NCBI GenBank assembly: GCA_963761705.1
Contig: CAVXHK010000003.1
Span: 577,455-641,454, forward strand
Source of the DNA: an uncultured Verrucomicrobiae bacterium
GTDB taxonomy: Bacteria; Verrucomicrobiota; Verrucomicrobiia; Chthoniobacterales; JAATET01
Length of the DNA: 64,000 nucleotides
Direction: 5' to 3'
Shown: positions 1 through 64,000 of the stretch, piece by piece
Position numbering within the stretch: position 1 is the first letter of the stretch
Layout of the letters: each line of letters opens with the position of its first letter
Notes under the pieces: generated by a model
The model's database searches: none
What the model was told of the DNA's origin: nothing
What the model saw: the letters and a program-made list of their open reading frames with translations, nothing else
Program-made: the position numbers and the translations under genes

Positions 1-1553
1 TTGCGGTTGACCCACCAGGTGAAGTTGAGCAGCAGCTTCTGGAAAGTGCCTTCGAGAAAGGGTCGGTCGCGCTGCCCGCGGGCGGCGGTGAGTTTGTAAA
101 CGCGCCAGGCCGCCCACGCGTGAACGGGTGGATTTACGTCCGAGAAGTTCCACTCGTAGGCGGGGATCTGGCCGTTCGGGTGGAGGTACCACTCGCGGAG
201 GAAGAGCGTGAGCTGGGCTTTCGCGAAGCCCGGATCAATGCGGGCGAAGGGGAGCATGTGAAAGGCCGAATCCCACGCGGCGAACCACGGGTATTCCCAT
301 TTGTCGGGCATCGAGAGGACGTCGCGGGCGTAGACGTGCGGCCACTTTGCGTTGCGTCCCGACCGGCGGGCTCCGGGCGGGACGGGGCCATTCGCGTCGC
401 CGTCGAGCCAGTCTTCGACGATGTAGTGGTAGAATTGTTTGCTCCAGACGAGGCCCGCGTAGCCTTGGCGGGTGACGGCGCGCGCGGTTTCCGACAAAGT
501 GTGGGGAGCGACGGCGTCGTGGAAGGCGTTGGCCTCGGCCATGCGGATTGCGAAGGTCTCAGCGCTCGTCGCGGGCGGATGGTCGGTCGTCTTCGAAGCG
601 AGGCGGAAGTGGTGGGTGCGGGATTCGCCGGGACCAAGATCGCCGGTGAGGTGGGGCGCGAATTTCGTCCCGTGGGTTGCGTTCGTCGCGGAGGCATCGC
701 CGTGAATCACGGTGGCGTGAAAGCCGTCTTTGACGAAAGGCGAGGCGTTCGGCTGCCCGTAGAGTCGGGCGAAGTTTGTTTCGTTCTCGGTGAAGAGCGG
801 TGGGGCGTCGGCTTCGTCGTAGCGGAAGGTGAAGTCGCCGAGCTTGGGGTGCGATCCGTCGATTTCACCCGGACGGGCGAGCAAGAGGGTCGGCTTCGTC
901 GCGAGGCTCTCGTGCGCCGCGCCCCACGTCCAATCGTTGCGAAACCAGAGGGTCGGGAGGAGGTGATACGGCGCGGGGTCGGGGCCGCGGTTGGTGACGG
1001 TGATTCGGATCGCGATGTCGTCCGGGGCAGCCTTGGCGTATTCTGCCATGACGTCGAAGTATCGTTCGTCGGCGAAGATGCCCGTGTCGCTGAGCTCGAA
1101 CTCGCGGTCGCGGAGTCCGCGGCGGCCATTTTCGGCGACGAGCTGGTCGTAGGGGAAGGCGGCGTGCGGGTATTTGTAGAGGGCGCGGAGGTAGGAGGCG
1201 GTGGGAGTGGCGTCGAGGTAGAAGTAGTGCTCCTTCACGTCCTCGCCGTGGTTGCCCTGCGGGCCGGTGAGACCAAAAAGGCGCTCCTTCAGGATGGGGT
1301 CGCGTTCGTTCCAAAGCGCGAGCGCGAAGCAGAGTTGGCAGCGGGCATCGGTGATCCCGAGCAATCCGTCCTCGCCCCAACGATAAGCGCGGCTGCGTGC
1401 GTGGTCGTGGGGGAAGGCGCTCCAGGCGTCGCCGGTGGCGGAATAATCCTCGCGCACCGTGCCCCATTGTCGCTCCGAGAGGTAGGGACCCCACTGCGAC
1501 CAATAGCGCGCGCGCCGGTCATTCTCCTGGAGGCGTCGGTGTTCTGCAGTCAC
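1..1553 (-). CDS. GH63-family glucosidase (glucosyl/mannosylglycerate-hydrolase-like), N-terminal ~517 codons; gene runs off the left edge
   Basis: Absent from the ORF track because no stop lies in the window. Own minus-strand translation from GTG 1553 gives [69 protein letters not shown]...[23 protein letters not shown]. These are the conserved N-terminal blocks of GH63 enzymes. The + ORF 120..1577 is its antisense shadow. The start could be GTG 1553 or TTG 1589. Confidence 0.8.
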
Positions 1554-1638
1554 CGCGTTTTCATTAGCGATCGCTGAAGAAAATGACAAACCTCGTTCGC
1601 GGCAGTGACATTTTTCGCCGGACCGATAGGAGAGCGGA

Positions 1639-2681
1639 ATGCAGTTTGATCGGCGATTGGTAGCGTGGATGGGGGGAGTCGCGTTGTTCTACGTTGGTTG
1701 GCTGATCCTCGTCGGTGGTCGTTGGTCGGTGGTGGCCGCGCATTGGCCGATCGCGGTGACGATGGCGCTCGGATCCTACGTGGCGGGGGCGACTCCGATG
1801 GGTGGTGGGACGGTGGGGTTCCCGATTCTCGTTCTGGCGTTTCATCAGGCGGCGGAGCTGGGGCGGGATTTTTCGTTCGCGGTGCAGAGCGTTGGGATGA
1901 CGAGCGCGGCGTTGTTCATTTTGGCGAGACGTCAGCCGGTCGAGTGGCCGATGCTCCGGTGGGCGGTGCTGGGGTCGGCGCTCGGCACGCCGCTTGGGAT
2001 CGTGTTCATCGCGCCGCTGGTGCCGGGGATCGCGGTGAAGGTTGTTTTCGCCGTGGTGTGGGCGAGCTTCGGTGTGCTGCACTTGTTTCGATTGCGAGAG
2101 TTCGCGCGACACGACGGTCTCGCTCCCACCGCCCACCGGTTTGACCGGGTCGCGGGATTGGCTACCGGCTTGCTGGCGGGTGCGACCGTGGCAGCGGTGA
2201 CGGGCGTGGGCATCGACATGGCGATCTACTGCGTGCTGGTGCTGTTGTGCCAAGCGGACCTCAAAATCGCGATCCCGACGTCGGTCATTTTGATGGCGGC
2301 GACGTCACTCATCGGCCTCGCTACGAAATGGACGGTCGGCGGTGGGCTCCAGCCGGGAGTCTTCGAAAATTGGCTCGCGGCAGCACCGGTGGTGGTGGTC
2401 GGCGCGCCGCTCGGGGCATTCGTGGTCGATCGGATTGGCCGGACGCCGACTTTGTTCTTCGTATCGATCCTGTGCTTGGGCCAATTCGTTTGGGCGATGG
2501 TCGATGGCTGGTCGGGCTCGGAGTCGCTGGTCTGGCGATCTCGCTGTTCGGCGTGGGGATGCTGGTCGCTTTGTTCGGATGGTTCCACGCGATCGGCGAA
2601 CGCTGGAATCGCCGACGGGAACGCTCGTCTGCTCCGACCGTTCCGGCTAGTCTCCGCGGGAATGAGTTATCAGCCGATTGA
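1639..2681 (+). CDS. TSUP (TauE/SafE) family membrane permease, apparent 1-nt frameshift near 2503-2512
   Basis: The ATG 1639 frame encodes multiple TM helices ([20 protein letters not shown] motif) and turns non-membrane-like after ...FVWAMVDGW. The neighbouring frame continues with a clean last helix, [33 protein letters not shown], and stops at 2681. One extra C at gatggc|tgg would restore the frame. Confidence 0.65.
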
Positions 2682-4469
2682 GAATTACGGAGTCGTCGGC
2701 GACCTGCACACGGTCGCCTTGGTGGGAATGGACGCGTCGATCGATTTCATGTGTTTCCCTCACTTCGACTCGCCGTCGATCTTCGCGGCGATGCTCGACG
2801 ACGAGAAGGGTGGGAGATTTTCCCTTGCACCGGAGATGCGGGACGCGAAGCACCGGCAGATGTATCTGCCGGACACGAACATCTTGCTCACGCGCTTTCT
2901 GGCTCACGAGGGAATCGGGGAGGTCTCGGACTTCATGCCGGTGGAGGAAAAGGGCCACGCCCACCAGATCGTTCGCCGGGCCAAGGCGGTGCGAGGTGAC
3001 ATCCGGTTTCGGCTGAATTTCGCGCCAGCCTTCGACTACGGGCGCTCGGGGCACAAGGTTGAGCGGACGTCCGACGGGATTGTCTTCACGAGCGAGGGCC
3101 GGGATCAGACCGCCCTCCGGCTGATCGTCCAGCACGAGGCCGAGATCAACATCGAGAACGGAGCGGCGACCGCCGAGTTCAAGCTGCACGCGGGCGAAAG
3201 CGTGTTTGTGATCATGGAAGACGCTCGAGATTGCAACGCGCCGAGGCGGCGGCGGAGCGACGACGTCTCGGAGCTTTTCAAGGAGACGCTGAATTTCTGG
3301 CGGGGCTGGTGCCATCATTCGAACTACCGAGGCCGCTGGCGTGAGATGGTGAAACGCTCGGCGCTCACGCTCAAAATGCTGGTCTCGCACCCGCACGGAT
3401 CGATCGTCGCGGCACCGACGTTCGGCCTGCCGGAAGCCATCGGCGGCGGGCGGAATTGGGATTACCGCTACACCTGGATTCGCGATGCGTCGTTCACGAT
3501 CTACGGACTCATGCGGCTTGGCTACACGGCGGAGGCGAAGCACTTCATGGGCTGGATCGAGGAGCGCTGCCGGGAGCTGGCCGACGGTCAGATGGCGATC
3601 ATGTATTCCATCGACGGGCAGTCCGATCTCCCCGAGATCAACCTCGATCACTGGGAGGGCTACCGGAAGTCTTCGCCGGTGCGGATCGGCAACGCGGCGC
3701 ACGGACAGCTCCAGCTCGACATCTACGGCGAGCTGATGGACTCGGTTTATCTCTACAACAAATACGGCGAGCCGATCTCCTACGACCTGTGGACGAGCCT
3801 CACGCGAATGATCGATTGGGTCTGCGACAACTGGAATCGGCCGGACGAAGGGATCTGGGAGATCCGCGGAGAGAAACAGCATTTCACTTACTCTCGAGTC
3901 ATGTGTTGGGTCGCGGTCGACCGGGGCGTGCGGTTGGCGCTCAAACGCTCGTTCCCGGCACCGATGGAGCGGTGGATGAAAGTGCGCGACGAGATTTACC
4001 ACGACGTCTATCGCAATTTCTGGGACCCCGATCTGCAGACGTTCGTCCAGCACCTCGGCTCGAAAGCGGTCGATGCGGCCTGTCTCCTCATGCCGATGGT
4101 GAAATTCATCGGCCCGACCGATCCGCGTTGGATCTCGACCTTGCGAGCCATCGAGAAATCGCTGGTCGCGGATTCGACCGTCTACCGCTACAGCACGGAG
4201 GACGGGGCTCACGACGGTCTCGAGGGGACGGAGGGGACCTTCTCGATGTGCTCGTTCTGGTACGTCGAGTGCCTGTCGCGGGCGGGCGACGTGGACAAAG
4301 CGCGGTTCCTCTTCGAGAAGACCCTCGGCTACGCGAATCACCTGGGTCTCTACTCGGAGGAGTTGGGCCCTGCGGCGAGCACCTGGGCAATTTTCCCCAG
4401 GCGTTCACGCACCTCGCCCTCATCAGCGCGGCCTACAACCTAGATCAGGAGTTGACGGCCCGTCGCTAG
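2662..4469 (+). CDS. GH15 glycoside hydrolase (glucoamylase/trehalase family), apparent 1-nt frameshift near 4364-4376
   Basis: Starts [45 protein letters not shown] and contains [16 protein letters not shown], both GH15 hallmarks. The conserved C-terminus [23 protein letters not shown] lies in the adjacent frame, which stops at 4469. The 934-aa track ORF 1639..4443 is a read-through of two genes. Confidence 0.85.
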
Positions 4470-4487
4470 GGCGGGAGCCTTCCCCTG

Positions 4488-5285
4488 ATGAAGAATTTAC
4501 TGAGCACATTGGTGTTGGGAGCGATGGTCGTCGGCGGGACAAGGGCGGAAACAATGAGTCGGGAGGTGACCTATCCAGCTGGTCAGGTGATCGCCAATGG
4601 CCTGCTCGCGGTGCCCGCTGGTGAGGGAAAGCATCCCGGCGTGCTCGTGGTCCACGAGTGGTGGGGCATCAATGACTACGCGCGCGGTCGGGCAGAAATG
4701 CTGGCCGAGCTGGGCTACGTTGCGCTCGCCGTCGACATGTATGGCGACGGGAAGACGGCGGAGCACCCGGATGACGCGGGGGCATTTGCCAAAGCGGTGA
4801 TGAGCGATCTCCCGGAGGCGACCGAACGATTCGAGGCGGCGATGAAATTTCTTGCCGCCCAGCCCGAAGTCGAGTCCGGGAAGATCGCGGCGATCGGGTA
4901 TTGCTTTGGCGGTGGTATCGTCTTGCAGATGGCGGCGAGCGGCGTCGAAGGTCTGGACGCGGTGGTGAGCTTCCACGGGTCACTCGGCGCCAAAGTGCCG
5001 GACGGCGTGACGCCGACAGCGCGGATGCTGGTGCTGACGGGGACGGCCGACGAATTTGTTCCAGACGAGCAGGTGAAGGCTTTCGAGAAACGGATGAGCG
5101 CCGCGGGTGCCAATCTCACGGTCATCGAATACCCGGGCGCCGAGCACGGGTTCACCAATCCGGATGCCGACGCGGCGGCGGCTGAGTTCGAGGTGCCGAT
5201 CGGTTACGATCAGCACGCGGATCAGGCGTCGTGGGGAGAAATGAAGGAATTTCTCTCGGGTGTGTTTGGGATCGAAGGGCAGTAG
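4488..5285 (+). CDS. dienelactone hydrolase family protein (secreted)
   Basis: N-terminal signal-like segment, then HEWWGINDYARGRAEMLAELGYVALAVDMYGDG and GYCFGG, typical of DLH-fold hydrolases. Confidence 0.8.
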   Translation: MKNLLSTLVLGAMVVGGTRAETMSREVTYPAGQVIANGLLAVPAGEGKHPGVLVVHEWWGINDYARGRAEMLAELGYVALAVDMYGDGKTAEHPDDAGAFAKAVMSDLPEATERFEAAMKFLAAQPEVESGKIAAIGYCFGGGIVLQMAASGVEGLDAVVSFHGSLGAKVPDGVTPTARMLVLTGTADEFVPDEQVKAFEKRMSAAGANLTVIEYPGAEHGFTNPDADAAAAEFEVPIGYDQHADQASWGEMKEFLSGVFGIEGQ

Positions 5286-5358
5286 CGGAGAAGTCGACGG
5301 AGGGGGAGTCTGGCGCTCAGGCCCCGCTCTCTCTGCGTCTGCAAGTAAGCAGGACGCC

Positions 5359-6207
5359 TCACCCGCCGGTGGCGAAGCCGGGGTAGAGCGTCATCCCGCC
5401 GTCGACGAAGAGGGTGATCCCGTGGACGTAGTCCGACTCGTCCGAAGCAAGCCAAACAGCGGCGCGACCGATTTCTTCCGGTTCGCCGATGCGGTTGGCG
5501 GGGATGAGACGCATGAGGTCCCGGTTTTTTTCCGGGTCGCTCCACGTCTCCTTGTTGATCGGTGTCTGGATGGCACCCGGACCGATACTATTCACGCGGA
5601 TGTGATGGGGCCCGACCTCCTGCGCGATGGATTTCATCATCAACATCACACCGCCCTTCGAGGCGGCGTAGTTCACGTGACCCGCCCACGGGATCACTTC
5701 GTGAACGGAACTCATGCAGATGATCTTGCCGGCGGCGCAAGAGATCTCCGGTTTGACGCCGCGGCGCTTGAACTCGCGCACGGCAGCGCGGGCGCAGAGA
5801 AACTGGCCGGTCAGATTGACGCCGATCACTTTCTGCCACTGATCGAGCGTAATTTCGTCGAATGGAGCGTCCTGCTGGATGCCTGCGTTGTTGACCAGGA
5901 TGTCGACGGTGCCAAATTCCCGACAGACCCGTTCAAACATCGCGTCGACGTCCGACTCTTTCGAGACGTCGGCCTGCACCGCGATCGCGTGACCGCCAGT
6001 CGAGCGGATGTCCGCGACGACCGCGTCGGCCTTGTCCTCGCTCCCCACGTAGTTCACCGCGACGCTGGCTCCGGCGGCGGCGAGCGATTGGGCGACCGCC
6101 GTGCCGATCCCGGAACTGGCGCCGGTCACGATGGCCTTCTGACCTTCGAGCCGACGGCGGGTTGGCAGATTGGAAGGTGCGGAGTTGGTGTCGGTGGATT
6201 CGGTCAT
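5359..6207 (-). CDS. SDR family oxidoreductase (glucose 1-dehydrogenase-like)
   Basis: TGASSGIG Rossmann motif, NNAG, and a YAASKGG catalytic Tyr-x3-Lys. The + ORF 5260..6261 is its antisense shadow. Confidence 0.85.
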   Translation of the reverse strand: MTESTDTNSAPSNLPTRRRLEGQKAIVTGASSGIGTAVAQSLAAAGASVAVNYVGSEDKADAVVADIRSTGGHAIAVQADVSKESDVDAMFERVCREFGTVDILVNNAGIQQDAPFDEITLDQWQKVIGVNLTGQFLCARAAVREFKRRGVKPEISCAAGKIICMSSVHEVIPWAGHVNYAASKGGVMLMMKSIAQEVGPHHIRVNSIGPGAIQTPINKETWSDPEKNRDLMRLIPANRIGEPEEIGRAAVWLASDESDYVHGITLFVDGGMTLYPGFATGG

Positions 6208-6371
6208 CAGCCGTTAAACGTGCCTAGCCAGCTGAGCGGTCGCAAGTCCGGCGAGTCTTGACGACGCAATTGTGACATCCGCCAACTTTCCGAAGAAAAC
6301 TTTTGATTATCCAGGTGAAACCATTGATCATCTTATCAAGAAACTAAACTAACGGTCGGAGAAACTGAAAT

Positions 6372-7577
6372 ATGGTTGGTGAAATCGAAGGAGCGCGAAA
6401 GGGAGGTGAGATTTCGACCTTTCTCAAAACGTTCGAAGGCGCGGCGGCAACTTTTGGCGAGGAGGACCAGGCGTGGTCGCTGTGGCTGCCGGAAGTGAAC
6501 GCAGGCGATCGCCCCATTACGCCAGCTTCGCAGCTGTATTTTGCGGTGATTCTCCGCCACGAGGATCAGGCGTTCGCGATCAGATTTTTCTACGATTGTT
6601 CGACTGGGAAGATCCGCTATTACACGAGCGCGGTTCCGCGTGAGGTCGCGGAAGCACCGGAATTTGAGAACGCGGTCTCTGAGTTGTTCAGGCACACCTT
6701 GCCGGTGGAGCCGATTCGTCAAAGGAAGTTGCGCAGCTCGCCCAATCGGCGGCGGCGCGAAAAGAACGCAGCGAGGCGCGAAGAAGCGCCCCAGCAGAAG
6801 CGCGAAATTCCCGCCGTCATGGCGGACCCGGTGGTGGTGACACCTCCTGTCAATCGATTGGAAGAAAGAGCGGCGACCGAGGAGCCGCGAACCGAGGCCG
6901 CTTCAGCGGTCGATCCGCAAGTCGAGGAGTTCACCAAAGCTTCCGAGCCGGCGGAGAACGCGCTTGCCGCCACGAAGGATCCGATCCCAACGACGGCCTC
7001 AGCAAAGCTGGGAGCAGGCGAAAATCTCCCGAGGCCAGCCCCGGCCCTGCCCGTCGCAAAGACGGAGTCGGTCCGGAAACCTGAAGCCGAAGCTGCCAAG
7101 TCGGCTGCGAGCCGGATTGAGCGGGCTTCCGAGCCGCTGAAGGAAGTCAAGCCGATCGCCGAGCCGCTCAGCAAGCCAGCGTCTTCGCAGCTCTCGGTTC
7201 AGAAACCAAGCGTCGCGGCAGCGGGGGAGCGCAAAGCAGTGAGTTCGGTCTGGTCGGTGATCGATTCCAAGGCGCTCGCGGTTTCTACCGCCAACCCGAC
7301 GCCGACGAGGGAAGTGGCGATCGAGCCCCGGCCCGAAATGGCCGTGGCGCTTCCCGCCGAGCCGCCGAGAGTGGCGCAGGATTTTGATGGAGTCCGAAAG
7401 GTCGAGTTCGACGTCGGAGCCCGCATGCGTTCGGTTCTCATGTCGGTCATCTATGCCTGTGGGATCGTCGCAACGGTCGGGATTCTCGCTTACACCTACC
7501 TGGTCTTCACGGAGGACGCGGGAGTTAAGCACCATCGGCTGCAAAACGAAGCGCTTCGCAGTCAAGCCGGCCGATGA
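6372..7577 (+). CDS. hypothetical tail-anchored membrane protein with a long Pro/Ala/Glu-rich disordered centre
   Basis: Globular-looking N-terminal ~110 aa, encoded by visibly lower-GC DNA, then a low-complexity region and a single C-terminal TM (VLMSVIYACGIVATVGILAYTYLVF). I recognise no family. Confidence 0.45.
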   Translation: MVGEIEGARKGGEISTFLKTFEGAAATFGEEDQAWSLWLPEVNAGDRPITPASQLYFAVILRHEDQAFAIRFFYDCSTGKIRYYTSAVPREVAEAPEFENAVSELFRHTLPVEPIRQRKLRSSPNRRRREKNAARREEAPQQKREIPAVMADPVVVTPPVNRLEERAATEEPRTEAASAVDPQVEEFTKASEPAENALAATKDPIPTTASAKLGAGENLPRPAPALPVAKTESVRKPEAEAAKSAASRIERASEPLKEVKPIAEPLSKPASSQLSVQKPSVAAAGERKAVSSVWSVIDSKALAVSTANPTPTREVAIEPRPEMAVALPAEPPRVAQDFDGVRKVEFDVGARMRSVLMSVIYACGIVATVGILAYTYLVFTEDAGVKHHRLQNEALRSQAGR

Positions 7578-7620
7578 GGTCTCAGCGGGGATTGGTGGTG
7601 GCGTCTAGTCGGAGATCGTA

Positions 7621-7639
7621 GGTCAATTTTCAATTGACC
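7621..7639. terminator. perfect hairpin GGTCAATT-TTC-AATTGACC downstream of the 6372..7577 gene
   Basis: An 8-bp perfect stem with a 3-nt loop, read directly, 44 nt after the stop codon. There is no clear U-tract. Confidence 0.35.
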
Positions 7640-7701
7640 ACCCTTGGGCTGCCTCCTACTTTCTCGCCTCCCGGAAAGCTCGTTTTGAGCGAATCGGAAC
7701 G

Positions 7702-7776
7702 GCGCGGTTAGCTCAGCGGTAGAGCACCTCCCTGACACGGAGGGGGTCACTGGTTCGAACCCAGTATCGCGCACCA
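7702..7776 (+). tRNA. tRNA-Val (anticodon GAC)
   Basis: Cloverleaf read by eye: acceptor GCGCGGT/ATCGCGC, anticodon stem CCTCC/GGAGG with loop CTGACAC, T-arm ACTGG-TTCGAAC-CCAGT, and an encoded CCA. Confidence 0.9.
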
Positions 7777-7810
7777 TTTATCCAGGCCGAGGGGTGTCCG
7801 GAGTCTAGGT

Positions 7811-8377
7811 TCAATCGAGGATTGACTCCGCAGCTTGCTTGAATTTTTCAAAATCCAGGGGGCCTTCGATGTAGGAGCGAATGTTTCCCTCGCGGTCGAT
7901 GAAGAACGTGGTCGGGAAGACCCGCACGTTTCCGTAGGCGGAGAGGGTGTCGCGGTCGGCAAGTGCGACGGGGTAGTTGATTCCAGCCTCCTTGACGAAC
8001 GACGCGAGGGCGGCGGAATTTGGTTCCGCCGCGATTCCGATCACGGCGAGATCGCGGTCGGCGAACTCGCTTTGAAGTCGGACGAGCGCGGGGATCTCTT
8101 CAACGCAGGGCGGGCACCACGTGCCCCAAAAATTCAGAATCACCGCTTTCCCGGCGAAATCGGTGCTGGATATCGTGCCTCCTTCCGGCTTTTCGAGCGA
8201 CCACTCCGGGGCGGGACCGACCCGCACCGGCAGGGCGGCGGTCGCGGTTGGGATGATGCCGGGCATCAGCGGAGCGCAGGTGCGGGACGACCCCGACTCC
8301 AGGAAGTCGTAAACGGGGAAGCCAAAAACGAGGGCGATGGCGAACCAATGACGGCGGAAGTAGGGTTGGCGTTTCAT
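7811..8377 (-). CDS. TlpA-family thiol:disulfide oxidoreductase (thioredoxin fold)
   Basis: FWGTWCPPCVEEIPAL active site. I place the start at ATG 8377 (MKRQPYFRRHWFAIALVF, signal anchor) rather than the track's 8542. Confidence 0.8.
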   Translation of the reverse strand: MKRQPYFRRHWFAIALVFGFPVYDFLESGSSRTCAPLMPGIIPTATAALPVRVGPAPEWSLEKPEGGTISSTDFAGKAVILNFWGTWCPPCVEEIPALVRLQSEFADRDLAVIGIAAEPNSAALASFVKEAGINYPVALADRDTLSAYGNVRVFPTTFFIDREGNIRSYIEGPLDFEKFKQAAESILD

Positions 8378-8510
8378 CTTTGAGATTCTTCCATACGCCA
8401 CGATGACTCTGAGCGCTAGCCACGGACGGCAAAAGCGACGCTGTTCCGCGTCTTTTCCGTCGACGGGGCATCTATTTTTTGGATGATGACGTTTCCTCTT
8501 TCGAGGCTGC

Positions 8511-9053
8511 ATGATGACCGATTCGACCACCCAACAAGCCACTGAGATCCCGGACGATTTGCTCGCCGAACTCGACGAGATGGTGACGCACTACCCAGTC
8601 TCGAAGCGGAGCGCGTCGCTGCCACTCCTCCACCTCTGGCAGAATCACTTCGGTTTCATCGACGAGTCGGGTGTCGAGTGGATTGCCGCGAAGTTGGAAT
8701 TAGAACCCGTCAACATTCTGGAACTCGTGACCTTCTACCCTTGGTTTCGCCGGGAAGCCGCCGGTAAGACGATCGTCCGCGTCTGCCGGACTCTCGCCTG
8801 TGCGATGGCCGGTTCTTACGAGCTGAAGGACAAATTCTGCGAAGCGACTGGGATCGATCCGGCTTTGAGCCACCACGGATTCGGACACGCGCCGCCGACG
8901 AGTGAGGACGGACAGTTCAGCGTGGAGTTTGTCGAGTGCCTCGCGAGTTGTGGCACGGCCCCGGTCTGTTTGATCAACGACCAGTTGCACGAAAATGTCG
9001 GTCTCGACGACGTCGCTCAGATCGTAACGGATTGTTCAACGGTCGAAGCGTAA
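8511..9053 (+). CDS. nuoE: NADH-quinone oxidoreductase subunit E-like (24-kDa, 2Fe-2S)
   Basis: HYPVSKRSASLPLLHLWQ...VRVCRTLACAMAGS...ECLASCGTAPV, the NuoE Cys pattern. Confidence 0.85.
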   Translation: MMTDSTTQQATEIPDDLLAELDEMVTHYPVSKRSASLPLLHLWQNHFGFIDESGVEWIAAKLELEPVNILELVTFYPWFRREAAGKTIVRVCRTLACAMAGSYELKDKFCEATGIDPALSHHGFGHAPPTSEDGQFSVEFVECLASCGTAPVCLINDQLHENVGLDDVAQIVTDCSTVEA

Positions 9054-9058
9054 GTCCC

Positions 9059-10402
9059 ATGGTCTCTCTCATCCCACAACCTCACCCTAAAGAACGCCGA
9101 GTCATCTTCGGCAACATCAGCCAGCCTGGCTGGTCGCCAGACATTGACACCTACCTTGCCAACGATGGCTATGAGGCTCTGAAAAAAGCTCTCGCCATGG
9201 AGCCGGCGGCGATCGTTGACCTCGTGAAGGCGGCGAATCTGCGCGGGCGGGGTGGCGCGGGTTTTCCGTGCGGAGTGAAGTGGAGCTTTATCAAGCGGGA
9301 CGACGGCAAAGAGCATTACATCGTGGTGAACGCCGACGAGTCGGAGCCGGGCACGTTCAAGGACCGCTACATTTTGCACAACGATCCGCATCAGCTGCTC
9401 GAGGGACTTCTCATCGCGGCGTGGGCGAACAACGTGAAGCTGGCCTACATCTACATCCGCTGTGAGTTCCCGCACGCAGCTAAGATCGTGTGGAACGCCA
9501 TCAAGGAAGCGAAGGCGAAGGGATTCATCGGAAAAGACATCTGCGGCAGCGGCTTCGACTGCGACATCTACGTGCACCAAGGCGCGGCGGCCTACATCTG
9601 CGGCGAAGAGACGAGCCTGCTCGAGTCGCTGGAGGGCAAGCGGCCCTACCCACGAATCAAGCCGCCGTATTTCCCCGCGGTGCTGGGCCTCTACATGAAG
9701 CCGACGATCGTGAACAACGTGGAGACGCTTTGCCACGTGAAGCACATTGTGAATCTCGGCGCGGAAGAATACACGAAGATGGGTTCGCCCGGCGACGGCG
9801 GAACGCGCACGATGTGCGTGAGCGGTGACGTGGTGAAGCCTGGCTACTACGAGCTACCTTGCGGGGCGGTGACGCTCGGCGAGCTGATTTTTGACATCTG
9901 CGGCGGCTTGAAGCCCGGGCGGACTTTGAAGGCGGTGATCCCGGGTGGGAGTTCAGCGAAGGTCCTGCGGGCGGACGAGACGTTCAAAGTGAAGTCGAAG
10001 GGGGCGGATGGCGAGATGGTCGAGAAGGAGATCAAGATGCTCGACGTCACGATGGACGCGGCTGGTCTCGCTTCGGTTGGAACGATGGTCGGGAGCGGCG
10101 GGGTTATGGTGCTCGACGACACGCGGAGCGCGGTTTGGGCGCTTAACAATCTTAATCAGTTCTACGCCCACGAGAGCTGCGGTCAATGCACGCCGTGCCG
10201 CGAGGGCAGTCTGTGGATGTCGAAAATGACGACCCGGATGCTGGCGGGTGAGGGTGCCGCGCAGGACCCGAAGACGCTGCAAAACGTGGCGGACAACATC
10301 GCGGGGCGGACGATCTGCGCGTTCGGCGAAGCGTGCGCTTGGCCTACGCAGAGTTTCTTGGCCAAGTTTCCAGAGGAGTTCGCCGGAGCCGCGGGCAGTT
10401 GA
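9059..10402 (+). CDS. nuoF: NADH-quinone oxidoreductase subunit F-like (51-kDa, FMN/NADH-binding)
   Basis: LRGRGGAGFPCGVKWSF, ADESEPGTFKDR and ESCGQCTPCREG motifs. Start at ATG 9059 (MVSLIPQ...), 5 nt after the nuoE stop. The track's 8936 start overlaps nuoE. Confidence 0.9.
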   Translation: MVSLIPQPHPKERRVIFGNISQPGWSPDIDTYLANDGYEALKKALAMEPAAIVDLVKAANLRGRGGAGFPCGVKWSFIKRDDGKEHYIVVNADESEPGTFKDRYILHNDPHQLLEGLLIAAWANNVKLAYIYIRCEFPHAAKIVWNAIKEAKAKGFIGKDICGSGFDCDIYVHQGAAAYICGEETSLLESLEGKRPYPRIKPPYFPAVLGLYMKPTIVNNVETLCHVKHIVNLGAEEYTKMGSPGDGGTRTMCVSGDVVKPGYYELPCGAVTLGELIFDICGGLKPGRTLKAVIPGGSSAKVLRADETFKVKSKGADGEMVEKEIKMLDVTMDAAGLASVGTMVGSGGVMVLDDTRSAVWALNNLNQFYAHESCGQCTPCREGSLWMSKMTTRMLAGEGAAQDPKTLQNVADNIAGRTICAFGEACAWPTQSFLAKFPEEFAGAAGS

Positions 10403-10592
10403 TTTTCGGAACGCGCGCCTGCGTTCTTGAGCAAAAAGTGGCGGAGGGGGCAAAGGAGAGAACGACGAGGTGGGCTTGAGCTCGTTCGTTCTAGCCGCTG
10501 CTGGCTCGGACGCCTCCTGGTTAAAGCGAATTTTTAGGTTTCTGGTGGCCGTTGTTTGACGGTCAGGGGCATTTTGGACACGGTCTTGGGCT

Positions 10593-12125
10593 ATGGGAAA
10601 ACCCGTGACTCTAATCATTCGTGACGGCTGGGGCATCAATCCGAACGGGCGGGCCGGGGCGGAAGCCGATGGAAACGCGACGTTATTGGCGAAGACTCCC
10701 TTCCACGATGAATTGTACGCCAAATATCCGCAGGGGACGCTGAGTGCGAGCGGGCTGGACGTCGGGTTGCCCGATGGCCAGATGGGGAACTCGGAAGTCG
10801 GGCACTTGAACCTGGGGGCGGGGCGGGTGGTGTACCAGGATTTTACGAAGATCAACAAGGCGATCGCGGACGGGGAGCTGGCGGGTAACGAGGTGCTCGT
10901 GGAGGCGTTTGCGAAGGCGAAGGGGGGAAGGTTGCATCTACTGGGGCTCGTCTCTGACGGAGGAGTGCACAGTCACCAGGAACACTTGGTGGCGTTGGCC
11001 GGCGCGGCGAGGGATGCGGGGGTTGACGATATTCTCGTGCACGCGATCACGGACGGGCGGGACACTTCGCCGACCGGCGGGAAGGATTACCTCGCCGAGG
11101 TGGTGGCGGGGTTAAGGCCGTCTGGCGCGGTGGTCGCGACGGTGGTTGGACGGTATTTTGCCATGGACCGGGACGAGCGGTGGGATCGGAATAAGCTGGC
11201 TTGGGACGCGATCGTGCTGGGGCGGGGCGAGGTGACGGAGAGTTCGCCGAGTGAGGCCTTGGCGGCGCGCTACGAAGCGGGGGAGACGGATGAATTCATT
11301 AAGCCGATCATTTTTGCGCACGCCGACGAGCAGCGGGTACGCGACGGGGACGTGGTGCTGTTTTTCAACTTCCGGGCGGACCGGGCGCGGCAGTTGTCGC
11401 GGGCTTTTCTGGAGTCGGACTTCGATGGGTTCGACCGCGAGCTAACGCCGAAGGTCGCTTACGTGACGCTCACGCAATACGACAAGAAGTACGGCGTGCC
11501 GGTGGTGTTTCCGAAGGAGCCACCGCGGCGGATTCTGGGCGAGATCGTGAGCGGGGCTGGGCTAAAACAGCTGCGGATCGCGGAGACCGAGAAATATCCG
11601 CACGTGACCTATTTCTTCAACGGAGGCGTCGAGAAGCAGTTCGACGGCGAAGATCGGAAGATCGTCCCGTCTCCGCAGGACGTGGCGACCTACGATCTCA
11701 AACCGGAGATGAGCGCGCCTGAGGTGGTGCGGGCCGTCGTCGAACAGCTGAAACATTACGACTTGGTGATCCTCAATTTCGCGAACCCGGACATGGTCGG
11801 GCACACCGGCGTCGTCGAAGCGGGCGTGAAAGCGGTGGAAATGATCGACGAGGGCGTGCGGCAGGTCATCGGCGAGGTCTTGAGGCTCGGCGGGTGTGCG
11901 CTCGTCACGGCGGATCACGGCAACTGCGAGACGATGCGCAATCCGGACGGAACGCCGAACACGGCGCACACGACCAACTTGGTGCAATGCCTCTACGTGG
12001 GAGCGGACGCGGCGGGTGTGACGGTGCGGGACGGGATCCTCGCGGACGTGGCTCCGACGTTGCTGGATCTGCTGGGGCTGGAGAAGCCAGCGGAAATGAC
12101 GGGCTCGAGCTTGGTGGTGCGCTGA
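10593..12125 (+). CDS. gpmI: 2,3-bisphosphoglycerate-independent phosphoglycerate mutase
   Basis: DGWG...GNSEVGHLNLGAGR...SDGGVHSH...ADHGN; full-length iPGM. Confidence 0.92.
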   Translation: MGKPVTLIIRDGWGINPNGRAGAEADGNATLLAKTPFHDELYAKYPQGTLSASGLDVGLPDGQMGNSEVGHLNLGAGRVVYQDFTKINKAIADGELAGNEVLVEAFAKAKGGRLHLLGLVSDGGVHSHQEHLVALAGAARDAGVDDILVHAITDGRDTSPTGGKDYLAEVVAGLRPSGAVVATVVGRYFAMDRDERWDRNKLAWDAIVLGRGEVTESSPSEALAARYEAGETDEFIKPIIFAHADEQRVRDGDVVLFFNFRADRARQLSRAFLESDFDGFDRELTPKVAYVTLTQYDKKYGVPVVFPKEPPRRILGEIVSGAGLKQLRIAETEKYPHVTYFFNGGVEKQFDGEDRKIVPSPQDVATYDLKPEMSAPEVVRAVVEQLKHYDLVILNFANPDMVGHTGVVEAGVKAVEMIDEGVRQVIGEVLRLGGCALVTADHGNCETMRNPDGTPNTAHTTNLVQCLYVGADAAGVTVRDGILADVAPTLLDLLGLEKPAEMTGSSLVVR

Positions 12126-12187
12126 GGAGATCGGTTTGCGCGCCAAGGCATCCGGCGGCGGGATCGGGCGCGTTTCGACTCTAGACA

Positions 12188-12715
12188 ATGAAAAACTTCA
12201 CCACGCACCTCGCCTTTCTCGCAACCGGGTCGCTTCTCCTTCTCTCTAACGCCATGGCTTTTACGAACGAACCGATTGCTGACATCGACCTCAAAAAATT
12301 CGACGGAAAGTGGTATTCGCTGACCTCGATTCCGACGGCCTTGGACAAGGATTGGTTGGAGACGGTCGAGTATTACACGTTGCGCGAGGACGGGACTTAC
12401 GACGTGCGGACGACGTACCGGAAAGAAGGTGAGGATGAGGAAAAAGAGATCAGCTCGCGGCTGTTCCCGGGTGACGATGGCGAAGAAGGGGAGATGAAGG
12501 CTCAGTTTTTTTGGCCTTTCAAGGTGGGGTATCGGATCATCGATTTACCCGAGGATTATTCCTACGTGGTGATCGGACATCCGAAAAAGAAGTATCTCTT
12601 CATCATGAGCCGCGACGCCTCGCTGCCGGAGGGGAAGCTGGCGGAGATTGTGACGCGTTGCAAGGAGTTGGGTTACGCGACGGACGAGCTGAAGAGTCAG
12701 GAACACGGCAGTTGA
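12188..12715 (+). CDS. bacterial lipocalin (Blc-like)
   Basis: Signal peptide plus the KFDGKWYSL lipocalin motif; ~175 aa. Confidence 0.8.
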   Translation: MKNFTTHLAFLATGSLLLLSNAMAFTNEPIADIDLKKFDGKWYSLTSIPTALDKDWLETVEYYTLREDGTYDVRTTYRKEGEDEEKEISSRLFPGDDGEEGEMKAQFFWPFKVGYRIIDLPEDYSYVVIGHPKKKYLFIMSRDASLPEGKLAEIVTRCKELGYATDELKSQEHGS

Positions 12716-12786
12716 TCGCGTGAGTTGGCGGCGGTGGAGCTCAGCGGGAGAGCTCGCCCGCGAAATTTCCGGCGTAGATCAAGGAC

Positions 12787-13071
12787 GTGACCGATGGCTT
12801 GCGTTGGATCGTGTCAAACCGACGCGGATGCCGACGATCCGCCAACTTTTTCGCTGCACGGGAGAAGGACGAAGTCGTGCCGGTCGAGCGGAGTGGGATG
12901 ATGATGGCGGAGCTGGATCGAGTTGGGGTGCCGGTGGAATTGGTGACGTTTTCGGAGGAGGCTCATGGGTCTCCGCCGGATGCGGAGACGTTGCAGCGAG
13001 TCGCTGCCCTCTTTGGGCGGTGGCTTTCGTGCCGCGCTCACGGAGAATTTAAGGCAGGACCATTTTGGTGA
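12787..13071 (+). pseudogene. C-terminal remnant of an alpha/beta-hydrolase (esterase/peptidase S9-like)
   Basis: Only the last ~90 aa of the fold are present (DDPPTFSLHG|EKDEVVPVERS...VELVTFSEEAHG). They are split between two frames at cacGGGagaagg (about 12858-12863). There is no room for the N-terminal part, because the lipocalin stop is at 12715. Confidence 0.5.
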
Positions 13072-13082
13072 CGGCGATCTTT

Positions 13083-13118
13083 CCGGCTGGAAGCCGGAAA
13101 GGACGGGCTGGAAGCCCG
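13083..13118. repeat. two adjacent GGCTGGAAGCC-core hairpins
   Basis: CCGGCTGGAAGCCGG (13083-13097) and CGGGCTGGAAGCCCG (13104-13118). The same core recurs at 38279-38289 and as ACCGGCTGGAAGCCGGT at 56945-56961. Confidence 0.5.
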
Positions 13119-13143
13119 CGCTCCCCGGTGGTTAAGGTGGGGG

Positions 13144-14598
13144 ATGGAAGAGACCGGTTTGAGTGAGTTGCTGGCGGTGCGCCGGCAGAAGTTGGACGCG
13201 TTGGTGGAGGCAGGGGTGGCTCCGTACGGGGCGGCGTACGAGACCGATGGGGCGGTCGCGGACGTGCGGGCGCAGTTCGCGGAGGAAGCTCCGCTGCGGA
13301 TGGCTGGGCGGATCACGGCGCATCGTGACATGGGGAAGAGTCAATTTCTCGACCTGTCCGACGCGACGGGACGGATGCAGATTTACGTTCACGCGAAGGA
13401 AATCGGGGTGGATCAATTCGCGATTTTTCAACAGCTGGACATCGGGGATTTCGTGGGCGTGGAAGGGGTCGGGTTCATGACGCGAACCGGGGAACCGACC
13501 GTCAAGGTTAGTGGGTTCAAGGTGCTCAGCAAATCGCTGAAGCCGCTGCCGGACAAGTGGCACGGGGTGCAGGACACGGAAATCCGCTACCGGCAGCGGT
13601 ATCTGGATCTCATCGCTAACGAGGAGTCGCGGGAGATTTTTCAGAAGCGGGTGACGATCGTGCGGGAGATCCGGCGATTTCTGGAAGACCGGGCCTTTAT
13701 CGAGGTCGAGACGCCGATGATGCAGTCGGTCGCGGGGGGCGCGGCGGCAGAGCCTTTTAAGACGCACCACAACGCGCTCGGGATGGACCTTTTCCTGCGG
13801 ATCGCGCCGGAGCTGTACCTCAAGAGGCTGCTGGTGGGTGGATTCCCGAAGATCTTCGAGCTGAATCGAAATTTTCGAAACGAGGGGATTTCGCGGCGGC
13901 ACAATCCGGAATTCACGATGCTGGAGGCGTATTGGGCCTTCGCCGATTTCGAGAAGATGGCGGATCTGGTCGAAGAAATGATCTGTCACCTCGCGGAGAT
14001 GGTTTGTGGCGGGTTGAAGATCGAGCACAAGGATGGTGACGGGAACGTGACACGGACGATTGATCTCACGCGTCCCTGGAAGCGGGAGCGCTACGCGGAT
14101 CTGATCAAGTCGGTTCAGCCGGACTGGTATGAGCTGACGCCAGAACGGCGGCGCGAGCGCTGCCGGGAGATTGGGTTGGAGGTGTCGCAGTGCGTGGCGG
14201 ATTTCGAGGTGACCCAGCACGTGTTCGAGAAGCTGATCGAGGAGAAGCGGATGGATCCGCTCTACGTGACGCACTGCCCGAAGGAGCTGGTGCCCCTGGC
14301 GAAACAGAACGTCGAGGATCCGTCGGTCGTGGACGTTTATGAATTGGTCATCAACGGCCAGGAGATCTCGCCGGGTTATTCCGAGCTCAACGACCCCACG
14401 GTGCAGCGGGAGCGACTGATGGAGCAGAGCGGCGGGGAGACGCAGATGCTGGATGAGTCGTTTCTCGAAGCGCTGGAATACGGGATGCCGCCGGCGGGCG
14501 GGATCGGGATCGGGATCGACCGGTTGGTGATGATGTTGACCGGAGCGGAATCGATTCGCGACGTCTTGTTCTTCCCGCAGATGAAACCGCGAGGGTAG
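13144..14598 (+). CDS. lysS: lysine--tRNA ligase (class II)
   Basis: Full-length LysRS-II: OB-fold N-domain, FRNEGISRRHNPEFTMLE (motif 2 region) and GGIGIGIDRLVMMLT (motif 3). Confidence 0.92.
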   Translation: MEETGLSELLAVRRQKLDALVEAGVAPYGAAYETDGAVADVRAQFAEEAPLRMAGRITAHRDMGKSQFLDLSDATGRMQIYVHAKEIGVDQFAIFQQLDIGDFVGVEGVGFMTRTGEPTVKVSGFKVLSKSLKPLPDKWHGVQDTEIRYRQRYLDLIANEESREIFQKRVTIVREIRRFLEDRAFIEVETPMMQSVAGGAAAEPFKTHHNALGMDLFLRIAPELYLKRLLVGGFPKIFELNRNFRNEGISRRHNPEFTMLEAYWAFADFEKMADLVEEMICHLAEMVCGGLKIEHKDGDGNVTRTIDLTRPWKRERYADLIKSVQPDWYELTPERRRERCREIGLEVSQCVADFEVTQHVFEKLIEEKRMDPLYVTHCPKELVPLAKQNVEDPSVVDVYELVINGQEISPGYSELNDPTVQRERLMEQSGGETQMLDESFLEALEYGMPPAGGIGIGIDRLVMMLTGAESIRDVLFFPQMKPRG

Positions 14599-14640
14599 GT
14601 GGCGCTTGCCGCCGCGGAAGGGGTGGCGTTTGATCGACCG

Positions 14641-15291
14641 ATGGAAAATGCAACTCCCGACTCGATCGTCGAAGCTCTGAATTGGCGTTATGCGACCAAG
14701 AAATTTGACCCGGAGCGGCGGATCGACGCCGCGACCTGGGAGGCCCTCGAGCAGTCGCTCGTCCTGGCTCCGTCGTCGTTTGGGTTGCAGCCGTGGAAGT
14801 TTGTGGTGGTCGAGGACCCGGCTAAACGTGAGGAGTTAGTCGGGAAATCCTGGGGCCAGAAGCAAGTGGTGAACGCGTCGCACTTGGTTGTGTTCGCGGT
14901 AAAGAGTCCGCTGGACGCTTCGGACGTGCGGCGGCACATCGAACGGACGGCGGCGGTGCAGGGGATGCCGGTCGAGACGCTGGCCGGATTTGAAAAAGTG
15001 GTGGCCGGATTTTTGGAGAAACCACCTTATCCCTTGGATCTGCGAGAGTGGGGTTCGCGCCAGGTTTACATAGCCCTGGGGAACTTCATGCTAGCGGCGG
15101 CGATGATGGGAGTGGACACCTGTCCAATGGAAGGGCTCGATCCGGCGGGTTACGACGACGTGCTGGGACTGACTGGAACCGGTTTTTTCACGGTCGTCGC
15201 GTGTCCGACCGGTTACCGCGCGACGGACGACGCGTCGGCGGGGCGGGCGAAGGTGCGATTCCCACGCGAGGACGTGATCATCCACGCCTGA
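14641..15291 (+). CDS. NAD(P)H nitroreductase family protein
   Basis: MENATPDSIVEALNWRYATKKFD...SSFGLQPW, the nitroreductase-fold N-terminus. The ATG at 14641 is preferred to the track's 14599 alternative start. Confidence 0.8.
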   Translation: MENATPDSIVEALNWRYATKKFDPERRIDAATWEALEQSLVLAPSSFGLQPWKFVVVEDPAKREELVGKSWGQKQVVNASHLVVFAVKSPLDASDVRRHIERTAAVQGMPVETLAGFEKVVAGFLEKPPYPLDLREWGSRQVYIALGNFMLAAAMMGVDTCPMEGLDPAGYDDVLGLTGTGFFTVVACPTGYRATDDASAGRAKVRFPREDVIIHA

Positions 15292-15320
15292 GTCTCCGAC
15301 GGAAATGCGAATGCGTTTCT

Positions 15321-15424
15321 AACCGGAAGGTAACGAAGGGAACGAGGAATACAGAATTTGGCTCGGAAAGTGTGAGTTGCTCGAGGAGATGCCGAAGGCA
15401 GGCACCTCTATGTTACCTTTGGTT
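15321..15424. repeat. REP-like palindromic element, degenerate copy A
   Basis: Left arm AACCGGAAGGTAACGAAGGG pairs with right arm GTTACCTTTGGTT, which overlaps the MMPL stop codon. It shares the GAAGGTAACGAAGG core with copies at 21034-21124 and 28460-28535. Confidence 0.5.
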
Positions 15425-17779
15425 CAAACGGGATTGTATTTCCACCCAAAGCCGCGGGAGTAGGTAAATGGCGATGGCCGTGTTGGCGGCGAAACCGAGC
15501 GCGCAGACTCGGCCGAGGCTGGCCAGGCCTTCGCTGGCGGCCCAGCTGATACTGGCGAAGCCGACGGTCGTCGTGATGCCGCACAGGAGAAGGGCGGTAC
15601 CGACGGTGCGGTGAGTGGTGGCTAGGTTACCGTTCGTTTCGCGGAGGGCGCGGATGAGGTGGATGCTGAAATCGACGCCGGTGCCGAGGAGGAGAAGAGC
15701 GGCGGCGATGTTCATGAAGTTCCACGTGAATCCGAGCAGAGTCATTCCGCCGAGCAGCGTGAGGGTGTTAAGCGTGAGGATGCCCATGGCGAACAGCACG
15801 TCGAACGCGTTGCGGAAGGCGAGGATGAGCATGACGATGAGCACGGCGGCGAAGATCGCGAGGGGGATGATCATTTCCTCGGCGGCGAAGCGGGCGAGCT
15901 CTTGCCCAAGGAGTGGCCAGCTGAGGAGCGCGATGCCGGGGGCGTTGATCTTGGCGGGGAGGGAGGCGTAGTCGGCGTCGGAGAGAGAGGGGGCGGGTTC
16001 GACCGCGCCCATCGCGGCGTTGGGGCGGTGGACGGCGCGGCGGAGGATCCAGAGGGTCCGGTCGTCGTGGGGCCAGATCGGTGGGGTTGAGAATGTCTCC
16101 CACCGGTCCAACAAAGCGTCGGTGAGGGCGAAGGCTTGCTCGGTGAAGCCCGCTGTTTCGAGCGCGGAAGCGAGTTGGTCGCGAGCAGCGATGGCGGGCG
16201 CGATGGCCGCGAGGTTCCTTTGCTGGGCGGCGGAGTCTGGCCAGAAAGCGGTGGGTAGAAGGGAACTCTTCACGAGGCCCTCCGCTTTGAGCCGTTCAAT
16301 CGACGCGGTGGCGTCGAGGAGGCGGGCGTGGATCTGAGTCGGATCGTCGCCGGTGACGAGGAGGTTGAGCGTGCGGGGTGAGTCGGCGAGTTTTTCGTAG
16401 ATCCGGTTAACCGTCTCGTAGGCGAGGCTGTTGCGGGGTTTCAACGCGGCGGCGGTGGATTCAAGGCCCGGGAAGCCATCGACCACGAGGGTTGCGAGCG
16501 CGGAGAAGACAGCGAGACCGGTGAGGGCCGCTCCGGTCGCCAAGCCGCGGACCCGAGACTGGGTGGCGGGCGCTGGCCTCGCGAAGCGGACGACGGCCTT
16601 GGTGAAAAGCGTCAGCATGAGGGTTGCTCCCGCAATGACGCCGAGGGCGACGAGGAGCCCGAGCTGGGCGAGGCCGGGGACGCCGGAGAAGAGGAGGCTG
16701 GCGAAGGCGGCGGCGGTGGTGGCGGCGGCCCACGCGATGCCGGGGGTGCATTCGCGGCGGAGGGTGGCGGCGTCGGTACGGCGGTTGAGGTGGGTCTGGT
16801 AGATGATGAGGCCGTAGTCGACGTTGATGCCCACGAGGATGGAGGCGAAACCGGCGCTGATGATGGTGATGCCGCTCTCGATGAATCCGGCGACCGAAAG
16901 GGCGATGACGAAACTCAGACCGAGGAGGCCGATGAGAACGGCAAGGGTGATGAAGCGGCGGTAAACGGCGAAGAAAATGATCCCGACAATGGCGGCGGTC
17001 ACGAGGCCACTTTGGCGCATTTCGGTTTCCATCCCGGAGGAAAGCTCCGAGACGAAGGCGGGGTCTCCGGCGATGCCGATCTGGATCGCCGCGGGGTCGG
17101 GTTGGGATTTTTTCCAATCCGCGATGCTGGCTTTAACGGCGGTGATCCAGTCGGTCGCGAGGCGGTAGTTGGCGAGGTCGGTGGCGGCGGTGACGTAGAG
17201 GGCGCGAAAGGTGCCGTCGGCGGAGACGAATTCGGATTTGCTGGGGGAGTCGCCGGTGGGGGCGATGGTCTGGAGGTTGGGAAGGAGGCGGTAGGGATCG
17301 TAGCCGAGGAGGGCCAGGTCCTGTCCCGAAAGCGTGTTCGTGAGCTCGGCGAGGGCAGATTGGGCGTTGGCGGGGGCGGCGGCGGGGTCGAGTGCGCCGA
17401 CGATCTTGGCGAAGTCAGCGGGCGGGAGGTTGATCGCGGTGTAGGCGGCGAAGTCGGCGAGCTTCTCGGGCTCGGCTTCCCAGAGGGGCCGGTCGACAAC
17501 GAGCTTGGTGAGGTCGGACTCGCTGCGGAGGTGGTCGGCGAGGCTGGAGGCCGCGAAGGTGGTGAGGTTGGGGTCGGCGGTTTCGACCGTGACGATGAGT
17601 TCGTTCGGAAGGCCAAAGTTCTCGAGGACGGTCGCGAGACCCTCGGCTTGGTCGATGTTCGGCGGGAGGAGGTCGAGGATCTCGACGTTGAAGCTGATGC
17701 GGGAGAGGCCGAGGAAGATCAACGCGCAGGCGAGGACGATGAATACGGGTTTGGACCACGGATGGGCACGAATGGACAC
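15413..17779 (-). CDS. MMPL/RND-superfamily exporter
   Basis: 788 aa with two blocks of ~6 TM helices separated by large loops, the architecture of 'predicted exporter' MMPL proteins. It is the last gene of the 21026->15413 operon. Confidence 0.75.
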   Translation of the reverse strand: MSIRAHPWSKPVFIVLACALIFLGLSRISFNVEILDLLPPNIDQAEGLATVLENFGLPNELIVTVETADPNLTTFAASSLADHLRSESDLTKLVVDRPLWEAEPEKLADFAAYTAINLPPADFAKIVGALDPAAAPANAQSALAELTNTLSGQDLALLGYDPYRLLPNLQTIAPTGDSPSKSEFVSADGTFRALYVTAATDLANYRLATDWITAVKASIADWKKSQPDPAAIQIGIAGDPAFVSELSSGMETEMRQSGLVTAAIVGIIFFAVYRRFITLAVLIGLLGLSFVIALSVAGFIESGITIISAGFASILVGINVDYGLIIYQTHLNRRTDAATLRRECTPGIAWAAATTAAAFASLLFSGVPGLAQLGLLVALGVIAGATLMLTLFTKAVVRFARPAPATQSRVRGLATGAALTGLAVFSALATLVVDGFPGLESTAAALKPRNSLAYETVNRIYEKLADSPRTLNLLVTGDDPTQIHARLLDATASIERLKAEGLVKSSLLPTAFWPDSAAQQRNLAAIAPAIAARDQLASALETAGFTEQAFALTDALLDRWETFSTPPIWPHDDRTLWILRRAVHRPNAAMGAVEPAPSLSDADYASLPAKINAPGIALLSWPLLGQELARFAAEEMIIPLAIFAAVLIVMLILAFRNAFDVLFAMGILTLNTLTLLGGMTLLGFTWNFMNIAAALLLLGTGVDFSIHLIRALRETNGNLATTHRTVGTALLLCGITTTVGFASISWAASEGLASLGRVCALGFAANTAIAIYLLPRLWVEIQSRLNQR

Positions 17780-17809
17780 GGCTGGATGAAATGCTCGGAC
17801 GGATCCGGG

Positions 17810-18448
17810 TTAATCTGTGTTCATCCGGGGTTCGAAGATGTCGGCGGGGAGGGGGTGGTTGACGTCGACCTTGGTGAACTTGGTTTCGAGGCCGCCACCG
17901 TTGGTGAGCTCGACGTTGAACTTGGTGAGGATGCCGGTGGCGGTTTCGTATTCGAGGTTGATCGCCGCGACGAATTTGGTGGCCTGCGCGTCGCGGGGAA
18001 CGAGGTCGAGCTCGGTGCGGTCGCCGGATTCGTCCATGCGCGTTACGTCGAAGAGTTGGCGGAACTTCGCGAGCGAATCGGTCACGGGGAACCGCATGAG
18101 CATGAGCTGCTGGGTCTCCGGGTTGGCGGCGGACTCGTTGATCTCGCGAACGGTGTTCTTTGTTTTGTCGAGGAGCGTGAGGGTGTCACCGCGGCGGATG
18201 GCGATGGTCTCGGGCGGCTCACCGAGTTGGAAGCGGAAGCTGCCGTCGTTCTCGAACCAGATCTTGCCGGTGGTGCGGGAGGGGATGCGGAGGGTGGGGA
18301 GGCGGCGGGTCTGGGCAAATTCACCCTGGAGGGTACGAACGGTTTGCTGCCGGGCGATCCAACTCTCAATCGCTAACCAGTCGGGTTCGGCGGATTGGAT
18401 TGGCCGCGAGAAGGCGCAGAAGGCGCAGAGAAGGAGGAGAATTTTCAT
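17810..18448 (-). CDS. LolA-like outer-membrane lipoprotein carrier family protein
   Basis: Real start is ATG 18448 (MKILLLLCAFCAFSRPIQSAEP, signal peptide), which overlaps the upstream stop as ATGA. Size and sequence fit LolA-fold proteins of lipid-export clusters. The rest of track ORF 17810..18853 is a spurious extension. Confidence 0.65.
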   Translation of the reverse strand: MKILLLLCAFCAFSRPIQSAEPDWLAIESWIARQQTVRTLQGEFAQTRRLPTLRIPSRTTGKIWFENDGSFRFQLGEPPETIAIRRGDTLTLLDKTKNTVREINESAANPETQQLMLMRFPVTDSLAKFRQLFDVTRMDESGDRTELDLVPRDAQATKFVAAINLEYETATGILTKFNVELTNGGGLETKFTKVDVNHPLPADIFEPRMNTD

Positions 18449-19686
18449 CGGATCGCGAATTTGCGGGGATCGCTGCGGGCGGTGGCGAGGTGGCCGACAG
18501 CTTTGAGGAGTTGGCGGCTGTACGTGCGGGTCGTGAAAGCTCCGGAAGCCATGCAGCCGAGGTGCTTGGCGATGTGCGCGTCGATGAGTGTGGTGACGCG
18601 ATTCGGGTGGGCGGCGCGCCACTTGGCTCCGGTCTCGTGCATGGCGAAGATGTGTCCGCTGTAGAAATACTCGATGAATTGCATCCAGCAGGTGAGGTGG
18701 TGATTCATCCAATTGCCGTAGGCGGAGAGAGCGTGGTCTGGTTTTTTTTCGGCGAGAAGGTCGGCGAGTTTCTCGGCGGAACCGAGGGCGGTGATCATGC
18801 CCGGTGAGAGCATGGGGTCGACGAACCCGAACGCGTCGCCGATGGCAGCCCAATTCTCGCCGGTGCCGCGCTCGGAGATGAGCTGGTAGTTCGCGTAGGT
18901 CTGGACGGGGGTGATTCGACGGGCGTTGCGGGCTTCATGGCTGAGAGCAGGGTCGTGGCGAAGGACGTGGTCGAGACGGGCTTCGGGGGTGTCGCCCAGA
19001 TCGGCGGCCCGGCGGTTGTCGAGGACGATACCGAAGGAGGTGCAATCGCGAAGCGGGATCCGCCAGGCCCAACCGTGGTCGAGGTGAATCGCGGCGATCT
19101 GGCCGCGGGGCGACTCGGCGGTAAAACCTTCGTAGTGGGCGAAATGCGAGACGTCTTTGCGCGGACCGAATTGGGCGGGGATCCGGAGAAGACGGGCGAA
19201 CGCGCGGCGGCGTCCCGTCGCGTCGATCAGGAGATCGGGCTGGCGGTCGTGCCAATCGGGGACCTCGGATAGGCTTTCGGGAGTGAGCTCGACGCGGCCA
19301 TCGGTGGCCTGAACGTCGGCTCGACGACGGATCACCGTGGCTCCGGCATCGCGGGCGGTTGAGGCAAGCAGGTCGTCGAACTTGGGGCGGGGGATGTTGT
19401 AGGAGTAAGTCGGGAGGTAACCGCGAACGGTCTCGAACGTGAAGTCGATGGCGTCTTCGGGAAACGGGACGAACGATGCGCCGGGCTTGCGGAGGCTGAA
19501 GGCGGCGACTTTCTCCTCGATGCCGAGGCGTTGGAGAATCGGGACGACGGCGGGGATGTTTGACTCTCCGACGATCAGGTCGGGCCGTTGGCCTTCGTCG
19601 AAGATTGCGACATCGCAGCCACGCCGGGTGGCGAAGGTCGCGAAGGCGGATCCGGCGGGCCCGCCGCCGATGACTGCGATTCTCAT
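18445..19686 (-). CDS. FAD-dependent halogenase-like oxidoreductase
   Basis: N-terminal GGGPAGS dinucleotide motif and a WxWxIP motif (GWAWRIP, nt 19054-19071), the signature that separates flavin halogenases from monooxygenases. ATGA overlaps at both ends. Confidence 0.7.
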   Translation of the reverse strand: MRIAVIGGGPAGSAFATFATRRGCDVAIFDEGQRPDLIVGESNIPAVVPILQRLGIEEKVAAFSLRKPGASFVPFPEDAIDFTFETVRGYLPTYSYNIPRPKFDDLLASTARDAGATVIRRRADVQATDGRVELTPESLSEVPDWHDRQPDLLIDATGRRRAFARLLRIPAQFGPRKDVSHFAHYEGFTAESPRGQIAAIHLDHGWAWRIPLRDCTSFGIVLDNRRAADLGDTPEARLDHVLRHDPALSHEARNARRITPVQTYANYQLISERGTGENWAAIGDAFGFVDPMLSPGMITALGSAEKLADLLAEKKPDHALSAYGNWMNHHLTCWMQFIEYFYSGHIFAMHETGAKWRAAHPNRVTTLIDAHIAKHLGCMASGAFTTRTYSRQLLKAVGHLATARSDPRKFAIR

Positions 19687-21026
19687 GAGACCGGGGTGCG
19701 TCTGATTTTGCCGCTGGGGGTTTTTGGGATTTCGGTGACGGTGCGGAATTCGAGCGGGACCTTATACCGAGCGAGGTGTTCGCGACAATACCGGGAGAGG
19801 ATCGCGGCGGATGGCGGATTCCCCGGGTCGGAGGGGAAGATCTCAGCGGCGGGGACGGAGCCGAACTGCGCGCTCGGTCGCGGGTAAACGCGGGCTTCGC
19901 GGACGGCTTCGTGAAGCGTGAGGACGGCTTCGATTTCTTCGGGAAAGCACTTGAGGCCGCCGACGTTGATCACGCAGGCGGTGCGGCCTTCGAGATAAAG
20001 AAATCCCTCGGCGTCCTGCCGAGCGAGGTCGCCGGTCGCGAACCAACCGTCGGCGTCAAGGACCTCGGTGCGGCTGCGCGGAGGTGAAAGGTAGGCGTCA
20101 AAGAAACCGGGGCCGCGGACGTGGAGGGGGCCGATGCCCTGCGGGTCGGGGTCGCGGACTTCGACTTCGAAACCGGGTTGCGGACGCCCAACGGATTCTG
20201 GACGCCCGGCGGGGTCGTCGAGGTTGAGGCACGGGAGACCGCATTCGATGATGCCGAGGCCCTGGCTGGGCGCGAGGCCGTAGCGGGTGGCGAAGGCGCG
20301 CGAGGTCTCGGCGGGAAGACGGGCGGAGGTGGAGACCGAGAGGCGAAGGGTCGGCCAAGGATCGCTGGATTTTTCCGCGGCGAGAAGTTGGTGGTGGAAC
20401 GGGGAGCCGTAGAAGACGGTGGCGTCGTGTTGGCGGGCGGTGGCCAGAATATCTGCGGCGAAGTGGCGATCGGGGAGGACGGTGGCGGCTCCATTCCAGA
20501 GGTAGAGCATGATCGAGACGGCGAAATGGTGTGCCATCGGGAGGATCCAGACGATGCGGTCGTCGGGGGTGATGCGGAGTCCGGCGTTGGCGGCTTCGAT
20601 GCGGGCGAGGAGGGTTTCGTGGGAGATGAGGACCCCTTTACTCGTGCCGGTGGTGCCAGAGCTGAAGCGGATGAAGGCCGGGTAAATTTGCTCACGCGAA
20701 GCCCTGAAGTCGCGAAGGGAAAGGGCAGCGGAATTGTCGAGAACGAGATCGGCCCCGGTGGTCGCGAGGAGCCGCTCGCGCTCGGGTGGAGCGAGTTCCG
20801 GGGGGATGGGGATGAAGGTGGCTCCGGAGCGGAGGATGGCGAGGGCTTGGACGATGTAATCGACGCCGTCGGGGTGGAGGAGGGCGATGCGGGGGACGGG
20901 CGGGAGGGTGGCGGCGGCTTCGGCGGAGAGGCTGTCAAGTTCGCCGTAGGTGACGGAGCGGGTGGGCGTCAGGATCGCTGGGGATGAAGGGATGGCGCGA
21001 CGGAAGATTTCTGTGGTTAGGTTCAT
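19683..21026 (-). CDS. AMP-dependent synthetase/ligase (adenylating enzyme)
   Basis: Start at ATG 21026 (MNLTTEIF...). Contains FSSGTTGTSKGV (A3 core), GWFATGD and PKTPSGKIRR (A10). The 773-aa track ORF's P/A/T/S-rich N-terminus is off-frame reading through the autotransporter 3' end. Confidence 0.85.
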   Translation of the reverse strand: MNLTTEIFRRAIPSSPAILTPTRSVTYGELDSLSAEAAATLPPVPRIALLHPDGVDYIVQALAILRSGATFIPIPPELAPPERERLLATTGADLVLDNSAALSLRDFRASREQIYPAFIRFSSGTTGTSKGVLISHETLLARIEAANAGLRITPDDRIVWILPMAHHFAVSIMLYLWNGAATVLPDRHFAADILATARQHDATVFYGSPFHHQLLAAEKSSDPWPTLRLSVSTSARLPAETSRAFATRYGLAPSQGLGIIECGLPCLNLDDPAGRPESVGRPQPGFEVEVRDPDPQGIGPLHVRGPGFFDAYLSPPRSRTEVLDADGWFATGDLARQDAEGFLYLEGRTACVINVGGLKCFPEEIEAVLTLHEAVREARVYPRPSAQFGSVPAAEIFPSDPGNPPSAAILSRYCREHLARYKVPLEFRTVTEIPKTPSGKIRRTPVS

Positions 21027-21033
21027 GCGGTTT

Positions 21034-21124
21034 TTGAACAGAAGGAAACGAAGGTAACCAAGGGGCGAAAATGCAATGAGGCGTCCCCCGTATTTCTTCG
21101 TTTCCTTCGTTACCGTTTGTTCAA
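21034..21124. repeat. REP-like palindromic element, copy B
   Basis: GAAGGAAACGAAG (21041-21053) pairs perfectly with CTTCGTTTCCTTC (21096-21108), and TTGAACA pairs with TGTTCAA at the outer ends. The loop core GGGGCGAAAATGCAATGAGGCGTC is 21/24 identical to copy C. It fills the gap between the autotransporter stop and the ligase start. Confidence 0.6.
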
Positions 21125-24100
21125 AACTGGATTCCGAGGCTCGCCGATACGGTGTGGCTGGTGAGGTCTTGGCGACCGAAGTCGGCATTGTAGTAAACGG
21201 AAGTGTTCCAGCGGTCGCCGAGTTGCGCGGTGACGCCAGCGCCCGCGAAGACACCGTCGCGACCGGGGTCGGCGGTGGCGGTGTCGAAGCTGGGGCCGGA
21301 TCCGGCGTCGAGGGCGGATCCGATGTTGCGGGAATTGTTGAGGAATTCGTGCTGCCAGAGGAGGCGGATCTCCGGAATGAGGCGGATGTTCGTTGTGAGG
21401 TCGATTGAGTAGGCGACGCGGCCGCCGAGGGTGGAGCGGAGACTGTGGACGTCCTGCTGATCGACGCGGAGGTCGAGGCTGTCGGCGTTGGTTTCGGTGA
21501 AGGGGGCGATGCCGAGGTAGGTGTATTGGGCTCCGGCGATGGGGCCGAAGGTGAAATTGCCGATGGTCCAGTCTTTACCGAGGTTGAGGGCGGCGCTTGC
21601 TTGGCCGGTCTCCTGGTCGCTGCGGGCCAGGCGGTCGACGGTGGAAAACTCGATTGCGCGGCGGACGCGGGCGCTGCTGAAGCCGCCGGAGATGACGCCG
21701 TCGGCGTAGTAGCCTTCGTGGGTGCAGCTGGCATAGGTGCCGAAGAGGGCGGAATTGATGACGGTGGAGCCGCCGCCGTCGTAGTCGGCGGTGGTGCCTT
21801 GGTAGCCGGCGAAAACGCCGGTGGTGAGGCCGTCGCGTTCGCTTCCATTCCAATCGTAGTCGGCTCCGATGAGGAAGCCGCCCGAGTCGAAACGGTGGTT
21901 GGGGACCTGGTTAACGCTGGTGACGCGGGCGAAGATGCCGCTGCCCATGGCCCAAGCGGTCCAGTCTGTGGGGGTGTTGGCGGCGGGGTCTTTGGGGTCG
22001 GCAAAGGCCTTGCCGTCCTTGTCGAAGGTGAGCGGTTCTTCGTCGAGGCCCATGAGCTGGAAGCCGCGGGCGCCGAGCCGGGCGGAGCTGAGGCGTTGGT
22101 TGACGAGTTGGGTGCGGGTGAAGGTTTCCTGAATCTGAATGTTGGCGATGCTCTGGTGGAAGGCGGGCGAGATCTGGTCGAAGGCGGCGGGGTAGCCTTC
22201 GGCGGTCAGAAAGTCGAGAGCGAGGGAGACGCGGTTGCGGTCGGGGTCGGACGAATCGATGAAGCTGTCCAGGGCGCGGGCGACGTTGCGCTGGTTCTGA
22301 GTTCCGGCCACGAGCGTGTAGCTGGCCGGCGCGATGAGGAGAGTGCCGGTGCCGGAGTCGTTCAAGAAGCGACCGCGGTAACGGGAGGGATCGGCGAAGG
22401 TGATGCGGTCGAAGTCGCCGGTGATGCGGTCGGCGAAGAGGAGGGGGATTCTTTGGCCGAAGGCAAACGACTTGCCGAGATTGATGGTGCGGAGGGTCCC
22501 GGCGAGCGCCGCGGTGCCGGTGACGAGGAGACGGTCGAAGGCGGCGGGGCTGGCAACTTCGAGATCGAAAGTGCCGGTGGCGGTCTGGGCGAAGTCGCCG
22601 TTGATGGAGAGGGTGCCGGGACTGTTGCCGGGGGAAAGAGTGCCGCGGTTGGTGACATCGCCGATGAGGAGGCCGGTGCCACCGAGGAGGGCGGTGCGGG
22701 CGACGTCGACGCCGCCGGGCGATCGAAGGGTGCCGTTGACGAGGAGACCGCCAGACTCGACGAGGGTGGCGCCGGCGACGTCGAAGGTATTGCTCGTGAT
22801 CAAAGAGCCGGGGCCGGTCTTGCGGAGATCGCCGGGAGTGCGCAGGAGGTCGCCGGTGATGAGGCTGGTGCCGCCGAGCGCGTTGAGTTCGCCGGAGGTG
22901 ACGGTGAGGGTGTTGAAGATTTGGAGCGAGCTGCCGGGCTGGAAGCGGAGGGAGTTAATGGTGTTGTCCTCGGTCGGGGTGCCGGTGGTGACGCGGCCGT
23001 CCACCGTGAAGTCGGCGGTGGTCGCGACGTTGACGGGATTGCTGTTTTGGAGGAGGGGGCCGGAGGTGACGGGCGGCGGCGTGAAGGTGACGAACAGGCG
23101 CTTGCCCGCGATGCGGAAGATGGGGACGAGTTGTTGAAGGCGGTTGCCGAGGAAGTCGGTGATGGCGTCGAAGCGCGCGAGATTGCGGGCGGTGAGGATG
23201 AGATACTCGGCGGCGGGGTCGAAGCGGGCGGTGTTGTTGAAGCGGAAGCGAATGGGATCGGACAGGCTCAGTCGACCCCGGGCGTTGACGAGGTCGGTTT
23301 TGTTGCCGAGATCGGTGGCGATCCGGCCTCCACGGTAGTCGAGCGAGTTGATGTTCAGCGTTCCCACCGGGTCGAGAGTGCCGTCGTTCAACGTCACCGC
23401 CGCGCGGCGACCGAGGGCGGAGGAATTGGTCGTCCGAACGGTCCCGGCGTCGATGGTGGTGCCGCCGGTGTAGCTGCTTTGGCGGGAGAGCGTCAGCGTG
23501 CCGGCCCCGGTTTTGGTGAGTCCGCCGGCGCCGGAAATGGGAGCGTTCAGGCGAAGGGTGGCGTCGGCTTGCAGGGTGCCGCCGCGTTTTTCGAGGACGA
23601 AGAACCGGCTCGTTGCGAGGGCGGCGGTGTTTTGCAGGGTTCCGCCGTCGAAGGTCACGAACGTGCTCCGAGCGCCGAGGTTTTCGTCGCGGCTGATCGA
23701 GAGGGTGCCTTTGGAAAGATGGGTGCCGCCGGAATAGGTGTTGGTGCCGGTGAGGATGGTGCGGCCAGGGCCGCTGTGATTGACGGTGACGGTGCCCGAG
23801 ATCGTGATGGGCGCGCCGCCCGGCGTGCCGTCGGTGGTGAACGCGTAGTTGGACTGCGAGTGGTCGAAGTTCAGCGTGGCCATTCCGTCTCCACCGTTGA
23901 TTTCCCCGACCGAGAGAATGCCCGCGGTGCCGCCGGTGCCGACGTTGATCGTGCCGATGGAACCGCTTTCTTCGGCGAGGGCGATGACGGGAGCGCGGAC
24001 GGTGCCCCCGGTAAGGTCGAGGCGACCGGTGCCGCCGGAGCCGACGGAGAGACCGTCCGAGTTGGTCCAAGAGCCGCCGCTGACCTGAACGGTGCCGGTC

Positions 24101-25146
24101 GAGCCGGGTTCGACGCCGAGGAAGCTGATCTGGTTGGTCACGCTGCCCGTCCCGCTGACCTCGAGGATGCCTTCGCCCTCGAAACCGAGGATGAGGTTGG
24201 ACGCGAGGGTCCACGAACCACCGCTGAGCGATACCGTGCCGATGGCGTCCTGATCGAAGCCGACGATGGCGCCCTGGCTGTCGACCTGCCCGGTGCCGCT
24301 GATTTCGAGCGTGCCCATGCCGCGATTGCCGACGGTGAGGGTGTCGGAGTTCGTCCAGGTCCCGCTGGAGATGCGGGCGGTGCCGACGGAACCTTCGAGG
24401 AAGCCGAGGAAGCCGGTGGCGTTCGTGACGGTGCCGCCGTTGGTGACCTCGAGGGTGCCGTTGCCGCTGGACCCGATGACGATGGCGCCGTTGCTGGCGA
24501 GGGTTCCCCCTGATACTCGCGCGACTCCAGTGGATCCGGTGTCGCCCGCAATGCCGACCACGACGCCGGTGACCGAGCCGCCGGTCGGAACGTTGAGCGT
24601 GGCGTTGTCTCCCGGGTCGAAGCCGACGACGATCTGGCCGGAAGGGGTGTTGATCGAGCCGGAGACGGCGAGGGTGCCGGTGCTGATGACGGTGTCGCCG
24701 GTGTAGGAGTTGGCGGCGGAGAGGGTGAGGGTGCCGGGACCCTGTTTGGTCAGGGAACCTGAGCCGGTGACCGGGGCGGAGATGGAGGTGTTGCCAGCGG
24801 CGGTGGTGAAGTTGGTGTTCCCAGCGATCTCCAAATTGCCTGACCCCGAGGCCGTGACGGTGTAGCCCGGAGTCTGGAAATCGACGTCGGCGGGGTCAGC
24901 GGTGAAGCCGTCGGCGATGGTGGCGGTGCCAGCTGTACCGGCGAAGACGGCGTCAAGCCCGCCCGCCCAAGTTGCGTTGGCGGTGCCGGCGGTGTTGGTC
25001 CAGTTGGTGGTGGCGACGTTCCAGATGCCGGTGCCGCCGTCGATGGTGCCATTGGCGGTAGTGTTGGCTCCGTCCCAGAACTGCTGAGCGTCCAATGTTG
25101 CGATGGTAAGCGCCGCTAAGAGGAGCAATGAGAATTTGGTTGTCAT
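21121..25146 (-). CDS. autotransporter outer-membrane protein with autotransporter-associated beta-strand (PATR) repeats
   Basis: Signal peptide from ATG 25146 (MTTKFSLLLLAALTIATLDAQ). It has a dozen or more G-T/S-rich 'GxGTLTLSxxNSYTGxTxIxxGTL' repeats and a C-terminal beta-barrel domain ending ...SLGIQF with a terminal Phe. The + ORF 21445..24513 is its antisense shadow. Confidence 0.85.
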   Translation of the reverse strand: MTTKFSLLLLAALTIATLDAQQFWDGANTTANGTIDGGTGIWNVATTNWTNTAGTANATWAGGLDAVFAGTAGTATIADGFTADPADVDFQTPGYTVTASGSGNLEIAGNTNFTTAAGNTSISAPVTGSGSLTKQGPGTLTLSAANSYTGDTVISTGTLAVSGSINTPSGQIVVGFDPGDNATLNVPTGGSVTGVVVGIAGDTGSTGVARVSGGTLASNGAIVIGSSGNGTLEVTNGGTVTNATGFLGFLEGSVGTARISSGTWTNSDTLTVGNRGMGTLEISGTGQVDSQGAIVGFDQDAIGTVSLSGGSWTLASNLILGFEGEGILEVSGTGSVTNQISFLGVEPGSTGTVQVSGGSWTNSDGLSVGSGGTGRLDLTGGTVRAPVIALAEESGSIGTINVGTGGTAGILSVGEINGGDGMATLNFDHSQSNYAFTTDGTPGGAPITISGTVTVNHSGPGRTILTGTNTYSGGTHLSKGTLSISRDENLGARSTFVTFDGGTLQNTAALATSRFFVLEKRGGTLQADATLRLNAPISGAGGLTKTGAGTLTLSRQSSYTGGTTIDAGTVRTTNSSALGRRAAVTLNDGTLDPVGTLNINSLDYRGGRIATDLGNKTDLVNARGRLSLSDPIRFRFNNTARFDPAAEYLILTARNLARFDAITDFLGNRLQQLVPIFRIAGKRLFVTFTPPPVTSGPLLQNSNPVNVATTADFTVDGRVTTGTPTEDNTINSLRFQPGSSLQIFNTLTVTSGELNALGGTSLITGDLLRTPGDLRKTGPGSLITSNTFDVAGATLVESGGLLVNGTLRSPGGVDVARTALLGGTGLLIGDVTNRGTLSPGNSPGTLSINGDFAQTATGTFDLEVASPAAFDRLLVTGTAALAGTLRTINLGKSFAFGQRIPLLFADRITGDFDRITFADPSRYRGRFLNDSGTGTLLIAPASYTLVAGTQNQRNVARALDSFIDSSDPDRNRVSLALDFLTAEGYPAAFDQISPAFHQSIANIQIQETFTRTQLVNQRLSSARLGARGFQLMGLDEEPLTFDKDGKAFADPKDPAANTPTDWTAWAMGSGIFARVTSVNQVPNHRFDSGGFLIGADYDWNGSERDGLTTGVFAGYQGTTADYDGGGSTVINSALFGTYASCTHEGYYADGVISGGFSSARVRRAIEFSTVDRLARSDQETGQASAALNLGKDWTIGNFTFGPIAGAQYTYLGIAPFTETNADSLDLRVDQQDVHSLRSTLGGRVAYSIDLTTNIRLIPEIRLLWQHEFLNNSRNIGSALDAGSGPSFDTATADPGRDGVFAGAGVTAQLGDRWNTSVYYNADFGRQDLTSHTVSASLGIQF

Positions 25147-25838
25147 TGGCGATTCGTTGCATTCGGTCTGCCCGATTTTCTGAGTCGTCCTGCAGCAGTC
25201 TCGGACGGGCTTTGCCATCCTCCGCGAGTTTCTCGAGATCGGAGCGAAAAGGTCAGGGCAATTCCTCCGATCACGAGGAGGGCAATCACGCCCGGCTCAG
25301 GGACTGCGCCGGTGACAATGGGTTGGTTGAATTCGGTCTCGATGGCGTGGTCGACGAGGGTGAGGGTTGAATTTGGCCCGTCGTCGACGTAGGTGAAGCG
25401 CGCCCAGCCGAAGCGGGTATTGTCCTCGTCGGCACCGGTCATGAGTCCGATGAACCCGGTCGCGCCGCCGCCGTAGCCGCCGACGGTCTCGTTGAAGAGG
25501 TCCTGGTAGAAGAAGCCGTTGTTCTGGGCGGAGAGGAACGTCTTGTCGATGGTGACGCCTGGTCCGATGAGTGGGAGACCTTCGTTCGGGTTTGCGCGGA
25601 TGAGGCCGGTGAAGCCTTCGACCTCGGGCGAAGCGGGATCGTTGGAGAGGAAGAGGAGGCGGGCGTCGTTGCCGGGGCCGCCGCTGTAGTTGAAGAAGGC
25701 GTCGCCGCCGGTGGGGGTGATCGTGAGGTTGACCGGGCCGGAGTAGATGATGGCGGCGTGGGTGAATGGCGCGAGGGGGAGGATGAGGATGAGGCCTGCA
25801 GCGGTCGCGCCGAGTAATTTGAATGGCGTTGCGATCAT
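25143..25838 (-). CDS. PEP-CTERM domain protein
   Basis: Signal peptide and a C-terminal VPEPGVIALLVIGGIALTFSLRSR sorting motif (PEP + TM + basic). Its stop overlaps the autotransporter ATG as ATGA. Confidence 0.75.
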   Translation of the reverse strand: MIATPFKLLGATAAGLILILPLAPFTHAAIIYSGPVNLTITPTGGDAFFNYSGGPGNDARLLFLSNDPASPEVEGFTGLIRANPNEGLPLIGPGVTIDKTFLSAQNNGFFYQDLFNETVGGYGGGATGFIGLMTGADEDNTRFGWARFTYVDDGPNSTLTLVDHAIETEFNQPIVTGAVPEPGVIALLVIGGIALTFSLRSRETRGGWQSPSETAAGRLRKSGRPNATNRQ

Positions 25839-25860
25839 TTTGACGGTTCGCGGCGGCGGG

Positions 25861-27441
25861 TCAGCGTCGGAAGCGGCCGAAGGTGTAGCGGGGGCGGCGG
25901 GTGGTGTTGTCGTTTTCGACGAAGGCTTCGGTGTAGTCGTCGAAGTCGAAGTAGTCGTCGAGGGCGGGGAGGTTGAGTTGCCGGAACCGGGCGTCGCGGG
26001 CGTTGGTGAAGCGGGCGGCCCGGAGACCGGTGCGGTCTTCGCCCCGGGTCATGTAATAGAACGTGTCGCCGGAGAAGTGCCGGAGGATGAATCGCTGGCG
26101 GTCGGGGCCGATGCGCATGATCAGGCGATTGCCGCGGGCTTGGAGGCGGACGGGGCCGTAGAAGCCGCTCCGGTAGCGGCCGGCGTAGGAGGAGAGGGGG
26201 CGCGGTGGGGTGAAATCGGCGGGGCGGCGGCGGTAGTCGGTTGGGTCGCGACCAAGCTGGTCGGCAGCGAGTTCCGCGAAGCGCTCGTTGGCGAAGGCGA
26301 CCCAGTTGCGGCTGAGCTTGCCGAGGAAGAGGAAGTCAGCGAACGAGAAGTCGAGGCCTTCCGGGATGCCGTGCGGAGCGGAGTTGCAGAGGACGGCAAT
26401 GCCGAGATTTTCGGTTGGGTAAAGCGCGACGGCGGAGCGGACGCCCAGGAAGAATTCGCCGGAGTGGGACCAAACGGTGCGGTCGAATCGGGTGCCAACG
26501 TTCCAGCCCAGACCATAGAATCCGCCAGTGGTCTTGATCTGGGGGCGGTGGGTTTCGCCGAGGGGCTGGGCGGCAATGATCTGCCGGCCCTCGAAACGTC
26601 CGCCGTTGAGCTGGAGTCGCAACCAGCGCGACAGATCGCGAACGTTGGTGCTGACGCCGCCGGCGGGGGCTTGGGCGTCGGCGTTGCGACGGAAGCGGGC
26701 GACCCATTTTCCGTTCATGATAAAATCGTTGTCGTCCGGGGTATGCATGGCGGCCCGGTTGGGCGCGGACCGAAAGTCGGCTGAGCGCATGCTGGTGGAG
26801 GTCATGCCCAGAGGGTCGAACAGGCGGCGTTCCGCGATGGTGGGCCAGTCGGTGCCGGCCGCGGCAGCGGCGGCGAGTCCGCCCACGGTGAGCCCCATGT
26901 TCGAGTACTCGTAGCGGGAGCGGAATCCGCCGAGGAGGGGAAATTGGCGGAGGCGGCGGACGATCGGCGCTTGGGAAAAGCCGAGGTTTTCGAGGAGATC
27001 GCCGGCGTGAGGGGGGAGGCCGGTGCGGTGACTGAAGGCATCGCGGAGACTGACATTCCGGGTGGCGGCGGGATTGCTGAGGCGGAAATTGGGGAGGTTC
27101 CTGATGAGGGGCTCGTCCCAGGTGACGGTGCCGTCGCCGACGAGTCCGGCGACGATGGTGCTGGAGATGGGCTTGGAGACGGAGGCGATCTGAAAGACCG
27201 TGTCCGGCGTGACGGGCTGCGAGGTTCCCACTTTGCGAACACCGTAGCCCTTGAGGAAGATGACCTCGTCATTGTGAACGACCGCGATGGCCATGCCCGG
27301 AATCCCGGTCGTGCGCATGGCGCGCTCGGCGACGGCGTCCATGCGAAGGACGGCGGTTTGGACGGCTTCGCGACTGAGCTGGGCCGAGAGCGACGAGATA
27401 GCAAGGAGGCTGGCGAGAGTGGTGGCGAGGCGGGTTTTCAT
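25861..27441 (-). CDS. serine hydrolase, beta-lactamase/PBP4* family (secreted)
   Basis: Signal peptide and an SxxK motif (ASVSKP) about 70 aa in; 526 aa with a C-terminal extension domain. Confidence 0.8.
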   Translation of the reverse strand: MKTRLATTLASLLAISSLSAQLSREAVQTAVLRMDAVAERAMRTTGIPGMAIAVVHNDEVIFLKGYGVRKVGTSQPVTPDTVFQIASVSKPISSTIVAGLVGDGTVTWDEPLIRNLPNFRLSNPAATRNVSLRDAFSHRTGLPPHAGDLLENLGFSQAPIVRRLRQFPLLGGFRSRYEYSNMGLTVGGLAAAAAAGTDWPTIAERRLFDPLGMTSTSMRSADFRSAPNRAAMHTPDDNDFIMNGKWVARFRRNADAQAPAGGVSTNVRDLSRWLRLQLNGGRFEGRQIIAAQPLGETHRPQIKTTGGFYGLGWNVGTRFDRTVWSHSGEFFLGVRSAVALYPTENLGIAVLCNSAPHGIPEGLDFSFADFLFLGKLSRNWVAFANERFAELAADQLGRDPTDYRRRPADFTPPRPLSSYAGRYRSGFYGPVRLQARGNRLIMRIGPDRQRFILRHFSGDTFYYMTRGEDRTGLRAARFTNARDARFRQLNLPALDDYFDFDDYTEAFVENDNTTRRPRYTFGRFRR

Positions 27442-27529
27442 GTTGATTGGTGGGTATGGGTCGAGGTGGTGCCGATGCTACGGGTTTTATCCGCTACTCT
27501 GTCGATAAAACCTATTATTACTCGTCGAA

Positions 27530-27558
27530 TGACATCAATTGTTGACGGGTGACATCGA
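27530..27558. promoter_or_regulatory. direct repeat TGACATCAA-N11-TGACATCGA in the divergent promoter region (candidate LytTR box)
   Basis: Two 9-mers, 8/9 identical, start 20 bp apart just upstream of or overlapping the LytTR regulator start. LytTR regulators typically bind paired 9-bp direct repeats about two helical turns apart. Confidence 0.3.
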
Positions 27559-27578
27559 CTGGATTGAATGCCGCTCCG

Positions 27579-28454
27579 ATGAGGGCGGTGGACGAGGCGA
27601 TTTTTTGGCGTAGGACGGCGGCGTTGCTGCTCGGAGCGTCCGTTGATGGGGGGATCAATCGCATTCTGAGGATGCTCGGCGAGGCCCACGGGGCGGATCG
27701 GGCGTGGTTAATTCGCTACGATTGGGGGTTTACGCATTTTTGGAACACGCACGAGTGGGCGCGGGGTGAGGCGAGCGCGTACGTGGGCGAGCTCCAGGGT
27801 ATCCCCGTGGAGCTCGCTGCGTGGTTGCACGAGAGCCTGCTGAACGATCGCCCGGTGTATCTGGCGGATACGCGGAAGATGCCCCGGCGGGCGCGGGCTC
27901 TGCAGGCCGAGTTTCGGCGGCAGGGGATCAAGTCGCTGCTGGCGGTGCCGGTCTTTTTTCGGGGACGCCTGGCGCTCCAGATCGGTTACGACACCACGCG
28001 GGAGAGGGCGAGTTGGACGGAGGAGGACGTTGAACTTCTGCGGAGGGTGGGTCGGTTATTTGCGCGGAGGCTGCTCGCGTATTCGCGCGCGCCGGCCTTT
28101 GCGGAGGGGATCAAGCCGGGGGAGCCAGCGGTGGTGCATCTGCAGAATGCGTCGGAGCATCGCGGGGTTGGGATGGCGGAGATCACGCACCTGGCAGCGC
28201 AGGGGGATTACAGTCGGGTGCATTTGCTCGGCGGCGGGACGGCGTTGGACTCGCGGAGCCTGAAGCACTGGGAGAGCGAGTTGTCGGAACGGCAGTTCGT
28301 TCGGGTGTCGCGGTCGGTGATCGTAAACTTTGCTTACGTGGAGGGTCTGGACCGGCGGGGAGGGGCCTGGCGGCTGGCGGTGCGGGAAGTCGAAGGAGCG
28401 ATCGCCGTAGGTCGGAGCTATCGACCGGGACTGCGGCAGCGGATGGATTTCTGA
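27579..28454 (+). CDS. GAF-domain / LytTR DNA-binding transcriptional regulator
   Basis: The C-terminal ~100 aa (ITHLAAQGDYSRVHLLGG...FVRVSRSVIVNFAYV) match the LytTR domain, and the N-terminal ~170 aa are GAF-like. I prefer ATG 27579 (MRAVDEAIF...); the track's GTG 27549 is possible. Confidence 0.7.
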   Translation: MRAVDEAIFWRRTAALLLGASVDGGINRILRMLGEAHGADRAWLIRYDWGFTHFWNTHEWARGEASAYVGELQGIPVELAAWLHESLLNDRPVYLADTRKMPRRARALQAEFRRQGIKSLLAVPVFFRGRLALQIGYDTTRERASWTEEDVELLRRVGRLFARRLLAYSRAPAFAEGIKPGEPAVVHLQNASEHRGVGMAEITHLAAQGDYSRVHLLGGGTALDSRSLKHWESELSERQFVRVSRSVIVNFAYVEGLDRRGGAWRLAVREVEGAIAVGRSYRPGLRQRMDF

Positions 28455-28459
28455 TTTTG

Positions 28460-28535
28460 AACAGAAGGTAACGAAGGGGCGAAAAGGCAACGAGACGTCA
28501 TCCGGATTCCTGCCTTTCCTTCGTTACCTTCTGTT
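28460..28535. repeat. REP-like palindromic element, copy C (probable bidirectional terminator)
   Basis: Perfect 18-bp inverted repeat AACAGAAGGTAACGAAGG (28460-28477) / CCTTCGTTACCTTCTGTT (28518-28535) with a 40-nt loop. It fills the convergent gap between the LytTR gene and the FAD-oxidoreductase gene, and the right arm overlaps that gene's stop codon. Confidence 0.7.
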
Positions 28536-29569
28536 TAAATCGCATCGATCGCGAGCCGACCGGCGGCTAGGGCGGTGCCGATGACGCGGAGGGCGGCTTG
28601 GGCTTCGTGGGTGGCGCTGAGGCAGCGACCGGCGGTAAGGAGCTTCGGGTTGCTTTCGGATCGGAGGGCGCGGGCGGGGATCTGACAGGGGCCGACGGGG
28701 TAGCGAAACTTTGGGCCGTGGATCGTCTCGCGGAGCTCGATGGGCCAGGTCGAGACCGCGACGGCGTCGGGGAACGTGGCGCCAGTGAGGATGTCGTCCG
28801 CGGTGAGTTGGTATTGGCCGTGGGCGAGGTGGCTCTCGCGGATGCCGAGCTGGATCGGGAGGGTCTTAATTTGAACGAATTCGAAGCTGGGGAGTGAGTG
28901 GAGCTCGCCAATGACTTCGTGGGCGACTTCCAGGGCGCGGTCAAAGTCTTCGTGCGGGAGGTCGATCGTGACGTAGGTCTCGCCGACGCTTTCGCGGAGG
29001 GCGGTGCCGGGGGCAACGTGGCGGAGGTGATTCGCGATCTGGAGACGAAGGTTCGGGGTGAGGGGGGGAGCGTCCGCGAGGGTGAAAATGATCGAGGGTC
29101 GCTGGAGGGTCTTCGCGAGGTCGGATGCGTCCGGGCTCAGAGCCGCGGCACCGGTCGTGTCGATCACGACGGATGCGGTCTCGAGAGTCGTGGAGTTGAG
29201 ACGGACGCTGAGGTTTTTCGTCTCACTGACGAGCGTGGCCGCGAGCTGGGCGAAGGCGGCGGGGTTGGTGGGAAGGACGTCGAGGCGGCCCAGCCGAAGG
29301 GGTGGCTCGGCGCCGCCGATGCGGAGGAGGCGTTCGGCGAATTCCCGGGGGAAGCCGTCGTGGGCGTATTCGAAGCCGGGTTTTTCGCGGATGTGGTAGA
29401 GGCCGCAGATGGTGTGGACGAGAGCGTTGGCGGCGTTGCCTCCGAGTTGGTGGGTGCGCTCGACGAGGGTCGTTCGCGCTCCGGCGCGGGCGGCGGTGGT
29501 GGCGGCGGCGATCCCGGCTGGGCCTCCGCCGACGACGAGGACGTCAGGCTGGTCGGGGGAGCGGTGCAC
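28535..29569 (-). CDS. FAD-dependent oxidoreductase (FAD_oxidored-like)
   Basis: VLVVGGGPAGIAAATTAARAGARTTLVE dinucleotide-binding N-terminus; 344 aa; last gene of operon 33152->28535. Confidence 0.7.
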   Translation of the reverse strand: MHRSPDQPDVLVVGGGPAGIAAATTAARAGARTTLVERTHQLGGNAANALVHTICGLYHIREKPGFEYAHDGFPREFAERLLRIGGAEPPLRLGRLDVLPTNPAAFAQLAATLVSETKNLSVRLNSTTLETASVVIDTTGAAALSPDASDLAKTLQRPSIIFTLADAPPLTPNLRLQIANHLRHVAPGTALRESVGETYVTIDLPHEDFDRALEVAHEVIGELHSLPSFEFVQIKTLPIQLGIRESHLAHGQYQLTADDILTGATFPDAVAVSTWPIELRETIHGPKFRYPVGPCQIPARALRSESNPKLLTAGRCLSATHEAQAALRVIGTALAAGRLAIDAI

Positions 29570-30893
29570 CGAGAAGGTCTTCGCAGGTGGTGAGGAGGAG
29601 TTTCTCCGCCTCGGTATCGGTGACGCTACCTTCGCGCCAGGTGGTGACGACGGTGAGGTGGCCCTGGTTTTCGTTGCAGAAGACGCCGGAGCCAGGGGGG
29701 TTGCAGAGGGAGGGGACGTGGTAGGCGTTGGTGACGCGCGCGCCGTGCAGCTCGGTGAGATTGGGCGCGAAGGGGCCCGTGTGAGAGTGGAAGAAGCTGG
29801 TGATCTCGCCGTTGAATTGCCAGCGGACCTGCCCCATGTAGGGCCGGGCGGGGAGTCGGCGCATGAGCTGCATCATGGCTCCGAAGGCGACTTCGAGCTT
29901 CTGCCGGGTCATGTCGGCGAATTGCTGGTGGGCGGATCTGGTGGCGTGTTCGAGGGTGCCGAGGGTGTCGCGTTCGAGGCCGAAGAACATGATGCTCATC
30001 CGATTCTGGAAGAAGTTCGCTTTCGCGCCCTTGCGGCGAACCTGGATCGGGATACTGACGACGTAGCGGTCGGGGTCCTGTCCGCGGTCGAGGAAGATGG
30101 CGCGGTGGGCGCGGGCGACGGCGGCGAGGAAATAAGCGAGGTTGAAGAGCGGGCCGGTGAGGGCGCGAGCGCGGGTGCGGATTGTCTCGGATTCGTCGGC
30201 GTTGAACGTCCGGTAGAGGGCGCGGATGCGACCGGGTCGGGCGGTGGGGCCGGCGAGAGACTGGAAACCGAGGCGCGAAAAGCGGTTGAGCCGATCCATG
30301 ATGAGGAAGGACTTCTTGAGGTGATCGAGCAGGGTTGGGAGCGGGTTCGCGTTGGGCGACGGAAGGTCGATGTCGGCGGCTGGTGCCGATGGGTCGGCGA
30401 GTTCCGTGGCGAAATACTCCGCGCCCTTGCCGTCGAAGAGGAGATGGGACCAGGAAAGGATGAGAACGGCGGTTGCATCGGTGCGGAGATAGAGGTCGAG
30501 ACGGAGATTCACCGTGCGATCGGGGCGGGGGGTATTGAGAAGCTCTTCCGCCCAGGTGTCGAACGGAGCGGCGGGGGTGAAGGGGCGGTCAGGGGGAGGC
30601 GAGGCGCTGCGGTCGTGCCAGAACTGAACGGGAAGAGGGTGATCGCCGGAAATGGGATGCCAGCGGGCCTCGGAGGTGAGGAGGCCTCGGTTGATGCGGG
30701 CGTGGAGAAGAGGATGGACCGCGGCGAGGCGCGTGGCGGCGGACTGGAGAGCGTCGAGGTCGGGGAGGCGGTCGAGTTCGATGCGGCTTTGGCTGACGAG
30801 TTCATCCTGGCCGGTGCGGCGCATCAGCTCGTTGACGGATAGGACGAAGGCGTCGGCTCCGGTGAGCGGGATGGTCTGTCGCGTGGCGGGCAT
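29544..30893 (-). CDS. stand-alone condensation-domain-like acyltransferase (HxxxDG)
   Basis: 449 aa, with SWSHLLFDGKG (HLLFDG at nt 30429-30446) at the position expected for the NRPS-C / WS-DGAT / PapA5-type catalytic HHxxxDG motif. Confidence 0.6.
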   Translation of the reverse strand: MPATRQTIPLTGADAFVLSVNELMRRTGQDELVSQSRIELDRLPDLDALQSAATRLAAVHPLLHARINRGLLTSEARWHPISGDHPLPVQFWHDRSASPPPDRPFTPAAPFDTWAEELLNTPRPDRTVNLRLDLYLRTDATAVLILSWSHLLFDGKGAEYFATELADPSAPAADIDLPSPNANPLPTLLDHLKKSFLIMDRLNRFSRLGFQSLAGPTARPGRIRALYRTFNADESETIRTRARALTGPLFNLAYFLAAVARAHRAIFLDRGQDPDRYVVSIPIQVRRKGAKANFFQNRMSIMFFGLERDTLGTLEHATRSAHQQFADMTRQKLEVAFGAMMQLMRRLPARPYMGQVRWQFNGEITSFFHSHTGPFAPNLTELHGARVTNAYHVPSLCNPPGSGVFCNENQGHLTVVTTWREGSVTDTEAEKLLLTTCEDLLGAPLPRPA

Positions 30894-30917
30894 CTCTTGT
30901 GCGGCTGAGGTGAGAAC

Positions 30918-31217
30918 TCAGAGTTTCTTCACTTCGTTCAAAGTGACAGGGGGGAGGTGCACCGCTTGGTATTGGAGGACGAGGGCGGTGATGGCTTTGA
31001 TGGTACCGAAATTTTCGGTGGTCATTTCTTCGGGAGGGATGGCGACGCCGAAGCCGTCTTCGATCATCACGAGGAGTTGCATGATGGCCATGGAATCGAG
31101 GCCTGCGGCGAAGAGGTCGGACTCGATGCTGAAATCGGGTGGTGTCTCGAGGAGGTTGTTGGCAATCATTTCGAGGAGCGCGGCTTCAATGGTTTCGGGT
31201 GTGAGATCAGACGGCAT
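30918..31217 (-). CDS. acyl carrier protein
   Basis: Start ATG 31217 (MPSDLTPETIEAALLEMI...), with a GLDSMAIMQL phosphopantetheine-attachment motif; ~99 aa. Confidence 0.8.
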   Translation of the reverse strand: MPSDLTPETIEAALLEMIANNLLETPPDFSIESDLFAAGLDSMAIMQLLVMIEDGFGVAIPPEEMTTENFGTIKAITALVLQYQAVHLPPVTLNEVKKL

Positions 31218-32100
31218 GTGCGGGTGTCGGTGAATGGATGGGATTGAGTCGAAGCGGGTGCTCGGCAAGGAGGCGGGCGGCGGTGGCGGCTCCGGTGTCG
31301 ACAAGGTGCCGGCGGTCGGAGTGATCGCCGAATTTCGGGCGACGGTAGATCGAGCGGTAGTGAACGAGACGTTTGCCTTTGGCCTCGGCGAGTTGAACGG
31401 TGAGGTCCTGGACGCGTTTGAGGATGATGCTGTGGGCGACGTTGATGCCGTCGGCGATGGTGAAATGGGTGCCGCGGTGGGCGAGTTCGGTGTGCTCGGG
31501 GTGATCGGCGGTGTGGATGATGATGGTGTCGATGGTCGGATCGTCGAGGAGGTGAGTCACCGGACTGCCGTTGGCGATGCCGCCGTCCCAGTAGAGCGAA
31601 TCGCCGACGCGCGCTCCGGCGAAGAGCCCGGGGACGGACCAACTGGCGGCGACGAAGTCCGCGATGGGGCCAGCGGTGATGATCTCCGACTGACCGTGCG
31701 TGAGGTTCGCAACGGCGAGGCTGAGCTCGGCGGTCTCGCAGTCCTCGATCCGGCGATCACCGATGACGTCTCGGAGCCGGGCGAGCGCGTGGCGACCGCT
31801 CAGGAGACCGGTGAAACCTCGGAGATTGACGAGCATGGGGAAGCCACGCAAGACGCAGAGCCAATCCCAGAATGAGAGGACCATTTTCGGGTCCATGATG
31901 ATCTCACGGATCCGGGCGGGGGGGAGGCCGGCGGCGTAAAGAGCGGCGACGTACGCGCCGGCGGAGGCTCCGGTGACGTGGGCGGGTGTGATGCCCGCGG
32001 CGACGAGCGTCTCGAGAAAGCCAATGTGGGCGAAGAAGCCGAGGAACGACGCGCTGAGACAGATGGCGATTCGGTCGTTGGAGGGAAGTGCGTTGGTCAC
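31207..32100 (-). CDS. patatin-like phospholipase
   Basis: GASAG (GxSxG) nucleophile elbow and a WDGG catalytic-Asp motif. GTG 32100 overlaps the upstream stop as GTGA. The track's ATG 32169 would overlap the upstream gene by 73 nt. Confidence 0.75.
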   Translation of the reverse strand: MTNALPSNDRIAICLSASFLGFFAHIGFLETLVAAGITPAHVTGASAGAYVAALYAAGLPPARIREIIMDPKMVLSFWDWLCVLRGFPMLVNLRGFTGLLSGRHALARLRDVIGDRRIEDCETAELSLAVANLTHGQSEIITAGPIADFVAASWSVPGLFAGARVGDSLYWDGGIANGSPVTHLLDDPTIDTIIIHTADHPEHTELAHRGTHFTIADGINVAHSIILKRVQDLTVQLAEAKGKRLVHYRSIYRRPKFGDHSDRRHLVDTGAATAARLLAEHPLRLNPIHSPTPAHAV

Positions 32101-33152
32101 TGATCGTTCGGTGATTTGCGATAGAAGGCGAAGACGAGACCGCCGACAAGGTTCCAGACGCTCCAACACGCGAATCCCCCGAGTGAGACGAGCACCGCGC
32201 TTTCCATGGGTATGTCAGCGAGGGCTTCGAGGAGGTATTCGAAGGATTTCTCCCGCACCCCGAGGCCGGCGACCGAGACAGGAAGGGAGATGAGCGCTTC
32301 GACGATGGGCATGACCGAAAGAAATGACGGGAGCGAGACCGGGACGGCGAGCGCGCGGGCGGCGGCGAAAAACGTGAAGTAATACGCAAAGATCGCGACG
32401 AACGAGACCGCGACGGCCGCGAGACTGGAGCGCCATTGGCGGCGCATCTGCGTGAACGCCGCGTGCATGTCGTCGGCAACTTTGCCGAGGCTGGCGGGGA
32501 TCGGGGCCCAGGACGGGATGGGAAATTTCGAGATGAGAACGCACAGCGCAATTCCGACGAGAGCGAACGAAATGTAGCCGATGACGAACCAAAACATGGT
32601 GGCCGTCACGGGGTTTGCCAGAAACAGGTCCGCGCGCGAGACGGTGAAAATGACGGTCGCTGCCAGGAGCGCTCCGAGGCCGCTCATGTGGTCCATGGCC
32701 AGACTCATGAACGCGGTCGTCTTACGGTCGGGGTATTCGCGGATCACGCAGACGGCTTTGGCGGCGTCGCCGCCCGTGGCTCCGATGAGGAAGAGATCGA
32801 AGAAACCTCCAATCAGGTAGATGGCGGTGAGGCGAATCCACGAGAGGCGGAGGTCGAGCATCTCCAGAAAAAAACGCCAACGGACGATCCCAGCGGCGAC
32901 TCCGATGCCCGCGCTGGCGATCGCGACGAGGGTCCACGAGTGATCGGCTTCGGCCAGAAGTGTGGTCATCGCTCCCTGGCGATCGAGATCGGAAAAAATC
33001 CACGCAAGCAGCCCGGCCGAGATGGCAATCTGGAAGAGCGAAATGACGACGCGGCGAACCCGGGATGGCGCCGGAGCATCCTCCGGCGGAGCGAGCGAAC
33101 CGGGTTTTCCGCTCGGTGTGGTCGGCGGGGAATCAGTTGGTGGACTCGTCAT
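32097..33152 (-). CDS. flippase-like / lysylphosphatidylglycerol-synthase TM-domain family (UPF0104) membrane protein
   Basis: About 8 TM helices; N-terminal region VVISLFQIAISAGLLAWIF and IGGFFDLFLIGATGGDAAK are typical of this family. First gene of the operon. Confidence 0.65.
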   Translation of the reverse strand: MTSPPTDSPPTTPSGKPGSLAPPEDAPAPSRVRRVVISLFQIAISAGLLAWIFSDLDRQGAMTTLLAEADHSWTLVAIASAGIGVAAGIVRWRFFLEMLDLRLSWIRLTAIYLIGGFFDLFLIGATGGDAAKAVCVIREYPDRKTTAFMSLAMDHMSGLGALLAATVIFTVSRADLFLANPVTATMFWFVIGYISFALVGIALCVLISKFPIPSWAPIPASLGKVADDMHAAFTQMRRQWRSSLAAVAVSFVAIFAYYFTFFAAARALAVPVSLPSFLSVMPIVEALISLPVSVAGLGVREKSFEYLLEALADIPMESAVLVSLGGFACWSVWNLVGGLVFAFYRKSPNDQ

Positions 33153-33234
33153 GGCTGCGATGATGGACAGGTGAAACGACGAGGCGACGAGGGGCGAGTG
33201 ATTTATTTCGATCGAGGCAACGTCACGTAACCGG

Positions 33235-33658
33235 TTGTATGATGGAAGGAGGCTTGCCGCGTTGGCCGTTTTTTGTTTATCCGCATCGTCTTGGTGGGCT
33301 GATAGCTGGGTCTATCAGATTCAGAATCCGAACCCGCGGACGCTGGCGAGAGCTGGGTTCGACGCCGCGGTCATGGATGACTCGAAGGACGGAACGGCGA
33401 AGACGCGGTTCAAACGGTCGGCGATCCGCAAGTTGCAGCGGAGAGGCGTCGATGCTTTGGCGTCTTTCTCGATTGGGGAAGCGGGTGTTGTGCGTGGATT
33501 ACGTCGACAACGGGAAGCGAGGGGACGCGAAGAACAACGCGCGCATCGCGGACTTCCTGGCGAAATGCGGACGGTTTCGGTTCGAGCCCTACGTTGCGAA
33601 CGCGGATCGTGAGCTGGATTCGATCAATCGAATTCCCGGGCTCCAGCCGGCTGAGTAG
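33235..33658 (+). pseudogene. decayed remnant of a GH114/TM1410-like glycoside hydrolase
   Basis: One frame gives WVYQIQ...FDAAVMDDSKDG...ALASFSIGEA, the family's N-terminal blocks. The next frame gives VLCVDYVDN...FEPYVANADREL. Total length is about half a normal gene, which implies an internal deletion plus a frameshift. Confidence 0.4.
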
Positions 33659-33786
33659 CGATCTGGATCAAGACCAGTTCGGTGGTCGAGTCGTCGTGCG
33701 CGGACGTCCGACGTGGCAGTGAAGGGAGCGTGAGATCGTGTTGCCGAACCAGCGGCTGACGATGAAGAGGAGGCGGGGAATTTGAT

Positions 33787-34836
33787 TCATCGGAGAGCAG
33801 ATGTGCGCTGATCCGCCGGTGGGATCGGGTGGAAGATCGAGGTCTTGGCTCCGGGGAGGTTGGAGTCAGTCGCGTTGAGTTTCTGGAGGTGCGCCAGCAG
33901 AGCGGTGACCTCCGCCGCGGGAGCGAGGGTGAGGAGATGGCAATCGGCGCGGCGGTTGAGAATGCGATTGAGGGTGGGCCAGATAAAGAGGGCGAGGAAG
34001 CACCAGGTCGTGATGATCGCCGGGCCGAGGAAGGCGGATTGGATCGGGAATGGGGCGGGAAAAAGTAGAGCGAGGGTCACGCCGACCAGAAGCCAGAGAG
34101 CGGCGATGGCGGTGACGAGGGGCCCGGCACCGGAGCGGATTAACCAGTTTTCGCGAGCGGCGAGGAGGGCGGTTTCGCGTGAGGTGAGGTGCTTGGCGAC
34201 GTTGGTCGCGAGGCAGAGTTGCCGGGGTGGGATCGGTCGGACGTAACCGTTGACGGTGGTGGTCTCGGCGTTGTCGAACCAGCGGATCGGGCGGGCGATT
34301 TGGTCGAGCGCGGTGAGCTCGACCGCGAGCTTCGTCTCGTAGGCGGCTTCGGGTGAGCCAGGTGGGGCTTCGTGGCCCGACGGAAGGCGGAAGAGGCCGG
34401 CAGCGATGAACAGGACAGCCAGGATCAAGAACGGGAACGCCAGTTCGGCGCTGGCCGCCAAGTAGAAAAACGTGAAGGCGACGAACAGGGCGGCGGCGGT
34501 GACGGCAGACGACCGGAGCCAGTCGGTGAGCCATTCGCGGAGAGGTTGGGTGGTACGTTCGAAAGCGGTCTCGGTGGCGTGGCCGGTGAGGATCTCGAAC
34601 GGGAGGTTGGCGAGCGGCCAAGCGAAGGCAATCAGCGCGAAGACGGCGACGATGGGGAACTGCTCCGGAATGAGCGGGGCCCAGCCGACGGCGGTGAGCG
34701 CGAGGATCCAGATCGCCCCAAGGTTGCCGCCGATGGAAGTGATGCCGCTCCAAAGCCGGACGCGTTGGTAGTGGGTGGGGTTCACGTGGGATGGATGGTT
34801 TGAGGTTCCGCCAGAGGATACGTTCGACGATTGCAA
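33787..34836 (-). CDS. hypothetical polytopic membrane protein
   Basis: 349-aa ORF with about 7 hydrophobic helices. I see no catalytic motif such as HExxH. The start (TTG 34836) is uncertain. Confidence 0.45.
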   Translation of the reverse strand: MQSSNVSSGGTSNHPSHVNPTHYQRVRLWSGITSIGGNLGAIWILALTAVGWAPLIPEQFPIVAVFALIAFAWPLANLPFEILTGHATETAFERTTQPLREWLTDWLRSSAVTAAALFVAFTFFYLAASAELAFPFLILAVLFIAAGLFRLPSGHEAPPGSPEAAYETKLAVELTALDQIARPIRWFDNAETTTVNGYVRPIPPRQLCLATNVAKHLTSRETALLAARENWLIRSGAGPLVTAIAALWLLVGVTLALLFPAPFPIQSAFLGPAIITTWCFLALFIWPTLNRILNRRADCHLLTLAPAAEVTALLAHLQKLNATDSNLPGAKTSIFHPIPPADQRTSALR

Positions 34837-34902
34837 ATCGCCGCTCCCGGAGGAGGAGCGAATTTCAGCGGCTGGACATCGCCGCTCTTTGCAGGGATTT
34901 GG

Positions 34903-36228
34903 TTAGGCGTCGCCGATGGCCTGGTCGAGGACTTCGAGGATGAAGTCGACGTCGTCCTGGTTGATGCACATCGGCGGCTTGATGCGGAGGACGTTGCCGT
35001 CGAGGCCGCCCTTGCCGACTAGCAGGCCGAGATCCTTGGCGCGTTCGAACACGCGGAGACAAAGGTCCTTGGCCGGGGTCTTGCTTTCGCGATCTTGGAC
35101 GAGCTCGACTCCGAGCATGAGGCCGAGCCCGCGGACTTGGCCGATGGCGGGGTGGCGGTCTTGGAGCTTACGAAGGCCTTCGAGGAGGCGGTTGCCCATC
35201 GCGAGAGCGTTGGCTTGGAGACCGTCTTCTTCGATGACTTCGAGGACGGCTTTGCCTTGGGCGCAGGCCATGGGATTGCCGCCGTAAGTGTTGAAGTGAA
35301 CGCGGGCGGAGATGGTCTTCGCGATTTCGGGGGTGGTGACGACGGCACCGAGCGGGAAGCCATTGCCGATGCCTTTGGCCATGGTGACGATGTCGGGGAT
35401 GACGCCCTGGGTCTCGAAGCCCCAGTAGTGGCTGCCGGTGCGGCCAAAGCCGGATTGGACTTCGTCGGCGACGCAGAGGCCGCCCGCGTCGCGGACGTGG
35501 CGGTAGGCCTCTTTGAGATAATTGTCGGGGAAGACGACGGCTCCGCCGACGCCCTGAATGGACTCGGCGATGAAGCCGGCGATGCGGCCAGAGGTGGCGA
35601 AGCGGATGGTCTCGCGGATGTCCTCGGCGTAGCGGGGGCCGGAGTCGGCGTCGGTCCAGCGGCCGCGGTAGAGGTCGGGGGCGATGGCGTGGTGGATGCC
35701 GAAGGAGTGCGGGACGTTGAACTTCCACGTGTGGTGGGAGGTGAGGCCCATTGTGGATTGCGAGCCGCCGTGATAACAGTTGCGGAGTGCCAGGAAGTCG
35801 AAACTCTCGGTGTAAGCGCGGGCCATGAGGAGCGCGAGGTCGTTGGCCTCGGAGCCGGAATTGGTGAAGTAGACGACCTTGAGATCGCCGGGGAGGGTGG
35901 CGGCGAGTTTGGCGGAATATTCCGAAATGTTTGGGTGCAGGTAGATCGTGGTGGTGTGCTGGAGGAGTTCGTTCTGGCGGTTGAGTGCCGCGACGACCTT
36001 GGGGTGGCAATGGCCGACGCTGACCGTGACAATGCCGCCGAACGCGTCGAGGAAACGGCGTCCCGTTTCGTCGTAGAGGTATTGCATCTTTCCCTCCACG
36101 ATCATGATCGGCTCTTTGTAAAAGAGGAAAATGCCGGGGTTGACGTGCTGCTCGCGCAGGGCGCGGACCTCGGCTTTGGTCGGGCCGGTGTAGGGGGCGG
36201 GCGGGTGGTCGAAGGCTGGAATCGGCAT
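34903..36228 (-). CDS. class-III (aspartate aminotransferase family) PLP aminotransferase
   Basis: Start ATG 36228, 5 nt after the upstream stop. Contains [23 protein letters not shown] and [12 protein letters not shown], which includes the PLP-binding Lys region. Confidence 0.85.
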
Positions 36229-36232
36229 GGGA

Positions 36233-37675
36233 TTATTTACGTTTGGATGAAAAGGCGAGGTGCAGGGCGAAGGCGAAGGCAAAGCCGGAGAACCAACTGT
36301 AGGTGTAGAGGGACTGGAAGAAAGCGGGGACTTGATCGGGGGTGAGGGCGTTGATGGAAACGAGGAAACCGGGGACGTGGGGGAGGATGGCGAGGAAGAG
36401 GGCGGCGAGCGCGCGGAGGTTGAAGCCGCGGGTGAAGGAGTATACGCCGGTGGGATCGTAGAGGGCGTCGGAGTCGAGCTTCTGTTTTCGGACGATGAAG
36501 TAGTCGGCGATCATGATGCCGCCGATGGGTCCGAGGAGGGCGCTGTAGCCGATGAGCCAGGCGAAGATGGTGCCTTCTGCGACGAGCTTCCACGGAAAAA
36601 CGAGGATGCCGAGGGCACCGGTGATGAGGCCGCCGATCTTGAAGCTGACGTGGCGGGGCGCGAGGTTGCAGAAGTCGTTCGCTGGCGAGACGACGTTGGC
36701 GGCGATGTTGGTCGTGAGGGTCGCGATGACGAGGGCGATGAGGCCAGGGACGACGATCCACGGGCTGTCGAAGCGACCGAGGAGTGCGACCGGATCGGCG
36801 ACGGCTTCGCCAAAAACGACGACCGTCGCGCTGGTCGTGGCAATTCCGATGAAGGCGTAGAGCGCCATCGTGCCGGGCATGCCGATGGCCTGGCCGAGGA
36901 CTTGGTCACGCTGCGATACCGCGAAGCGGGAAAAGTCCGGGATGTTGAGCGAGAGGGTTGCCCAGTAGCCGACCATGGCGGTGAGGCCGGGGATGAAGAC
37001 GGGCCAGAACTCGCCGAACGTCGCGAAGTTCGAAGGCTGACTGAGCATCGGGCCAAAGCCGTCGGCGGCGACGTAGGCCCACGCGAGCAGCCCGAGGCCG
37101 ACGGCGAGGAGGAAGGGCGCACCCACGGCTTCGAGCCAGCGGATGGAGTCGATGCCGCGGACGACGACGGCCATGTTGATGGCCCAGAAGATCAGGAAGC
37201 AGAGGAATTGTCCGCCGGAGATGCCGAGGATGGGAAGTGGGACCGCGGCGGCGGTGTCGAAGCCCACAACGATGGCGGTCATTTGGTAAATTGCGGCGCC
37301 ACCGATCCACGTCTGGATGCCGAACCAACCGCAGGCGACGATGGCGCGCATGAGGGCGGGAATGTTTGATCCGAAAACGCCGAAGGAGGAACGGAGTAGG
37401 ACGGGAAACGGGATGCCGTAGGCGGTGCCGGCGCGGGCGTTCAGGGCAAGGGGAACGAGGACGATGAGGTTGCCCAGAAGAACGGTGAGCGTGGCCTGCC
37501 ACCAGTTCATCCCGGCGTCGATGAGGCCACCCGCGATCATGTAGGTCGGAATGCAGACCGCCATGCCAACCCACAGGGCGGCGATGTGCCATTTGTTCCA
37601 GGTGCGCTCGCTCAGCGGGACCGGGGCGAGATCAGGATTCCAGAGAGACGAGGCTGGCGGTGGCGGGGACGACAT
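36233..37675 (-). CDS. NCS1 family nucleobase/hydantoin-type cation symporter
   Basis: Start ATG 37675 (MSSPPPPASSLWNPDLAPVPLSERTWNKWHIAALW...), 12 TM-type profile. The track's extra 60 N-terminal residues are spurious. Confidence 0.8.
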   Translation of the reverse strand: MSSPPPPASSLWNPDLAPVPLSERTWNKWHIAALWVGMAVCIPTYMIAGGLIDAGMNWWQATLTVLLGNLIVLVPLALNARAGTAYGIPFPVLLRSSFGVFGSNIPALMRAIVACGWFGIQTWIGGAAIYQMTAIVVGFDTAAAVPLPILGISGGQFLCFLIFWAINMAVVVRGIDSIRWLEAVGAPFLLAVGLGLLAWAYVAADGFGPMLSQPSNFATFGEFWPVFIPGLTAMVGYWATLSLNIPDFSRFAVSQRDQVLGQAIGMPGTMALYAFIGIATTSATVVVFGEAVADPVALLGRFDSPWIVVPGLIALVIATLTTNIAANVVSPANDFCNLAPRHVSFKIGGLITGALGILVFPWKLVAEGTIFAWLIGYSALLGPIGGIMIADYFIVRKQKLDSDALYDPTGVYSFTRGFNLRALAALFLAILPHVPGFLVSINALTPDQVPAFFQSLYTYSWFSGFAFAFALHLAFSSKRK

Positions 37676-37989
37676 GTGACGACCGCACTGAAAGCAATTC
37701 CGGTGCCCAACGGGTCGGCGGCCGCGGCAAGGAGGGCGAAAATGGTGGGTCAGTTTCTCATTAAATGCGGGACCTGTCTCGGGCTGGTCGAGCGGCCTGA
37801 ACGATCCCCGGCTCGGCTGTTCGACAATTTTGTAGATTGGAGGCCTTTGATCCAATCGTCCGGGCCGGTGGGAATGTCGGGACGCGGACGGTTACCCGTC
37901 ACCGTTGTGGGGCGGCGAGCGACAAGCCCCGCGATCGCTTGCCGGTTTGCGGGTTGTTCAACGGGAGGGAAACGCCTTTTATTGGAGGG

Positions 37990-38211
37990 ATGAGAGATGA
38001 TGATGTCGTGACCGTTCGGGGTGTGCCGATTGAGCTGTGTCAGCTGCTAAAGTTCGCTGGGGTCGCGGATAGCGGGGGCGCGGCGAAGGTGGTGATCGCG
38101 GGCGGACTCGTGAGCGTCAACGGGGAGGTTGAGACGCGGAAGCGACGGAAGGTGCTGGCGGGAGACCGGGTGGAATTTGACGGTCGGGAGTTTTTCGTCG
38201 CGGTGGGGTGA
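37990..38211 (+). CDS. S4-domain RNA-binding protein (YbcJ-like)
   Basis: 73 aa: IELCQLLKFAGVADSGGAAKVVIAGGLVSVNGEVETRKRRKVLAGDRVEF. ATG 37990 is preceded by GGAGGG. Confidence 0.75.
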   Translation: MRDDDVVTVRGVPIELCQLLKFAGVADSGGAAKVVIAGGLVSVNGEVETRKRRKVLAGDRVEFDGREFFVAVG

Positions 38212-38384
38212 GCTGAGGCGGCTCAGGCGTTTGGGTGGTCTCGGGTGGATTGGGCGTCGGAGCTCGCGTTGCCGCGCTGGGCTGGAAGCCTGGGCACCCC
38301 GACTTTGCGGAATCTGGTGGTGGGAATGGCCGTTCGGCGGTATTTCTCTTGCCGCGCAAACAGCTGCGCGCTGCCCCCCGGAAT

Positions 38385-39788
38385 ATGAAAAACGACCCCT
38401 CCGCTGAATCGGATAATCTTCGATTCATCGCCCTCATCAGCATCGTTGCGACGATCGGCGGTTTTCTCTTTGGCTTCGATTCGGGGGTGATCAACGGGAC
38501 CGTCGATGGACTCAAGACGGCCTTCAAATCGGACAGCGTCGTCACGGGATTTAACGTGGCGTCGATGCTACTCGGCTGCGCGGTGGGAGCGTTTCTCGCC
38601 GGGTGGATGGCGGATCGATTTGGACGGCGGAGCATCCTTATCGTGGCGTCGGTGTTCTTTGCGGTGAGTGCGTGGGGTTCGGGAATCGCGACGTCGTCGG
38701 GCGAGTTCATTGTCTATCGAGTGCTGGGGGGACTGGCGGTTGGGGCGGCGTCCGTTTTGGCACCCGCTTACATCAGCGAAGTGTCGCCGGCGAAATGGCG
38801 GGGTCGGCTGGCGTCGATTCAGCAGATCGCGATCATCTCGGGTTTGTTCTGCGCATTTTTGAGCAACTACTTCATCGCGGGAGTGGCTGGGAGCTCGCTC
38901 GGGGTCTTTGCTTGGGGTTACGAGGCTTGGCGGTGGATGTTTTGGGTGGAGTTGGTGCCGGCGGTGGCGTTTTTCGCGGCGCTACTGGGCATCCCGGAGA
39001 GTCCGCGATTTCTCGTCGCTCGGGGTAAGCGCGAAGCAGCACTGCACGTTCTGCGGCGGTTGATGGGAGAACGAGCGGAGGGGAAATACGGCGAGATCGC
39101 GGCGTCTCTGGTGAGCGACCACCAGCCGCGGATGCGCGATTTGATCGGCCCAAATGGGGTGCGGCCCATCGTCTGGGTCGGCATCGCACTCGCGGTATTG
39201 CAGCAGCTTGTTGGGATCAACGTCGTGTTCTACTACGGTTCGGTGCTCTGGCAATCGGCGGGGTTCGAGGAGAGCGATGCGTTGCTGATCAACGTGCTGT
39301 CGGGCGGCGTGAGCATCGGTGCCTGCGCGGTGGCGATATCGGTGATTGATCGGATTGGTCGGCGTCCGATGCTGTTGATCGGGTCGGTCGGAATGTTTGT
39401 GACGTTGGCGGCGCTGGCGTTGATCTTCGGCCTGGCGGGAACGAACTCCGCGGGGAACTTGCGACTGGAGGGAAGCGCGGGGCCGATCGCGCTGGTGGCG
39501 GCAAATCTTTACGTGATCTTCTTCAACTTCTCGTGGGGGCCGGTGATGTGGGTGATGCTCGGCGAGATGTTTCCCAATCAGATTCGCGGTTCGGGTCTGG
39601 CGGTGAGCGGTCTGGGGCAGTGGGTCGCCAACTTCGGGATTACGATGACGTTTCCGATCATGCTTGCCGGGATCGGTTTGGGTGGAGCGTATGCGTCTTA
39701 CGCCGCGTTCGCTTTGGTGTCGGTATTCTTCGTTCTCTGGTTCGTCCGGGAGACAAAGGGGCGGGAGCTGGAAGAGATGGAGGGGTGA
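38385..39788 (+). CDS. MFS sugar porter family transporter
   Basis: Start ATG 38385. Contains GGFLFGFDSGVING, GRRSILI and PESPRFL, the sugar-porter signatures. Confidence 0.88.
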   Translation: MKNDPSAESDNLRFIALISIVATIGGFLFGFDSGVINGTVDGLKTAFKSDSVVTGFNVASMLLGCAVGAFLAGWMADRFGRRSILIVASVFFAVSAWGSGIATSSGEFIVYRVLGGLAVGAASVLAPAYISEVSPAKWRGRLASIQQIAIISGLFCAFLSNYFIAGVAGSSLGVFAWGYEAWRWMFWVELVPAVAFFAALLGIPESPRFLVARGKREAALHVLRRLMGERAEGKYGEIAASLVSDHQPRMRDLIGPNGVRPIVWVGIALAVLQQLVGINVVFYYGSVLWQSAGFEESDALLINVLSGGVSIGACAVAISVIDRIGRRPMLLIGSVGMFVTLAALALIFGLAGTNSAGNLRLEGSAGPIALVAANLYVIFFNFSWGPVMWVMLGEMFPNQIRGSGLAVSGLGQWVANFGITMTFPIMLAGIGLGGAYASYAAFALVSVFFVLWFVRETKGRELEEMEG

Positions 39789-39855
39789 CGTTGCGCGGCT
39801 CGCGGCTTGGCTGAGCGGGTTGGGTCATTGGCTGGAAACCAATGCCACGGGCGAT

Positions 39856-41337
39856 TCAGCTCTCGCCGCGAATTTCGGCTCGGTCTTCGAATCTCGTGTA
39901 TTCCTTCAGGAACGTCAGGGGGATGTCACCGGTGGGGCCATTTCGCTGCTTGGCGATGATGAGTTCGGCCTCGCCAGCTTTCTCCTGCTTCGCTTCGTCG
40001 TCGTCTTCATAGACTTCGGACCGGACGAGGAGGCCGACGATGTCGGCGTCCTGCTCGATGGAACCAGATTCCCGCAAATCGCTGATGCGCGGTCGGCCTT
40101 TCGATGCGCCGGTGCGGCTTTCGGGATTTCGATTGAGCTGGGCGAGGACGATGACGGGGATGTTTAACTCCTTGGCGAGAGCTTTGATGCCGGAGGAGAT
40201 TTCCGCGATTTCGATCTGGCGGTTTTCCTGAGCCCGCTTGGAGCTGGAGCGCAGGAGCTGGAGGTAATCGATGACGATGAGCTCGATGCCGTGTTGAGCT
40301 TGAAGGCGGCGGGCTTTGGCGCGGAGCTCGAGAACGGTGATGCCCGGGGTGTCGTCGATGAAGATGCGGCTCTCGATGAGGAGCTTGGCGGCTTGCCCGA
40401 TCTTCTCGGAGTCGGCGCGGCTGAGGAAACCGTCGCGGATGCGGGCGAGGTTGACCCGGGCGCAGGAGCAGAGGAGGCGCTGGACGAGCTGGGAGCTCGA
40501 CATTTCGAGGCTGAAGACGGCGACGGATTTTTGCGAAGTGACCGCGACGTGCTCGGCGATGTTCATCGAAAACGCCGTTTTTCCCATCGATGGTCGGGCG
40601 GCGATGACGAACATCTCCGCGCCGCGCATGCCGCCGGTCATTTGGTCGAGTTGCTTGAATCCGGTGGAAAGACCGGTGAGGCCGCCCTTGTTTTTGTAGA
40701 GGGTCTCGATTTCGTCGATGGCGGAGAGGATCATCGTCCGCATGTCCGGGAGGTTACCCTTGAAGCGGTCTTCGCCGATGGCCATGACGGCTTTTTCGAC
40801 GTCGTCCAGCAGGACCTTCACTTCGCCTTGCTCCTCGTAGCACCGGGACGCGGCCTCGGTGCAGGCCGCGATCATGGAGCGAAGGAGGAATTTCTCGCGG
40901 ACGATTTCGAGGTAGAACGTCGCGTTTGTTGCGGTCGGGACAAACGTGAAGAGTTCCGAGATCGTGGCGGGGCCGCCGCAGGCTTCGAGTTGATCGTGGT
41001 CGTCGAGGATCTGCGTGAGCGTGATGAAATCGACGGGCTTCGAGTCCTTCCACTGCTGGACCATCACCTCGTAGATGGTCTGATGGGGCGGGTGGTAGAA
41101 ATGATTCGGGCCGATCCGCTCGGCGCAGTCGACCATGACGCCGTTGGGCGAGAGCAGGGCCGAACACAGAAGGCCCTTCTCGGCGTCGAGGCTCTGGGGG
41201 AGCGTTCTGTGAATATCCGGTAAATAACTCCCGGATTTTTGGGGATAACTCCCGGAACGGGATTCCCGGCTGCCTCGCCCTTCCCCGTTATTTCTAGCGG
41301 GATTCTCCGGCTTTCTGGCCTGAGAATCTTCGGACAT
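39856..41337 (-). CDS. dnaB: replicative DNA helicase
   Basis: Full-length DnaB: Walker A ARPSMGKTAF, plus IIAKQRNGPTG. Confidence 0.92.
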   Translation of the reverse strand: MSEDSQARKPENPARNNGEGRGSRESRSGSYPQKSGSYLPDIHRTLPQSLDAEKGLLCSALLSPNGVMVDCAERIGPNHFYHPPHQTIYEVMVQQWKDSKPVDFITLTQILDDHDQLEACGGPATISELFTFVPTATNATFYLEIVREKFLLRSMIAACTEAASRCYEEQGEVKVLLDDVEKAVMAIGEDRFKGNLPDMRTMILSAIDEIETLYKNKGGLTGLSTGFKQLDQMTGGMRGAEMFVIAARPSMGKTAFSMNIAEHVAVTSQKSVAVFSLEMSSSQLVQRLLCSCARVNLARIRDGFLSRADSEKIGQAAKLLIESRIFIDDTPGITVLELRAKARRLQAQHGIELIVIDYLQLLRSSSKRAQENRQIEIAEISSGIKALAKELNIPVIVLAQLNRNPESRTGASKGRPRISDLRESGSIEQDADIVGLLVRSEVYEDDDEAKQEKAGEAELIIAKQRNGPTGDIPLTFLKEYTRFEDRAEIRGES

Positions 41338-41411
41338 CGGTGCGGTCTGTCGTGGCGGCGACGCTTGAGGTGCAGAGCGTCATGGAAGCTCCGCTACGGC
41401 CTGCGCCTTGA

Positions 41412-41909
41412 TTAGTCGTCGTCCTCGTCGGGAGCGGTCGTCTTTTCAATCACGTTTGCGGTGACTTTGACTTTGAGCTTGGCGGTGACGTCGGGATGGA
41501 TTTTGACGGGGACCTCGTGGTCGCCGGATTCCTTGATTCCCTTGTCGAGAACGACGGCGTGCTTGGGGAGGGTGACGTTCTGGAGTTCCTGCTCAATCTT
41601 CTCGGTGAGGTCCTTGGCGGTGATGGATCCGAAGGCCTTGCCGGACTCGCCGGTGTCGAGGGTGAGGTTGATGCGGAGCTTGTTGATGCGGGAGGCAAGT
41701 TCCTCGGCTTCGTTAAGCTCACGACCTTCGCGCTCGGCCCGCTTGGCTTTGAGGTGATTGATGGCGCGCATCGAGCCGGCGTTGGCTTCGAGCGCCTTGC
41801 CCTGGGGCAGAAGGAAATTGCGGGCGTAGCCGCGGCGAACCTTGACGATGTCCGCTTCGGCTCCGAGCGGGCCAATATTTTCAGTGAGGATAACTTCGGT
41901 GAGTGCCAT
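41412..41909 (-). CDS. rplI: 50S ribosomal protein L9
   Basis: Start ATG 41909 (MALTEVILTENIGPLGAEADIVKVRRGYARNFLLPQGKA). Confidence 0.9.
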   Translation of the reverse strand: MALTEVILTENIGPLGAEADIVKVRRGYARNFLLPQGKALEANAGSMRAINHLKAKRAEREGRELNEAEELASRINKLRINLTLDTGESGKAFGSITAKDLTEKIEQELQNVTLPKHAVVLDKGIKESGDHEVPVKIHPDVTAKLKVKVTANVIEKTTAPDEDDD

Positions 41910-42010
41910 GGTATGAGAGATTAGTGGGAGGGGAGAGGCTAGGGGGCGCGGGCGGGGAGTCAATTTATTTTGCGGCCGAGATTTTCTTGCCGCGAGAAGG
42001 CGTGGAACCC

Positions 42011-42760
42011 TCAGAAGTTCCGCTCGGCGATGGTTCGGAGGCCTTGGAGGGTCAAGGTCGGGTCGATGGTGTCGAAAATTTTCAGGGAGCCGCCGATGAG
42101 TTCCGCGTCGCCGCCGGTGGCAATGATGCGGGGGCGGCGGCGCGGGAAAGCTTCGCGGCGGATCTGGGCGAGGATTTCTTTGATGAGGCCGCGGTAGCCG
42201 TGGACGGCTCCGGCGAGCATGGCGGCAGGGGTTGATTTGCCGACAGCGGTGGTGGGTTCCGCGAGAGTGATGGCGGGGAGAAGTGCGGTGCGGTCGTGGA
42301 GGTAATGGGTCATCGCCTCGAGGCCGGGGGCGATGACGCCACCGATGTAGGCAGGTCCGGGGGGACCTGCAGCGATGATGTCGAAGGTCACGGCGGTGCC
42401 GAAGTCAACGACGATGGCGGGGAGGCGATGGAGGAGAGCGCAGGCGGCGGCGTTGGCGAGGCGGTCGGCTCCGATGGTGTCGGGTGCGGGGTAGTCGATG
42501 GTGACGCCGAGGTCGAGGGCGGCGGAGACCTCGAGAAAGGCCGACTTGTTCAGCGCGTGACGGATGACCTCAGCCTTGGGCGGAACGACCGAGGCGAAAA
42601 TGGCCCGGTCGAAGTCGAGCGACGCTAGAGTGGCTCTGAGACCTGTTGCCGTCAGGTCTGGCGTCGTGAGCCGGTGGACTCGACCAATTTTGTCGCCGGT
42701 GGCGACGGCGAACTTTGTGAAAGAGTTGCTGTTGTCGAGGAGGAGTGTGCGGCTGGCCAC
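42011..42760 (-). CDS. coaX: type III pantothenate kinase
   Basis: LLLDNSNSFTKFAV N-terminus and VVDFGTAVTFD, of the ASKHA fold; 249 aa. Confidence 0.85.
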   Translation of the reverse strand: MASRTLLLDNSNSFTKFAVATGDKIGRVHRLTTPDLTATGLRATLASLDFDRAIFASVVPPKAEVIRHALNKSAFLEVSAALDLGVTIDYPAPDTIGADRLANAAACALLHRLPAIVVDFGTAVTFDIIAAGPPGPAYIGGVIAPGLEAMTHYLHDRTALLPAITLAEPTTAVGKSTPAAMLAGAVHGYRGLIKEILAQIRREAFPRRRPRIIATGGDAELIGGSLKIFDTIDPTLTLQGLRTIAERNF

Positions 42761-42764
42761 AAGG

Positions 42765-43904
42765 TTACGCGAGCGGCTTGCGCTGCGGCGGTTTGCCTTT
42801 CTCGTCGGTTTCCGACGCGCCGGAGCTGTTGGCGAGTTCGGCCTCTTCAGGAGGGAGGAAATTGCGGAAGCGGCCTTTGTCGATGGCCTTCATGTAGGCT
42901 TCGTGTGGGGACACGTCGCCGGTGCGGAGTTGCTCCCAGATGGCGTCGTCCATGAATTGCATCCCCTCAGCGCGTCCGCCGACGATGACGTCCTGAAGCT
43001 TTTGGGTCGCGCCTTCGCGGATGATGGCGGCCGCAGCGGAGTTGACGACGAGGATTTCGTTGACCGCGACGCGACCGCTGCCGTCCTCCTTTTTCATGAG
43101 GAGCTGCGCAATGACGCCGCGCAGGGATGACGCGAGCATGGTGCGGACTTGCGCTTGTTGATCGGACGGAAAGACGTCGATCATCCGGTCGACGGTCTTT
43201 TGGGCGTTGTTCGTGTGAAGCGTGCCGAAGACCAGCATCCCGGTCTCGGCAGCGGTGAGGGCAAGCGAGATGGTCTCGAGATCGCGCATCTCACCAACGA
43301 GAACGATGTCGGCGTCTTCGCGGAGGGCGGCTTTGAGACCAGACGGAAACGAGGTGGAGTTCTCCGGGACTTCGCGCTGGGTGATGATCGAGTTCTTGTT
43401 TTTGTGAACGAATTCGATGGGTTCCTCGATGGTGACAATGTGGCGCGAGGAGGTCGAATTGATGTGATCGATCAGAGCGGCAAGGGTCGTCGACTTGCCT
43501 GAACCCGTGGGGCCGGTCACGAGGACCAGCCCGCCGCGGAGTTCGGCGAAACGTTTGATGACCTCCGGGACGCCCAGCTGGTCCAGGGTGGCGATTTTTG
43601 TCGGGATGAGGCGGAACACGGCTCCGTAGCCGTTCGATTGCTTGAGATAGTTGCAACGGAAGCGAGAGGCTTCATCCATCTCGTAGGCAAAATCGAGATC
43701 GCCGGATTTCTCGAAATCTTCCCACCGCTGGGGCGAGCAGATTTCGCTGAGCATGTAGGTCGCTTCGTCGCGGGTGATCACCTCGTCGCGAATGGGAAGA
43801 ATCTCACCGTGGCGCCGGACTTTTGGGGGTTCGCCTTCGGCGAGGTGGAGATCGGAGGCTCCGGATTCGATGAGGACTTTGAAGAATTGATCGATGTAGG
43901 CCAT
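42765..43904 (-). CDS. pilT: type IV pilus twitching-motility ATPase PilT
   Basis: GASDLHL, Walker A GPTGSGKSTT, and the VGEMRD / GTLHTN boxes. Confidence 0.9.
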   Translation of the reverse strand: MAYIDQFFKVLIESGASDLHLAEGEPPKVRRHGEILPIRDEVITRDEATYMLSEICSPQRWEDFEKSGDLDFAYEMDEASRFRCNYLKQSNGYGAVFRLIPTKIATLDQLGVPEVIKRFAELRGGLVLVTGPTGSGKSTTLAALIDHINSTSSRHIVTIEEPIEFVHKNKNSIITQREVPENSTSFPSGLKAALREDADIVLVGEMRDLETISLALTAAETGMLVFGTLHTNNAQKTVDRMIDVFPSDQQAQVRTMLASSLRGVIAQLLMKKEDGSGRVAVNEILVVNSAAAAIIREGATQKLQDVIVGGRAEGMQFMDDAIWEQLRTGDVSPHEAYMKAIDKGRFRNFLPPEEAELANSSGASETDEKGKPPQRKPLA

Positions 43905-43912
43905 GGGAGTTG

Positions 43913-43960
43913 GGTCGGAAGGTCGGAAGGTCGGAAGGTCGGAAGGTCGGAAGGTCTGAG
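43913..43960. repeat. octanucleotide tandem repeat (GGTCGGAA)x5 plus one degenerate unit
   Basis: Read directly. It fills most of the 61-nt spacer between the upstream PilT-family gene stop (43966) and the pilT ATG (43904). Confidence 0.95.
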
Positions 43961-43965
43961 GCCAG

Positions 43966-45084
43966 CTACTCGAGGCCGGTTAGTTTGCGCATGTCTTTCT
44001 TCTGGTCGGCGCGGGAGACGGCTTCTTCACCGGAGATGAGGCCTTGCTGAAAAAGCTCGGCGAGGGAGTCGTCCATGAGCCTCATGCCAAGACGTTTGCC
44101 CGTCTGGATGATGCCGGGGAGCATGAAGGTCTTGGCTTCGCGAATGGTGTTGGCGACGGCCGGAGAGTTCATTAGGACCTCGAGCGCGAGGCAGCGTCCG
44201 GTGCCGTCGGCGCGGGGAACGAGCTGCTGGCTGATGACGCCGCGGAGAGATTCCGACACCATGATGCGGATCTGATCGCGCTGATCGACTGGAAAGACGT
44301 CGAGCACGCGGTCGAGCGTCCGGGCGGCGTTGGCCGTGTGGAGGGTGCCGAGAACCAAGTGACCCGTCTCGGAGGCGGTGATGGCGAGCTGGATCGTCTC
44401 CAAGTCGCGCATCTCTCCGACCATGATGACGTCGGGGTCCTGTCGAAGGGCACCGCGGAGCGCAGCGGCGAAGGAGCCGGTGTGAGTGTGGACTTCTCGC
44501 TGGGTGACGTGGCAGCCGCGGGACGGGATGGTGTATTCGATCGGGTCCTCCAGAGTGATGATGTGGTCGCGGCGGCTCTTGTTGATCTCGTCGACGAGCG
44601 CAGCAAGCGTCGTCGACTTTCCGCTGCCGACCGCGCCGGTCACGAGGACGAGGCCGTTGTGGTATTGAGTCAGCAGCTTGAGTGAGGGGGGAAGACCGAG
44701 GTCGTCCATCGTGCGGATGCTGCTGTTAATGATGCGGAAGGTAAGATCGAGGCCGAGTCGCTGGCGGACGACGCTGGTTCGAAAGCGGCCCTGTTCGTTC
44801 GCGTAGGCGAAGTCGACGTCGCCGACGTCGGCGAGGTGGTGCTTCTGCGCGGCGGACAGAAAGCCCATGGCGAGCTTTTCGGTGTCGTCGGCGGTGAGCG
44901 GCGGCGCGTCGTCCCAGATCGGGGTGAGGCGGCCGAATCGACGCCAAGAGGGCGGCGAGTTCACACTCATGTGAATGTCGGAGGCTTCGTATTCTTTGCC
45001 GATATTGAGAAATTCGTCGACGTGCTGGAACTTCTGCTCGGGCTCGTGCATTAGTTCATCGGTAGCGGGGGCGGGTTGGCTCAC
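43966..45084 (-). CDS. PilT/PilU-family type IV pilus retraction ATPase (second paralogue)
   Basis: ASDIHM, Walker A GAVGSGKSTT, and the VGEMRD / GTLHTA boxes. Confidence 0.88.
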   Translation of the reverse strand: MSQPAPATDELMHEPEQKFQHVDEFLNIGKEYEASDIHMSVNSPPSWRRFGRLTPIWDDAPPLTADDTEKLAMGFLSAAQKHHLADVGDVDFAYANEQGRFRTSVVRQRLGLDLTFRIINSSIRTMDDLGLPPSLKLLTQYHNGLVLVTGAVGSGKSTTLAALVDEINKSRRDHIITLEDPIEYTIPSRGCHVTQREVHTHTGSFAAALRGALRQDPDVIMVGEMRDLETIQLAITASETGHLVLGTLHTANAARTLDRVLDVFPVDQRDQIRIMVSESLRGVISQQLVPRADGTGRCLALEVLMNSPAVANTIREAKTFMLPGIIQTGKRLGMRLMDDSLAELFQQGLISGEEAVSRADQKKDMRKLTGLE

Positions 45085-45161
45085 GGGGCAGACGGTAGAT
45101 TGGACACGTTATAGCGAACAAACGAAATCTCGCTTGAAGAATGGAAGGGTTCGGCGGCTCA

Positions 45162-45635
45162 ATGAACGCAGTTGTGAAAAAGAGATCGTGGCTGGTGGGC
45201 CGGGTTGCCGGAAATAGTTCGCACGCTCGGCTGGCGATCGGGCTCGTGCTGGCGATAACTTGCGGTTGCAACGAAACGAAGAGAGTCGACGATCGGAAGG
45301 TCGCGGCGGCGGTCCGAGCGCACGTCGAGGCGATGGCTGGTGGTGACGTTGGGGCCGCGTTGGCAACCGTAGATCCAGACGGTCCCGCGGCTGAAGACAT
45401 GGCGGCGAGCGTCGCGAGACTAGCCGAGTTCGAGGCGAGACTCGATTTGACTGACCTACGTTTCTCGGAACCCGGGATCGATAGCACCGAGGTCGGCTTC
45501 ACCTTGGTCGTCGAGGGCGGAGCGGGTTTTCGCGGCCGTGAGTTGAGGGGGACGCACGACATGCGCTGGAAAAGCGACGGTTGGAAGGTGTATTCGACCG
45601 AAATACGGTCAGTCGAATACCGGCCCACTGAGTGA
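45162..45635 (+). CDS. hypothetical exported/lipoprotein-like protein (NTF2-like small domain)
   Basis: Hydrophobic N-terminus ending ...LAITCGC, then ~120 aa with an alternating alpha/beta character. The opposing ORF 45056..45664 looks like its shadow. Confidence 0.45.
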   Translation: MNAVVKKRSWLVGRVAGNSSHARLAIGLVLAITCGCNETKRVDDRKVAAAVRAHVEAMAGGDVGAALATVDPDGPAAEDMAASVARLAEFEARLDLTDLRFSEPGIDSTEVGFTLVVEGGAGFRGRELRGTHDMRWKSDGWKVYSTEIRSVEYRPTE

Positions 45636-45816
45636 AGCGAAGGCGGGCCTAAACGCTTTCCCAACGGGATTCACACCAGCGGAGCTCGCCGCGCTCGTCG
45701 CCTGGGTCTCTTTCCATCGACTACGCGGGTCCGATTTGCTGCCGGTCAGAACTTTTGGGAATTGGATAAGCGCAGTTGCCGGTTGGAGCGCGTTTCACCT
45801 GTAACTCTATCTCATT

Positions 45817-45963
45817 ATGCTTTGGACCATCCTCATTATTCTCATCGTTCTTTGGGCTCTCGGCCTCGGTTTCGGCCTCGCGGGAAATCTGATTCATCTC
45901 ATTCTCTTGGTTGCGCTCGTCGTGCTGGTCGTTCAGCTGGTGACGGGGCGGCGGGTGCCCTGA
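45817..45963 (+). CDS. small membrane protein (lmo0937/DUF5670-like, 48 aa)
   Basis: Below the track's size cut-off. Own translation: MLWTILIILIVLWALGLGFGLAGNLIHLILLVALVVLVVQLVTGRRVP. The pattern MLWTI..LW.LG....G..IH.LLV...GRR is typical of this family. Confidence 0.6.
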   Translation: MLWTILIILIVLWALGLGFGLAGNLIHLILLVALVVLVVQLVTGRRVP

Positions 45964-46044
45964 GGGGTTCGCTCGAGAAGCAGGTCCTGATTCGCGCGGT
46001 TGGCCTTCGTTAAGAAACGGAGGAGAATCCAAGTGGGATCGACG

Positions 46045-46806
46045 CTAGTCTCCCAGGATTGCGCGCAGCGTCGCTGCGTCGGCGACGAGCTGGTCGGGGC
46101 TCTCGTCCTTGACGAATTCAAGCAGGGCGTGGCGGTCGGTCGGCGACTGCGCGATTTTTGCGAAGTAGCTTGCCCAGCGATCCGCCCCGACTGCGAGTGG
46201 CTGCCGTTCTCTTGTCGGGTGCCAGTGAAACACGTGGATGTTGCTCGTGCGCGCGAGGCAGGCTTCGAGGCTCTCGAGAGAATCCGCCTGAGACATCCCG
46301 ACCGGCGGTTGCCAGAGGGTGTCTAAATTCGGATGATCGGCGGCTTCGAGCAGCCGGAGCGTCGAGTCGGCCGTGTTCGTGTAGGTACCGCCGTGGAACT
46401 CGAGGGCGACGCGGATCTTTGCGGCAGCGGCTTGATCGCAGATGGTGTGCAGGCGATCCGCGAGAATCGCGGAGTCTGACGCGCTGACGTCCTCGGAGTC
46501 TTTTGTGCCCGCCCAGACGCGGACGGTCGGCGCTCCGAGCTCGGCGGCGGAGGCCAGGACGGGTTCGAAATCTGGTGCGGTTCCGTCGGCGGCGATGATC
46601 CGAAAATACGATCCGTATGCCGCGACGCTCAAACCGGCGTCGGCGGTCAGGGACCGGACTTCGCGGGCGGCGGCTTCGTTGCTTGGGGGCACGTGGACGT
46701 CGCCGCCCCATTCAATGGATTGGAGTCCCGCGCGGACGCAGAGTTCGGTGATCTCGCGGGGCGCGAGCGGGCGGAAGGTGATGGAAACGAGGCCGGGAGT
46801 GATCAT
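46045..46806 (-). CDS. sugar phosphate isomerase/epimerase (xylose-isomerase-like TIM barrel)
   Basis: 253 aa; ITPGLVSITFR...IEWGGDVH...ALEFHGGTYT, typical of the AP-endonuclease-2/TIM family. Confidence 0.75.
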   Translation of the reverse strand: MITPGLVSITFRPLAPREITELCVRAGLQSIEWGGDVHVPPSNEAAAREVRSLTADAGLSVAAYGSYFRIIAADGTAPDFEPVLASAAELGAPTVRVWAGTKDSEDVSASDSAILADRLHTICDQAAAAKIRVALEFHGGTYTNTADSTLRLLEAADHPNLDTLWQPPVGMSQADSLESLEACLARTSNIHVFHWHPTRERQPLAVGADRWASYFAKIAQSPTDRHALLEFVKDESPDQLVADAATLRAILGD

Positions 46807-46818
46807 GGTTAGGAGGGC

Positions 46819-47808
46819 TTACGCCATGCGGGCGGCGGCTTCGCGGGTGATGGCGGCGTGGAGGGGTTCGTCAGCCAAGTAGCGGCGACATTCGTCGACC
46901 ATCACTTGGCCCATGCGGCGGCATTCGTGGTTCTGGCTACCGGCGATGTGAGGGGTGAGAATGACGTTTGGCATCGTGAGCAACGGCGAATCGTGCTCGG
47001 GTGGCTCTGGATGGGTGACGTCGAGGATGGCGGTGAGGTCGGGGCGGTCGCGGAAGACCTCGATGAGGGCGGGTTCGTCGACGATGGCTCCGCGGGCGGT
47101 GTTGATGAACGTCGCGCCGGTCTTCATCGACGCGAGGAGGTCGCCGGTGATGAGGCCGATGGTCTCGGGGAGGAGGGGCGTATTGAGGGAGACGACGTCG
47201 CTGCGCCGAAAGAGATCGGCGAGAGAAACGAGCTCGACGTCGAGTTCGTCGGCTTGGGCTTCGGTCAAAAAAGGATCGTAGGCGATGACGTTGTGCTCGA
47301 ATGGCGCGAGGTAGCCGCGCAGGAGGCGGCCGGTCATTCCCATCGAAACGATGCCGACCGTGGACCGGTAGTTGCCCGGGACGGAGACGCGGGTCGGCAT
47401 TTTTCCGAATTCGCGGAGGGCGGCGGGGTAGGTCCAGGCGCGTTTGTTCGCGAGGATGATCTGGGCGAGGTTGAATTCGGCGACCGGGATGGCGTTGGCG
47501 GCCCAGGCGGAACAGATGGTGATGCCGCGATCCCAAGCCGCATCAGTCGCGAAGGCCTTGATCGAGCCGCTGCCGTAGAAGACGACTTTTAGATTGGGCG
47601 CTGAGGCGAGGAATTTTTCGTCGAGTCGCCGCATACCCCAACCGGAGAAGATCGCCTCCGCTTCGGCGAGGGCTTGCGGGTGTTCGTCGACCGTCTCGGC
47701 GGTCAGTGGCGGAGCGGTGACTTCGACCATCTTCTCGATCTGGCCGCGCTCAGCGGGGCCGTAGATGTTGTCGAACTGGTTGGAGACGAGCAGATAGATC
47801 GCTTTCAT
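46819..47808 (-). CDS. D-isomer-specific 2-hydroxyacid dehydrogenase family protein
   Basis: Start ATG 47808 overlaps the upstream stop as ATGA. NAD-binding [10 protein letters not shown], then ARGAIVDE and a catalytic-His region TPHIAG. Confidence 0.85.
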
Positions 47809-49358
47809 TGGAAGGGGCGCACCGCGAGCGAAGCGAGAAGGTCGACGGTGGCCGGGACATCTTTGATGATCTGGCTGCGGAGTGGACCAACGCCGATGTA
47901 GCGGAGGTTGGGTGGAGCGTCCTGGGCTCCCGCAACCTCGATGATGGCGCGGAGGACGGTCGCGACGTAGCGCTGGGCGGAGGCGGGGAGATCGGCGAAG
48001 TGGCGGGTGTCGCTCAGGTCTTCGGACCAGCCTGGGACGTATTCGTAGACGGGGCGAAGGGTGCGGCGGAACGTATCGTCGCGAGGAACGTGGTCGACGC
48101 GTTCGCCGTCGAGGGTCTCGTAGGCTACGCAGATCGCGAGTTCGCCGTCGGTCCAATCGCCTGAGTAACTCAGGGCATCGAGTTTGTTGAGGACGAGGTC
48201 CTGGTAGCCGCCGTAGCGGAGGGCGTCGCCTTTTTCGACCGCGTCGAACCAGCCGACCATGCGTTGGCGGCCGGTGGTGGAGCCAAATTCGATGCGGCGC
48301 AGCGTGCGGCCAAGCGGGTGGTCGTCGGTGAGTTCGGTGAGAAAAAGGTGGGTGCCGACCTTGGTGTCGTAGGCTTTGCAGCAGCCGATGGTGTGGACGG
48401 GCTGGGCGGGGATGCCGGCGGATTGGAAAAATTCCGGCGTGAAGGTGTGGGAGGCGGTGACGTTAGGTGGGAAGCCGTGGCGTTTGTCGAGCCAGTAGGC
48501 TTGGCCGAATTCACCAAGGATCGTTTGGCCTCGCGCGAGGGCTTGGAGGGTGAGTTCGCGGACGTCGGTGACGCTGGCGACGAGGGCCTGGCCGGCTTGC
48601 CAGTAAGTTTCGACGAGGAGTTCGACGTCGAGGGTGAAGGGCGGACCGGCGTTGAAACGGGTGAAGTCAAATTCGGCGGTGGAAAAGAGATCGGCGGCGA
48701 GGACCTCGGCGTGGGCGCGGGTCTCGGCGGTGGTGAGCGTCTCGAACAGTCCGGCCCAGCGGTCGGGGGAGAGTTGGCAGACGTGCTCGATGACCGCGAG
48801 GGCACGGTTGACGCGGGCGCGGACTTTGCGGTCGAAGAGCGAACGGTCGGCTCGGAAGTCGGAGTAGGTGATTTGGAATTGGGAAATCTCGTCCGTGTAG
48901 GCCGGGGTGATGCCGCGCCCAGTGGAACCCCGGGGTTCTTCGGCGAGGATCTCGGTCCGATAAAATTCCCACGCGAGGTCGAGGAGGCGGTGACTGAGAT
49001 CGGAGACGAGGGTGCGTTCGTCGATGCGGAGGCGGGGGAGGGCGGTGTGGCCGTGGAGTTCGCAGTAGGCGGCTTCCCAGAGGAATTTGCGTGGATCGGC
49101 GACGACGCCGGCGCCGATGGTGAGGTGCGGAACGTGGGGATCGACGACGCCCCCGGGGATGAGATTCAGTTTGACGTCGCCGACGGAATGGCCGGAGTTC
49201 GAACCGCCGTTGACTTTCATGACGGCGGCGACGGCGTCGGGGCGGCCGGTGGACTCGCGAATTTCGTCGAGGACCTCGAGGATAACGCGACCCTTGCCCT
49301 CGTCGCCGGTGGAGATGCCGGTGTCGGCGATGAGTTGGGATGTGAATGGGGATAACAT
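47805..49358 (-). CDS. purA: adenylosuccinate synthetase family protein, unusually long (517 aa)
   Basis: GDEGKGR P-loop, GGSNSGHS (=GGxNAGHT), [17 protein letters not shown] (=EGAQG), KAYDTKVG and [15 protein letters not shown] (=TTGRxRRxGW). It is about 85 aa longer than the 432-aa E. coli PurA, mostly through a central insertion. Confidence 0.75.
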
Positions 49359-49363
49359 GAGTT

Positions 49364-49402
49364 GGAAGGTCGAAGGTCGGAAAGTCGAAGGTCAGGAAGT
49401 GG
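49364..49402. repeat. degenerate 7/8-nt tandem tract (GGTCGAA/GGTCGGAA-type)
   Basis: GGAAGGTCGAAGGTCGGAAAGTCGAAGGTCAGGAAGTGG, immediately 5' of the PurA-like ATG (49358) in the guaB-purA spacer. It is related to the 43913-43960 and 55687-55714 tracts. Confidence 0.8.
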
Positions 49403-49464
49403 CTTCGCGTATCTAACAATCGCACCAGCGATTCTGAAACGACTTTCCGACCTTGGACTGCGCG

Positions 49465-51016
49465 TCATCGCGCTTCCGCCCCCGGCGTTGCCTTGACCGT
49501 GATGACGTCGTGGGGGTTGCTTTCGCGCTGGCCGGCGGGGCTGACGCGGATATAGCGGGCGTTTTCCCGGAGGGCGGGGAGGTCGCGGGCGCCGAGGTAG
49601 CCCATGCCGGACTGGAGGCCGCCGATGAGCTTCTCGGAGGACGGTGTCGAGGGGGCCGCTGGATTCTTTGAGGGCTTCGATGCCTTCGGGGGCGGCTTTC
49701 TGCGGGGCGTCGGATTTTTCGTGGCCGTAGCGGGCGGCGCTGCCTTCCTGCATGGCCTCGCGGGAACCCATGCCGCGGTATTGTTTGTAGACTTTGCCGT
49801 TGATCTCGATGATGCGGCCCGGGGATTCGTCGGCTCCGGCGAGGAGGCCGCCACAGATGACGGCGTCGGAGAGGGTGAGGGCTTTCACGATGTCGCCGGA
49901 CTTCGTGATACCGCCGTCGGCGATGGTGGTGACGTGATGCTCGGCGGCGGCGCGGGCGCAGACGTAAAGCGCGGTCATCTGCGGAATGCCGACGCCGGCG
50001 ACGACGCGGGTGGTGCAGATGCTGCCGGGTCCCTGGCCGATCTTGATCGTGCTGGCACCGGCTTTGGCTAGGAATTCCACGCCGTCGGCGCTGGTGACGT
50101 TGCCGGCGATGAGGGTGAGGTCGGGGAAGGCGTCGCGGATGAGGCGGACGGCGTCGCCGACGCCCTTCGTGAATCCGTGGGCGGTCGAGACGGCGATGGC
50201 GTCGATGCCTTCGTCGACGAGATTTCCGACGTGGCCGAGGATGCGGTCGCGGTCGAGGGTGCCGTCGGCGTGGCGGTGGGGCGAGACGGCGGCTCCGCAC
50301 ATGAGACGAAACTTGGCGTCGCGGGCGGGGCGGACGAGGCGACGGGTTTCCTCCTCGATGCGCTCGATGTCGGAGAGAGTGAAGAGGCCGCGGAGGCGGT
50401 CTTTTCCGTCAACGACGAGAAGCTTATGGATGCCGAGGTGTTCGGTGAAAAAGTGGTCGGCGGTGTCGATCGGCTTCGAGCGGATCTCGGATTCGGCGAT
50501 GGTGAAGACTTGGTCGCGCGGCGTCATGGCCTCGCGGACGGAGCGGTGGGCGTAGCGATTTTTCACGACGCGGCCTGGGAGTAAACCGAGGAGGCGATTT
50601 TCCGAATCGACGACCGGAAACGTGCTGAAGCCGAAGCGCTTTTTCGCGATGAGATCAAGGATTTCACCAATGAGCTGGTCGGGCCCGACCTTGATGGGCT
50701 CTTGAATGAAGCCGTGAATGTGATTTTTAACGCGGGCGACTTCTTTGACCTGAGCCTCATCGGTCATGTTGTAGTGGATGAGCCCGAGACCGCCGTTGAG
50801 GGCCATCTGGATCGCCATGCGCGACTCGGTCACGGTGTCCATGTCGGATGAGACGATGGGGAGTTGGAGCTGAAGGGAGTCCGAGAGGGCGACGGCCAGC
50901 TGGGCGTCACGGGGGAGAATCTCGGAGTAGCGCGTTGCGAGGCTGATGTCATCGAACGTGAGACCAACGGGCTGGCGGAAGAATTCGTCGGCGGCAAGGT
51001 AGAGGTCGTGGACCAT
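49465..51016 (-). CDS. guaB: IMP dehydrogenase, apparent frameshift near 49630-49645
   Basis: Full IMPDH with the CBS pair and GSICTTR active site. After ...[17 protein letters not shown] the conserved tail (E)[43 protein letters not shown] continues in the adjacent frame, which stops at 49465. Total length is 1552 nt, not a multiple of 3. Confidence 0.85.
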
Positions 51017-51149
51017 GGAGGAGGGTGTTAGCTCGTGTTTTGGGTGGCAAGGCGATTCTGTGAATGGCGGGGGAGCGGGCGAAAATGAACGGGCGGGTGG
51101 GGATTTTTGGAATTGGATCGGGGTGATCGCGGGGATAGCGTTGCGGCGG

Positions 51150-51638
51150 ATGAGACCGGGCGCCAGCATCGAGAAGCTTTGGATTTCTCCGGCGCACAAT
51201 TATTTTGGTCACTTCGGCAAGCCGCCGGGTGAACACGCGACCGTGTCGGTCGAGGCGGTGGAATGCCACGCTGGGAAGGGTCTGGTCGGGGATCGGTTTT
51301 ACGATTTCAAACCCGCGAAATTTCCGGATGGCTACGACGGGCAGGTCACGTTCTTCGCGGTCGAAACCTGGGAAGATTTGTGTGAGCTGATGGGAACGCG
51401 GGACCGGGGGCCGGAGGTCTTCCGGCGCAACGTGCTGACGCGGGGGGTGGATCTGCGGGGGATGAAGGGCGAGGAATTTTCGGTCCAGGGTGTGCGGTTT
51501 TTGGGGGTGAAAGAGGCGGCTCCGTGCCAGTGGATGGACGCGGCGTTTGGGCCGGGAGCCTTGACGGCGCTCAAGGGGCGGGGCGGTCTGCGGGCGCGGG
51601 TGCTGACGGATGGCGTGATTCGCGCGGGGGCGGCGTGA
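51150..51638 (+). CDS. MOSC domain-containing protein
   Basis: About 162 aa from ATG 51150: [15 protein letters not shown]...GLVGDRF...[11 protein letters not shown]...C.WMD...GGLRARVL, a MOSC-like beta-barrel pattern. Confidence 0.65.
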
Positions 51639-52201
51639 GCGGGCGGCTGGCGGCGGCCTTGTTGGTCGGCGGAAAGTCCGTGCGGATGGGGCGCGACAAG
51701 GCGTTCATCGAGTGGCAAGGCCGTCCGCTGTGGCGGCATCAGCTTGGGATTCTGCGCGCGCTCGGGCCGGACGAAGTCTTTCTCTGCATCGGGAACCGGA
51801 GCGACTTCAACGGCGATGGATCGGTGATGCTGAGTGACGATCCTGCGCACCGGGGTCCGATGGCGGGGATCGCGGCGGCTTTGGCGGCGACGGATTGCGA
51901 GTGGCTGCTCGTCCTGGCGATCGATCTGCCGGAGATGACCCCGCAGTTCCTGAAGCGGATGACCTCGAGCGCGACCGTCGAGGGTCGAGGGCAGGTGTTC
52001 GAACGGGGGGGCTATTTCGAAGGCCTGGCTGCCGTTTACGGGGAAGGCCTCAGCGCGTTGGCGGCGGAAGTGGCGGGAGGCTTGGACCCGTCGGTGCAAA
52101 ATTTCGTGCGCCTCGCTGCCGCCGCTGATGAAGTCCAGACGAGACCACTCCCCGCGTGGGACGAGTGGAAATTTCGGAATCTGAACACGCCCGATTCGTG
52201 A
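51635..52201 (+). CDS. mobA: molybdenum cofactor guanylyltransferase
   Basis: GTG 51635 overlaps the MOSC stop as GTGA. Contains LLVGGKSVRMGRDKAFIEW (LAGGxSxRMGxDK motif) and LVLAIDLPEM. Confidence 0.8.
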   Translation: MSGRLAAALLVGGKSVRMGRDKAFIEWQGRPLWRHQLGILRALGPDEVFLCIGNRSDFNGDGSVMLSDDPAHRGPMAGIAAALAATDCEWLLVLAIDLPEMTPQFLKRMTSSATVEGRGQVFERGGYFEGLAAVYGEGLSALAAEVAGGLDPSVQNFVRLAAAADEVQTRPLPAWDEWKFRNLNTPDS

Positions 52202-54457
52202 TCAGCGTGGCTCGAGCCGGACGGCGCACGCCTTGTAGGCGGGCTGGCGGGACGTCGGGTCGACTTCGTTGCGGGTGAGTTCGTTGGTGACGCCGTAGTG
52301 CATCGGGAGGAAGACCTGGCCGGGTTGGACGATGGGGGTGACGCAGGCGCGGACGGTGATCGTGCCGCGGCGGGAGGTGACGGCGACTTGCGATTCGGCG
52401 GTGATGCCGAGGCGGGCGGCGTCGGCGGGGTGGATCTCGACGTAGGCGTCGGCGGGATAGAGTTTGCGGAGGACGTCGCTCTTGCCGGTGCGGGTCTGGG
52501 TGTGCCACTGCGAAGAGGTGCCGCGGCCGGTGAGGAGCGTGAAGGGATACTCGGCGTCGGGGGGCTCGGCGAGCGGGCGGGGGGATTCGAAGATAAAGCG
52601 GGCGCGGCCGTCGGGGTGGTGAAACTGGCCGTCCTGAAAGAGCCGACGCTCTTGATTTATGATTGATGATTTACCATTGATGATTTGGGAAGTTTGGGCT
52701 TCGCCCTGGGTATAAGGCCATTGGATGCCGCCTTCGGTGTCGAGGTGCTGGTAGTCGCGGATGCCGGAGATGTCGCAGGGTTGGTCGGCCAGGGCGCGTT
52801 TCATGATTTGGAACGCGGCCTCGGGGCTGGTCCACTCGGCGAAGAGGTCGCCGCAACCCCACGCCTCGGCGAGGACGCGGATGATGCTGAAATCACTCAG
52901 CGCCTGGCCGGGGGCGCGGCGGACTTTTTTGACGAGGCCGATGCGGCGCTCGGAGTTGATGAAGGTGCCGTCTTTTTCGCCCCAGCCGGCGGCGGGGAGG
53001 ACGAGGTCGGCAAGCTGGGCGGTCTCGGTGGAATGATACATGTCCTGGACGACGAGGTAGTCGAGCTTGCGAAGGAGAGCCTGGGCGCGCTTGGATTGGA
53101 TCCAGGAATGGGCCGTGTTCGTGGCAACGACCCAAAGGCCTTTGATCTGGCCCGTCTCGATGCCGTCGATGATCTGGTCGTAGGCGAGGCTGTCGTCGTG
53201 CGGGATACGGTCGACGGGGATCCGGAGGGCGGCGGCGACTTTTTCGCGGTCGGCGGCGCTCTGGAACTTATGGCCGCCGAGGAGGTTCGTCGTGCTGGAG
53301 AAAATGCGCGACCCCATGGCGTTGCACTGGCCGGTGATGGAATTTGCGCCGGTGCCGGGGCGGCCGATGTTGCCCGTCATCAAAGCAAGGTTGATGATGG
53401 CTTGCGCGGTGCGGGTGGCTTCGTGGCTCTGATTCACGCCCATCGTCCACCAGAACGAAACGCGCCGACCGCGGGCGATGGTCGCGGCGAGGTCGTGGAT
53501 TTGCGCGACGGCGAGGCCGGTGTCGGCGGCGACGCGCTCGGGCGTGAAAGTGGTGGCGAACGCGGCGAACTCCTCGAAGCCGGTGGTGTGGGCTTCGATG
53601 AAACGGCGGTCGACGGTGTCGATGGCGATGAGCAGGGCGGCGACGCCGTAGAGGAGGGCGAGGTCGGATTTTGGACGGAGCGCGAGGTGATCGGTCGCGG
53701 CCATCGCGGTCTCGGTGCGTCGGGGATCGATGACGATGATGCGCGGATCGTGGGGATTGCGCATGACGCGCTGCCACATGATGGGGTGCGCGACGCAGAG
53801 GTTGGAACCGACAAAAACGAGCACGTCGGACTCCTCGAAGTCGGCGTAGGTGTAGGGCGGGGCGTCGAACCCGAACGACTCTTTGTAGGCGGATACGGCC
53901 GTGGCCATGCACTGCCGCGTGTTGCCGTCACCGTGGCGGATCCCCATTCCAAACTTGGCGACCACTCCAAGGAACGCCATCTCCTCGGAGACAATCTGGC
54001 CGGTGCTCAGGAACGCGAGACTGTCGGGACCGTGCTCGCGCTGGATGCGCTGGAAATGATCGCGGAAGGCCGTGGCGGCGGTCGGCCAGTCCGACGGCTT
54101 CAGCTCGCCGGTTCCGGCGTCCCGGATGAGCGGGGTCGTCGCCCGGTCGGGTGCATCGAGAGCGGACAGGGCCTCCCATCCTTTCGGACAGGCCATGCCA
54201 AGATTGACCGGATACTCGGTGTCGGCGGAGAGGTTGATCGCCTCGCCGTCCTTGAGGTGGATTCGGAGCCCGCAGCCGGTCGCGCAGTAGCCGCAGACGG
54301 CGGTCGTGGTCGCGTCGGGCGTGAGGCGGGTGGGCACGGAGCCGAGCCCGAACGCGGCGGGGGACTGAACGAGGTCGGCCGTGAGCGGGCCGGTGCGGGG
54401 GCGGAGGAGGGAGTCGGTTGAGAGTTGAGAGTCGATGGCCGAGCGGAGTTTTGACAT
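52202..54457 (-). CDS. nasA: assimilatory nitrate reductase catalytic subunit (molybdopterin oxidoreductase, NasA/NarB type)
   Basis: N-terminal CGYCATGCG 4Fe-4S motif, MGD-binding domains and a C-terminal molybdopterin dinucleotide-binding domain. No twin-arginine motif in the N-terminus. Confidence 0.88.
52652..52689. repeat. AT-rich heptamer-periodic element inside nasA, in-frame (encodes [12 protein letters not shown])
   Basis: On the coding strand it reads AAATCAT CAATGGT AAATCAT CAATCAT AAATCAA. Nt 52655-52688 are 34/34 identical to 61306-61339, the nrtC-nrtD spacer. Confidence 0.9.
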
Positions 54458-54485
54458 GGCAAGTTAGTTGGCTGGGTTGTTGGCC

Positions 54486-54760
54486 TTGGAAACGTTGGTC
54501 AACGTGGCGGAGCTGAAAACAATTTGAGTAAGTATCTCGCGAGGGTGGCGGAGGGGGAGACGGTGGTGATCTGCAATGGGAACCTGCCGATCGCGCGGGT
54601 CGAGGAGGTCTTCAAAAAAAGAACCGCAGCAAGGCGGGATTTGATCCGAGGGTCAAAATTCTCGGCTCGCTCCATGGCCCGCTCATTCCCGAGGAAGATT
54701 GGAACATGCCGCGGGATGATTTCGATCCGTTGGCGTGTGCGCAGTCGCGAAGGCGAGTGA
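54486..54760 (+). pseudogene. orphan Phd/YefM-type antitoxin remnant with at least 2 frameshifts, antisense to the nas operon
   Basis: TTG 54486 gives LETLVNVAELKTI*. The next frame gives LSKYLARVAEGETVVICNGNLPIARVEEV..., and a third gives LGSLHGPLIPEEDWNMPRDDFDPL. Together these form a typical antitoxin if one A is added at aaaacaAtttgag and one at tcaaaAttctc. No toxin ORF follows. The end coordinate is approximate. Confidence 0.5.
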
Positions 54761-54810
54761 ATCTTCCAACTCCTATTCTCAAACACCCGCACGTCCATTC
54801 GATGAGATGA

Positions 54811-56358
54811 TCACGCGCCGCCGGGCATGCGGTGGGCGACGACGGTGGTGAAGAATTGGTGGCGCTCGATGCCCTCGCTCAGGACGAGAATGGCCATACC
54901 GACGACCGGGAGGAAGGGGAGCAGCACCGCGCCAAGGACGGCGGTCGCGTTGCGCAGCAGCACCTGCCGGCGAAGCGGGCCGCGGAGGAGCTGGGCCGAG
55001 AGGGAATCGTGAGACGGGTCGGCGGGCGCGGCCTTTGCGCGGAAGCGGGCTTCGGCGAGAAGTTTTGCACCGAGGATCAGAAGCGCGATCGGATAACAGG
55101 CCGCGACGGCGGCGGTCGCAAAGAGTGCAACGGTGCCGTAAAACCGGAAAGCGGTGCGCGGAAAGCGCCAGAGTTCGCGCTGGGTATCGGCGTAGACCAT
55201 CACCGATGTGAATACGCAAAGGATGCCGTAGAGCGCAGCCGGGATGCCAATGAGACGCGGAAAGATCACCGCACCAGCGACGAGCGGCGGGAGAGCGCCG
55301 AAGGCGACGACCTCGCGGCTTAACCACGAGCGCCGCAGCCCGAGGAAGACGCGCCAGGCTTTGAGCGGCTGACCGAGGTGGAGGACGCTGGCGGTGAGGC
55401 CGGTCATGAGCGCCGCTAGCGCGGCGCAGTTGAGGGTTGAGAGTTTGAAGTTGAGAGTTGGTGAGAGGGTGAGGGGGAAGCTTGCCGACGAGATCGTTGC
55501 CGCGAGGACGAGACCAACGGCGGCCTGAGTGAGGGTGAGCATGATGACCAGCGGGAGGTGGCTGTGCTCGAGGCGGGGGCGGCGGGCGTCGGCGCGGCTG
55601 GCAGAGGACGGGATAATCTTTTTGGTGACGTAGCGGGTGGTGGGTTGCGTGTAGCTGGACGTGATGACGCCAGGCAGAAGCTGACCTTCGACCTTCGACT
55701 TTGGACTTTGGACTGAGACGATTTGAATCGCTTCCGTCGGGCAGGCTTGCACGCAGGCGGGGGCTTCGCCGACGGCGAGCCGCGAATGACACATGTCGCA
55801 TTTGCGGACGATGCCCTTTTTTTTGGAATACTTCGGGACGTCGTAGGGGCACTTGAGGCTGCAGTATTGGCAGCCGATGCACTGGTCGTCCAAATGGCGG
55901 ACGATGCCGGTGATTTCGTCCTTCTCGTAGGCGAGGACGGGGCAGCCGTTCGCGCAGGCGGGGTCGGCGCAGTGGTGGCAGGCGGTGGTGACGGTCTGCT
56001 GATACGCGATGCCTTCGGCTTCTCCGAGGAGCATACCGACGTCGCGCCACGTTTCGTTTTCCTCGAGTCCGTTCAGGCTGTGACAGGCGGAGACGCAGGC
56101 TTTGCAGCCGGTGCATTTGTCGAGGTCGACCTCGAACGCGTATTGCTCGCCGGGTCCGGGGGCGGTGAGGGGAATGAGGTCGCGGTAATGCTTGGCCTGA
56201 GTCGGACTCGTCGCGTCGGCGTGGTGCTGGGCGAAGCGCTCGGCCGCGGTGAGGTTGCGTTGCTCGGCGAGGAGTTCGTCGATGAGGTTGGGGGGAGTTG
56301 TTGGTTGTTGGTTATTGGTTATTGGTGAATGCCGCTCCGCTGGAGTGAGAGTGTTCAT
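54811..56358 (-). CDS. 4x[4Fe-4S] ferredoxin (DmsB/NrfC-like) fused to a DmsC-like polytopic membrane anchor
   Basis: Start ATG 56358 overlaps the DUF4202 stop as ATGA. Cys clusters CTGCKACVSAC, CHHCADPACANGC, CIGCQYCSLKC and CDMC...CVQAC, followed by ~8 TM helices. Three heptamer tracts lie in-frame. Confidence 0.75.
   Translation of the reverse strand: MNTLTPAERHSPITNNQQPTTPPNLIDELLAEQRNLTAAERFAQHHADATSPTQAKHYRDLIPLTAPGPGEQYAFEVDLDKCTGCKACVSACHSLNGLEENETWRDVGMLLGEAEGIAYQQTVTTACHHCADPACANGCPVLAYEKDEITGIVRHLDDQCIGCQYCSLKCPYDVPKYSKKKGIVRKCDMCHSRLAVGEAPACVQACPTEAIQIVSVQSPKSKVEGQLLPGVITSSYTQPTTRYVTKKIIPSSASRADARRPRLEHSHLPLVIMLTLTQAAVGLVLAATISSASFPLTLSPTLNFKLSTLNCAALAALMTGLTASVLHLGQPLKAWRVFLGLRRSWLSREVVAFGALPPLVAGAVIFPRLIGIPAALYGILCVFTSVMVYADTQRELWRFPRTAFRFYGTVALFATAAVAACYPIALLILGAKLLAEARFRAKAAPADPSHDSLSAQLLRGPLRRQVLLRNATAVLGAVLLPFLPVVGMAILVLSEGIERHQFFTTVVAHRMPGGA
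55430..55464. repeat. heptamer tract (TTGAGRG-type x5) in-frame in the membrane domain
   Basis: TTGAGGG TTGAGAG TTTGAAG TTGAGAG TTGGTGA, which encodes ...LSPTLNFKLSTLN.... Confidence 0.8.
55687..55714. repeat. heptamer tract (TTCGACC x2, TTGGACT x2) in-frame at the ferredoxin/membrane-domain junction
   Basis: Encodes VQSPKSKVEGQ between ...ACPTEAIQIVS and the first TM region. Confidence 0.85.
56298..56325. repeat. heptamer tract (TTGTTGG x2, TTATTGG x2) in-frame near the N-terminus
   Basis: Encodes ...SPITNNQQPTT..., 11-20 codons after the start. Confidence 0.85.
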
Positions 56359-56987
56359 GATGAGGCGAGCGCCTCGTTGAGGATCGACGCGGCCTCCGGG
56401 GAGACGGGGATGGCGGCGGCGAAGGCGTGCGCGGCGGGGGACATCTTTTTCCAGGTCTTGCGGAGGATCGTGACCAGTTGGTCGCGATTCGTTTTGTCGA
56501 TGAGCGCGTCGAGTTGTTGTTCGATGGTGACGAGGCAAAGGGCGTCTTCGAGGGTTTGCGTGTCGGGGTCGGTGCCGAGGTGTTCCTTGAGGTTGAGGGA
56601 GCGGACCCGGTCGATCAATTCGGTGTCGTAGCCAGCGGCGGCGAGGATGCCGGTCGCGGTGTCGGCGTGGAGGCGCTTGAGATTGGCTCGCCATTTGAGG
56701 TAACCGGGGCGAGTCATCGGGTAGGACGAACGCGGGACGCGCCACCGGGCGATGTGCTGGCAGCGGGCGGCGAGGCGAAGGGGTTCGGAGGGGGTGGGGT
56801 CAAGTTGGTGGACCCAGTGGGTGAGGCGTTGGGAATAGAAGAATTCGAAGGGGATGGGGGTCCCATCGACCTGGGCAGTTCGGGGGTCTTGGGCATTTTC
56901 CTCGTCGATTCTTGAAATGGCTTCTTCGAAGCGAGGGGAACGAGACCGGCTGGAAGCCGGTGCTACTCTGGGTTCAATACACATCAC
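56355..56987 (-). CDS. DUF4202-like protein
   Basis: RFEEAISRIDEENAQDP...RCQHIARWRVPRSSYPMTRPGYLKWRANLKRLHA matches my memory of DUF4202, which often neighbours nitrite/sulfite reductases. ATG 56987 overlaps the upstream gene by 14 nt. Confidence 0.55.
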   Translation of the reverse strand: MMCIEPRVAPASSRSRSPRFEEAISRIDEENAQDPRTAQVDGTPIPFEFFYSQRLTHWVHQLDPTPSEPLRLAARCQHIARWRVPRSSYPMTRPGYLKWRANLKRLHADTATGILAAAGYDTELIDRVRSLNLKEHLGTDPDTQTLEDALCLVTIEQQLDALIDKTNRDQLVTILRKTWKKMSPAAHAFAAAIPVSPEAASILNEALASS

Positions 56988-58734
56988 GTTGGTAGCGTTT
57001 GTTTGTTTTCAGGTCGGCTACGTAGGCGGCGGCTTCCTCTTCGGTTTTCCCTCCGGCGGTTTGGACGACTTGGTGGAGCGCCTCGTCGACGTCCTTGGCC
57101 ATGCGTTTGGCGTCGCCGCAGACGTAGAAATGCGCGCCGTCCTCGAGCCACGCCCAGAGGTCGGTCGCCCGCTCGATCATCCGATTCTGGACGTAGATTT
57201 TATCGGCCTGATCGCGGGAGAAAGCGGTGTCGAGGCGGGTGAGGTGGCCGTCCGCGAGAAAGGTTTCGAGTTCGTCCTCATAGAGAAAATCGGTGGCTGC
57301 TCTCTGGTCGCCAAAGAAGAGCCAGTTTTTTCCAGTTGCGCCGGTGGCTCGGCGATCATGGAGGAACGCGCGGAACGGCGCGATGCCGGTGCCGGGACCG
57401 ACCATGATCATCGGCGTGTCGCCCGACGGCGGGAGCCGGAAGCCTTTGGAGACCTGAACGAACACGGGGATCGGCCCCGTGACGCGGTCGGCGAGGAAGG
57501 TGGAGCAGACGCCCTTGCGCCCGCGACTGAAGCTGTCGTAGCGGACGGCGGCGATGGTGAGGTGGACTTGGTCGGGGAAGGCGTTGAGGCTCGACGAGAT
57601 TGAATAAAGCCGCGGCTGGAGCTTGCGAAGGTGGGACACGAAGTCGGCGGGCGTGAACGTGACGCCGGGGAAATCGACGAGCAGGTCGACGACCTCGCGG
57701 CCCCAGAGGTAATGCGCGAGCGCCTCCTTGGCTTCGGGGACCACGAGGTCGGCGAGCGTTTTGTCGGAGCTGCGTTCGGCGATGGCGTCGAGGAGCTGGG
57801 CGGGAATCCTGGTGATCTCGTAATCACGGACGAGGGCATTGCGGAGCGGGGCTTCGCCGCCTTCGGGCGTGGCCACGGCTTCCTCGCCGTCGCAATTGAG
57901 AGCGTGGAGGATCTCGTCGACGACGGCGGGGCAGTTCGACGGGATCACGCCGAGGGCGTCGCCGACTTCGTAGGTGAGGCCGGAGCCAGTGAGGTCGATT
58001 TCGAAGTGGCGGACTTCCTTGGCGGACGTGTCGGCGGTGAGCTTGCGGTTGGTGATGAGTTTGGCGGGGAAGGGGTGCTTTCTCCCGTAGGCGGGAGCAG
58101 GATTGATGATTGATGATTGATCATTTATGATTTGGGGAATGGCGGCTTCGCCGATTGGGAACTCGACCGACTCCAATGCGGTGAAGACGGCTTCCTGCCA
58201 GGTGGCGGCGGACTCTTCGTAGTCGACGTTGCAGTCGACTCGCTCGTAGAGGCGGCTGGCTCCGAGGTCGGTGAGGCGGGTGTCGACGTCGACTCCAAAT
58301 TTGCAGAACGCCTCGTAGTTCGTGTCGCCGAGGGCGAGGACGGAGTATCGGAAATTTTCGAGTCGCGGAGCCGTGTCGGCGATGAGTTCTTCGTGGAAAT
58401 CGTGGGCGTTGGCGGGTGGCTCGCCGTCGCCGAAGGTGCTCGTCACGATGAGGGCGACGGGCACGTTGGCTAAGTCCGCGACTTTGACTTTGTCGAGGCC
58501 GATGGCACTGGATTCCCAGCCGCGCTTCTTGGCGGCTTTGGCGATTTGTTTGGCCAGAGATTCGGCGTTGCCGCTTTCCGTGCCGAAGTAGATCGGGACC
58601 GTTTTTTTCGGGGCTTCGAGGGCCGCGGGAGTCGCGTCGTTGCCGGAGAAGACGCCCGCGAGGAAGCCGTTGAGCCAGGCGCGCTGCTCGGTCGAGAACG
58701 GAGCGGTGTCGGGAATGAAGGGTGCGGTGCTCAT
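56974..58734 (-). CDS. diflavin reductase (sulfite-reductase flavoprotein CysJ-like)
   Basis: Flavodoxin domain (IYFGTESGNAE, TFGDGEPP) plus an FAD/NADPH domain (RLYSISSS, MVGPGTGIAPFRAF, C-terminal ...YQRDVY). Confidence 0.85.
   Translation of the reverse strand: MSTAPFIPDTAPFSTEQRAWLNGFLAGVFSGNDATPAALEAPKKTVPIYFGTESGNAESLAKQIAKAAKKRGWESSAIGLDKVKVADLANVPVALIVTSTFGDGEPPANAHDFHEELIADTAPRLENFRYSVLALGDTNYEAFCKFGVDVDTRLTDLGASRLYERVDCNVDYEESAATWQEAVFTALESVEFPIGEAAIPQIINDQSSIINPAPAYGRKHPFPAKLITNRKLTADTSAKEVRHFEIDLTGSGLTYEVGDALGVIPSNCPAVVDEILHALNCDGEEAVATPEGGEAPLRNALVRDYEITRIPAQLLDAIAERSSDKTLADLVVPEAKEALAHYLWGREVVDLLVDFPGVTFTPADFVSHLRKLQPRLYSISSSLNAFPDQVHLTIAAVRYDSFSRGRKGVCSTFLADRVTGPIPVFVQVSKGFRLPPSGDTPMIMVGPGTGIAPFRAFLHDRRATGATGKNWLFFGDQRAATDFLYEDELETFLADGHLTRLDTAFSRDQADKIYVQNRMIERATDLWAWLEDGAHFYVCGDAKRMAKDVDEALHQVVQTAGGKTEEEAAAYVADLKTNKRYQRDVY
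58101..58136. repeat. AT-rich heptamer-periodic element in-frame in the flavodoxin-FNR linker (encodes QIINDQSSIIN)
   Basis: On the coding strand it reads AAATCAT AAATGAT CAATCAT CAATCAT CAATC. Confidence 0.9.
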
Positions 58735-58738
58735 TGGC

Positions 58739-60496
58739 TTAGTTCGTGAAGATTTCCTGCAGTTCGCCGACCGAATGCCGGGCCGTGAAGTCGCCGAAGG
58801 TCTCCGTGCCCTCGCGGCGTGCGAGGTAGGTTTTCAGGACGCCTTCGAGCAGCGCCGGGAGCTGCGGAAACGGAATGCCGGTGAAGACTTGGCGTCCGAT
58901 CATTTGCCCGCCGATGCTGCGTCCGCCGAGGACGACGTGGTAGCCGTCGACCTTCGCGCCGTTGTGGCTGACCTGGGCGCCGAGGAGGCCGATGTCGCCG
59001 ATGTAGTGCTGGGCGCAGGAATTCGGGCAACCGGTGAGGTGAATGTTGATCGGCTGGTCGAGGGTGAGCTTTTTCTGAAGGTGATTGGCTAATTCCAGCC
59101 CCTGCGCCTTGGTGGCGGATTGCGCCCATTTGCAGCCAGCGCTGCCGGTGCAGGCGATGAGGCCGCCGAGGATGGCGGTGGCTTCGTGGTGGAAGCCCAT
59201 GCGGACGAGGCTGCGCTTGACCGTCTCGACGAAGCCGTCGCTCACGTCGGGAACGAGGACGTTCTGCCAGACGGTGAGCCGGAGGTGGCCGGATCCGTGG
59301 TTCGCGGCGAGGTCGGCGAGCCGGTGCATCTGGCGGGAGGTCATCGTGCCGACGGGGGTGACGACGCCGACGTAATTGAGGTGTGGCTGTCTCTGACGCC
59401 AGACGCCGATGTGCGCGTGGGGGATCGGCGGGTGGGGTGGGGCGCAGGCTTCGAGGGGGAATGGGGTCAGCGGGAAGGCGAGTTTTTTCTCCGTTTCTTC
59501 GAGAAATTTCGGGATGCCCCACTGGTCGACCAAGTATTTGAGGCGCGCCTTTTTGCGGTTGGTGCGGTCGCCGTTTTCGGTGAAGACGCGGACCATGGCG
59601 GCGGCGACGGCGATGGCGTCGGCGGGTTTGACGAGGATGCCGGAGTCGGTGGCGAATTGCTCGTGGCCGGTGATGCCGCAGAGTTGAACGCGGAAGTAGA
59701 CGCCGGGCTCCACGGATTTCCCCTCGGGGACGCGGACGGCGAGGAAGCCGATGTCGTTGGTCTCGGCGACGGTGGCGATGGCGCCTCCGCCCTCGAAGGC
59801 GATGTTGAACTTCCGCGGCAGCTCATACATGTCGCGGTTGTTGAGGATGTAATAGTGCATTCCCTTGGCGAGCGGGCGGGTGTCGAGGAACTCGCCACGG
59901 TCGATGCCGCCGGTGGCCGACGCCGTGATGTTGCGCAGATTATCCACGCCGGATCCACGGGCGGTGAGGCCGAGGTCCTGCAATTTATTGAGCACGTTGA
60001 TCGTGTTCTTCGGCTCGATCTCGCGGATCTGCAGGTTGGCGCGGGTCGTGATGTGCGCGTATCCGCCGCCCCAGTCGTGCGCGATTTCCGCGATCCCGTG
60101 GAGTTGCGCGGACGTGAGTTCGCCGCCGGGGATCCGCATTCGCAGCATGAACGACTCCTGCACCGGGCTGACGTGGAAGAGGCCGAAATTGCGAAACTGA
60201 AACGTGTTGCGCTTGTCGGGAAGTTTGTTCTCCCGCGCGTGCTCGGCGAGGTCGTCCCACGTGTCGAGTCCGCTCTGCTCGTGCTTCCAGACTTCCTGCT
60301 CGCACAGGTCCTCGATCGGGGTGCCGTGGACCGTTGCCTCCGCGAGGTTCGGCGCGCCGGAGTCGGGGTCGCTGGTAAGGAGGCCGTCCGACTGCCGCCC
60401 GACGAAGGGTGCCCGCTGCGCGGCTCCGGCGAAGAAACCTTGCAGGTATTCCTTCTGTTCGGCGGTGAAGGGTTGAGTGGGCAGTTCGCTCATCAC
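58739..60496 (-). CDS. nirA: nitrite/sulfite reductase hemoprotein (siroheme-[4Fe-4S], NirA-type)
   Basis: Two NiR/SiR repeats and the Cys cluster CTGSAGC...LTGCPNSC. The + ORF 59120..60499 is its antisense shadow. Confidence 0.85.
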   Translation of the reverse strand: MMSELPTQPFTAEQKEYLQGFFAGAAQRAPFVGRQSDGLLTSDPDSGAPNLAEATVHGTPIEDLCEQEVWKHEQSGLDTWDDLAEHARENKLPDKRNTFQFRNFGLFHVSPVQESFMLRMRIPGGELTSAQLHGIAEIAHDWGGGYAHITTRANLQIREIEPKNTINVLNKLQDLGLTARGSGVDNLRNITASATGGIDRGEFLDTRPLAKGMHYYILNNRDMYELPRKFNIAFEGGGAIATVAETNDIGFLAVRVPEGKSVEPGVYFRVQLCGITGHEQFATDSGILVKPADAIAVAAAMVRVFTENGDRTNRKKARLKYLVDQWGIPKFLEETEKKLAFPLTPFPLEACAPPHPPIPHAHIGVWRQRQPHLNYVGVVTPVGTMTSRQMHRLADLAANHGSGHLRLTVWQNVLVPDVSDGFVETVKRSLVRMGFHHEATAILGGLIACTGSAGCKWAQSATKAQGLELANHLQKKLTLDQPINIHLTGCPNSCAQHYIGDIGLLGAQVSHNGAKVDGYHVVLGGRSIGGQMIGRQVFTGIPFPQLPALLEGVLKTYLARREGTETFGDFTARHSVGELQEIFTN

Positions 60497-60504
60497 TAAT
60501 CGGG

Positions 60505-61302
60505 TCAGTCCGCGAGGACCGGGTCGCCGAAGCGCTCGTAAAGGAAATCGAGGATCTGGTTGCGCAGCGTGTAATAGCGCGGGTCTTCGCCGATGGCGTC
60601 GCGGGAGCGCGGGCGCTCGAAGGGGACGTCGAAAATCTCGCCGACCGTGGCGGCGGGGCCGTTCGTGAGCATGACGATGCGGTCGGCGAGGAGAATGGCT
60701 TCGTCGATGTCGTGGGTGATCATCACGACGGTCGTGCGGGTCGCTTCCCAGATTTCGAGAAGCTGATCCTGAACTTCCTCGCGCGTGAGGGCGTCGAGCG
60801 CGCCAAATGGCTCGTCCAGGAGGAGGACTTTCGGGCGGATGGCGAGCGCGCGGGCGATGGCGACGCGTTGCTTCATTCCGCCGGAGAGTTCGCCGGGGCG
60901 CTTGTGGGCGCTGGGCGTGAGGCCGACCATCTCGATGTGTTCGTCGGTGATGCGGGCGCGCTCGGCCTTCGAGATCTTCGGCATCGTGGCGTCGACGGCG
61001 AGGCGGACGTTGTCGGTGGCGGTCAGCCAGGGGAGGAGCGAGTAGTTTTGGAAAACCATCATGCGGTCGGGGCCGGGTTCGGTCACTTCCCGGCCTTCGA
61101 GGATCACGCCGCCTTCGGTCGGGGCGCTCATGCCGGCGATGGCGTTCATGAGCGTGGATTTGCCGCAGCCGGAATGCCCGAGAAGGACGATGAACTCACC
61201 TTCCTCGACCTTGAGCGCGATGTCCTTGAGCACGCACGTCGGCGGACCGCCCGCGCGACCGGGATAGGTCTTCGTCAGTTTGGTGAGTTCGAGGTAGGGC
61301 AT
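60505..61302 (-). CDS. nrtD: nitrate/nitrite (NitT/TauT family) ABC transporter ATP-binding protein, NrtD-like
   Basis: Walker [19 protein letters not shown] signature, Walker [12 protein letters not shown]; 265 aa. Confidence 0.85.
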
Positions 61303-61303
61303 G

Positions 61304-61340
61304 TTATTTATGATTGATGATTTACCATTGATGATTTGGC
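61304..61340. repeat. AT-rich heptamer-periodic element filling the nrtC-nrtD intercistronic spacer
   Basis: The 42-nt gap between stop 61345 and ATG 61302 is essentially this element. 61306-61339 is identical to 52655-52688. Confidence 0.9.
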
Positions 61341-61344
61341 CGGG

Positions 61345-63138
61345 TTAGGCGGGCTGGAGGGTGGGGGACGGGTGGACTTGGTCGAGGAGAGTTTCGGGGT
61401 CCGCGGGCGGGGCGACGACTTTCCAGCGGGTGAGGCCTGCGAGGATGTTTTCCGACTCGGCGCGGGTGAGGGTGGTTTCGGAGAAGACGTTGAAGTCGGG
61501 GACTTCGGCGGTCTTTCCGTGGCCGTAGTCGTAGGTGCCGTCGAGACCGCGGGCGCTGTAGGCGGGGTCGGCGTTGACGTAGGTTTTTTGCGAAATGATT
61601 TCGATGAGCTCGGCGCGGTTGGCGGGTTCGTCGCACCAGCCGCAGGCTTCTTCGAGGGCGGCGACGATGGACGCGTGCTTGTCGACGTTGGCGTTCGCCC
61701 ACGCGGGCGTGGTGCCGAGGAGCTTCTCGACGTGGCCGGGGGCGAGGTCGAGGTCGGTTGCGACGACGTAGCCGATGCCCTCGTGAACGGCGCGGGCGTT
61801 CCAAGGTTCGCCGACGCAATAGCCGTCGAGGTTGCCGGCGGCGAGGTTGGCGACCATCTGCGCGGGCGGGACGGCGATAATCTCGACGTCCGTATCGGGG
61901 TCGATCCCGCCCGCGCTCAGCCAATCGCGGAGCAGGATATTGTGGGTGGAGGTCGGGAAAACCACGCCGAAGATGAGCTTGCGGTCGCCCGCGTCGCGTC
62001 CGTCGAGGTAGGCCCGAAGGTCGGTGGCGGTCTGGATCCCGCGGGCGTGAAAGCGCTCGGCGAGCGTGATGGCGTTGCCATTTCGGCTCAGGACCATCGA
62101 TGCGACGACGGGTTGCGGGTTCACCCCCGGGCGGCCCAGGGTGGAGCCGAGCGGCATACCGGCCACCATGGCGGCGAGGTCGAGTCGGCTGTCGAGGACG
62201 CCGTCGAGGATGGCCTTCCAACTCGGCTCGCGGCAGAGCTGAACGTCGACGCCGTGCTTCTCGAAAAATCCCTTTTCTTTTGCGATGGCTAATGGGGCGC
62301 AGTCGGAGAGCGGAATGAACCCGATGGTCGTGGCGGTTCGCTTCGGACCGTCGGCCTTTCTGGCTTTGTGCTTGTTGAGGAAATAGAGGAGTTCGTTGCG
62401 CTGCCGGTAATAGTTCGGGTGATTGATGGCCTCGCCGCGGGTGCGGGGTCGGGTGAGACCGACGGTCATGAGCTCGCCCACCTTGGCGGCGGGGCCGTTG
62501 GACATCATCACGACGCGGTCGGAGAGCAGGATCGCTTCTTCGACGTCGTGGGTGACCATGAGGACGGTGATGCGATGGGCCTCCCAAATGCTGAGGAGTT
62601 GTTCCTGCAGGCGGCCGCGGGTGAGGGCGTCGAGGGCGCCGAAGGGTTCGTCGAGGAGGAGGACGCGGGGCTTGACGACGAGGGCGCGGGCGATGCCGAC
62701 GCGCTGCTTCATGCCGCCGGAGATTTCGCCGGGGAGTTTGTCGGCGGCGGGGATGAGCGAGACCATGGCCAGGTGCTCGTCCACGAGGGCGGTCCGGTCG
62801 GCTTTGCCAAGGGTGCCGTGGACGGCGTCGACGCTGAGGCGGACGTTCTGGCGGACTGTTAGCCACGGGAGGAGGGAGTGGTTCTGGAAAACGAACATGC
62901 GGTCGGGGCCGGGGCCGGTGACGGGTTTGCCGCCAACGGTGATGCTGCCGGTGTCGCAGAGGTGGAAACCGCCGACCATGTTGAGAAGGGTCGATTTGCC
63001 GCAACCGGAGTGGCCGATGAGAGCCACGAATTCGCCCTCGCTAACGCTCAAATTGACCCCTTGGAGGGCGGTGAACGTTTTGCCGTCGGGGGACTTGAAG
63101 GTCTTTCCAGCGTCTTGAATGTCGATGAAAGCGGTCAA
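61345..63138 (-). CDS. nrtC: nitrate ABC transporter ATP-binding protein with a C-terminal NrtA-like solute-binding/regulatory domain, NrtC-like
   Basis: N-terminal ABC ATPase ([18 protein letters not shown]) plus a ~330-aa periplasmic-binding-protein-like domain, which is the NrtC architecture. The only possible start is TTG 63138, because an in-frame TAA lies directly upstream. Confidence 0.85.
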   Translation of the reverse strand: MTAFIDIQDAGKTFKSPDGKTFTALQGVNLSVSEGEFVALIGHSGCGKSTLLNMVGGFHLCDTGSITVGGKPVTGPGPDRMFVFQNHSLLPWLTVRQNVRLSVDAVHGTLGKADRTALVDEHLAMVSLIPAADKLPGEISGGMKQRVGIARALVVKPRVLLLDEPFGALDALTRGRLQEQLLSIWEAHRITVLMVTHDVEEAILLSDRVVMMSNGPAAKVGELMTVGLTRPRTRGEAINHPNYYRQRNELLYFLNKHKARKADGPKRTATTIGFIPLSDCAPLAIAKEKGFFEKHGVDVQLCREPSWKAILDGVLDSRLDLAAMVAGMPLGSTLGRPGVNPQPVVASMVLSRNGNAITLAERFHARGIQTATDLRAYLDGRDAGDRKLIFGVVFPTSTHNILLRDWLSAGGIDPDTDVEIIAVPPAQMVANLAAGNLDGYCVGEPWNARAVHEGIGYVVATDLDLAPGHVEKLLGTTPAWANANVDKHASIVAALEEACGWCDEPANRAELIEIISQKTYVNADPAYSARGLDGTYDYGHGKTAEVPDFNVFSETTLTRAESENILAGLTRWKVVAPPADPETLLDQVHPSPTLQPA

Positions 63139-63176
63139 TTTATTTATGATTTACCATTTATGATTGATGATTTGGG
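63139..63176. repeat. AT-rich heptamer array, left boundary of the four-helix-bundle cassette
   Basis: TTTATTTATGATTTACCATTTATGATTGATGATTTGGGG. Nt 63142-63165 match the reverse complement of 63527-63550 at 23/24 positions. Confidence 0.9.
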
Positions 63177-63184
63177 GTGAGATC

Positions 63185-63541
63185 ATGAATCGGGATCAAC
63201 TGGCGGCTCGGACGAAAGAGTTTGCGAAACGCGTGCTGAGGGTGGCTGAGGCGTTGCCGACTGGTTACGCGGGGCGGACGATTGGGAATCAGATCTGCCG
63301 AAGCGGGTGTTCGGTGGCCGCGAACTACCGGGCGGCTCTGCGCGGGAAGTCCCGAGCCGACTTTGCCAATAAGATCACCGTCGTTCTCGAGGAGGCGGAC
63401 GAAACGATGTTCTGGCTCGAAATGATCGACGAAATGGACCTGCTTCCGAAGAGCAAACTCGAGCCCCTCCTCGGCGAAGCCGGAGAGCTGGTCAAGATCT
63501 TCGGAGCAACCCTCGCCACCACCAAAAATCATAAATCGTAA
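63185..63541 (+). CDS. four-helix-bundle protein (23S rRNA IVS protein / Avd-like family), full-length copy 1
   Basis: 118 aa: MNRDQLAARTKEFAKRVLRVAEALP...GNQICRSGCSVAANYRAA.RGKSRADFANKI..VLEEADETMFWLEM. The family pattern (F...v......P........Q..RS..SI.AN..EG....S..DF..k......E..ET..WL) is recognisable. It lies antisense to the nrt operon. Confidence 0.8.
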   Translation: MNRDQLAARTKEFAKRVLRVAEALPTGYAGRTIGNQICRSGCSVAANYRAALRGKSRADFANKITVVLEEADETMFWLEMIDEMDLLPKSKLEPLLGEAGELVKIFGATLATTKNHKS

Positions 63542-63560
63542 ATCATAAATCATAAATCTA
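63526..63560. repeat. (AAATCNT)x5 heptamer array, right boundary of copy 1
   Basis: AAATCAT AAATCGT AAATCAT AAATCAT AAATCTA. It overlaps the last codons and the stop of copy 1. Confidence 0.95.
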
Positions 63561-63562
63561 AC

Positions 63563-63856
63563 GTGGCGTTGCCGACTGGTTACGCGGGGCGGACGATTGG
63601 GAATCAGATCTGCCGAAGCGGGTGTTCGGTGGCCGCGAACTACCGGGCGGCTCTGCGCGGGAAGTCCCGAGCCGACTTTGCCAATAAGATCACCATCGTT
63701 CTGGAGGAGGCGGACGAAACGATGTTCTGGCTCGAAATGATCGACGAAATGGACCTGCTTCCGAAGAGCAAACTCGAGCCCCTCCTCGGCGAAGCCGGAG
63801 AGCTGGTCAAGATCTTCGGAGCAACCCTCGCCGCCACCAAAAATTATAAATCGTAA
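63563..63856 (+). CDS. four-helix-bundle protein, 5'-truncated tandem copy 2
   Basis: Homology to copy 1 begins at 63566 (=63251). It lacks the first ~22 codons, and GTG 63563 is a possible start. I count 4 substitutions over ~290 nt versus copy 1. It may be non-functional. Confidence 0.6.
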   Translation: MALPTGYAGRTIGNQICRSGCSVAANYRAALRGKSRADFANKITIVLEEADETMFWLEMIDEMDLLPKSKLEPLLGEAGELVKIFGATLAATKNYKS

Positions 63857-63882
63857 ATCATAAATCATAAATCATAAATCTA
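63841..63882. repeat. (AAATNNT)x6 heptamer array after copy 2
   Basis: AAATTAT AAATCGT AAATCAT AAATCAT AAATCAT AAATCTA, one unit more than after copy 1. Confidence 0.95.
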
Positions 63883-63884
63883 AC

Positions 63885-64000
63885 GTGGCGTTGCCGACTG
63901 GTTACGCGGGGCGGACGATTGGGAATCAGATCTGCCGAAGCGGGTGTTCGGTGGCCGCGAACTACCGGGCGGCTCTGCGCGGGAAGTCCCGAGCCGACTT
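63885..64000 (+). CDS. four-helix-bundle protein, 5'-truncated tandem copy 3 (partial; runs off the right edge)
   Basis: Sequence from 63888 repeats 63566 onward, with the same junction CTAACGTGGCGTTGCCGAC. Confidence 0.55.
   Translation, partial: MALPTGYAGRTIGNQICRSGCSVAANYRAALRGKSRAD

Follow-up and report, generated by a model that had tools for sequence, protein, structure and literature searches.

Background

Heptanucleotide repeats are the most abundant class of long simple-sequence repeats (LSSRs) in many bacterial genomes, and polymerase slippage has been proposed as their origin (Mrazek, Guo and Shah 2007, as reported in PMC4679880 and PMC4692102). The TAACTGA direct repeats of Beggiatoaceae, Cyanobacteria and Bacteroidetes have been proposed to serve, ahead of start codons, as landing pads or as sites bound by regulators (MacGregor 2015, PMC4679880). 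Repeats of GGGAATC and GGGGAYT are found in Xanthomonas and Nostoc (Rehm et al. 2015, PMC4692102), and Calothrix heptanucleotides are cited in the same paper. In the portions of these papers drawn on here, Verrucomicrobiota are neither mentioned as a repeat-rich group (PMC4692102) nor listed among the taxa named (PMC4679880). A literature search for heptamer repeats in Verrucomicrobia gave nothing specific.

Rickettsia palindromic elements (RPEs) are palindromes of 100-150 bp with a family consensus, and they are said, after Ogata and colleagues in 2000, to be inserted in frame in protein-coding genes. Heptamers of the STRR type were reportedly described in cyanobacteria by Mazel and colleagues in 1990. 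Here, three heptamer tracts within one gene of a verrucomicrobial bacterium are compared with these systems. The gene lies in the window, i.e., the whole stretch of 64,000 nt analysed, and the features concerned are collected in Table 1.

Table 1. Genes and period-7 arrays in the window
Feature	Position	Strand	Description
Fused Fer4/DmsC gene	54811-56358	-	Intact; translation without stops, Pfam, full-length fused homologues
Tract 1	56298-56325	-	Coding strand (CCAATAA)2(CCAACAA)2; codons 12-21 (PITNNQQPTT), N-terminal tail
Tract 2	55687-55714	-	Coding strand (GTCCAAA)2(GTCGAAG)2; codons 215-224, interdomain linker
Tract 3	55430-55464	-	Imperfect CTCTCAA-type, 7/14-nt period; codons 299-310, TM1-TM2 loop and start of helix 2
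NasA-like molybdopterin oxidoreductase	52202-54457	-	Partner catalytic subunit; Pfam, operon context
Upstream operon genes	56355-60496	-	DUF4202, CysJ-like, NirA-family; gene order identical in L001
DUF4202 gene	56355-56987	-	Upstream in operon
CysJ-like flavoprotein gene	56974-58734	-	Upstream in operon
NirA-family reductase gene	58739-60496	-	Upstream in operon
Intercistronic array	49364-49402	-	GACCTTC/GACTTTCC type; ends 5 nt before purA ATG; unit family of tract 2, opposite orientation
NasA in-frame array	52655-52688	-	AT-rich AATCATN type, 14-nt period; variable Molybdopterin/Molydop_binding linker
NasA N-tail array	54417-54432	-	(CTCTCAA)2; in L001 (CTCTCGA), approximately 4 copies, matching 7-nt register
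CysJ hinge array	58099-58132	-	In-frame (ATCAATC)n between flavodoxin and FAD-binding domains
Nitrate-transporter array	61306-61339	-	Intercistronic, between two ATPase genes; ends 4 nt before ATG
PF05635 left arm	63139-63172	.	(AAATCAT)n-type; inverted pair flanking PF05635 (23S rRNA IVS protein-like) gene
PF05635 right arm	63527-63560	+	(AAATCAT)n; 3' end of PF05635 gene

The fusion gene and its operon

The gene is translated without stops into a protein of 515 aa, in which an N-terminal four-[4Fe-4S] ferredoxin module (DmsB/NrfC-like) is followed by a DmsC-like polytopic membrane anchor. A Pfam scan of this protein places Fer4_11 (PF13247) at residues 123-214 (2.9e-21) and DmsC (PF04976) at residues 267-417 (1e-11). 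The cluster cysteines (C82, 85, 88, 92; C127, 130, 135, 139; C160, 163, 166, 170; C187, 190, 202, 206) form four CxxCxxCxxxC-type motifs and are invariant in alignment A1 (16 of 16), as is characteristic of the family's ferredoxin module, whose best PDB relatives are FdnH (1kqf_B), ArrB (6cz7_B) and PsrB (2vpw_B). An AlphaFold model built from a 17-sequence alignment, with pLDDT of 33-59 in the ferredoxin half, predicts at least eight helices of mostly high pLDDT in the membrane module, and supports disorder solely for residues 1-23 (pLDDT <50) and 220-240. The homologues P0010, P0016 and P0042 carry the NCBI name 'DmsC/YnfH family molybdoenzyme membrane anchor subunit'.

The ATG of the fusion gene and the stop codon of the DUF4202 gene preceding it overlap (ATGA), and the fusion gene adjoins a NasA-like molybdopterin oxidoreductase, a layout also seen in the close relative L001 and in 55 loci with NasA tblastn matches. 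The operon is a verrucomicrobial nitrate-assimilation operon. As in the DmsB/DmsC, NrfC/NrfD and PsrB/PsrC systems, a four-cluster ferredoxin and a DmsC-family module are encoded beside a molybdopterin catalytic subunit, but here the two modules form one polypeptide instead of a pair. In further contrast to the DmsB/DmsC-type systems, the partner is NasA-like, of assimilatory type and with no twin-arginine signal recognisable by eye, and the operon also has NirA-like, CysJ-like and DUF4202 genes. The sequence A AAA AAG occurs in the fusion gene at 55816-55822 and is unrelated to the tracts.

The preliminary description had suspected the single ORF of being an assembly or indel artefact, i.e., that the true sequence consists of two genes separated by a spacer. 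The sole pointer to this is the a-priori rarity of such a fusion in model organisms. Among database proteins, the best 120 listed have lengths of 456-567 aa, and nearly all of them have both PF13247 and PF04976; relatives are encoded in 573 of the 600 genomic stretches searched, and these fused, colinear homologues include isolate genomes. In the 80 stretches retained, in which the best identity to the window protein is 63%, the matches mostly span approximately residues 24-514, with two (L022 and L072) cut short. Moreover, L001, which is an independent assembly, has a linker of identical length and a continuous frame. Fused genes are therefore the rule in relatives: none of the 573 verrucomicrobial stretches yielded a split orthologue, and split dmsB/dmsC-type genes are seen only in distant relatives of approximately 27-35% identity (E. 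coli, Azospirillum). Azospirillum was once considered a fused case on a single tblastn piece, and was judged split because its annotation has a separate 273-aa 4Fe-4S gene.

The indel errors supposed elsewhere in the assembly found no support either. The four overlapping stop-to-stop ORF pairs are distinct genes; eight of the nine ORFs scanned have full-length Pfam matches, and the ninth (25143-26048) matched no family. The probability of an artefact is thus negligible, and that reading may be considered effectively refuted by the homologues. Judging from these sequences, the fusion gene is genuine, intact and widely conserved. It should be annotated as one gene, and a false alarm is removed.

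Three heptamer tracts in the least conserved segments

Three tracts of 7-nt period were recovered by inspection, by TRF and by a lag-7 scan at the positions first described. Tract 1 reads (TTGTTGG)2(TTATTGG)2 on the + strand (TRF 56297-56326, period 7, 4.3 copies, 95% matches), and the N-terminal tail around it is unalignable among homologues. For tract 2, the period and site given in the preliminary description stand, while its unit formula had a one-base error in the second unit; in the same phase the tract reads TTCGACC TTCGACT TTGGACT TTGGACT. TRF resolves it into two perfect sub-arrays, 55683-55699 (GACCTTC, 2.4 copies) and 55697-55714 (GACTTTG, 2.6 copies). Translation confirmed that this tract encodes VQSPKSKVEGQ, and it falls, as had been proposed, at the module junction between Fer4_11 and DmsC. 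Tract 3 is of imperfect TTGAGRG type on the + strand (TRF 55428-55460, 4.7 copies, 78% matches, 14% indels), in a region that is variable and gapped in alignment A1. The three tracts coincide with the three least conserved, gapped segments of that alignment, and two of the three lie in low-confidence segments of the AlphaFold model.

A common coding-strand unit NNNNCAA, also proposed, holds for some units but fails for CCAATAA and GGTCGAA. The proposed kinship of tract 2 with the intercistronic array at 49364-49402 is borne out by a 12-mer, CTGACCTTCGAC, common to both in opposite orientation. G is almost absent from the coding strands of tracts 1 and 3, and both tracts have a minimum free energy of 0.0 kcal/mol; this lack of structure is due to the near-zero G content, and not to periodicity. 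No tract constitutes a programmed -1 frameshift site: each is a tandem array, and its units lack the X XXY YYZ form.

Concerted unit change in a close relative

The fusion genes of the window and L001 are 84% identical, and the orthologous flanks differ by approximately 16%. Tracts 1 and 2 are 28 nt long in both. The unit order of tract 1 is AABB in the window and ABBB' in L001; tract 2 is (GTCCAAA)2(GTCGAAG)2 in the window and (GTCGAAA)(GTCGAGG)3 at the same place in L001. At the site of tract 3, L001 has a perfect 14-nt doublet, (ACTCTCAACTATAA)2, with an adjoining 6-nt in-frame indel. The CysJ hinge array has CAATCAT units in the window and CAATCAC/CAGTCAC units in L001, as (CCAGTCACCAATCA)2 at the corresponding place, and the units of the NasA N-tail array are CTCTCAA and CTCTCGA, respectively.

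Units have therefore changed in concert at four orthologous arrays, and length has shifted only where the frame permits. Such rapid change of units and length between relatives is as slippage predicts for heptanucleotide arrays. From these alignments, the parallel change of neighbouring units appears to be what unit turnover would predict, and not independent point mutation. The NasA linker is a different case, L001 having there a wholly different AT-rich insert, an 86-nt pair of inverted arrays, one arm of which recurs elsewhere in L001 (13542-13579 vs 19755-19780).

Period-7 arrays across orthologues and the phylum

In the window, exact period-7 runs number 10, compared with 2.2 in shuffles, and periods 4, 5 and 8 are near expectation. 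In a phylum sample of 1.41 Mb from 82 Verrucomicrobiota loci, there are 56 arrays of period 7, and 0-12 arrays at each of the other periods from 4 to 13 (e.g., one of period 5, four of period 8, none of period 10 and one of period 11). Head-to-tail 7-nt repeats thus exceed all other periods, including the triplet-compatible ones (11, 9 and 12 arrays of periods 6, 9 and 12). Among 78 orthologues of the fusion gene, stringent arrays of period 7 are found in 10 sequences, of period 6 in one and of period 9 in one, and none of period 4, 5, 8, 10, 11 or 12. Since period 7 outnumbers the frame-compatible periods even within genes, there is a bias in the generation of arrays, and not in selective tolerance. 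Such arrays are absent from 200 kb of Azospirillum and E. coli sequence examined as a control. Therefore, 7-nt microsatellites, which are usually seen as intergenic or as frameshift switches, can dominate the tandem repeats of coding sequence.

Within the 1.4 Mb sampled, such tracts are enriched at the boundaries of genes and domains, in line with the preliminary suggestion. Arrays lie between ORFs in 48% of cases (random points 25%) and at ORF 5' ends in 17% (9%), or 65% vs 34% together; ORF-internal arrays, which include all three tracts, are depleted (35% vs 63%). Those within genes recur at set linkers, namely the Fer4/DmsC junction, the NasA linker and the CysJ hinge. The Fer4/DmsC linker holds 10 of the 14 strong heptamer arrays of the 78 orthologues, in several genera and with differing units. 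Only approximately 12% of the orthologues have an array in this linker; the others have an ordinary one, most commonly of 23 aa. In Verrucomicrobiales, the linker peptide derived from the array is semi-conserved, also where the DNA periodicity has decayed. The 81 arrays have 56 distinct units, which argues against a single sequence-specific binding motif. They are AT-enriched (44% GC in genomes of approximately 60% GC), concentrated around the nitrate-assimilation operon and unevenly spread over the loci.

With bacterial heptanucleotide LSSRs, as outlined in PMC4679880 and PMC4692102, the arrays share the tandem direct 7-nt repeats, the excess of period 7 over other non-triplet periods, fast change in length and sequence, a proposed slippage origin and, less clearly, a mostly intergenic location. 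They differ from that outline in that a third of them lie in ORFs, in frame and at linkers recurrent across the phylum, and in their constant length with homogenised units. As with the TAACTGA repeats, going by the account of them in PMC4679880, there are 2-6 copies, located a few nucleotides before start codons and often without a Shine-Dalgarno sequence, and a minority lies in ORFs, at the protein periphery. Unlike that one-unit system so described, unit diversity is high here, and the in-ORF cases are internal linkers of conserved enzymes, not termini alone. Neither TAACTGA nor TCAGTTA is among the 56 consensus units.

Like the Xanthomonas/Nostoc and STRR heptamers, the arrays keep their positions between related species while length and sequence vary, and some form inverted pairs; those heptamers are G-rich and quadruplex-prone, in contrast to the AT-enriched arrays here. 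The TGGTCAT units of an array in L006 happen to match the STRR unit TTGGTCA. As with RPEs, there are short repeats, some of them dispersed, in intergenic regions and, in frame, at surface or linker sites with function preserved. In contrast to RPEs, the tracts are direct heptamer arrays of 28-35 nt with no common sequence, and an RPE-like palindromic form is seen at some loci only (the NasA linkers of L001 and L074).

Origin of the arrays

The tracts are probably, though far from certainly, heptanucleotide simple-sequence arrays, of a type abundant across Verrucomicrobiota, with slippage-type turnover, tolerated and translated where the sequence is unconstrained. The reality of the ORF, the hypervariable tract sites, the specificity for period 7, the recurrence at linkers and the concerted change at constant length are observed, and from these we infer slippage as the generator and near-neutrality of the arrays. 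Units of 7 nt would be gained and lost at the DNA level by slippage, whereby arrays would arise and be renewed; tract 2 may have begun on the spot from codons already present, e.g., GTC GAA G.. within a V-E-E-V motif of the linker. Arrays would survive only in near-unconstrained sequence, i.e., the spacers between cistrons immediately before start codons and, within genes, interdomain linkers, loops and disordered N-terminal tails, where they would simply be translated. As 7 is not a multiple of 3, the reading frame shifts from one unit to the next, and the product would be a low-complexity spacer peptide rich in Q, S, N, P, T and K. Selection would purge variants whose net length breaks the frame, and orthologous arrays would keep their length while units homogenise because such variants are removed. 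Heptamer arrays would thus supply the material for interdomain linkers, and selection on the frame would convert slippage into a turnover of units that leaves length unchanged. Verrucomicrobiota, and especially their nitrate-assimilation operon, would then offer a natural system for the question, standing since the 2007 survey, of why bacteria favour 7-nt repeats. Heptamer tracts are also likely error sites for gene callers, aligners and assembly-polishing tools.

Some observations do not fit slippage well. Tolerance alone leaves the clustering around the operon unexplained, and the semi-conserved Verrucomicrobiales peptide hints at acquired constraint. The NasA in-frame array and the intercistronic nitrate-transporter array, 8.6 kb apart, are identical over 34 of 34 nt although orthologous flanks differ by approximately 16%, which, like the different NasA insert of L001, looks like copying or replacement. 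A quarter of the arrays (20 of 81) have an inverted partner within 700 nt, some of them flanking cargo genes. These features would suit small hairpin-type elements copied into spacers and in-frame linkers, analogous to in-frame palindromic elements and with cargo such as PF05635 genes in some copies; that the tracts descend from such elements, as single arms or as relics, is unlikely, if worth serious consideration. All four PF05635 genes (window, L001, L020 and L034) have inverted 7-nt-periodic arms on either side; arms in L006 bracket a low-GC segment of approximately 600 nt with a small ORF; the NasA linker of L074 has an in-frame insert of approximately 95 aa bounded by 36-nt inverted arrays, unrelated to the inserts of the window and L001; and unit types of tracts 1 and 3 (CCAACAN, CTCTCAA) form hairpin arms in L056 and L073. 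It is a doubtful proposition that the tracts are not passive slippage products but members of an undescribed Verrucomicrobiota class of heptamer-periodic elements copied between sites. Such elements would exist singly, as hairpin pairs, or as pairs on either side of PF05635 or other small cargo genes, and would colonise spacers and in-frame enzyme linkers, above all in the nitrate-assimilation operon; domestication would be possible, the Verrucomicrobiales QSxIxNP-type linker corresponding to (CAATCCN)n in all three frames. Against such elements, no inverted partner occurs within 700 nt of any of tracts 1-3, which are not palindromic. RPE-like dispersed copies are seen for the AATCATN family and one L001 family, but none of tracts 1-3 beyond the 12-nt match of tract 2. 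The tracts are orthologous and length-conserved in L001, and are therefore inherited, not recent insertions. The diversity of units leaves no common element sequence, and neither target-site duplications nor a transposase or integrase were found with the arrays. Apparent cassettes of approximately 1 kb between inverted arrays (L042, L061) were rejected: each consists of a normal ABC ATPase gene whose flanking spacers hold arrays.

Many arrays end a few nucleotides from a start codon with no intervening Shine-Dalgarno sequence, the same junctions are reused across genera, and arrays cluster around the operon. This, together with the semi-conserved peptide, might indicate elements acting at the RNA or translation level, as landing pads or regulator sites upstream of starts or as rare-codon pausing sites at domain boundaries, e.g., before membrane insertion of the DmsC module. 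AT-rich arrays are indeed the least codon-adapted 9-codon windows of the NasA-like gene (at 52655-52688) and of CysJ, and tract 1 is the worst of the fusion gene, but the junction tract 2 is outside the six least adapted windows of that gene. The idea that tandem arrays ensure unstructured RNA was discarded, the arrays folding slightly better than composition-matched shuffles (mean z -0.5). Given also the extreme unit diversity, the rarity of linker arrays among orthologues, the lack of an in-frame ATG, GTG or TTG start codon after tract 2 and the lack of any Rfam family match at E<=1 in 47-64 kb, such a function is improbable. That tract 2 is an intercistronic spacer read through when dmsB-like and dmsC-like genes fused is very improbable, even though its unit family occurs in the spacer at 49364-49402, spacers are typical array sites in Verrucomicrobiota, and distant relatives have split genes. 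Its array looks derived because the linker of most orthologues, which come from several orders, has no repeats and follows a weakly conserved pattern, V..EEV...A......LLPG; arrays also occur in the NasA linker and CysJ hinge, which belong to long-established, curated family architectures, and the verrucomicrobial stretches contain no split orthologue. Phase variation, in which a slip of one unit would switch off the membrane anchor or the whole subunit, is known to be driven by heptanucleotide repeats in some pathogens (e.g., PMC2651432), and the protein would be truncated if any tract gained or lost one or two units (three units keep the frame). It is nonetheless scarcely credible here: perfect runs of only approximately 2.4-2.7 units are a poor slippage substrate, copy number is unchanged in L001, the only close relative, the gene is part of a housekeeping operon for nitrate assimilation, and non-coding spacers hold the same arrays.

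Duplication at the PF05635 gene

Mapping of the nrtB-nrtC junction is confounded by paralogous ATPase domains. The right arm of the PF05635 pair has a second copy at 63842-63882, because a 315-nt unit is tandemly duplicated.

Heptamer tracts in the Fer4-DmsC gene

Three in-frame tracts of 7-nt period had been reported in the Fer4-DmsC gene, which encodes a ferredoxin module and a DmsC-like membrane module in one protein of 515 aa, and all three are found in the sequence itself, by TRF and by a lag-7 scan. The units reported for tract 2 are correct overall, except that the second, in the phase used there, is TTCGACT and not TTCGACC. The string CTGACCTTCGAC is indeed common to tract 2 and the array preceding purA, and the two arrays have opposite orientations relative to their own genes. 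There are 10 exact period-7 runs in the window versus 2.2 in shuffles, and runs of period 4, 5 and 8 are near the shuffle expectation.

Positions of the arrays and associated features. Positions are those of the window unless a locus is named; L001 is the locus of a close relative from an independent assembly, and the other L-numbers are further loci encoding Fer4-DmsC relatives.
Feature	Position	Structure	Counterpart in L001
Fer4-DmsC gene	54811-56358 (-)		
Tract 1	56298-56325; TRF 56297-56326; codons 12-21	coding (-) strand (CCAATAA)2(CCAACAA)2, AABB; period 7, 4.3 copies, 95% matches	ABBB'
Tract 2	55687-55714; TRF 55683-55699 and 55697-55714; codons 215-224	coding (-) strand (GTCCAAA)2(GTCGAAG)2, inside SVQSPKSKVEGQ; two perfect sub-arrays side by side	(GTCGAAA)(GTCGAGG)3
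Tract 3	55430-55464; TRF 55428-55460; codons 299-310	coding (-) strand, CTCTCAA-type; imperfect, 4.7 copies, 78% matches	perfect 14-nt doublet (ACTCTCAACTATAA)2, adjoined by a 6-nt in-frame indel
CysJ hinge array		CAATCAT units	CAATCAC/CAGTCAC units
NasA N-tail array		CTCTCAA units	CTCTCGA units, 7-nt register unchanged
A-run in ferredoxin module	55816-55824 (-)	eight A's, TCC AAA AAA AAG GGC	nine A's
NirA-to-NasA gene order	52202-60496		6445-14039
Array preceding purA	49364-49402	stops 5 nt short of purA ATG	
PurA homologue	47805-49358 (-)	517 aa	
34-nt array in NasA-like gene	52655-52688	CCAAATCATCAATGGTAAATCATCAATCATAAAT, in frame	
34-nt intercistronic array	61306-61339	4 nt upstream of ABC ATPase gene ATG	
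Further AATCATN-related arrays	58099-58132, 63139-63172, 63527-63560, 63842-63882		
NasA insert of L001		two inverted arrays, 7 nt between arms; 86 nt	13499-13584
NasA insert of L074	L074 13349-13587	~95 aa, in frame, between IQWP and RRLFEDG	
PF05635 gene	63185-63541 (+)		2741-3094
Other PF05635 homologues	L020 2583-2927; L034 20156-20476		
Tandem duplication of PF05635 region	63185-64000	315-nt unit x2.4, reaching window end	
Inverted arrays of L006	L006 17116-17753	around ~600-nt low-GC segment with small signal-peptide-like ORF	
Array of L037	L037 8892-8945	(AGGTTAG)7.7, reaching contig end	
8-nt tandem array	43913-43956	perfect (GGTCGGAA)5.5, where two T2SSE/PilT-like ATPase genes adjoin	

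The three tracts coincide with three hypervariable, gapped segments of the protein alignment, namely the N-terminal tail, the interdomain linker and the TM1-TM2 loop. The Fer4_11 four-cluster ferredoxin module occupies residues 123-214 (best Pfam stretch), the TIGR02951 (DmsB-like) match residues 72-220, and the DmsC module residues 267-417. The nearest solved structures of the ferredoxin half are FdnH, ArrB and PsrB. In the AlphaFold model, where this half is poorly modelled, pLDDT is below 50 at residues 1-23 and 220-240 and dips at 291-300.

The gene is part of a nitrate-assimilation cluster, every gene of which is on the - strand: two nitrate-transporter-type ABC ATPase genes (one fused to an NMT1 domain), a NirA-family reductase, a CysJ-like flavoprotein, DUF4202, the Fer4-DmsC gene and a NasA-like molybdoenzyme. 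The start codon of the Fer4-DmsC gene and the stop of DUF4202, directly upstream, overlap (ATGA), as they do in L001. The order NirA-family/CysJ-like NADPH flavoprotein/DUF4202/Fer4-DmsC/NasA-like, adjoining nitrate ABC transporter genes, is present in both loci. This architecture implies a putative membrane-anchored assimilatory-type nitrate reductase; no twin-arginine signal was seen on NasA by eye.

Integrity of the reading frame

The preliminary description had suspected the single ORF of being an indel artefact, which is refuted by fused homologues and by L001. The homologue search returned 8000 proteins, of which the best 120 are 456-567 aa long, almost every one having PF13247 as well as PF04976; several listed homologues from Verrucomicrobiota or Chthoniobacterales are named 'DmsC/YnfH family molybdoenzyme membrane anchor subunit' by NCBI. 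In an alignment of 17 sequences, colinearity extends from residue ~24 up to the C-terminus, and 16 of 16 cluster cysteines are invariant. Relatives are encoded on 573 of 600 stretches from species-representative genomes, and the 80 loci retained from these (almost all labelled Verrucomicrobiota, isolate genomes among them) mostly give a one-frame match to residues ~24-514. L001, with the same operon and 84% nucleotide identity in the gene, reads in frame across all three tracts, and its tracts 1 and 2 are equal in length to those of the window. Pairs of split dmsB/dmsC-type genes were seen only in Proteobacteria, at 27-35% identity. Judged from these sequence comparisons, the single ORF is genuine. 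Overlapping ORFs elsewhere in the window, which could be taken for frameshifts, are separate genes, and eight of the nine scanned have a full-length Pfam match.

The A-run in the ferredoxin module holds an in-phase A AAA AAG heptamer, the classical -1 frameshift motif, and its KKK is not kept in more distant homologues; homopolymer sequencing errors are likely at this run. A Fer4-DmsC/NasA operon of typical verrucomicrobial form (48% identity) also occurs in a MAG labelled 'uncultured Bifidobacterium sp.' (L078), the contig of which is probably mis-binned or mislabelled.

Period-7 arrays across Verrucomicrobiota

In a sample of 1.41 Mb (the window and 81 loci), 56 stringent arrays were found at period 7 and 40 at its multiple 14, versus 1, 4, 0 and 1 at periods 5, 8, 10 and 11, and 11, 9 and 12 at the frame-compatible periods 6, 9 and 12. 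Heptamer arrays are phylum-wide and specific to period 7. No such array was present in a small 200-kb control (Azospirillum plasmids and E. coli K-12), where the verrucomicrobial density would predict ~8. At a relaxed threshold there are 81 arrays with 56 different consensus units and a mean GC of 44%, the host genomes having ~60%. Compared with random positions, arrays are more frequent between ORFs (48% vs 25%) and at ORF 5' ends (17% vs 9%) and are depleted within ORFs (35% vs 63%). The array of L037 is the longest perfect heptamer array seen, and such long arrays may cause assembly breaks.

Among 78 Fer4-DmsC orthologues, strong period-7 arrays occur in 10, period 6 and period 9 in one sequence each, and other periods in none. 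Of the 14 arrays, 10 occupy the Fer4/DmsC linker; the N-tail has three and a loop has one. Units vary by lineage: the window and L001 have GTCSARR, Luteolibacter, Haloferula and Akkermansiaceae have CAATCCN-like units, and others have CAACYCN; an extra array in L073 has the unit CGGAACG. The Fer4/DmsC junction accounts for at least three or four distinct array types. Arrays also recur in the NasA linker ('IQWP' to 'ERRLFEDG'; window, L001, L013, L039, L074, L075), the CysJ FMN/FAD hinge (window, L001, L020) and near residue 255 of NirA (L059, L068). When tested as proposed, arrays proved enriched at the boundaries of genes and domains in the 1.41-Mb sample, in which related species are not independent. 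The association of arrays with boundaries is real and recurrent.

The other 68 orthologues have an ordinary linker without a strong array, most commonly of 23 aa and with a weakly conserved V..EEV...LLPG motif. Since these are the majority, the array looks derived and not like a relic of the fusion. The Verrucomicrobiales linker peptide LF(Q/S)SxI(H)NPQSxIPxSSI corresponds to (CAATCCN)n in three frames and is kept even where the DNA periodicity has decayed.

Origin of the arrays

Slippage biased to 7-nt units would produce the arrays, which would be tolerated in unconstrained segments and translated when in genes; this is the most likely mechanism, and we hold it to be moderately probable. In the passages of PMC4679880 and PMC4692102 that cite Mrazek et al. 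(2007), heptanucleotide long SSRs outnumber every other class in many bacterial genomes, polymerase slippage is hypothesised for them, and repeats with unit lengths that are multiples of three are expected in coding regions. Each array site is also occupied in L001, with units changed in concerted fashion. Parallel substitutions in adjacent units at constant total length are expected from unit gain and loss under frame constraint: a change by one or two units truncates the protein, and a change by three does not.

The most interesting alternative, which we regard as rather unlikely, is that the arrays form a system of dispersed hairpin elements; they may also be mobile elements or functional ones. 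Room for these readings comes from the 34-nt array, which is identical at 34 of 34 positions in its coding (NasA) and intercistronic copies, and from the unlike inserts at the NasA site. That of L001 differs from the window's and has one arm repeated in an intergenic region of L001, and the insert of L074 has at either end a 36-nt heptamer array, the two being inverted and nearly perfect. An inverted partner lies within 700 nt of 20 of the 81 arrays. The PF05635 gene (23S rRNA intervening-sequence protein, a four-helix bundle), situated among nitrate-transporter genes, lies between inverted (AAATCAT)n arms in the window; its homologues in L001, L020 and L034 likewise have inverted 7-nt-period arms, and the units are specific to each of the four lineages. 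Arrays also cluster around the nitrate-assimilation operon: in 42 full-length loci (L002-L081), 28 of 49 arrays lie at positions 8-14 kb in the 21.5-kb loci, the density near the Fer4-DmsC gene and the adjoining operon genes being ~3x that of the outer flanks, and the window has 11 arrays in 47-64 kb (seven by positional scan, the rest from TRF) versus one or two in 0-47 kb. The shared copy, the inverted pairs, the PF05635 arms and the clustering are features left unexplained by simple slippage.

No function of the arrays was established by the tests of Rfam, structure, codon adaptation and start codons. There is no Rfam match, the arrays show no less structure than shuffles, and no start codon was found after tract 2. 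Codon adaptation is poorest at the AT-rich arrays in NasA and CysJ and at tract 1 in the Fer4-DmsC gene, where junction tract 2 does not rank with the poorest windows.

The nearest described systems are the TAACTGA repeats, which directly precede start codons and now and then encode protein peripheries (PMC4679880), and the GGGAATC repeats of Xanthomonas and Nostoc (PMC4692102). In contrast to these, the present arrays have diverse units, are often in frame within internal domain linkers of conserved enzymes, show length-neutral and concerted turnover, and belong to Verrucomicrobiota.

The right-arm unit of the inverted arrays of L006 is TGGTCAT/TTGGTCA, identical to a classical cyanobacterial STRR heptamer. 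The PurA homologue matches Pfam in two stretches, the second aligning residues 234-498 with profile positions 171-416, which points to an internal insertion of ~60-90 aa that typical adenylosuccinate synthetases would lack. The 8-nt tandem array overlies either the opening codons of the downstream ATPase gene or its upstream region.

Follow-up and report, generated by a model that had tools for sequence, protein, structure and literature searches.

The window, that is, the whole 64-kb stretch of DNA analysed here, contains a nitrate operon, and all the genes of the region discussed below lie on the minus strand. A 34-nt sequence located between nrtC and nrtD (61306-61339) recurs exactly and in the same orientation within nasA (52655-52688); it reads ATTTATGATTGATGATTTACCATTGATGATTTGG on the plus strand and CCAAATCATCAATGGTAAATCATCAATCATAAAT on the mRNA (minus) strand. 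The first-pass annotation had reported this identity, and both the window scan and the shuffles confirmed it: there is no third match at three or fewer mismatches in the 64-kb window, and 100 dinucleotide-preserving shuffles yielded 0 matches to the 34-mer, the chance expectation being 0. The 34-mer is an imperfect array of four different units, arranged in the order AAATCAT, CAATGGT, AAATCAT, CAATCAT and AAAT. The spacer extends from the nrtC stop codon TAA (61347-61345) to the nrtD ATG (61302-61300), and its 42 nt consist of CCCGG, the 34-mer and AAC. The element was previously described as the whole spacer; it accounts for 34 of the 42 nt, and not for the entire spacer.

A scan for heptads of the (A/C)AATCAT type revealed six arrays in the window, all of which are located between 52.6 and 63.9 kb. 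The six modules share 11 kb, and none is found in the other 52 kb. The modules and the 4HB gene associated with them are as follows.

52655-52688, minus strand: nasA loop module, identical to the spacer 34-mer
58100-58138, minus strand: cysJ-like hinge module, 4 mismatches to the 34-mer
61306-61339, minus strand: nrtC-nrtD spacer module, a solo arm without a nearby inverted partner
63139-63175, minus strand: nrtC leader module, ending at the nrtC TTG; its plus strand is the (ATGATTK)n 5' arm of the 4HB cassette
63185-63541, plus strand: 4HB gene of 118 aa, PF05635 23S_rRNA_IVP, S23p/Avd-like, antisense to the nrt operon
63524-63560, plus strand: 4HB 3' arm CCAAAAATCATAAATCGTAAATCATAAATCATAAATC, which contains the 4HB stop codon
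63841-63882, plus strand: second 4HB 3' arm, at the 3' end of a further 4HB gene copy

The first-pass annotation had missed the cysJ-like hinge copy (58100-58138) and those on the plus strand (63526-63560 and 63841-63882). Each module spans 34-35 nt, or about 4.5 heptads, with the pattern CC-(A/C)AATNNT x4-(A/C)AAT. The eight arrays of the AAATCAT type in the window and in the sister genome described below could all be aligned without a gap to CC-AAATNNT-MAATNNT-MAATNNT-MAATCAT-MAAT, which argues for the copying of a discrete element and against arbitrary products of slippage. Two of the three sense frames of the module contain stop codons, leaving one open. Analysis with TRF at period 7 marked 52653-52685, 58101-58132, 61306-61336, 63526-63558 and 63841-63880. 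The arrays of the window thus comprise tandem 7-nt units in about 3-6 copies, as in the cyanobacterial STRR, the dispersed tandem heptanucleotide repeats of Calothrix and Nostoc. The flanks of either 34-mer copy hold no inverted partner and hence no terminal inverted repeat. Comparison of these flanks (TTC/CAAG against CGG/AACA) revealed no common direct repeat that would indicate a target-site duplication, and the cassette flanks gave the same result.

Period-7 arrays with other units are present in the same part of the window, with 12 of the 13 arrays falling within 49-64 kb. Those beyond the (A/C)AATCAT type include the following.

49364-49398: GAAGGTC array, shortly before the ORF whose start is at 49358
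54417-54432: TCTCAAC array, NasA N-terminus
55428-55460: CTCAACT array, DmsC loop
55683-55714: CCAAAGT/CGAAGGT array, Fer4-DmsC linker
56297-56326: CAATAAC/CAACAAC array, N-terminus of the Fer4/DmsC protein

Beside the GAAGGTC array, the IMPDH ORF (49217-51199, 660 aa) has its Pfam IMPDH match at residues 79-523 and overlaps the next ORF (start 49358) by about 140 nt; this overlap suggests either that the call extends too far or that the protein has an unusual C-terminal extension. A tandem octamer, GGTCGGAA x5.5 with 100% matches, is located at 43913-43956.

The 4HB cassette between nrtB and nrtC

The S23p-bearing intervening sequence (IVS) of 23S rRNA is known from Leptospira and Coxiella burnetii, in which it occupies helix 45. 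In the window, a small PF05635 four-helix-bundle ORF is likewise enclosed by complementary long-stem arms, here between nrtB and nrtC and not in helix 45 of 23S rRNA. The cassette (63139-63560) is composed of the nrtC-leader array and a stop-codon-bearing (AAATCAT)n array, which form inverted arms around the 4HB gene. The arms pair as a stem of about 35 bp, and either transcript strand of 63125-63575 folds with a long closing stem. It differs from the S23p IVS in its location in a nitrate operon, in its AT-rich arms of the (A/C)AATCAT type, and in that the arms also occur alone: the 34-mer copies enclose no ORF and represent solo arms. Duplex calculations gave -31.9/-33.4 kcal/mol for the solo 34-mer against the opposite arm, -29.8 kcal/mol for the cognate arm, and -9 +/- 2.7 kcal/mol for shuffles. 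Pairing of the solo 34-mer with the opposite arm is as strong as that of the cognate arm. The first-pass annotation had pointed to a related array before the nrtC TTG start and to a possible link with the 4HB cassette. The former is present at 63139-63175, and the latter was borne out by the arrays that bracket 4HB genes as inverted arms in the window; this link also extends to the sister genome, to Bacteroides and to many metagenomic 4HB loci.

Downstream of the cassette, a 315-bp tandem unit (63250-64000) is repeated in at least 2.4 copies with 97% identity and runs past the end of the window. The unit comprises the last approximately 96 codons of the 4HB gene, its distal three-quarters, together with the heptad arm. 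The repeat copies after the first 4HB gene occupy 63565-64000 on the plus strand, and at the repeat junction ...AAATCTAACGT is joined to GGCGTTGCCGAC. As a result of this tandem duplication, there are extra arms that lack a partner.

An Rfam search of 52-64 kb at E<=1 returned no family and no rRNA, and a search of 12 array-bearing loci returned nothing relevant. A role of the arrays as sigma-70-type promoters or intrinsic terminators was rejected, since the consensus-scan counts were within shuffle expectation. The PDB relatives of the window 4HB protein are 2RLD and 2GSC, each with five identical chains per entry. The match between these five chains and five heptads, the commonest array length, is a numerical coincidence, from which it may or may not follow that pentamers read the arrays.

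Translated copies and the sister genome

As claimed in the first-pass annotation, the second copy of the 34-mer is translated, within a 751-aa NasA ORF with the Pfam domains Molybdop_Fe4S4, Molybdopterin and Molydop_binding. It encodes an 11-residue peptide (then Q) at residues ~590-601, in the sole stop-free frame of the three. The insert is located in a hypervariable loop that runs from GGIQWP to ERRLF. In an AlphaFold2 model of NasA (mean pLDDT 69), residues 586-606 have a pLDDT below 50; this low-confidence segment agrees with a tolerated loop on the surface, without being strong evidence for one. The cysJ-like copy reads QIINDQSSIIN, again in the sole open frame, and lies exactly between the Flavodoxin_1 and FAD_binding_1 domains. 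In both the NasA loop and the CysJ hinge, the insertion is in frame and at a permissive protein site, as in elements of the MITE or RPE kind. In another Verrucomicrobiota genome (L042), an AlaRS-like ORF contains translated IQKSEINNHQSSIS of the same unit family.

Sequence analysis of 117 NasA homologs revealed that the GxxQWP-xRRLF loop varies in length from 9 to 44 residues. A 7-residue periodicity, as expected from translated heptads, is seen in 20 of the 117 loops, with many unrelated peptides. Inspection of the DNA confirmed a solo (AACGCTC)x5.6 array in the NasA loop of one locus (L205, 3763-3801) and a complete in-frame (GGATGAA)n...(TTCATCC)n hairpin in that of another (L206, 7733-7799). 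The NasA loop of the sister genome (L001, 11768-11851) also carries an in-frame heptad hairpin, with units unrelated to those of the window. Taken together, the periodic loops and these three arrays demonstrated repeated in-frame occupancy of the NasA loop, which is thus an insertion hot spot.

The sister genome L001 (ENA ERZ25039505 contig_16453) is the closest retrievable relative of the window, with 85% identity in NasA and 82% in operon DNA (18% divergence). Its gene order is identical, and it likewise carries an antisense 4HB cassette between nrtB and nrtC, the arms of which differ from those of the window by one base; the nrtC-leader module is conserved with one substitution. At the two sites of the 34-mer the genomes are different. 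The nrtC and nrtD genes of L001 overlap by ATGA with zero spacer, and the hairpin in its nasA loop has (GAAATNN)n/(NNATTTC)n arms. At the cysJ hinge, L001 has a CACCAGT/CACCAAT array of equal length in a different phase. Positional homology of the two cysJ-hinge arrays was rejected; given the 2-nt offset of unit phase and an identity of only about 62%, replacement of the array is likelier than divergence. The nirA-cysJ gap of L001 contains a 60-nt array-bearing insert of its own, which is missing from the window. Period-7 arrays with other units occur at matching protein positions in the two genomes, namely the Fer4/DmsC N-terminus and inter-domain linker, the DmsC loop and the NasA N-terminus, and display concerted unit changes. 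Period-7 arrays are absent from two Verrucomicrobiota loci of more distant relationship (L122 and L124). In the gap between the Fer4/DmsC gene and nasA, a segment of the window of lower GC (54500-54800), with ORFs of 99 aa (minus strand) and 78 aa (plus strand) that gave no significant Pfam match, is missing from L001 over about 190-300 nt.

If the two 34-mer copies were as old as the split between the window and L001, identity at 34 of 34 positions would have a probability of about 0.82^34, or about 0.001. Thus, the duplicate is either young or kept identical by conversion. Since L001 has no spacer and holds other arrays in its nasA loop, the 34-mer copies are recent insertions or conversions. 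The earlier claim of recent copying as opposed to convergence is therefore supported, given the complex unit order and the absence of the sequence from both sister-genome sites.

Arrays and 4HB loci in public genomes

Scans with the pattern MAATCATMAATCATMAAT yielded at least 120 loci in genome contigs and at least 120 in viral contigs. Among the matches listed, the genome loci belong to Bacteroidota, Verrucomicrobiota, Planctomycetota, Acidobacteriota, Desulfobacterota, Cyanobacteria, Chlorobi and others; arrays of 5 units are the most frequent. Inverted pairs in this list have a clear polarity: the arrangement (ATGATTT)n-gap-(AAATCAT)n occurs 35 times versus 4 times for the opposite one. The gaps of the listed pairs are either 2-164 nt long, often with a GC-rich mini-hairpin, or about 350-530 nt. 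The short-loop pairs fold with z = -3 to -13. In the window, in L001, in Bacteroides oleiciplenus (L037) and in a further locus (L061), the long gap is occupied by a 4HB gene that reads away from the ATGATTT arm; L107 has the same layout with an upstream arm of the TGCTGAT type. We also considered that most arrays might accompany a 4HB gene. This was rejected, as such a gene is adjacent at 3 of the 120 array-selected genome loci and 0 of the 120 viral loci among the matches listed. Arrays and empty hairpins therefore greatly outnumber gene-bearing cassettes, and it may be the arrays that are primary, not the cassette.

An independent set of 80 metagenomic 4HB loci was chosen by protein similarity alone. 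Within about 110 nt of the 4HB gene, a period-7 array is found upstream in 48% of the 80 loci and downstream in 48%, compared with 5% of control windows; about half of the 80 genes have no clear arms. Duplexes of a locus's own arms have a mean energy of -34.7 kcal/mol, versus -24.6 kcal/mol for flanks swapped between loci (p ~ 1e-11). Upstream and downstream units are reverse complements of each other in eight of ten strong pairs, and the units differ from cassette to cassette (AAAATCC, AATCAGC, CAATCAC, AAATCGC, TCTGACC and others). The results demonstrated covariation of the arms, as for an S23p-type IVS/4HB hairpin, which argues that the stem itself is under selection. A core is nevertheless recognisable across phyla: among the 4HB loci, 23 of the 35 arms on the downstream side contain AATC, and 23 of the 37 on the upstream side contain GATT (about 65%).

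Observations of dispersed heptanucleotide repeats in cyanobacteria, Xanthomonas and Geobacter go back to 1990, and those of the S23p intervening sequence to 1993. The arrays described here resemble the heptanucleotide repeats (STRR, Xanthomonas, Nostoc and Geobacter) in their 7-nt units, in a copy number of about 4-5, in their mostly intergenic location, in the convergent inverted pairs, and in the turnover of length and sequence at orthologous sites between close relatives. They differ in being AT-rich in a 63% GC genome and in entering the NasA and CysJ-like reading frames; the earlier studies, moreover, drew no link to 4HB genes. In Geobacter metallireducens, 49 elements of four GGACCGG heptads are found within and between genes, together with opposite-strand pairs of five heptads, and were read as regulator sites (PMC2700814). 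The Xanthomonas GGGAATC and Nostoc GGGGA(T/C)T heptamers, studied as G-quadruplex formers, form convergent inverted pairs that turn over between close relatives, and share the AATC/GATT core with the (A/C)AATCAT units; bacterial heptamers are over-represented and otherwise uncharacterised (PMC4692102). A precedent for an array beside a 4HB gene is the Coxiella S23p IVS, in which three to four tandem GACAGAT heptamers, varying in number between strains, lie directly upstream of the ORF, and the 5' cut by RNase III falls at the first heptamer repeat (PMC4990558). A literature search with terms for Verrucomicrobia heptanucleotide repeats and 4HB/IVS proteins returned no array-4HB link beyond Coxiella. 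Genes of the 23S_rRNA_IVP family are known to be wedged between operon genes, for example cmr3/cmr2 (PMC3936711). Avd of the diversity-generating retroelements belongs to the same four-helix-bundle family, PF05635 (PMC10053308), as does the window 4HB protein. The differences among the arrays are not adenine-specific, unlike those of these retroelements; C, G and A are all affected, as in CA/GG/CG/GA at unit positions 5-6. Nor was a template/variable repeat pair noticed beside the 4HB gene, whose immediate neighbours in the window and in L001 are nrtB and nrtC.

Rickettsia palindromic elements (RPEs) are about 100-150 bp long and carry a conserved peptide. They enter unrelated metabolic genes in frame at fold-compatible positions, where they add a peptide (PMC10969869). 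The in-frame hairpins in the NasA loop of L001 and L206 and the solo arms in the window and L205 are comparable to RPEs and MITEs. In contrast, the unit in the window is a 34-nt heptad array that occurs as single arms and varies in sequence between lineages, and neither a target-site duplication nor a parent transposon was found for the window copies.

Origin and possible roles of the duplicate

The present comparisons enable us to propose a putative model, in which the 34-mer is probably a solo arm of an IVS-like heptad hairpin element that is tolerated in spacers and permissive protein loops. Such an element would comprise tandem 7-nt units, about five in number, that share a GATT/AATC core, its complete form being 5'-(NNNGATT)n - loop - (AATCNNN)n-3'. 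The place of the loop would be taken by a short GC-rich mini-hairpin in some elements and by a small 4HB (S23p/Avd-like) gene in others, following the plan of the S23p IVS. Accordingly read, the window would hold one complete 4HB cassette (nrtB-nrtC) and three solo arms, all built from the same 34-35 nt module. Most likely, one copy of the identical pair served as template for the other, or a common source gave rise to both, once the sister lineages had separated. Insertion may account for the copying, or else short-patch gene conversion from one array to another. That no transposase or other mobilising enzyme was identified counts against copying of an element. Solo arms would then survive only where they are harmless, as presumably neutral passengers. 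In the spacer, the sense arm lacks AUG codons, SD-like sequence and structure alike, and may have become the initiation region of nrtD incidentally. In protein loops and linkers, arms would persist only in the stop-free frame of the module. The complete stem is a putative RNase III substrate, by analogy with the IVS.

The same data can be read as a selected initiation leader for nrtD (and nrtC), which would be A/U-rich, G-poor, unstructured and SD-free in an organism without Shine-Dalgarno pairing, the nasA and cysJ copies being accidental by-products. Arrays do lie directly 5' of the nrtD and nrtC starts, the spacer folds at only -5.5 kcal/mol for 71 nt (z = -0.3) with the solo 34-mer unstructured, and no SD-like motif is visible before nrtD, nrtC, cysJ, nasA or the Fer4/DmsC gene. 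Among the matches listed from public loci, with crude ORF rules for gene calls, an ATG ORF of at least 100 aa begins from -4 to +25 nt of the end of a solo array in the sense orientation in 38 cases versus 10 antisense, a roughly fourfold excess; a looser neighbour-gene orientation test, superseded by this strict one, gave no bias (15:15). Moreover, a viral contig of 63% GC (L211, IMG/VR UViG_3300020118_000364) carries five AAATCAT arrays in about 4 kb (8841-12454), three of which end directly at an ATG. The AAATCAT family thus also populates GC-rich phage or prophage genomes. The antisense array, however, has AUGs and UGAs in all frames, so that purifying selection against that orientation explains the 38:10 bias without any function. 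Only about 19% of the solo arrays in the list abut a start codon, and units at the same site vary freely between lineages. In addition, nrtD of L001 starts from the ATGA overlap with neither spacer nor array, and identical or related modules, including two window copies, lie in coding loops in which initiation is unneeded. Leader function therefore cannot be the reason for the existence of the element, and we regard a selected leader as unlikely. Any such role for nrtD is secondary; the sense orientation is compatible with initiation and perhaps favourable. For the same reasons, namely the nasA and cysJ copies within coding loops, the overlap in L001 and the position of most arrays elsewhere away from start codons, a translation-leader or processing-site purpose, as suggested in the first-pass annotation, was not established.

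Still less probable is that the solo copies serve as RNA-level partners, within the nrt-nir-nas mRNA, of the unpartnered antisense-type arms left by the tandem 4HB duplication, and thereby create RNase III sites or long-range structures through which the operon is processed or regulated. At least two antisense-type and four sense-type arms are present on one strand, the predicted duplexes between cassette arms and solo copies reach -21 to -33 kcal/mol versus -9 for shuffles, and the Coxiella IVS is indeed cut by RNase III at its heptamer repeats (PMC4990558). Nevertheless, cutting at the nasA and cysJ copies would destroy both messages, and the arrangement is not conserved in L001; we rate this reading low for these two reasons. 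Besides, the NasA-loop arrays elsewhere have unrelated units and no evident partner. Independent polymerase slippage in situ at each array, with a convergent identity, is the least probable origin of all. A passage of one paper proposes slippage for the over-representation of bacterial heptamers (PMC4692102, citing Mrazek 2007), and the unit-level concerted changes in orthologous arrays of the window and L001 are of the kind that slippage would produce. Yet it is already contradicted as the origin of the duplicate by the identical imperfect order of four units over 34 nt at two loci, the fixed module length of 34-35 nt in eight arrays, and the arms around 4HB genes, which are inverted complements. 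Slippage may have shaped the arrays after insertion.

Beyond the solo-arm model itself, we put forward, as a speculation that is doubtful at present, that heptad-array hairpins constitute a widespread and unrecognised class of very small mobile elements. The approximately five repeats, with their GATT/AATC core, would provide the binding register of a pentameric 4HB protein, and copying would be templated, possibly reverse-transcribed or hairpin-primed, so that new spacers between cistrons and new surface loops of enzymes, NasA among them, would arise continually. The IVS, the STRR and the heptamers of Xanthomonas and Geobacter would then belong to one system. The elements are of a known kind but so far unexplained, and no paper retrieved explains the heptanucleotide repeats or the S23p IVS. 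If the speculation is true, the 34-mer pair would be a freshly caught copying event.

In summary, this locus ties the dispersed heptanucleotide repeats to the S23p IVS through stem arms that covary among 4HB cassettes of different phyla. Single arms are seen to be copied within a genome, and one enzyme loop has been repeatedly colonised in frame by unrelated units. With a sister genome free of the copies, the locus provides a concrete system in which the movement of very short repeats, binding by 4HB proteins, and the creation of protein loops and operon spacers by selfish DNA become testable.

Follow-up and report, generated by a model that had tools for sequence, protein, structure and literature searches.

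A four-helix-bundle gene between inverted heptamer arrays in a nitrate operon and its local tandem copies

Introduction

Within the 64,000-nt stretch of DNA analyzed here (the window), a gene for a four-helix-bundle (4HB) protein lies antisense in an otherwise co-directional nitrate operon, framed by inverted arrays of heptamers and followed by truncated copies of itself. This raises the question of what kind of element the gene and its arrays form, and whether the arrays are responsible for the copies. The gene belongs to TIGR02436/PF05635, a large family to which a function has been assigned only in diversity-generating retroelements (DGRs); a single-sequence search returned 8,707 family representatives at the 50% identity level (E <= 1e-3). 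A preliminary description of the locus had proposed a discrete cassette resembling either an intervening sequence (IVS) or a MITE, inserted at the head of nrtC. The heptamer arrays were taken to be its termini or recombination substrate, and to bound the amplified cassette.

Results

The family assignment made in that description is borne out, as the product of 63185-63541 scores 49.8 bits against PF05635 (cut-off 33.8) and 74.7 bits against TIGR02436 (cut-off 24), and a truncated copy likewise exceeds both cut-offs. The AF2 model of the full protein (pLDDT 95.1) consists of helices at residues 3-23, 28-53, 57-83 and 89-115. Foldseek matched it to the S23-family structure 2RLD (TM 0.81-0.85) and to 2GSC (about 0.8), and phmmer also detected 2rld_A (E 3.7e-17). 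Both relatives have five chains in their crystal forms; 4HB itself was modelled as a monomer. The family is reported to carry the motif GxxRxxxSxxxNxxE (PMC3936711). R39, S43 and N47 are invariant in our alignment (A1), the G position of the motif is an equally invariant Q36, and the E position is occupied by A50 in the window protein. Comparison with the closest relative (L001) reveals strong purifying selection on the gene (dN/dS 0.058, dS 1.15), while nrtC has a dN/dS of 0.27. The idea that PF05635 is a HEPN family was dropped, as a HEPN survey contains no mention of PF05635. A search of a phage collection with 4HB gave two weak unannotated matches only.

Our reading of the ORFs and profiles agrees with the earlier one in that nrtD and the genes upstream run co-directionally with nrtC, the 4HB gene occupies the opposite strand, and the cassette abuts the TTG start of nrtC at 63138. 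The neighbor on the other side is nrtB, as judged by synteny. The cassette, i.e., the 4HB gene together with its inverted heptamer arms, measures about 420 bp, and the right arm supplies the last four codons of the gene (N-H-K-S) and its stop. As the left array lies 1-3 nt from the nrtC TTG, it forms the immediate 5' leader of nrtC on the minus strand. A scan for terminators and sigma-70 promoters, covering the sigma-70 consensus only, gave neither a terminator nor a promoter-like site for the antisense 4HB gene, and an Rfam search of 60000-64000 gave no RNA family. The features are listed in Table 1.

Table 1. Positions of the features of the cassette, its tandem copies and the adjoining operon genes.
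Feature	Position	Strand	Basis or remark
nrtD; ABC ATPase	60505..61302	-	Profile match
Solo left-arm sequence that fills the gap between nrtC and nrtD, leaving 3 nt to the ATG of nrtD	61302..61337		Absent in L001
nrtC; ABC ATPase and NrtA-like domain, downstream of the cassette in operon direction	61345..63138	-	TIGR01184 and NMT1_2
Left arm; about 5 heptamers, ATGATTT-type on the plus strand	63140..63176		44/45 identical to L001
Inverted-repeat core, left side, pairing with 63527-63550 at 23/24	63142..63165		Sequence comparison, duplex energy
Short spacer GGGGTGAG(ATC) ahead of the ATG, perhaps serving the 4HB gene as Shine-Dalgarno site	63177..63184	+	Judged from sequence
Full 4HB gene, 118 aa (S23p / 23S_rRNA_IVP family)	63185..63541	+	Profiles, fold, dN/dS
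Right arm 1; 4.7 AAATCAT-type heptamers	63526..63558		TRF; 44/44 identical to L001
Duplication junction; flank remnant TAACGT, then GGCG microhomology, where homology to 63250 resumes	63559..63568		
Repeat unit 2, 322 bp; 4HB copy without codons 1-22	63565..63886	+	4 substitutions relative to copy 1
ORF of repeat unit 2; 97 aa, GTG start	63563-63856	+	
Right arm 2; 5.7 heptamers, one unit above arm 1	63841..63880		TRF
Repeat unit 3, ended by the window edge	63887..64000	+	

The inverted repeat reported for the two arms, 63142-63165 against the reverse complement of 63527-63550, agrees at 23 of 24 positions. The RNA duplex of the arms has a calculated energy of -34.7 (sense) or -36.9 (antisense) kcal/mol, and in the minimum-energy fold of both strands an arm-to-arm stem closes the cassette (z about -3). 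In its size, its gene within inverted arms and this stem, the locus matches the IVS-like cassette that had been proposed. Related cassettes have median arm duplex energies of -40.6 and -37.4 kcal/mol, compared with -20.4 for shuffled arms. Complementarity is 41.2 between arms of the same locus and 40.1 with arms of other loci (permutation p about 0.02), i.e., locus-specific covariation is weak. Since a locus' own arms match barely better, the arms are mostly a conserved consensus within this subfamily. Arm mismatches follow no clear strand-specific G-U pattern and the duplex energies are alike on both strands; a DNA-level or protein-binding role of the arms fits equally well as an RNA stem.

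Heptamer arrays also occur apart from the cassette, with three solo arrays at other positions in the window. AAATCATAAATCAT occurs 18 times in the window when up to 2 mismatches are allowed (0.09 expected). The number of heptamers per array varies by slippage.

Comparison with related genomes speaks against a recent arrival of the cassette next to nrtC. L001, at 82% nucleotide identity, has the order nrtD-nrtC-4HB(+)-nrtB-nrtA and already carries a single copy at the same site, and about 20 more distant lineages have a cassette at an ABC permease/ATPase junction. The suggested comparison of filled and empty sites thus yielded both states, L001 being filled with one copy and Verrucomicrobia UBA6056 being empty, with nrtB and nrtC overlapping. 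The solo arm between nrtC and nrtD is absent in L001, where these two genes overlap. Even though 59% of synonymous sites differ between the window and L001, the arms are nearly identical (Table 1). Collectively, our results show that the 4HB protein and the arms are both under selection.

The same arms were found in 60 of 67 distinct related metagenomic cassettes. Across the 67, the inverted repeat has a median length of 28 bp and about 2 mismatches, and the right arm nearly always begins 12-13 nt before the end of the last codon. The arms comprise 4.6 and 4.4 heptamers with narrow interquartile ranges, or about 4.5 per arm. The boundaries of neighboring genes sit tight against the arms, and antisense placement within an operon predominates (45/62 on the left, 34/50 on the right). 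In 9 related cassettes, the RNase III gene (rnc) has its start codon directly next to an arm, which is circumstantial. Inverted period-7 arrays also flank 12 of 12 plasmid 4HB genes of five other phyla, and the design of a gene with inverted heptamers is present in at least six bacterial phyla. The heptamer type tracks the 4HB clade and not the host: Chlorohelix has two cassettes with different heptamers, while cross-phylum pairs with 55-84% protein identity have their heptamer type in common. These data show the design of the cassette, its conservation and its placement at several operon junctions. A literature search of limited coverage found no paper joining non-rRNA 4HB genes to inverted heptamer arrays.

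Between related lineages the cassette is flipped in place with breakpoints in the arms, showing that the arms mediate its inversion in situ. The view of the arrays as termini or recombination substrate therefore stands for inversion and fails for the amplification, which has its junction outside the arm.

The tandem repeat was recorded by TRF at 63250-64000, with a period of 315, 2.4 copies and 97% matches. Unit periods of 315 and 322 had been given correctly, while the unit starts of 63251, 63566 and 63888 are one base off, with GGCG at 63250, 63565 and 63887. As described earlier, the full gene is followed by at least two 5'-truncated copies, copies 2 and 3 both starting at codon 23, and the inter-copy arrays differ by one unit (4.7 and 5.7 by TRF). 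The array also continues beyond the window edge, as a protein-cluster record for one 708,059-bp contig contains the full 4HB, copy 2 of the window and a third copy of 97 aa (ATTKNHKS). Three distinct 4HB products on one contig imply that no fewer than three copies are complete at the 3' end. The third product (P0002, 97 aa, ending ATTKNHKS) is probably the complete product of repeat unit 3. Copy 2 is probably a pseudogene, and the extra copies, which are without helix 1, are probably dead.

The arrays neither bound nor drove this amplification. The junction is found just outside the right arm, 7 nt past the last heptamer register, and the GGCG microhomology at the junction is also present in the gene interior. 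A junction beyond the arm at GGCG points to an ordinary duplication and not to an arm-mediated one. A 315-bp segment, spanning the 3' four-fifths of the 4HB gene, the right arm and 7 flanking nt, would have been duplicated in tandem at GGCG. Unequal recombination presumably then raised the number to three copies or more, and slippage may have given one copy an extra heptamer. The amplification is lineage-specific, since this site holds just one copy in L001. Comparable tandem rearrangements, with the order arm, short remnant, arm, full gene, arm, are found independently in L130/L138, L152 and L162. The tandem amplification can be seen as an ordinary local accident with little significance of its own.

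Discussion

Our preferred reading, to which we give a probability of about 0.55, is that the cassette is an old, vertically inherited element of the IVS type with a functional 118-aa 4HB gene in a stem loop. It fills the nrtB-nrtC intercistronic spacer in antisense orientation, with arms that touch the stop and start codons of its neighbors. By analogy with IVSs of 23S rRNA, the arms might pair in transcripts of either strand and loop out the gene, thereby bringing the nrtB stop beside the nrtC start. The stem would be about 25-32 bp long with about 4.5 heptamers on each side, and RNase III might cut it, separating the cassette from the operon mRNA and leaving an A/U-rich leader before nrtC. 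Measured against the features of an IVS, the cassette has the enclosing stem of 25-30 bp and the S23p ORF in the loop, and it lies at a site other than 23S rRNA. The cassette is a recurring antisense or sense passenger in operons and should not be annotated as a pathway member.

It is unlikely that the cassette is instead a mobile element ending in the inverted heptamer arrays and moved by 4HB or a trans-acting factor. Gene-less hairpins and solo arms would then be derivatives of it that have decayed or are non-autonomous, and the tandem array would be a sign of its activity. The inverted repeat has sharp outer ends (ATTTATGA...TCATAAAT), and the same cassette type occurs at no fewer than five unrelated junctions in Verrucomicrobia-like contigs and in eight other operon contexts in other phyla. 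One operon in L088 has two cassettes that are 96% identical to each other, mini-cassettes exist in which both arms enclose a loop of 23-50 nt, and the empty nrtB/nrtC site of UBA6056 and the missing nrtC/nrtD solo arm of L001 would also be expected of an element that moves. IVS mobility was proposed by Ralph and McClelland, as cited in PMC4990558. However, the flanking direct repeats of 52 cassettes measure 0-2 nt and are not above those of shuffled pairings (up to 7 nt), no transposase or recombinase lies in or beside the cassette, and the amplification junction is at a microhomology outside the arm. The 4HB sequences furthermore group largely according to their genomic context, a sign of long vertical residence; together with the chance level of target-site duplications, this speaks against the MITE-like element of the preliminary description. 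That the tandem copies are an assembly artefact, e.g., strung-together strain variants of one cassette or an over-expanded repeat, seems quite improbable. Such an error could account for an array that reaches the window end, is known from assembled sequence alone and has a single copy as its counterpart in the closest relative. Yet 4 substitutions and one heptamer distinguish the copies, which keep a consistent tandem register and have identical junctions, the three different products on the same 708-kb contig indicate that the assembler passed through the array, and comparable tandem rearrangements arose independently in the three groups of lineages named above. We can hardly credit that 4HB is the Avd accessory protein of a DGR lying partly outside the window. 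The folds are similar (TM about 0.74 to 4DWL and 8UB7), but sequence identity is only 11-12% and the better matches are stand-alone S23-family structures. In the syntenic L001, the genes called up to 10 kb away on both sides include no reverse transcriptase (RT) family, contrary to the DGR reading raised earlier, and the recurrent neighbor contexts likewise have no RT. The downstream neighbors are nrtB and nrtA, and the only repeat noted near the 4HB gene is the tandem array itself.

A further reading, which we consider possible but doubtful, is that the heptamer arrays are primarily binding sites of 4HB, making the cassette a protein-plus-operator module with a secondary hairpin. 4HB, which is a pentameric ring in solved relatives, would then autoregulate, or act on the translation or stability of a gene that has an arm abutting its start codon. 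This is compatible with the IVS-type explanation and does not exclude it. It is consistent with the co-occurrence of the protein family and inverted period-7 arrays in six phyla, with the heptamer type following the 4HB clade, and with three 50-kb control regions, where 7 of the 9 period-7 arrays are no more than 180 nt away from the single 4HB gene. The arm length kept at about 4.5 units next to five chains in the crystals of 2RLD and 2GSC, the strong purifying selection on the protein, the arms abutting start codons, and the presence of Avd in a nucleic-acid-containing RNP (8UB7) point in the same direction. However, the binding is putative, and a gene that travels together with its arms would equally give the correlation between clade and heptamer. 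Cyanobacteria also have many heptamer arrays and hairpins without a nearby 4HB in a 1.38-Mb control, consisting of nrtC loci without 4HB that are mostly cyanobacterial at about 50% identity, and arrays may be far longer than 5 units (41 in Treponema, 12.6 in Euhalothece). Broader still, and in our opinion speculative enough to be improbable, is the idea that 4HB (S23p/Avd-family) genes and inverted heptamer arrays form one universal two-part element. A roughly pentameric protein would recognise its own arms of about 5 units as RNA or DNA, and gene and arms would have spread together to intercistronic sites, including defence operons, and to 23S rRNA as the IVS. Gene-less hairpins and solo arrays (STRR, TAACTGA-type) would be non-autonomous or decayed derivatives. 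If true, this would provide a function both for a large orphan protein family and for bacterial heptamer repeats.

4HB genes are packaged between inverted heptamer arrays in nutrient-transport, restriction-modification, DISARM and CRISPR operons and, according to the literature, in 23S rRNA. This packaging is a concrete handle on the family. The design predicts either recognition of the repeats by the protein or processing of the hairpin by RNase III, and it links 23S intervening sequences with intergenic heptamer repeats that have long been a puzzle in cyanobacteria and other bacteria.

Comparison with known systems

The 23S IVSs with an S23p ORF, as in Coxiella burnetii and Leptospira (PMC4990558), are of the same size as the cassette (about 420-430 nt). 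The Coxiella IVS is 428 nt long and holds its S23p ORF in the loop of a 28-bp terminal inverted-repeat stem that is cut by RNase III, and the number of tandem heptamers varies between strains (PMC4990558). The cassette thus resembles these IVSs in the stem of about 28 bp around an ORF of the same protein family and in the tandem heptamers of variable number, which the IVSs carry at the 5' side. In contrast, the IVSs lie in helix 25 or 45 of 23S rRNA, whereas the cassette separates protein-coding genes within an mRNA operon, and both of its arms consist entirely of heptamers. The cassette ORF is under strong purifying selection while the Coxiella IVS ORF is decaying, and RNase III cleavage, known for the 23S IVS stem, is suggested for the cassette by analogy.

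With MITEs and other elements with terminal inverted repeats, the cassette has in common the sharp-ended inverted repeats, the gene-less miniatures and the multiple insertion contexts, but it is without target-site duplication and transposase and has resided at each site over long vertical descent. Avd (4DWL, 8UB7) has the same four-helix-bundle fold and Pfam family as 4HB (PMC10053308). The two differ in sequence (11-12% identity), in that no RT was found nearby, and in the heptamer hairpin arms of the cassette.

Further intergenic tandem heptamer arrays are the STRR heptamers of cyanobacteria. Intergenic TAACTGA arrays occur in Beggiatoaceae, cyanobacteria and Bacteroidetes, and they are direct repeats with one inverted case in 170 sets (PMC4679880). 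They comprise 2-6 tandem heptamers in intergenic spacers and end a few nt from a start codon without a Shine-Dalgarno site, and some arrays lie within ORFs. Their counterparts in the window are the left arm (nrtC), the solo arm (nrtD) and two arrays that are in frame. Read on the minus strand, (AAATCAT)n leaves 1-3 nt to the TTG of nrtC and 3 nt to the ATG of nrtD. However, TAACTGA arrays are tied to no gene family, whereas the arrays of the cassette form an inverted pair around the 4HB gene.

The cassette in the nitrate operon

The cassette upstream of nrtC is a conserved and selected gene-in-hairpin module, which is placed exactly between cistrons and tolerated in either orientation. Its gene encodes a 118-aa protein scoring 49.8 bits against PF05635 (curated cut-off 33.8) and 74.7 bits against TIGR02436 (curated cut-off 24), and the four-helix-bundle (4HB) assignment in the preliminary description is thus upheld. 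The confident alignment-based AlphaFold model (pLDDT 95) has four helices and best matches the stand-alone S23-family proteins 2RLD (TM 0.81-0.85) and 2GSC, while Avd, the accessory protein of diversity-generating retroelements (DGRs), is a poorer match (TM ~0.74, 11-12% identity). No further 4HB genes were found in the 64-kb window.

The inverted repeat around the gene is real, and in the minimum-energy fold of either strand the arm stem encloses the entire cassette (z ~ -3). As described earlier, the left array abuts nrtC in an operon where nrtD and the upstream nitrite-reductase and flavoprotein genes are co-directional with nrtC. In the nearest syntenic metagenomic relative (L001), the genes are arranged as nrtD-nrtC-4HB(+)-nrtB-nrtA; its one 4HB gene shows 89% amino-acid identity, and both arms are present. 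Between the two, the arms match at 44/44 (right) and 44/45 (left) positions, and the dN/dS of the 4HB gene is 0.058 at a dS of 1.15, against 0.27 for nrtC. The low dN/dS and the near-identical arms show strong constraint on protein and arm sequences alike.

Coordinates of the features discussed (positions in the window unless a comparison locus is named)
Feature	Location	Remarks
4HB gene (copy 1)	63185-63541 (+)	118-aa ORF
Left arm	63140-63176	
Right arm 1	63526-63558	
Right arm 2	63841-63880	
Inverted repeat around copy 1	63142-63165 and 63527-63550	23/24 matched
Tandem repeat (TRF)	63250-64000	315-bp unit, 2.4 copies, 97% identity
nrtC	61345-63138 (-)	TTG start at 63138, 1-3 nt from left array
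Segment collinear with L001	54775-63558	82% nucleotide identity
Solo left-arm copy	61302-61337	Entire nrtC-nrtD spacer; ends 3 nt before nrtD ATG
In-frame arm sequences	58101-58134; 52650-52686	Two nitrate-assimilation-cluster enzymes
Other AT-rich islands	6284-6356; 27505-27543	Not heptamer-built; window GC 63%
Cassette in opposite orientations	L104 2943-3366; L117 1542-1964	
Gene-less mini-hairpins	L130, L138 ~2860-3000; L152 ~2890-3000; L120 1937-2045; L162 1019-1181	
4HB homologue, Monoglobus pectinilyticus plasmid	L170 1201-1545	Between hsdS and hsdR; AATTAGG/CCTAATT arms; no CDS in distributed gene table

Arm sequence also occurs in frame within two enzymes of the nitrate-assimilation cluster, where the encoded peptides are nearly alike. 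The flavoprotein carries QIINDQSSIINP between its Flavodoxin_1 and FAD_binding_1 domains, and the molybdopterin oxidoreductase a 12-letter peptide between its Molybdopterin and Molydop_binding domains. The L001 counterpart of the flavoprotein site is a heptamer array richer in GC (GTGATTG/GTGACTG).

Origin of the tandem copies

The tandem 4HB copies and their continuation past the window edge were both borne out. A protein-cluster record lists three different 4HB products from one 708,059-bp contig, namely the full gene, called with a longer start, copy 2 of the window, and a truncated third copy of 97 aa with the C-terminus ATTKNHKS. The array therefore includes three or more units that are complete at the 3' end, and the assembler read through it. 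The two period-7 arrays comprise 4.7 and 5.7 units by TRF, as the reported one-unit difference requires, and this difference is slippage.

The heptamer arrays had been proposed as termini or recombination substrate of the cassette; the junctions contradict a part for them in the amplification. Past the right arm, L001 reads AAATCAGGC-TGGCGACGGTCA, leading into the nrtB stop, while the window reads AAATCTAACGTGGCG joined to TTGCCGACTGG. One end of the repeat unit is thus a GGCG within the gene (63250) and the other a GGCG immediately beyond the right arm, 7 nt past its last heptamer register, with no event at the arrays. Such ends carry the sequence signature of microhomology-mediated tandem duplication, with later unequal exchange presumably adding more units. 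Codons 1-22 (helix 1) are missing from copies 2 and 3, as is the ribosome-binding region, and copies 1 and 2 are separated by four substitutions, of which three are non-synonymous. Copies 2 and 3 are probably pseudogenes. The amplification is a mundane, lineage-specific, local duplication.

Related cassettes, inversion and remnants

An alignment of close homologues, used as the query against metagenome contigs, gave 80 loci at 55-68% identity. Nearly every 4HB gene is preceded by ~ATTTATGATTTACGATTTATGATTGATGATTT and followed by AATCATAAATCGTAAATCATAAATCATAAAT, which starts within the final codons; the arm thereby encodes the C-terminus RNHKS*. Inverted repeats of 16 bp or more (median 28 bp, ~2 mismatches) are present in 60/67 distinct cassettes having both flanks, and the arms measure 4.6 and 4.4 units with narrow interquartile ranges. 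The median arm-arm RNA duplex is -40.6 kcal/mol in sense and -37.4 in antisense, compared to -20.4 for shuffled arms.

Neighbouring gene boundaries lie close to the arms, 56-70 nt before the ATG and 16-22 nt after the stop. The most frequent arrangement is that of the window, with both flanking genes on the strand opposite to 4HB; the left neighbour has a divergent start in 45/62 cases and the right neighbour a convergent stop in 34/50. Since the two arms are inverted relative to each other, the layout of the operon mRNA is stop-(AUGAUUU)n-~400 nt-(AAAUCAU)n-start for either gene orientation.

Genomic contexts are few and recurrent: ABC permease/ABC ATPase junctions (21-23 cassettes), a DHO_dh-like gene (10), the start codon of an RNase III gene (9), a pair of hypothetical genes (7), Alpha-E/ATP-grasp (2) and holA (1). 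The 4HB tree mostly tracks context, indicating long vertical residence. One operon of L088, however, holds two cassettes with 96% identity between them. In the RNase III context (PF14622, PF00636, dsrm; L082, L086, L089, L092, L093, L097, L104, L105, L117) the arm abutting the gene start lies ~60 nt upstream or ~10-20 nt downstream of 4HB, and the rnc leader of these nine cassettes would thus contain a long hairpin.

In-situ inversion of the cassette has occurred between related lineages. Flanks align in reverse and the core forward in L104 against L117 and in L089/L104 against L082, with breakpoints within the arms; as a recombination substrate for inversion, the arrays thus behave as had been suggested. 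Both orientations also occur in the hypothetical-pair context (L115/L126 against L094 and others). Remnants accompany full cassettes in L130/L138, L152 and L162 (arm, short remnant, arm, full gene, arm), and L120 has a pair of arms around a 50-nt loop without a gene. These mini-hairpins consist of a left arm, 23-93 nt and a right-type arm, and occur singly or immediately before a full gene with its own right arm. Together, inverted and remnant forms suggest a series from full cassette through mini-hairpin to solo arm. The solo array between nrtC and nrtD, missing from L001 where these genes overlap, fits such a series. nrtB and nrtC overlap in the Verrucomicrobia genome UBA6056, which represents an empty site. 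No target-site duplications above chance were found around the cassettes.

4HB loci in other phyla

A tblastn search against plasmids returned 31 records, from which twelve loci were taken (Chloroflexota, Cyanobacteriota, Bacteroidota, Spirochaetota and Bacillota). In all twelve (L162-L173) the 4HB gene lies between operon genes of defence and transport functions (DUF1156/Swt1-HEPN, drmD/MmeI, helicase/methylase, csx2/cas1, hsdS/hsdR, RND adaptor/permease and others). Inverted period-7 arrays likewise flank it in 12/12, with the caveat that period 7 is the top tandem-repeat period in cyanobacteria even without 4HB (0.166 arrays per kb) and that short inverted period-7 pairs are frequent there. 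In three 50-kb control regions, 7/9 period-7 arrays lay at most 180 nt from the only 4HB gene. Heptamer type tracks protein clade rather than host: Dolichospermum and Nostoc (84% protein identity) share TAATTCG, Pseudanabaena and Chlorohelix p1 (68%) an ATGAAG-type and Chondrinema and Euhalothece (55%) CAGTNAN, while Chlorohelix p1 and p2 (42%) differ.

No 4HB genes were found in 1.38 Mb of nrt loci, mostly cyanobacterial (L002-L081). These hold 244 period-7 rows, or 228 merged arrays, often directly upstream of nrtC; where two matched arrays are inverted, they make short hairpins or surround whole genes, e.g., a response regulator or nrtD. NrtC tblastn matches exceed 1.8 kb in L023, L045, L047-L056 and others, several spanning 2.1-2.7 kb for ~590 residues, and may represent insertions or matches joined across nrtC and nrtD.

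Mechanism and relation to known systems

We propose that the two arms base-pair once transcribed and that RNase III processes the resulting stem, in the manner known from intervening sequences (IVSs) of 23S rRNA. The 4HB passenger would thereby be insulated from the mRNA of the operon, and nrtC would be left with an A/U-rich leader. The proposal is weakened by the weak locus-specific covariation of the arms, by the absence of a clear strand-specific wobble signal in arm mismatches and by the absence of a promoter for the antisense 4HB gene in a sigma-70 consensus scan. The main alternative, somewhat unlikely in our judgement, is that the arrays are putative binding sites for a 4HB oligomer; the correlation of heptamer type with protein clade and the arm length of ~4.5 units speak for it. 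Such a role may well coexist with the hairpin.

Collectively, the observations of the preliminary description are confirmed and its interpretation is partly supported: the discrete IVS-like cassette stands, as do the arms as recombination substrates in the sense of in-place inversion; amplification at the arrays does not, and MITE-like transposition lacks target-site duplications above chance. The DGR reading was rejected because gene calls within 10 kb on either side in L001 include no reverse transcriptase.

TAACTGA heptamer arrays close to start codons resemble the arms; they are direct repeats without a linked gene, unlike the inverted arms around 4HB (PMC4679880). The closest described system is the S23p-type IVS. 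The Coxiella example spans 428 nt; its terminal stem is 28 bp long and is cut by RNase III, its loop holds an S23p ORF, and strains differ in the number of tandem heptamers (PMC4990558). The cassette shares all structural features of this system and lacks the defining location, because the cassette lies in an mRNA operon. No description of non-rRNA 4HB genes with inverted heptamer flanks was found within the literature searched, and this gene-plus-heptamer design, recurring across phyla, is worth follow-up. Within that literature, the cassette is a previously undescribed form of the IVS/S23p element.
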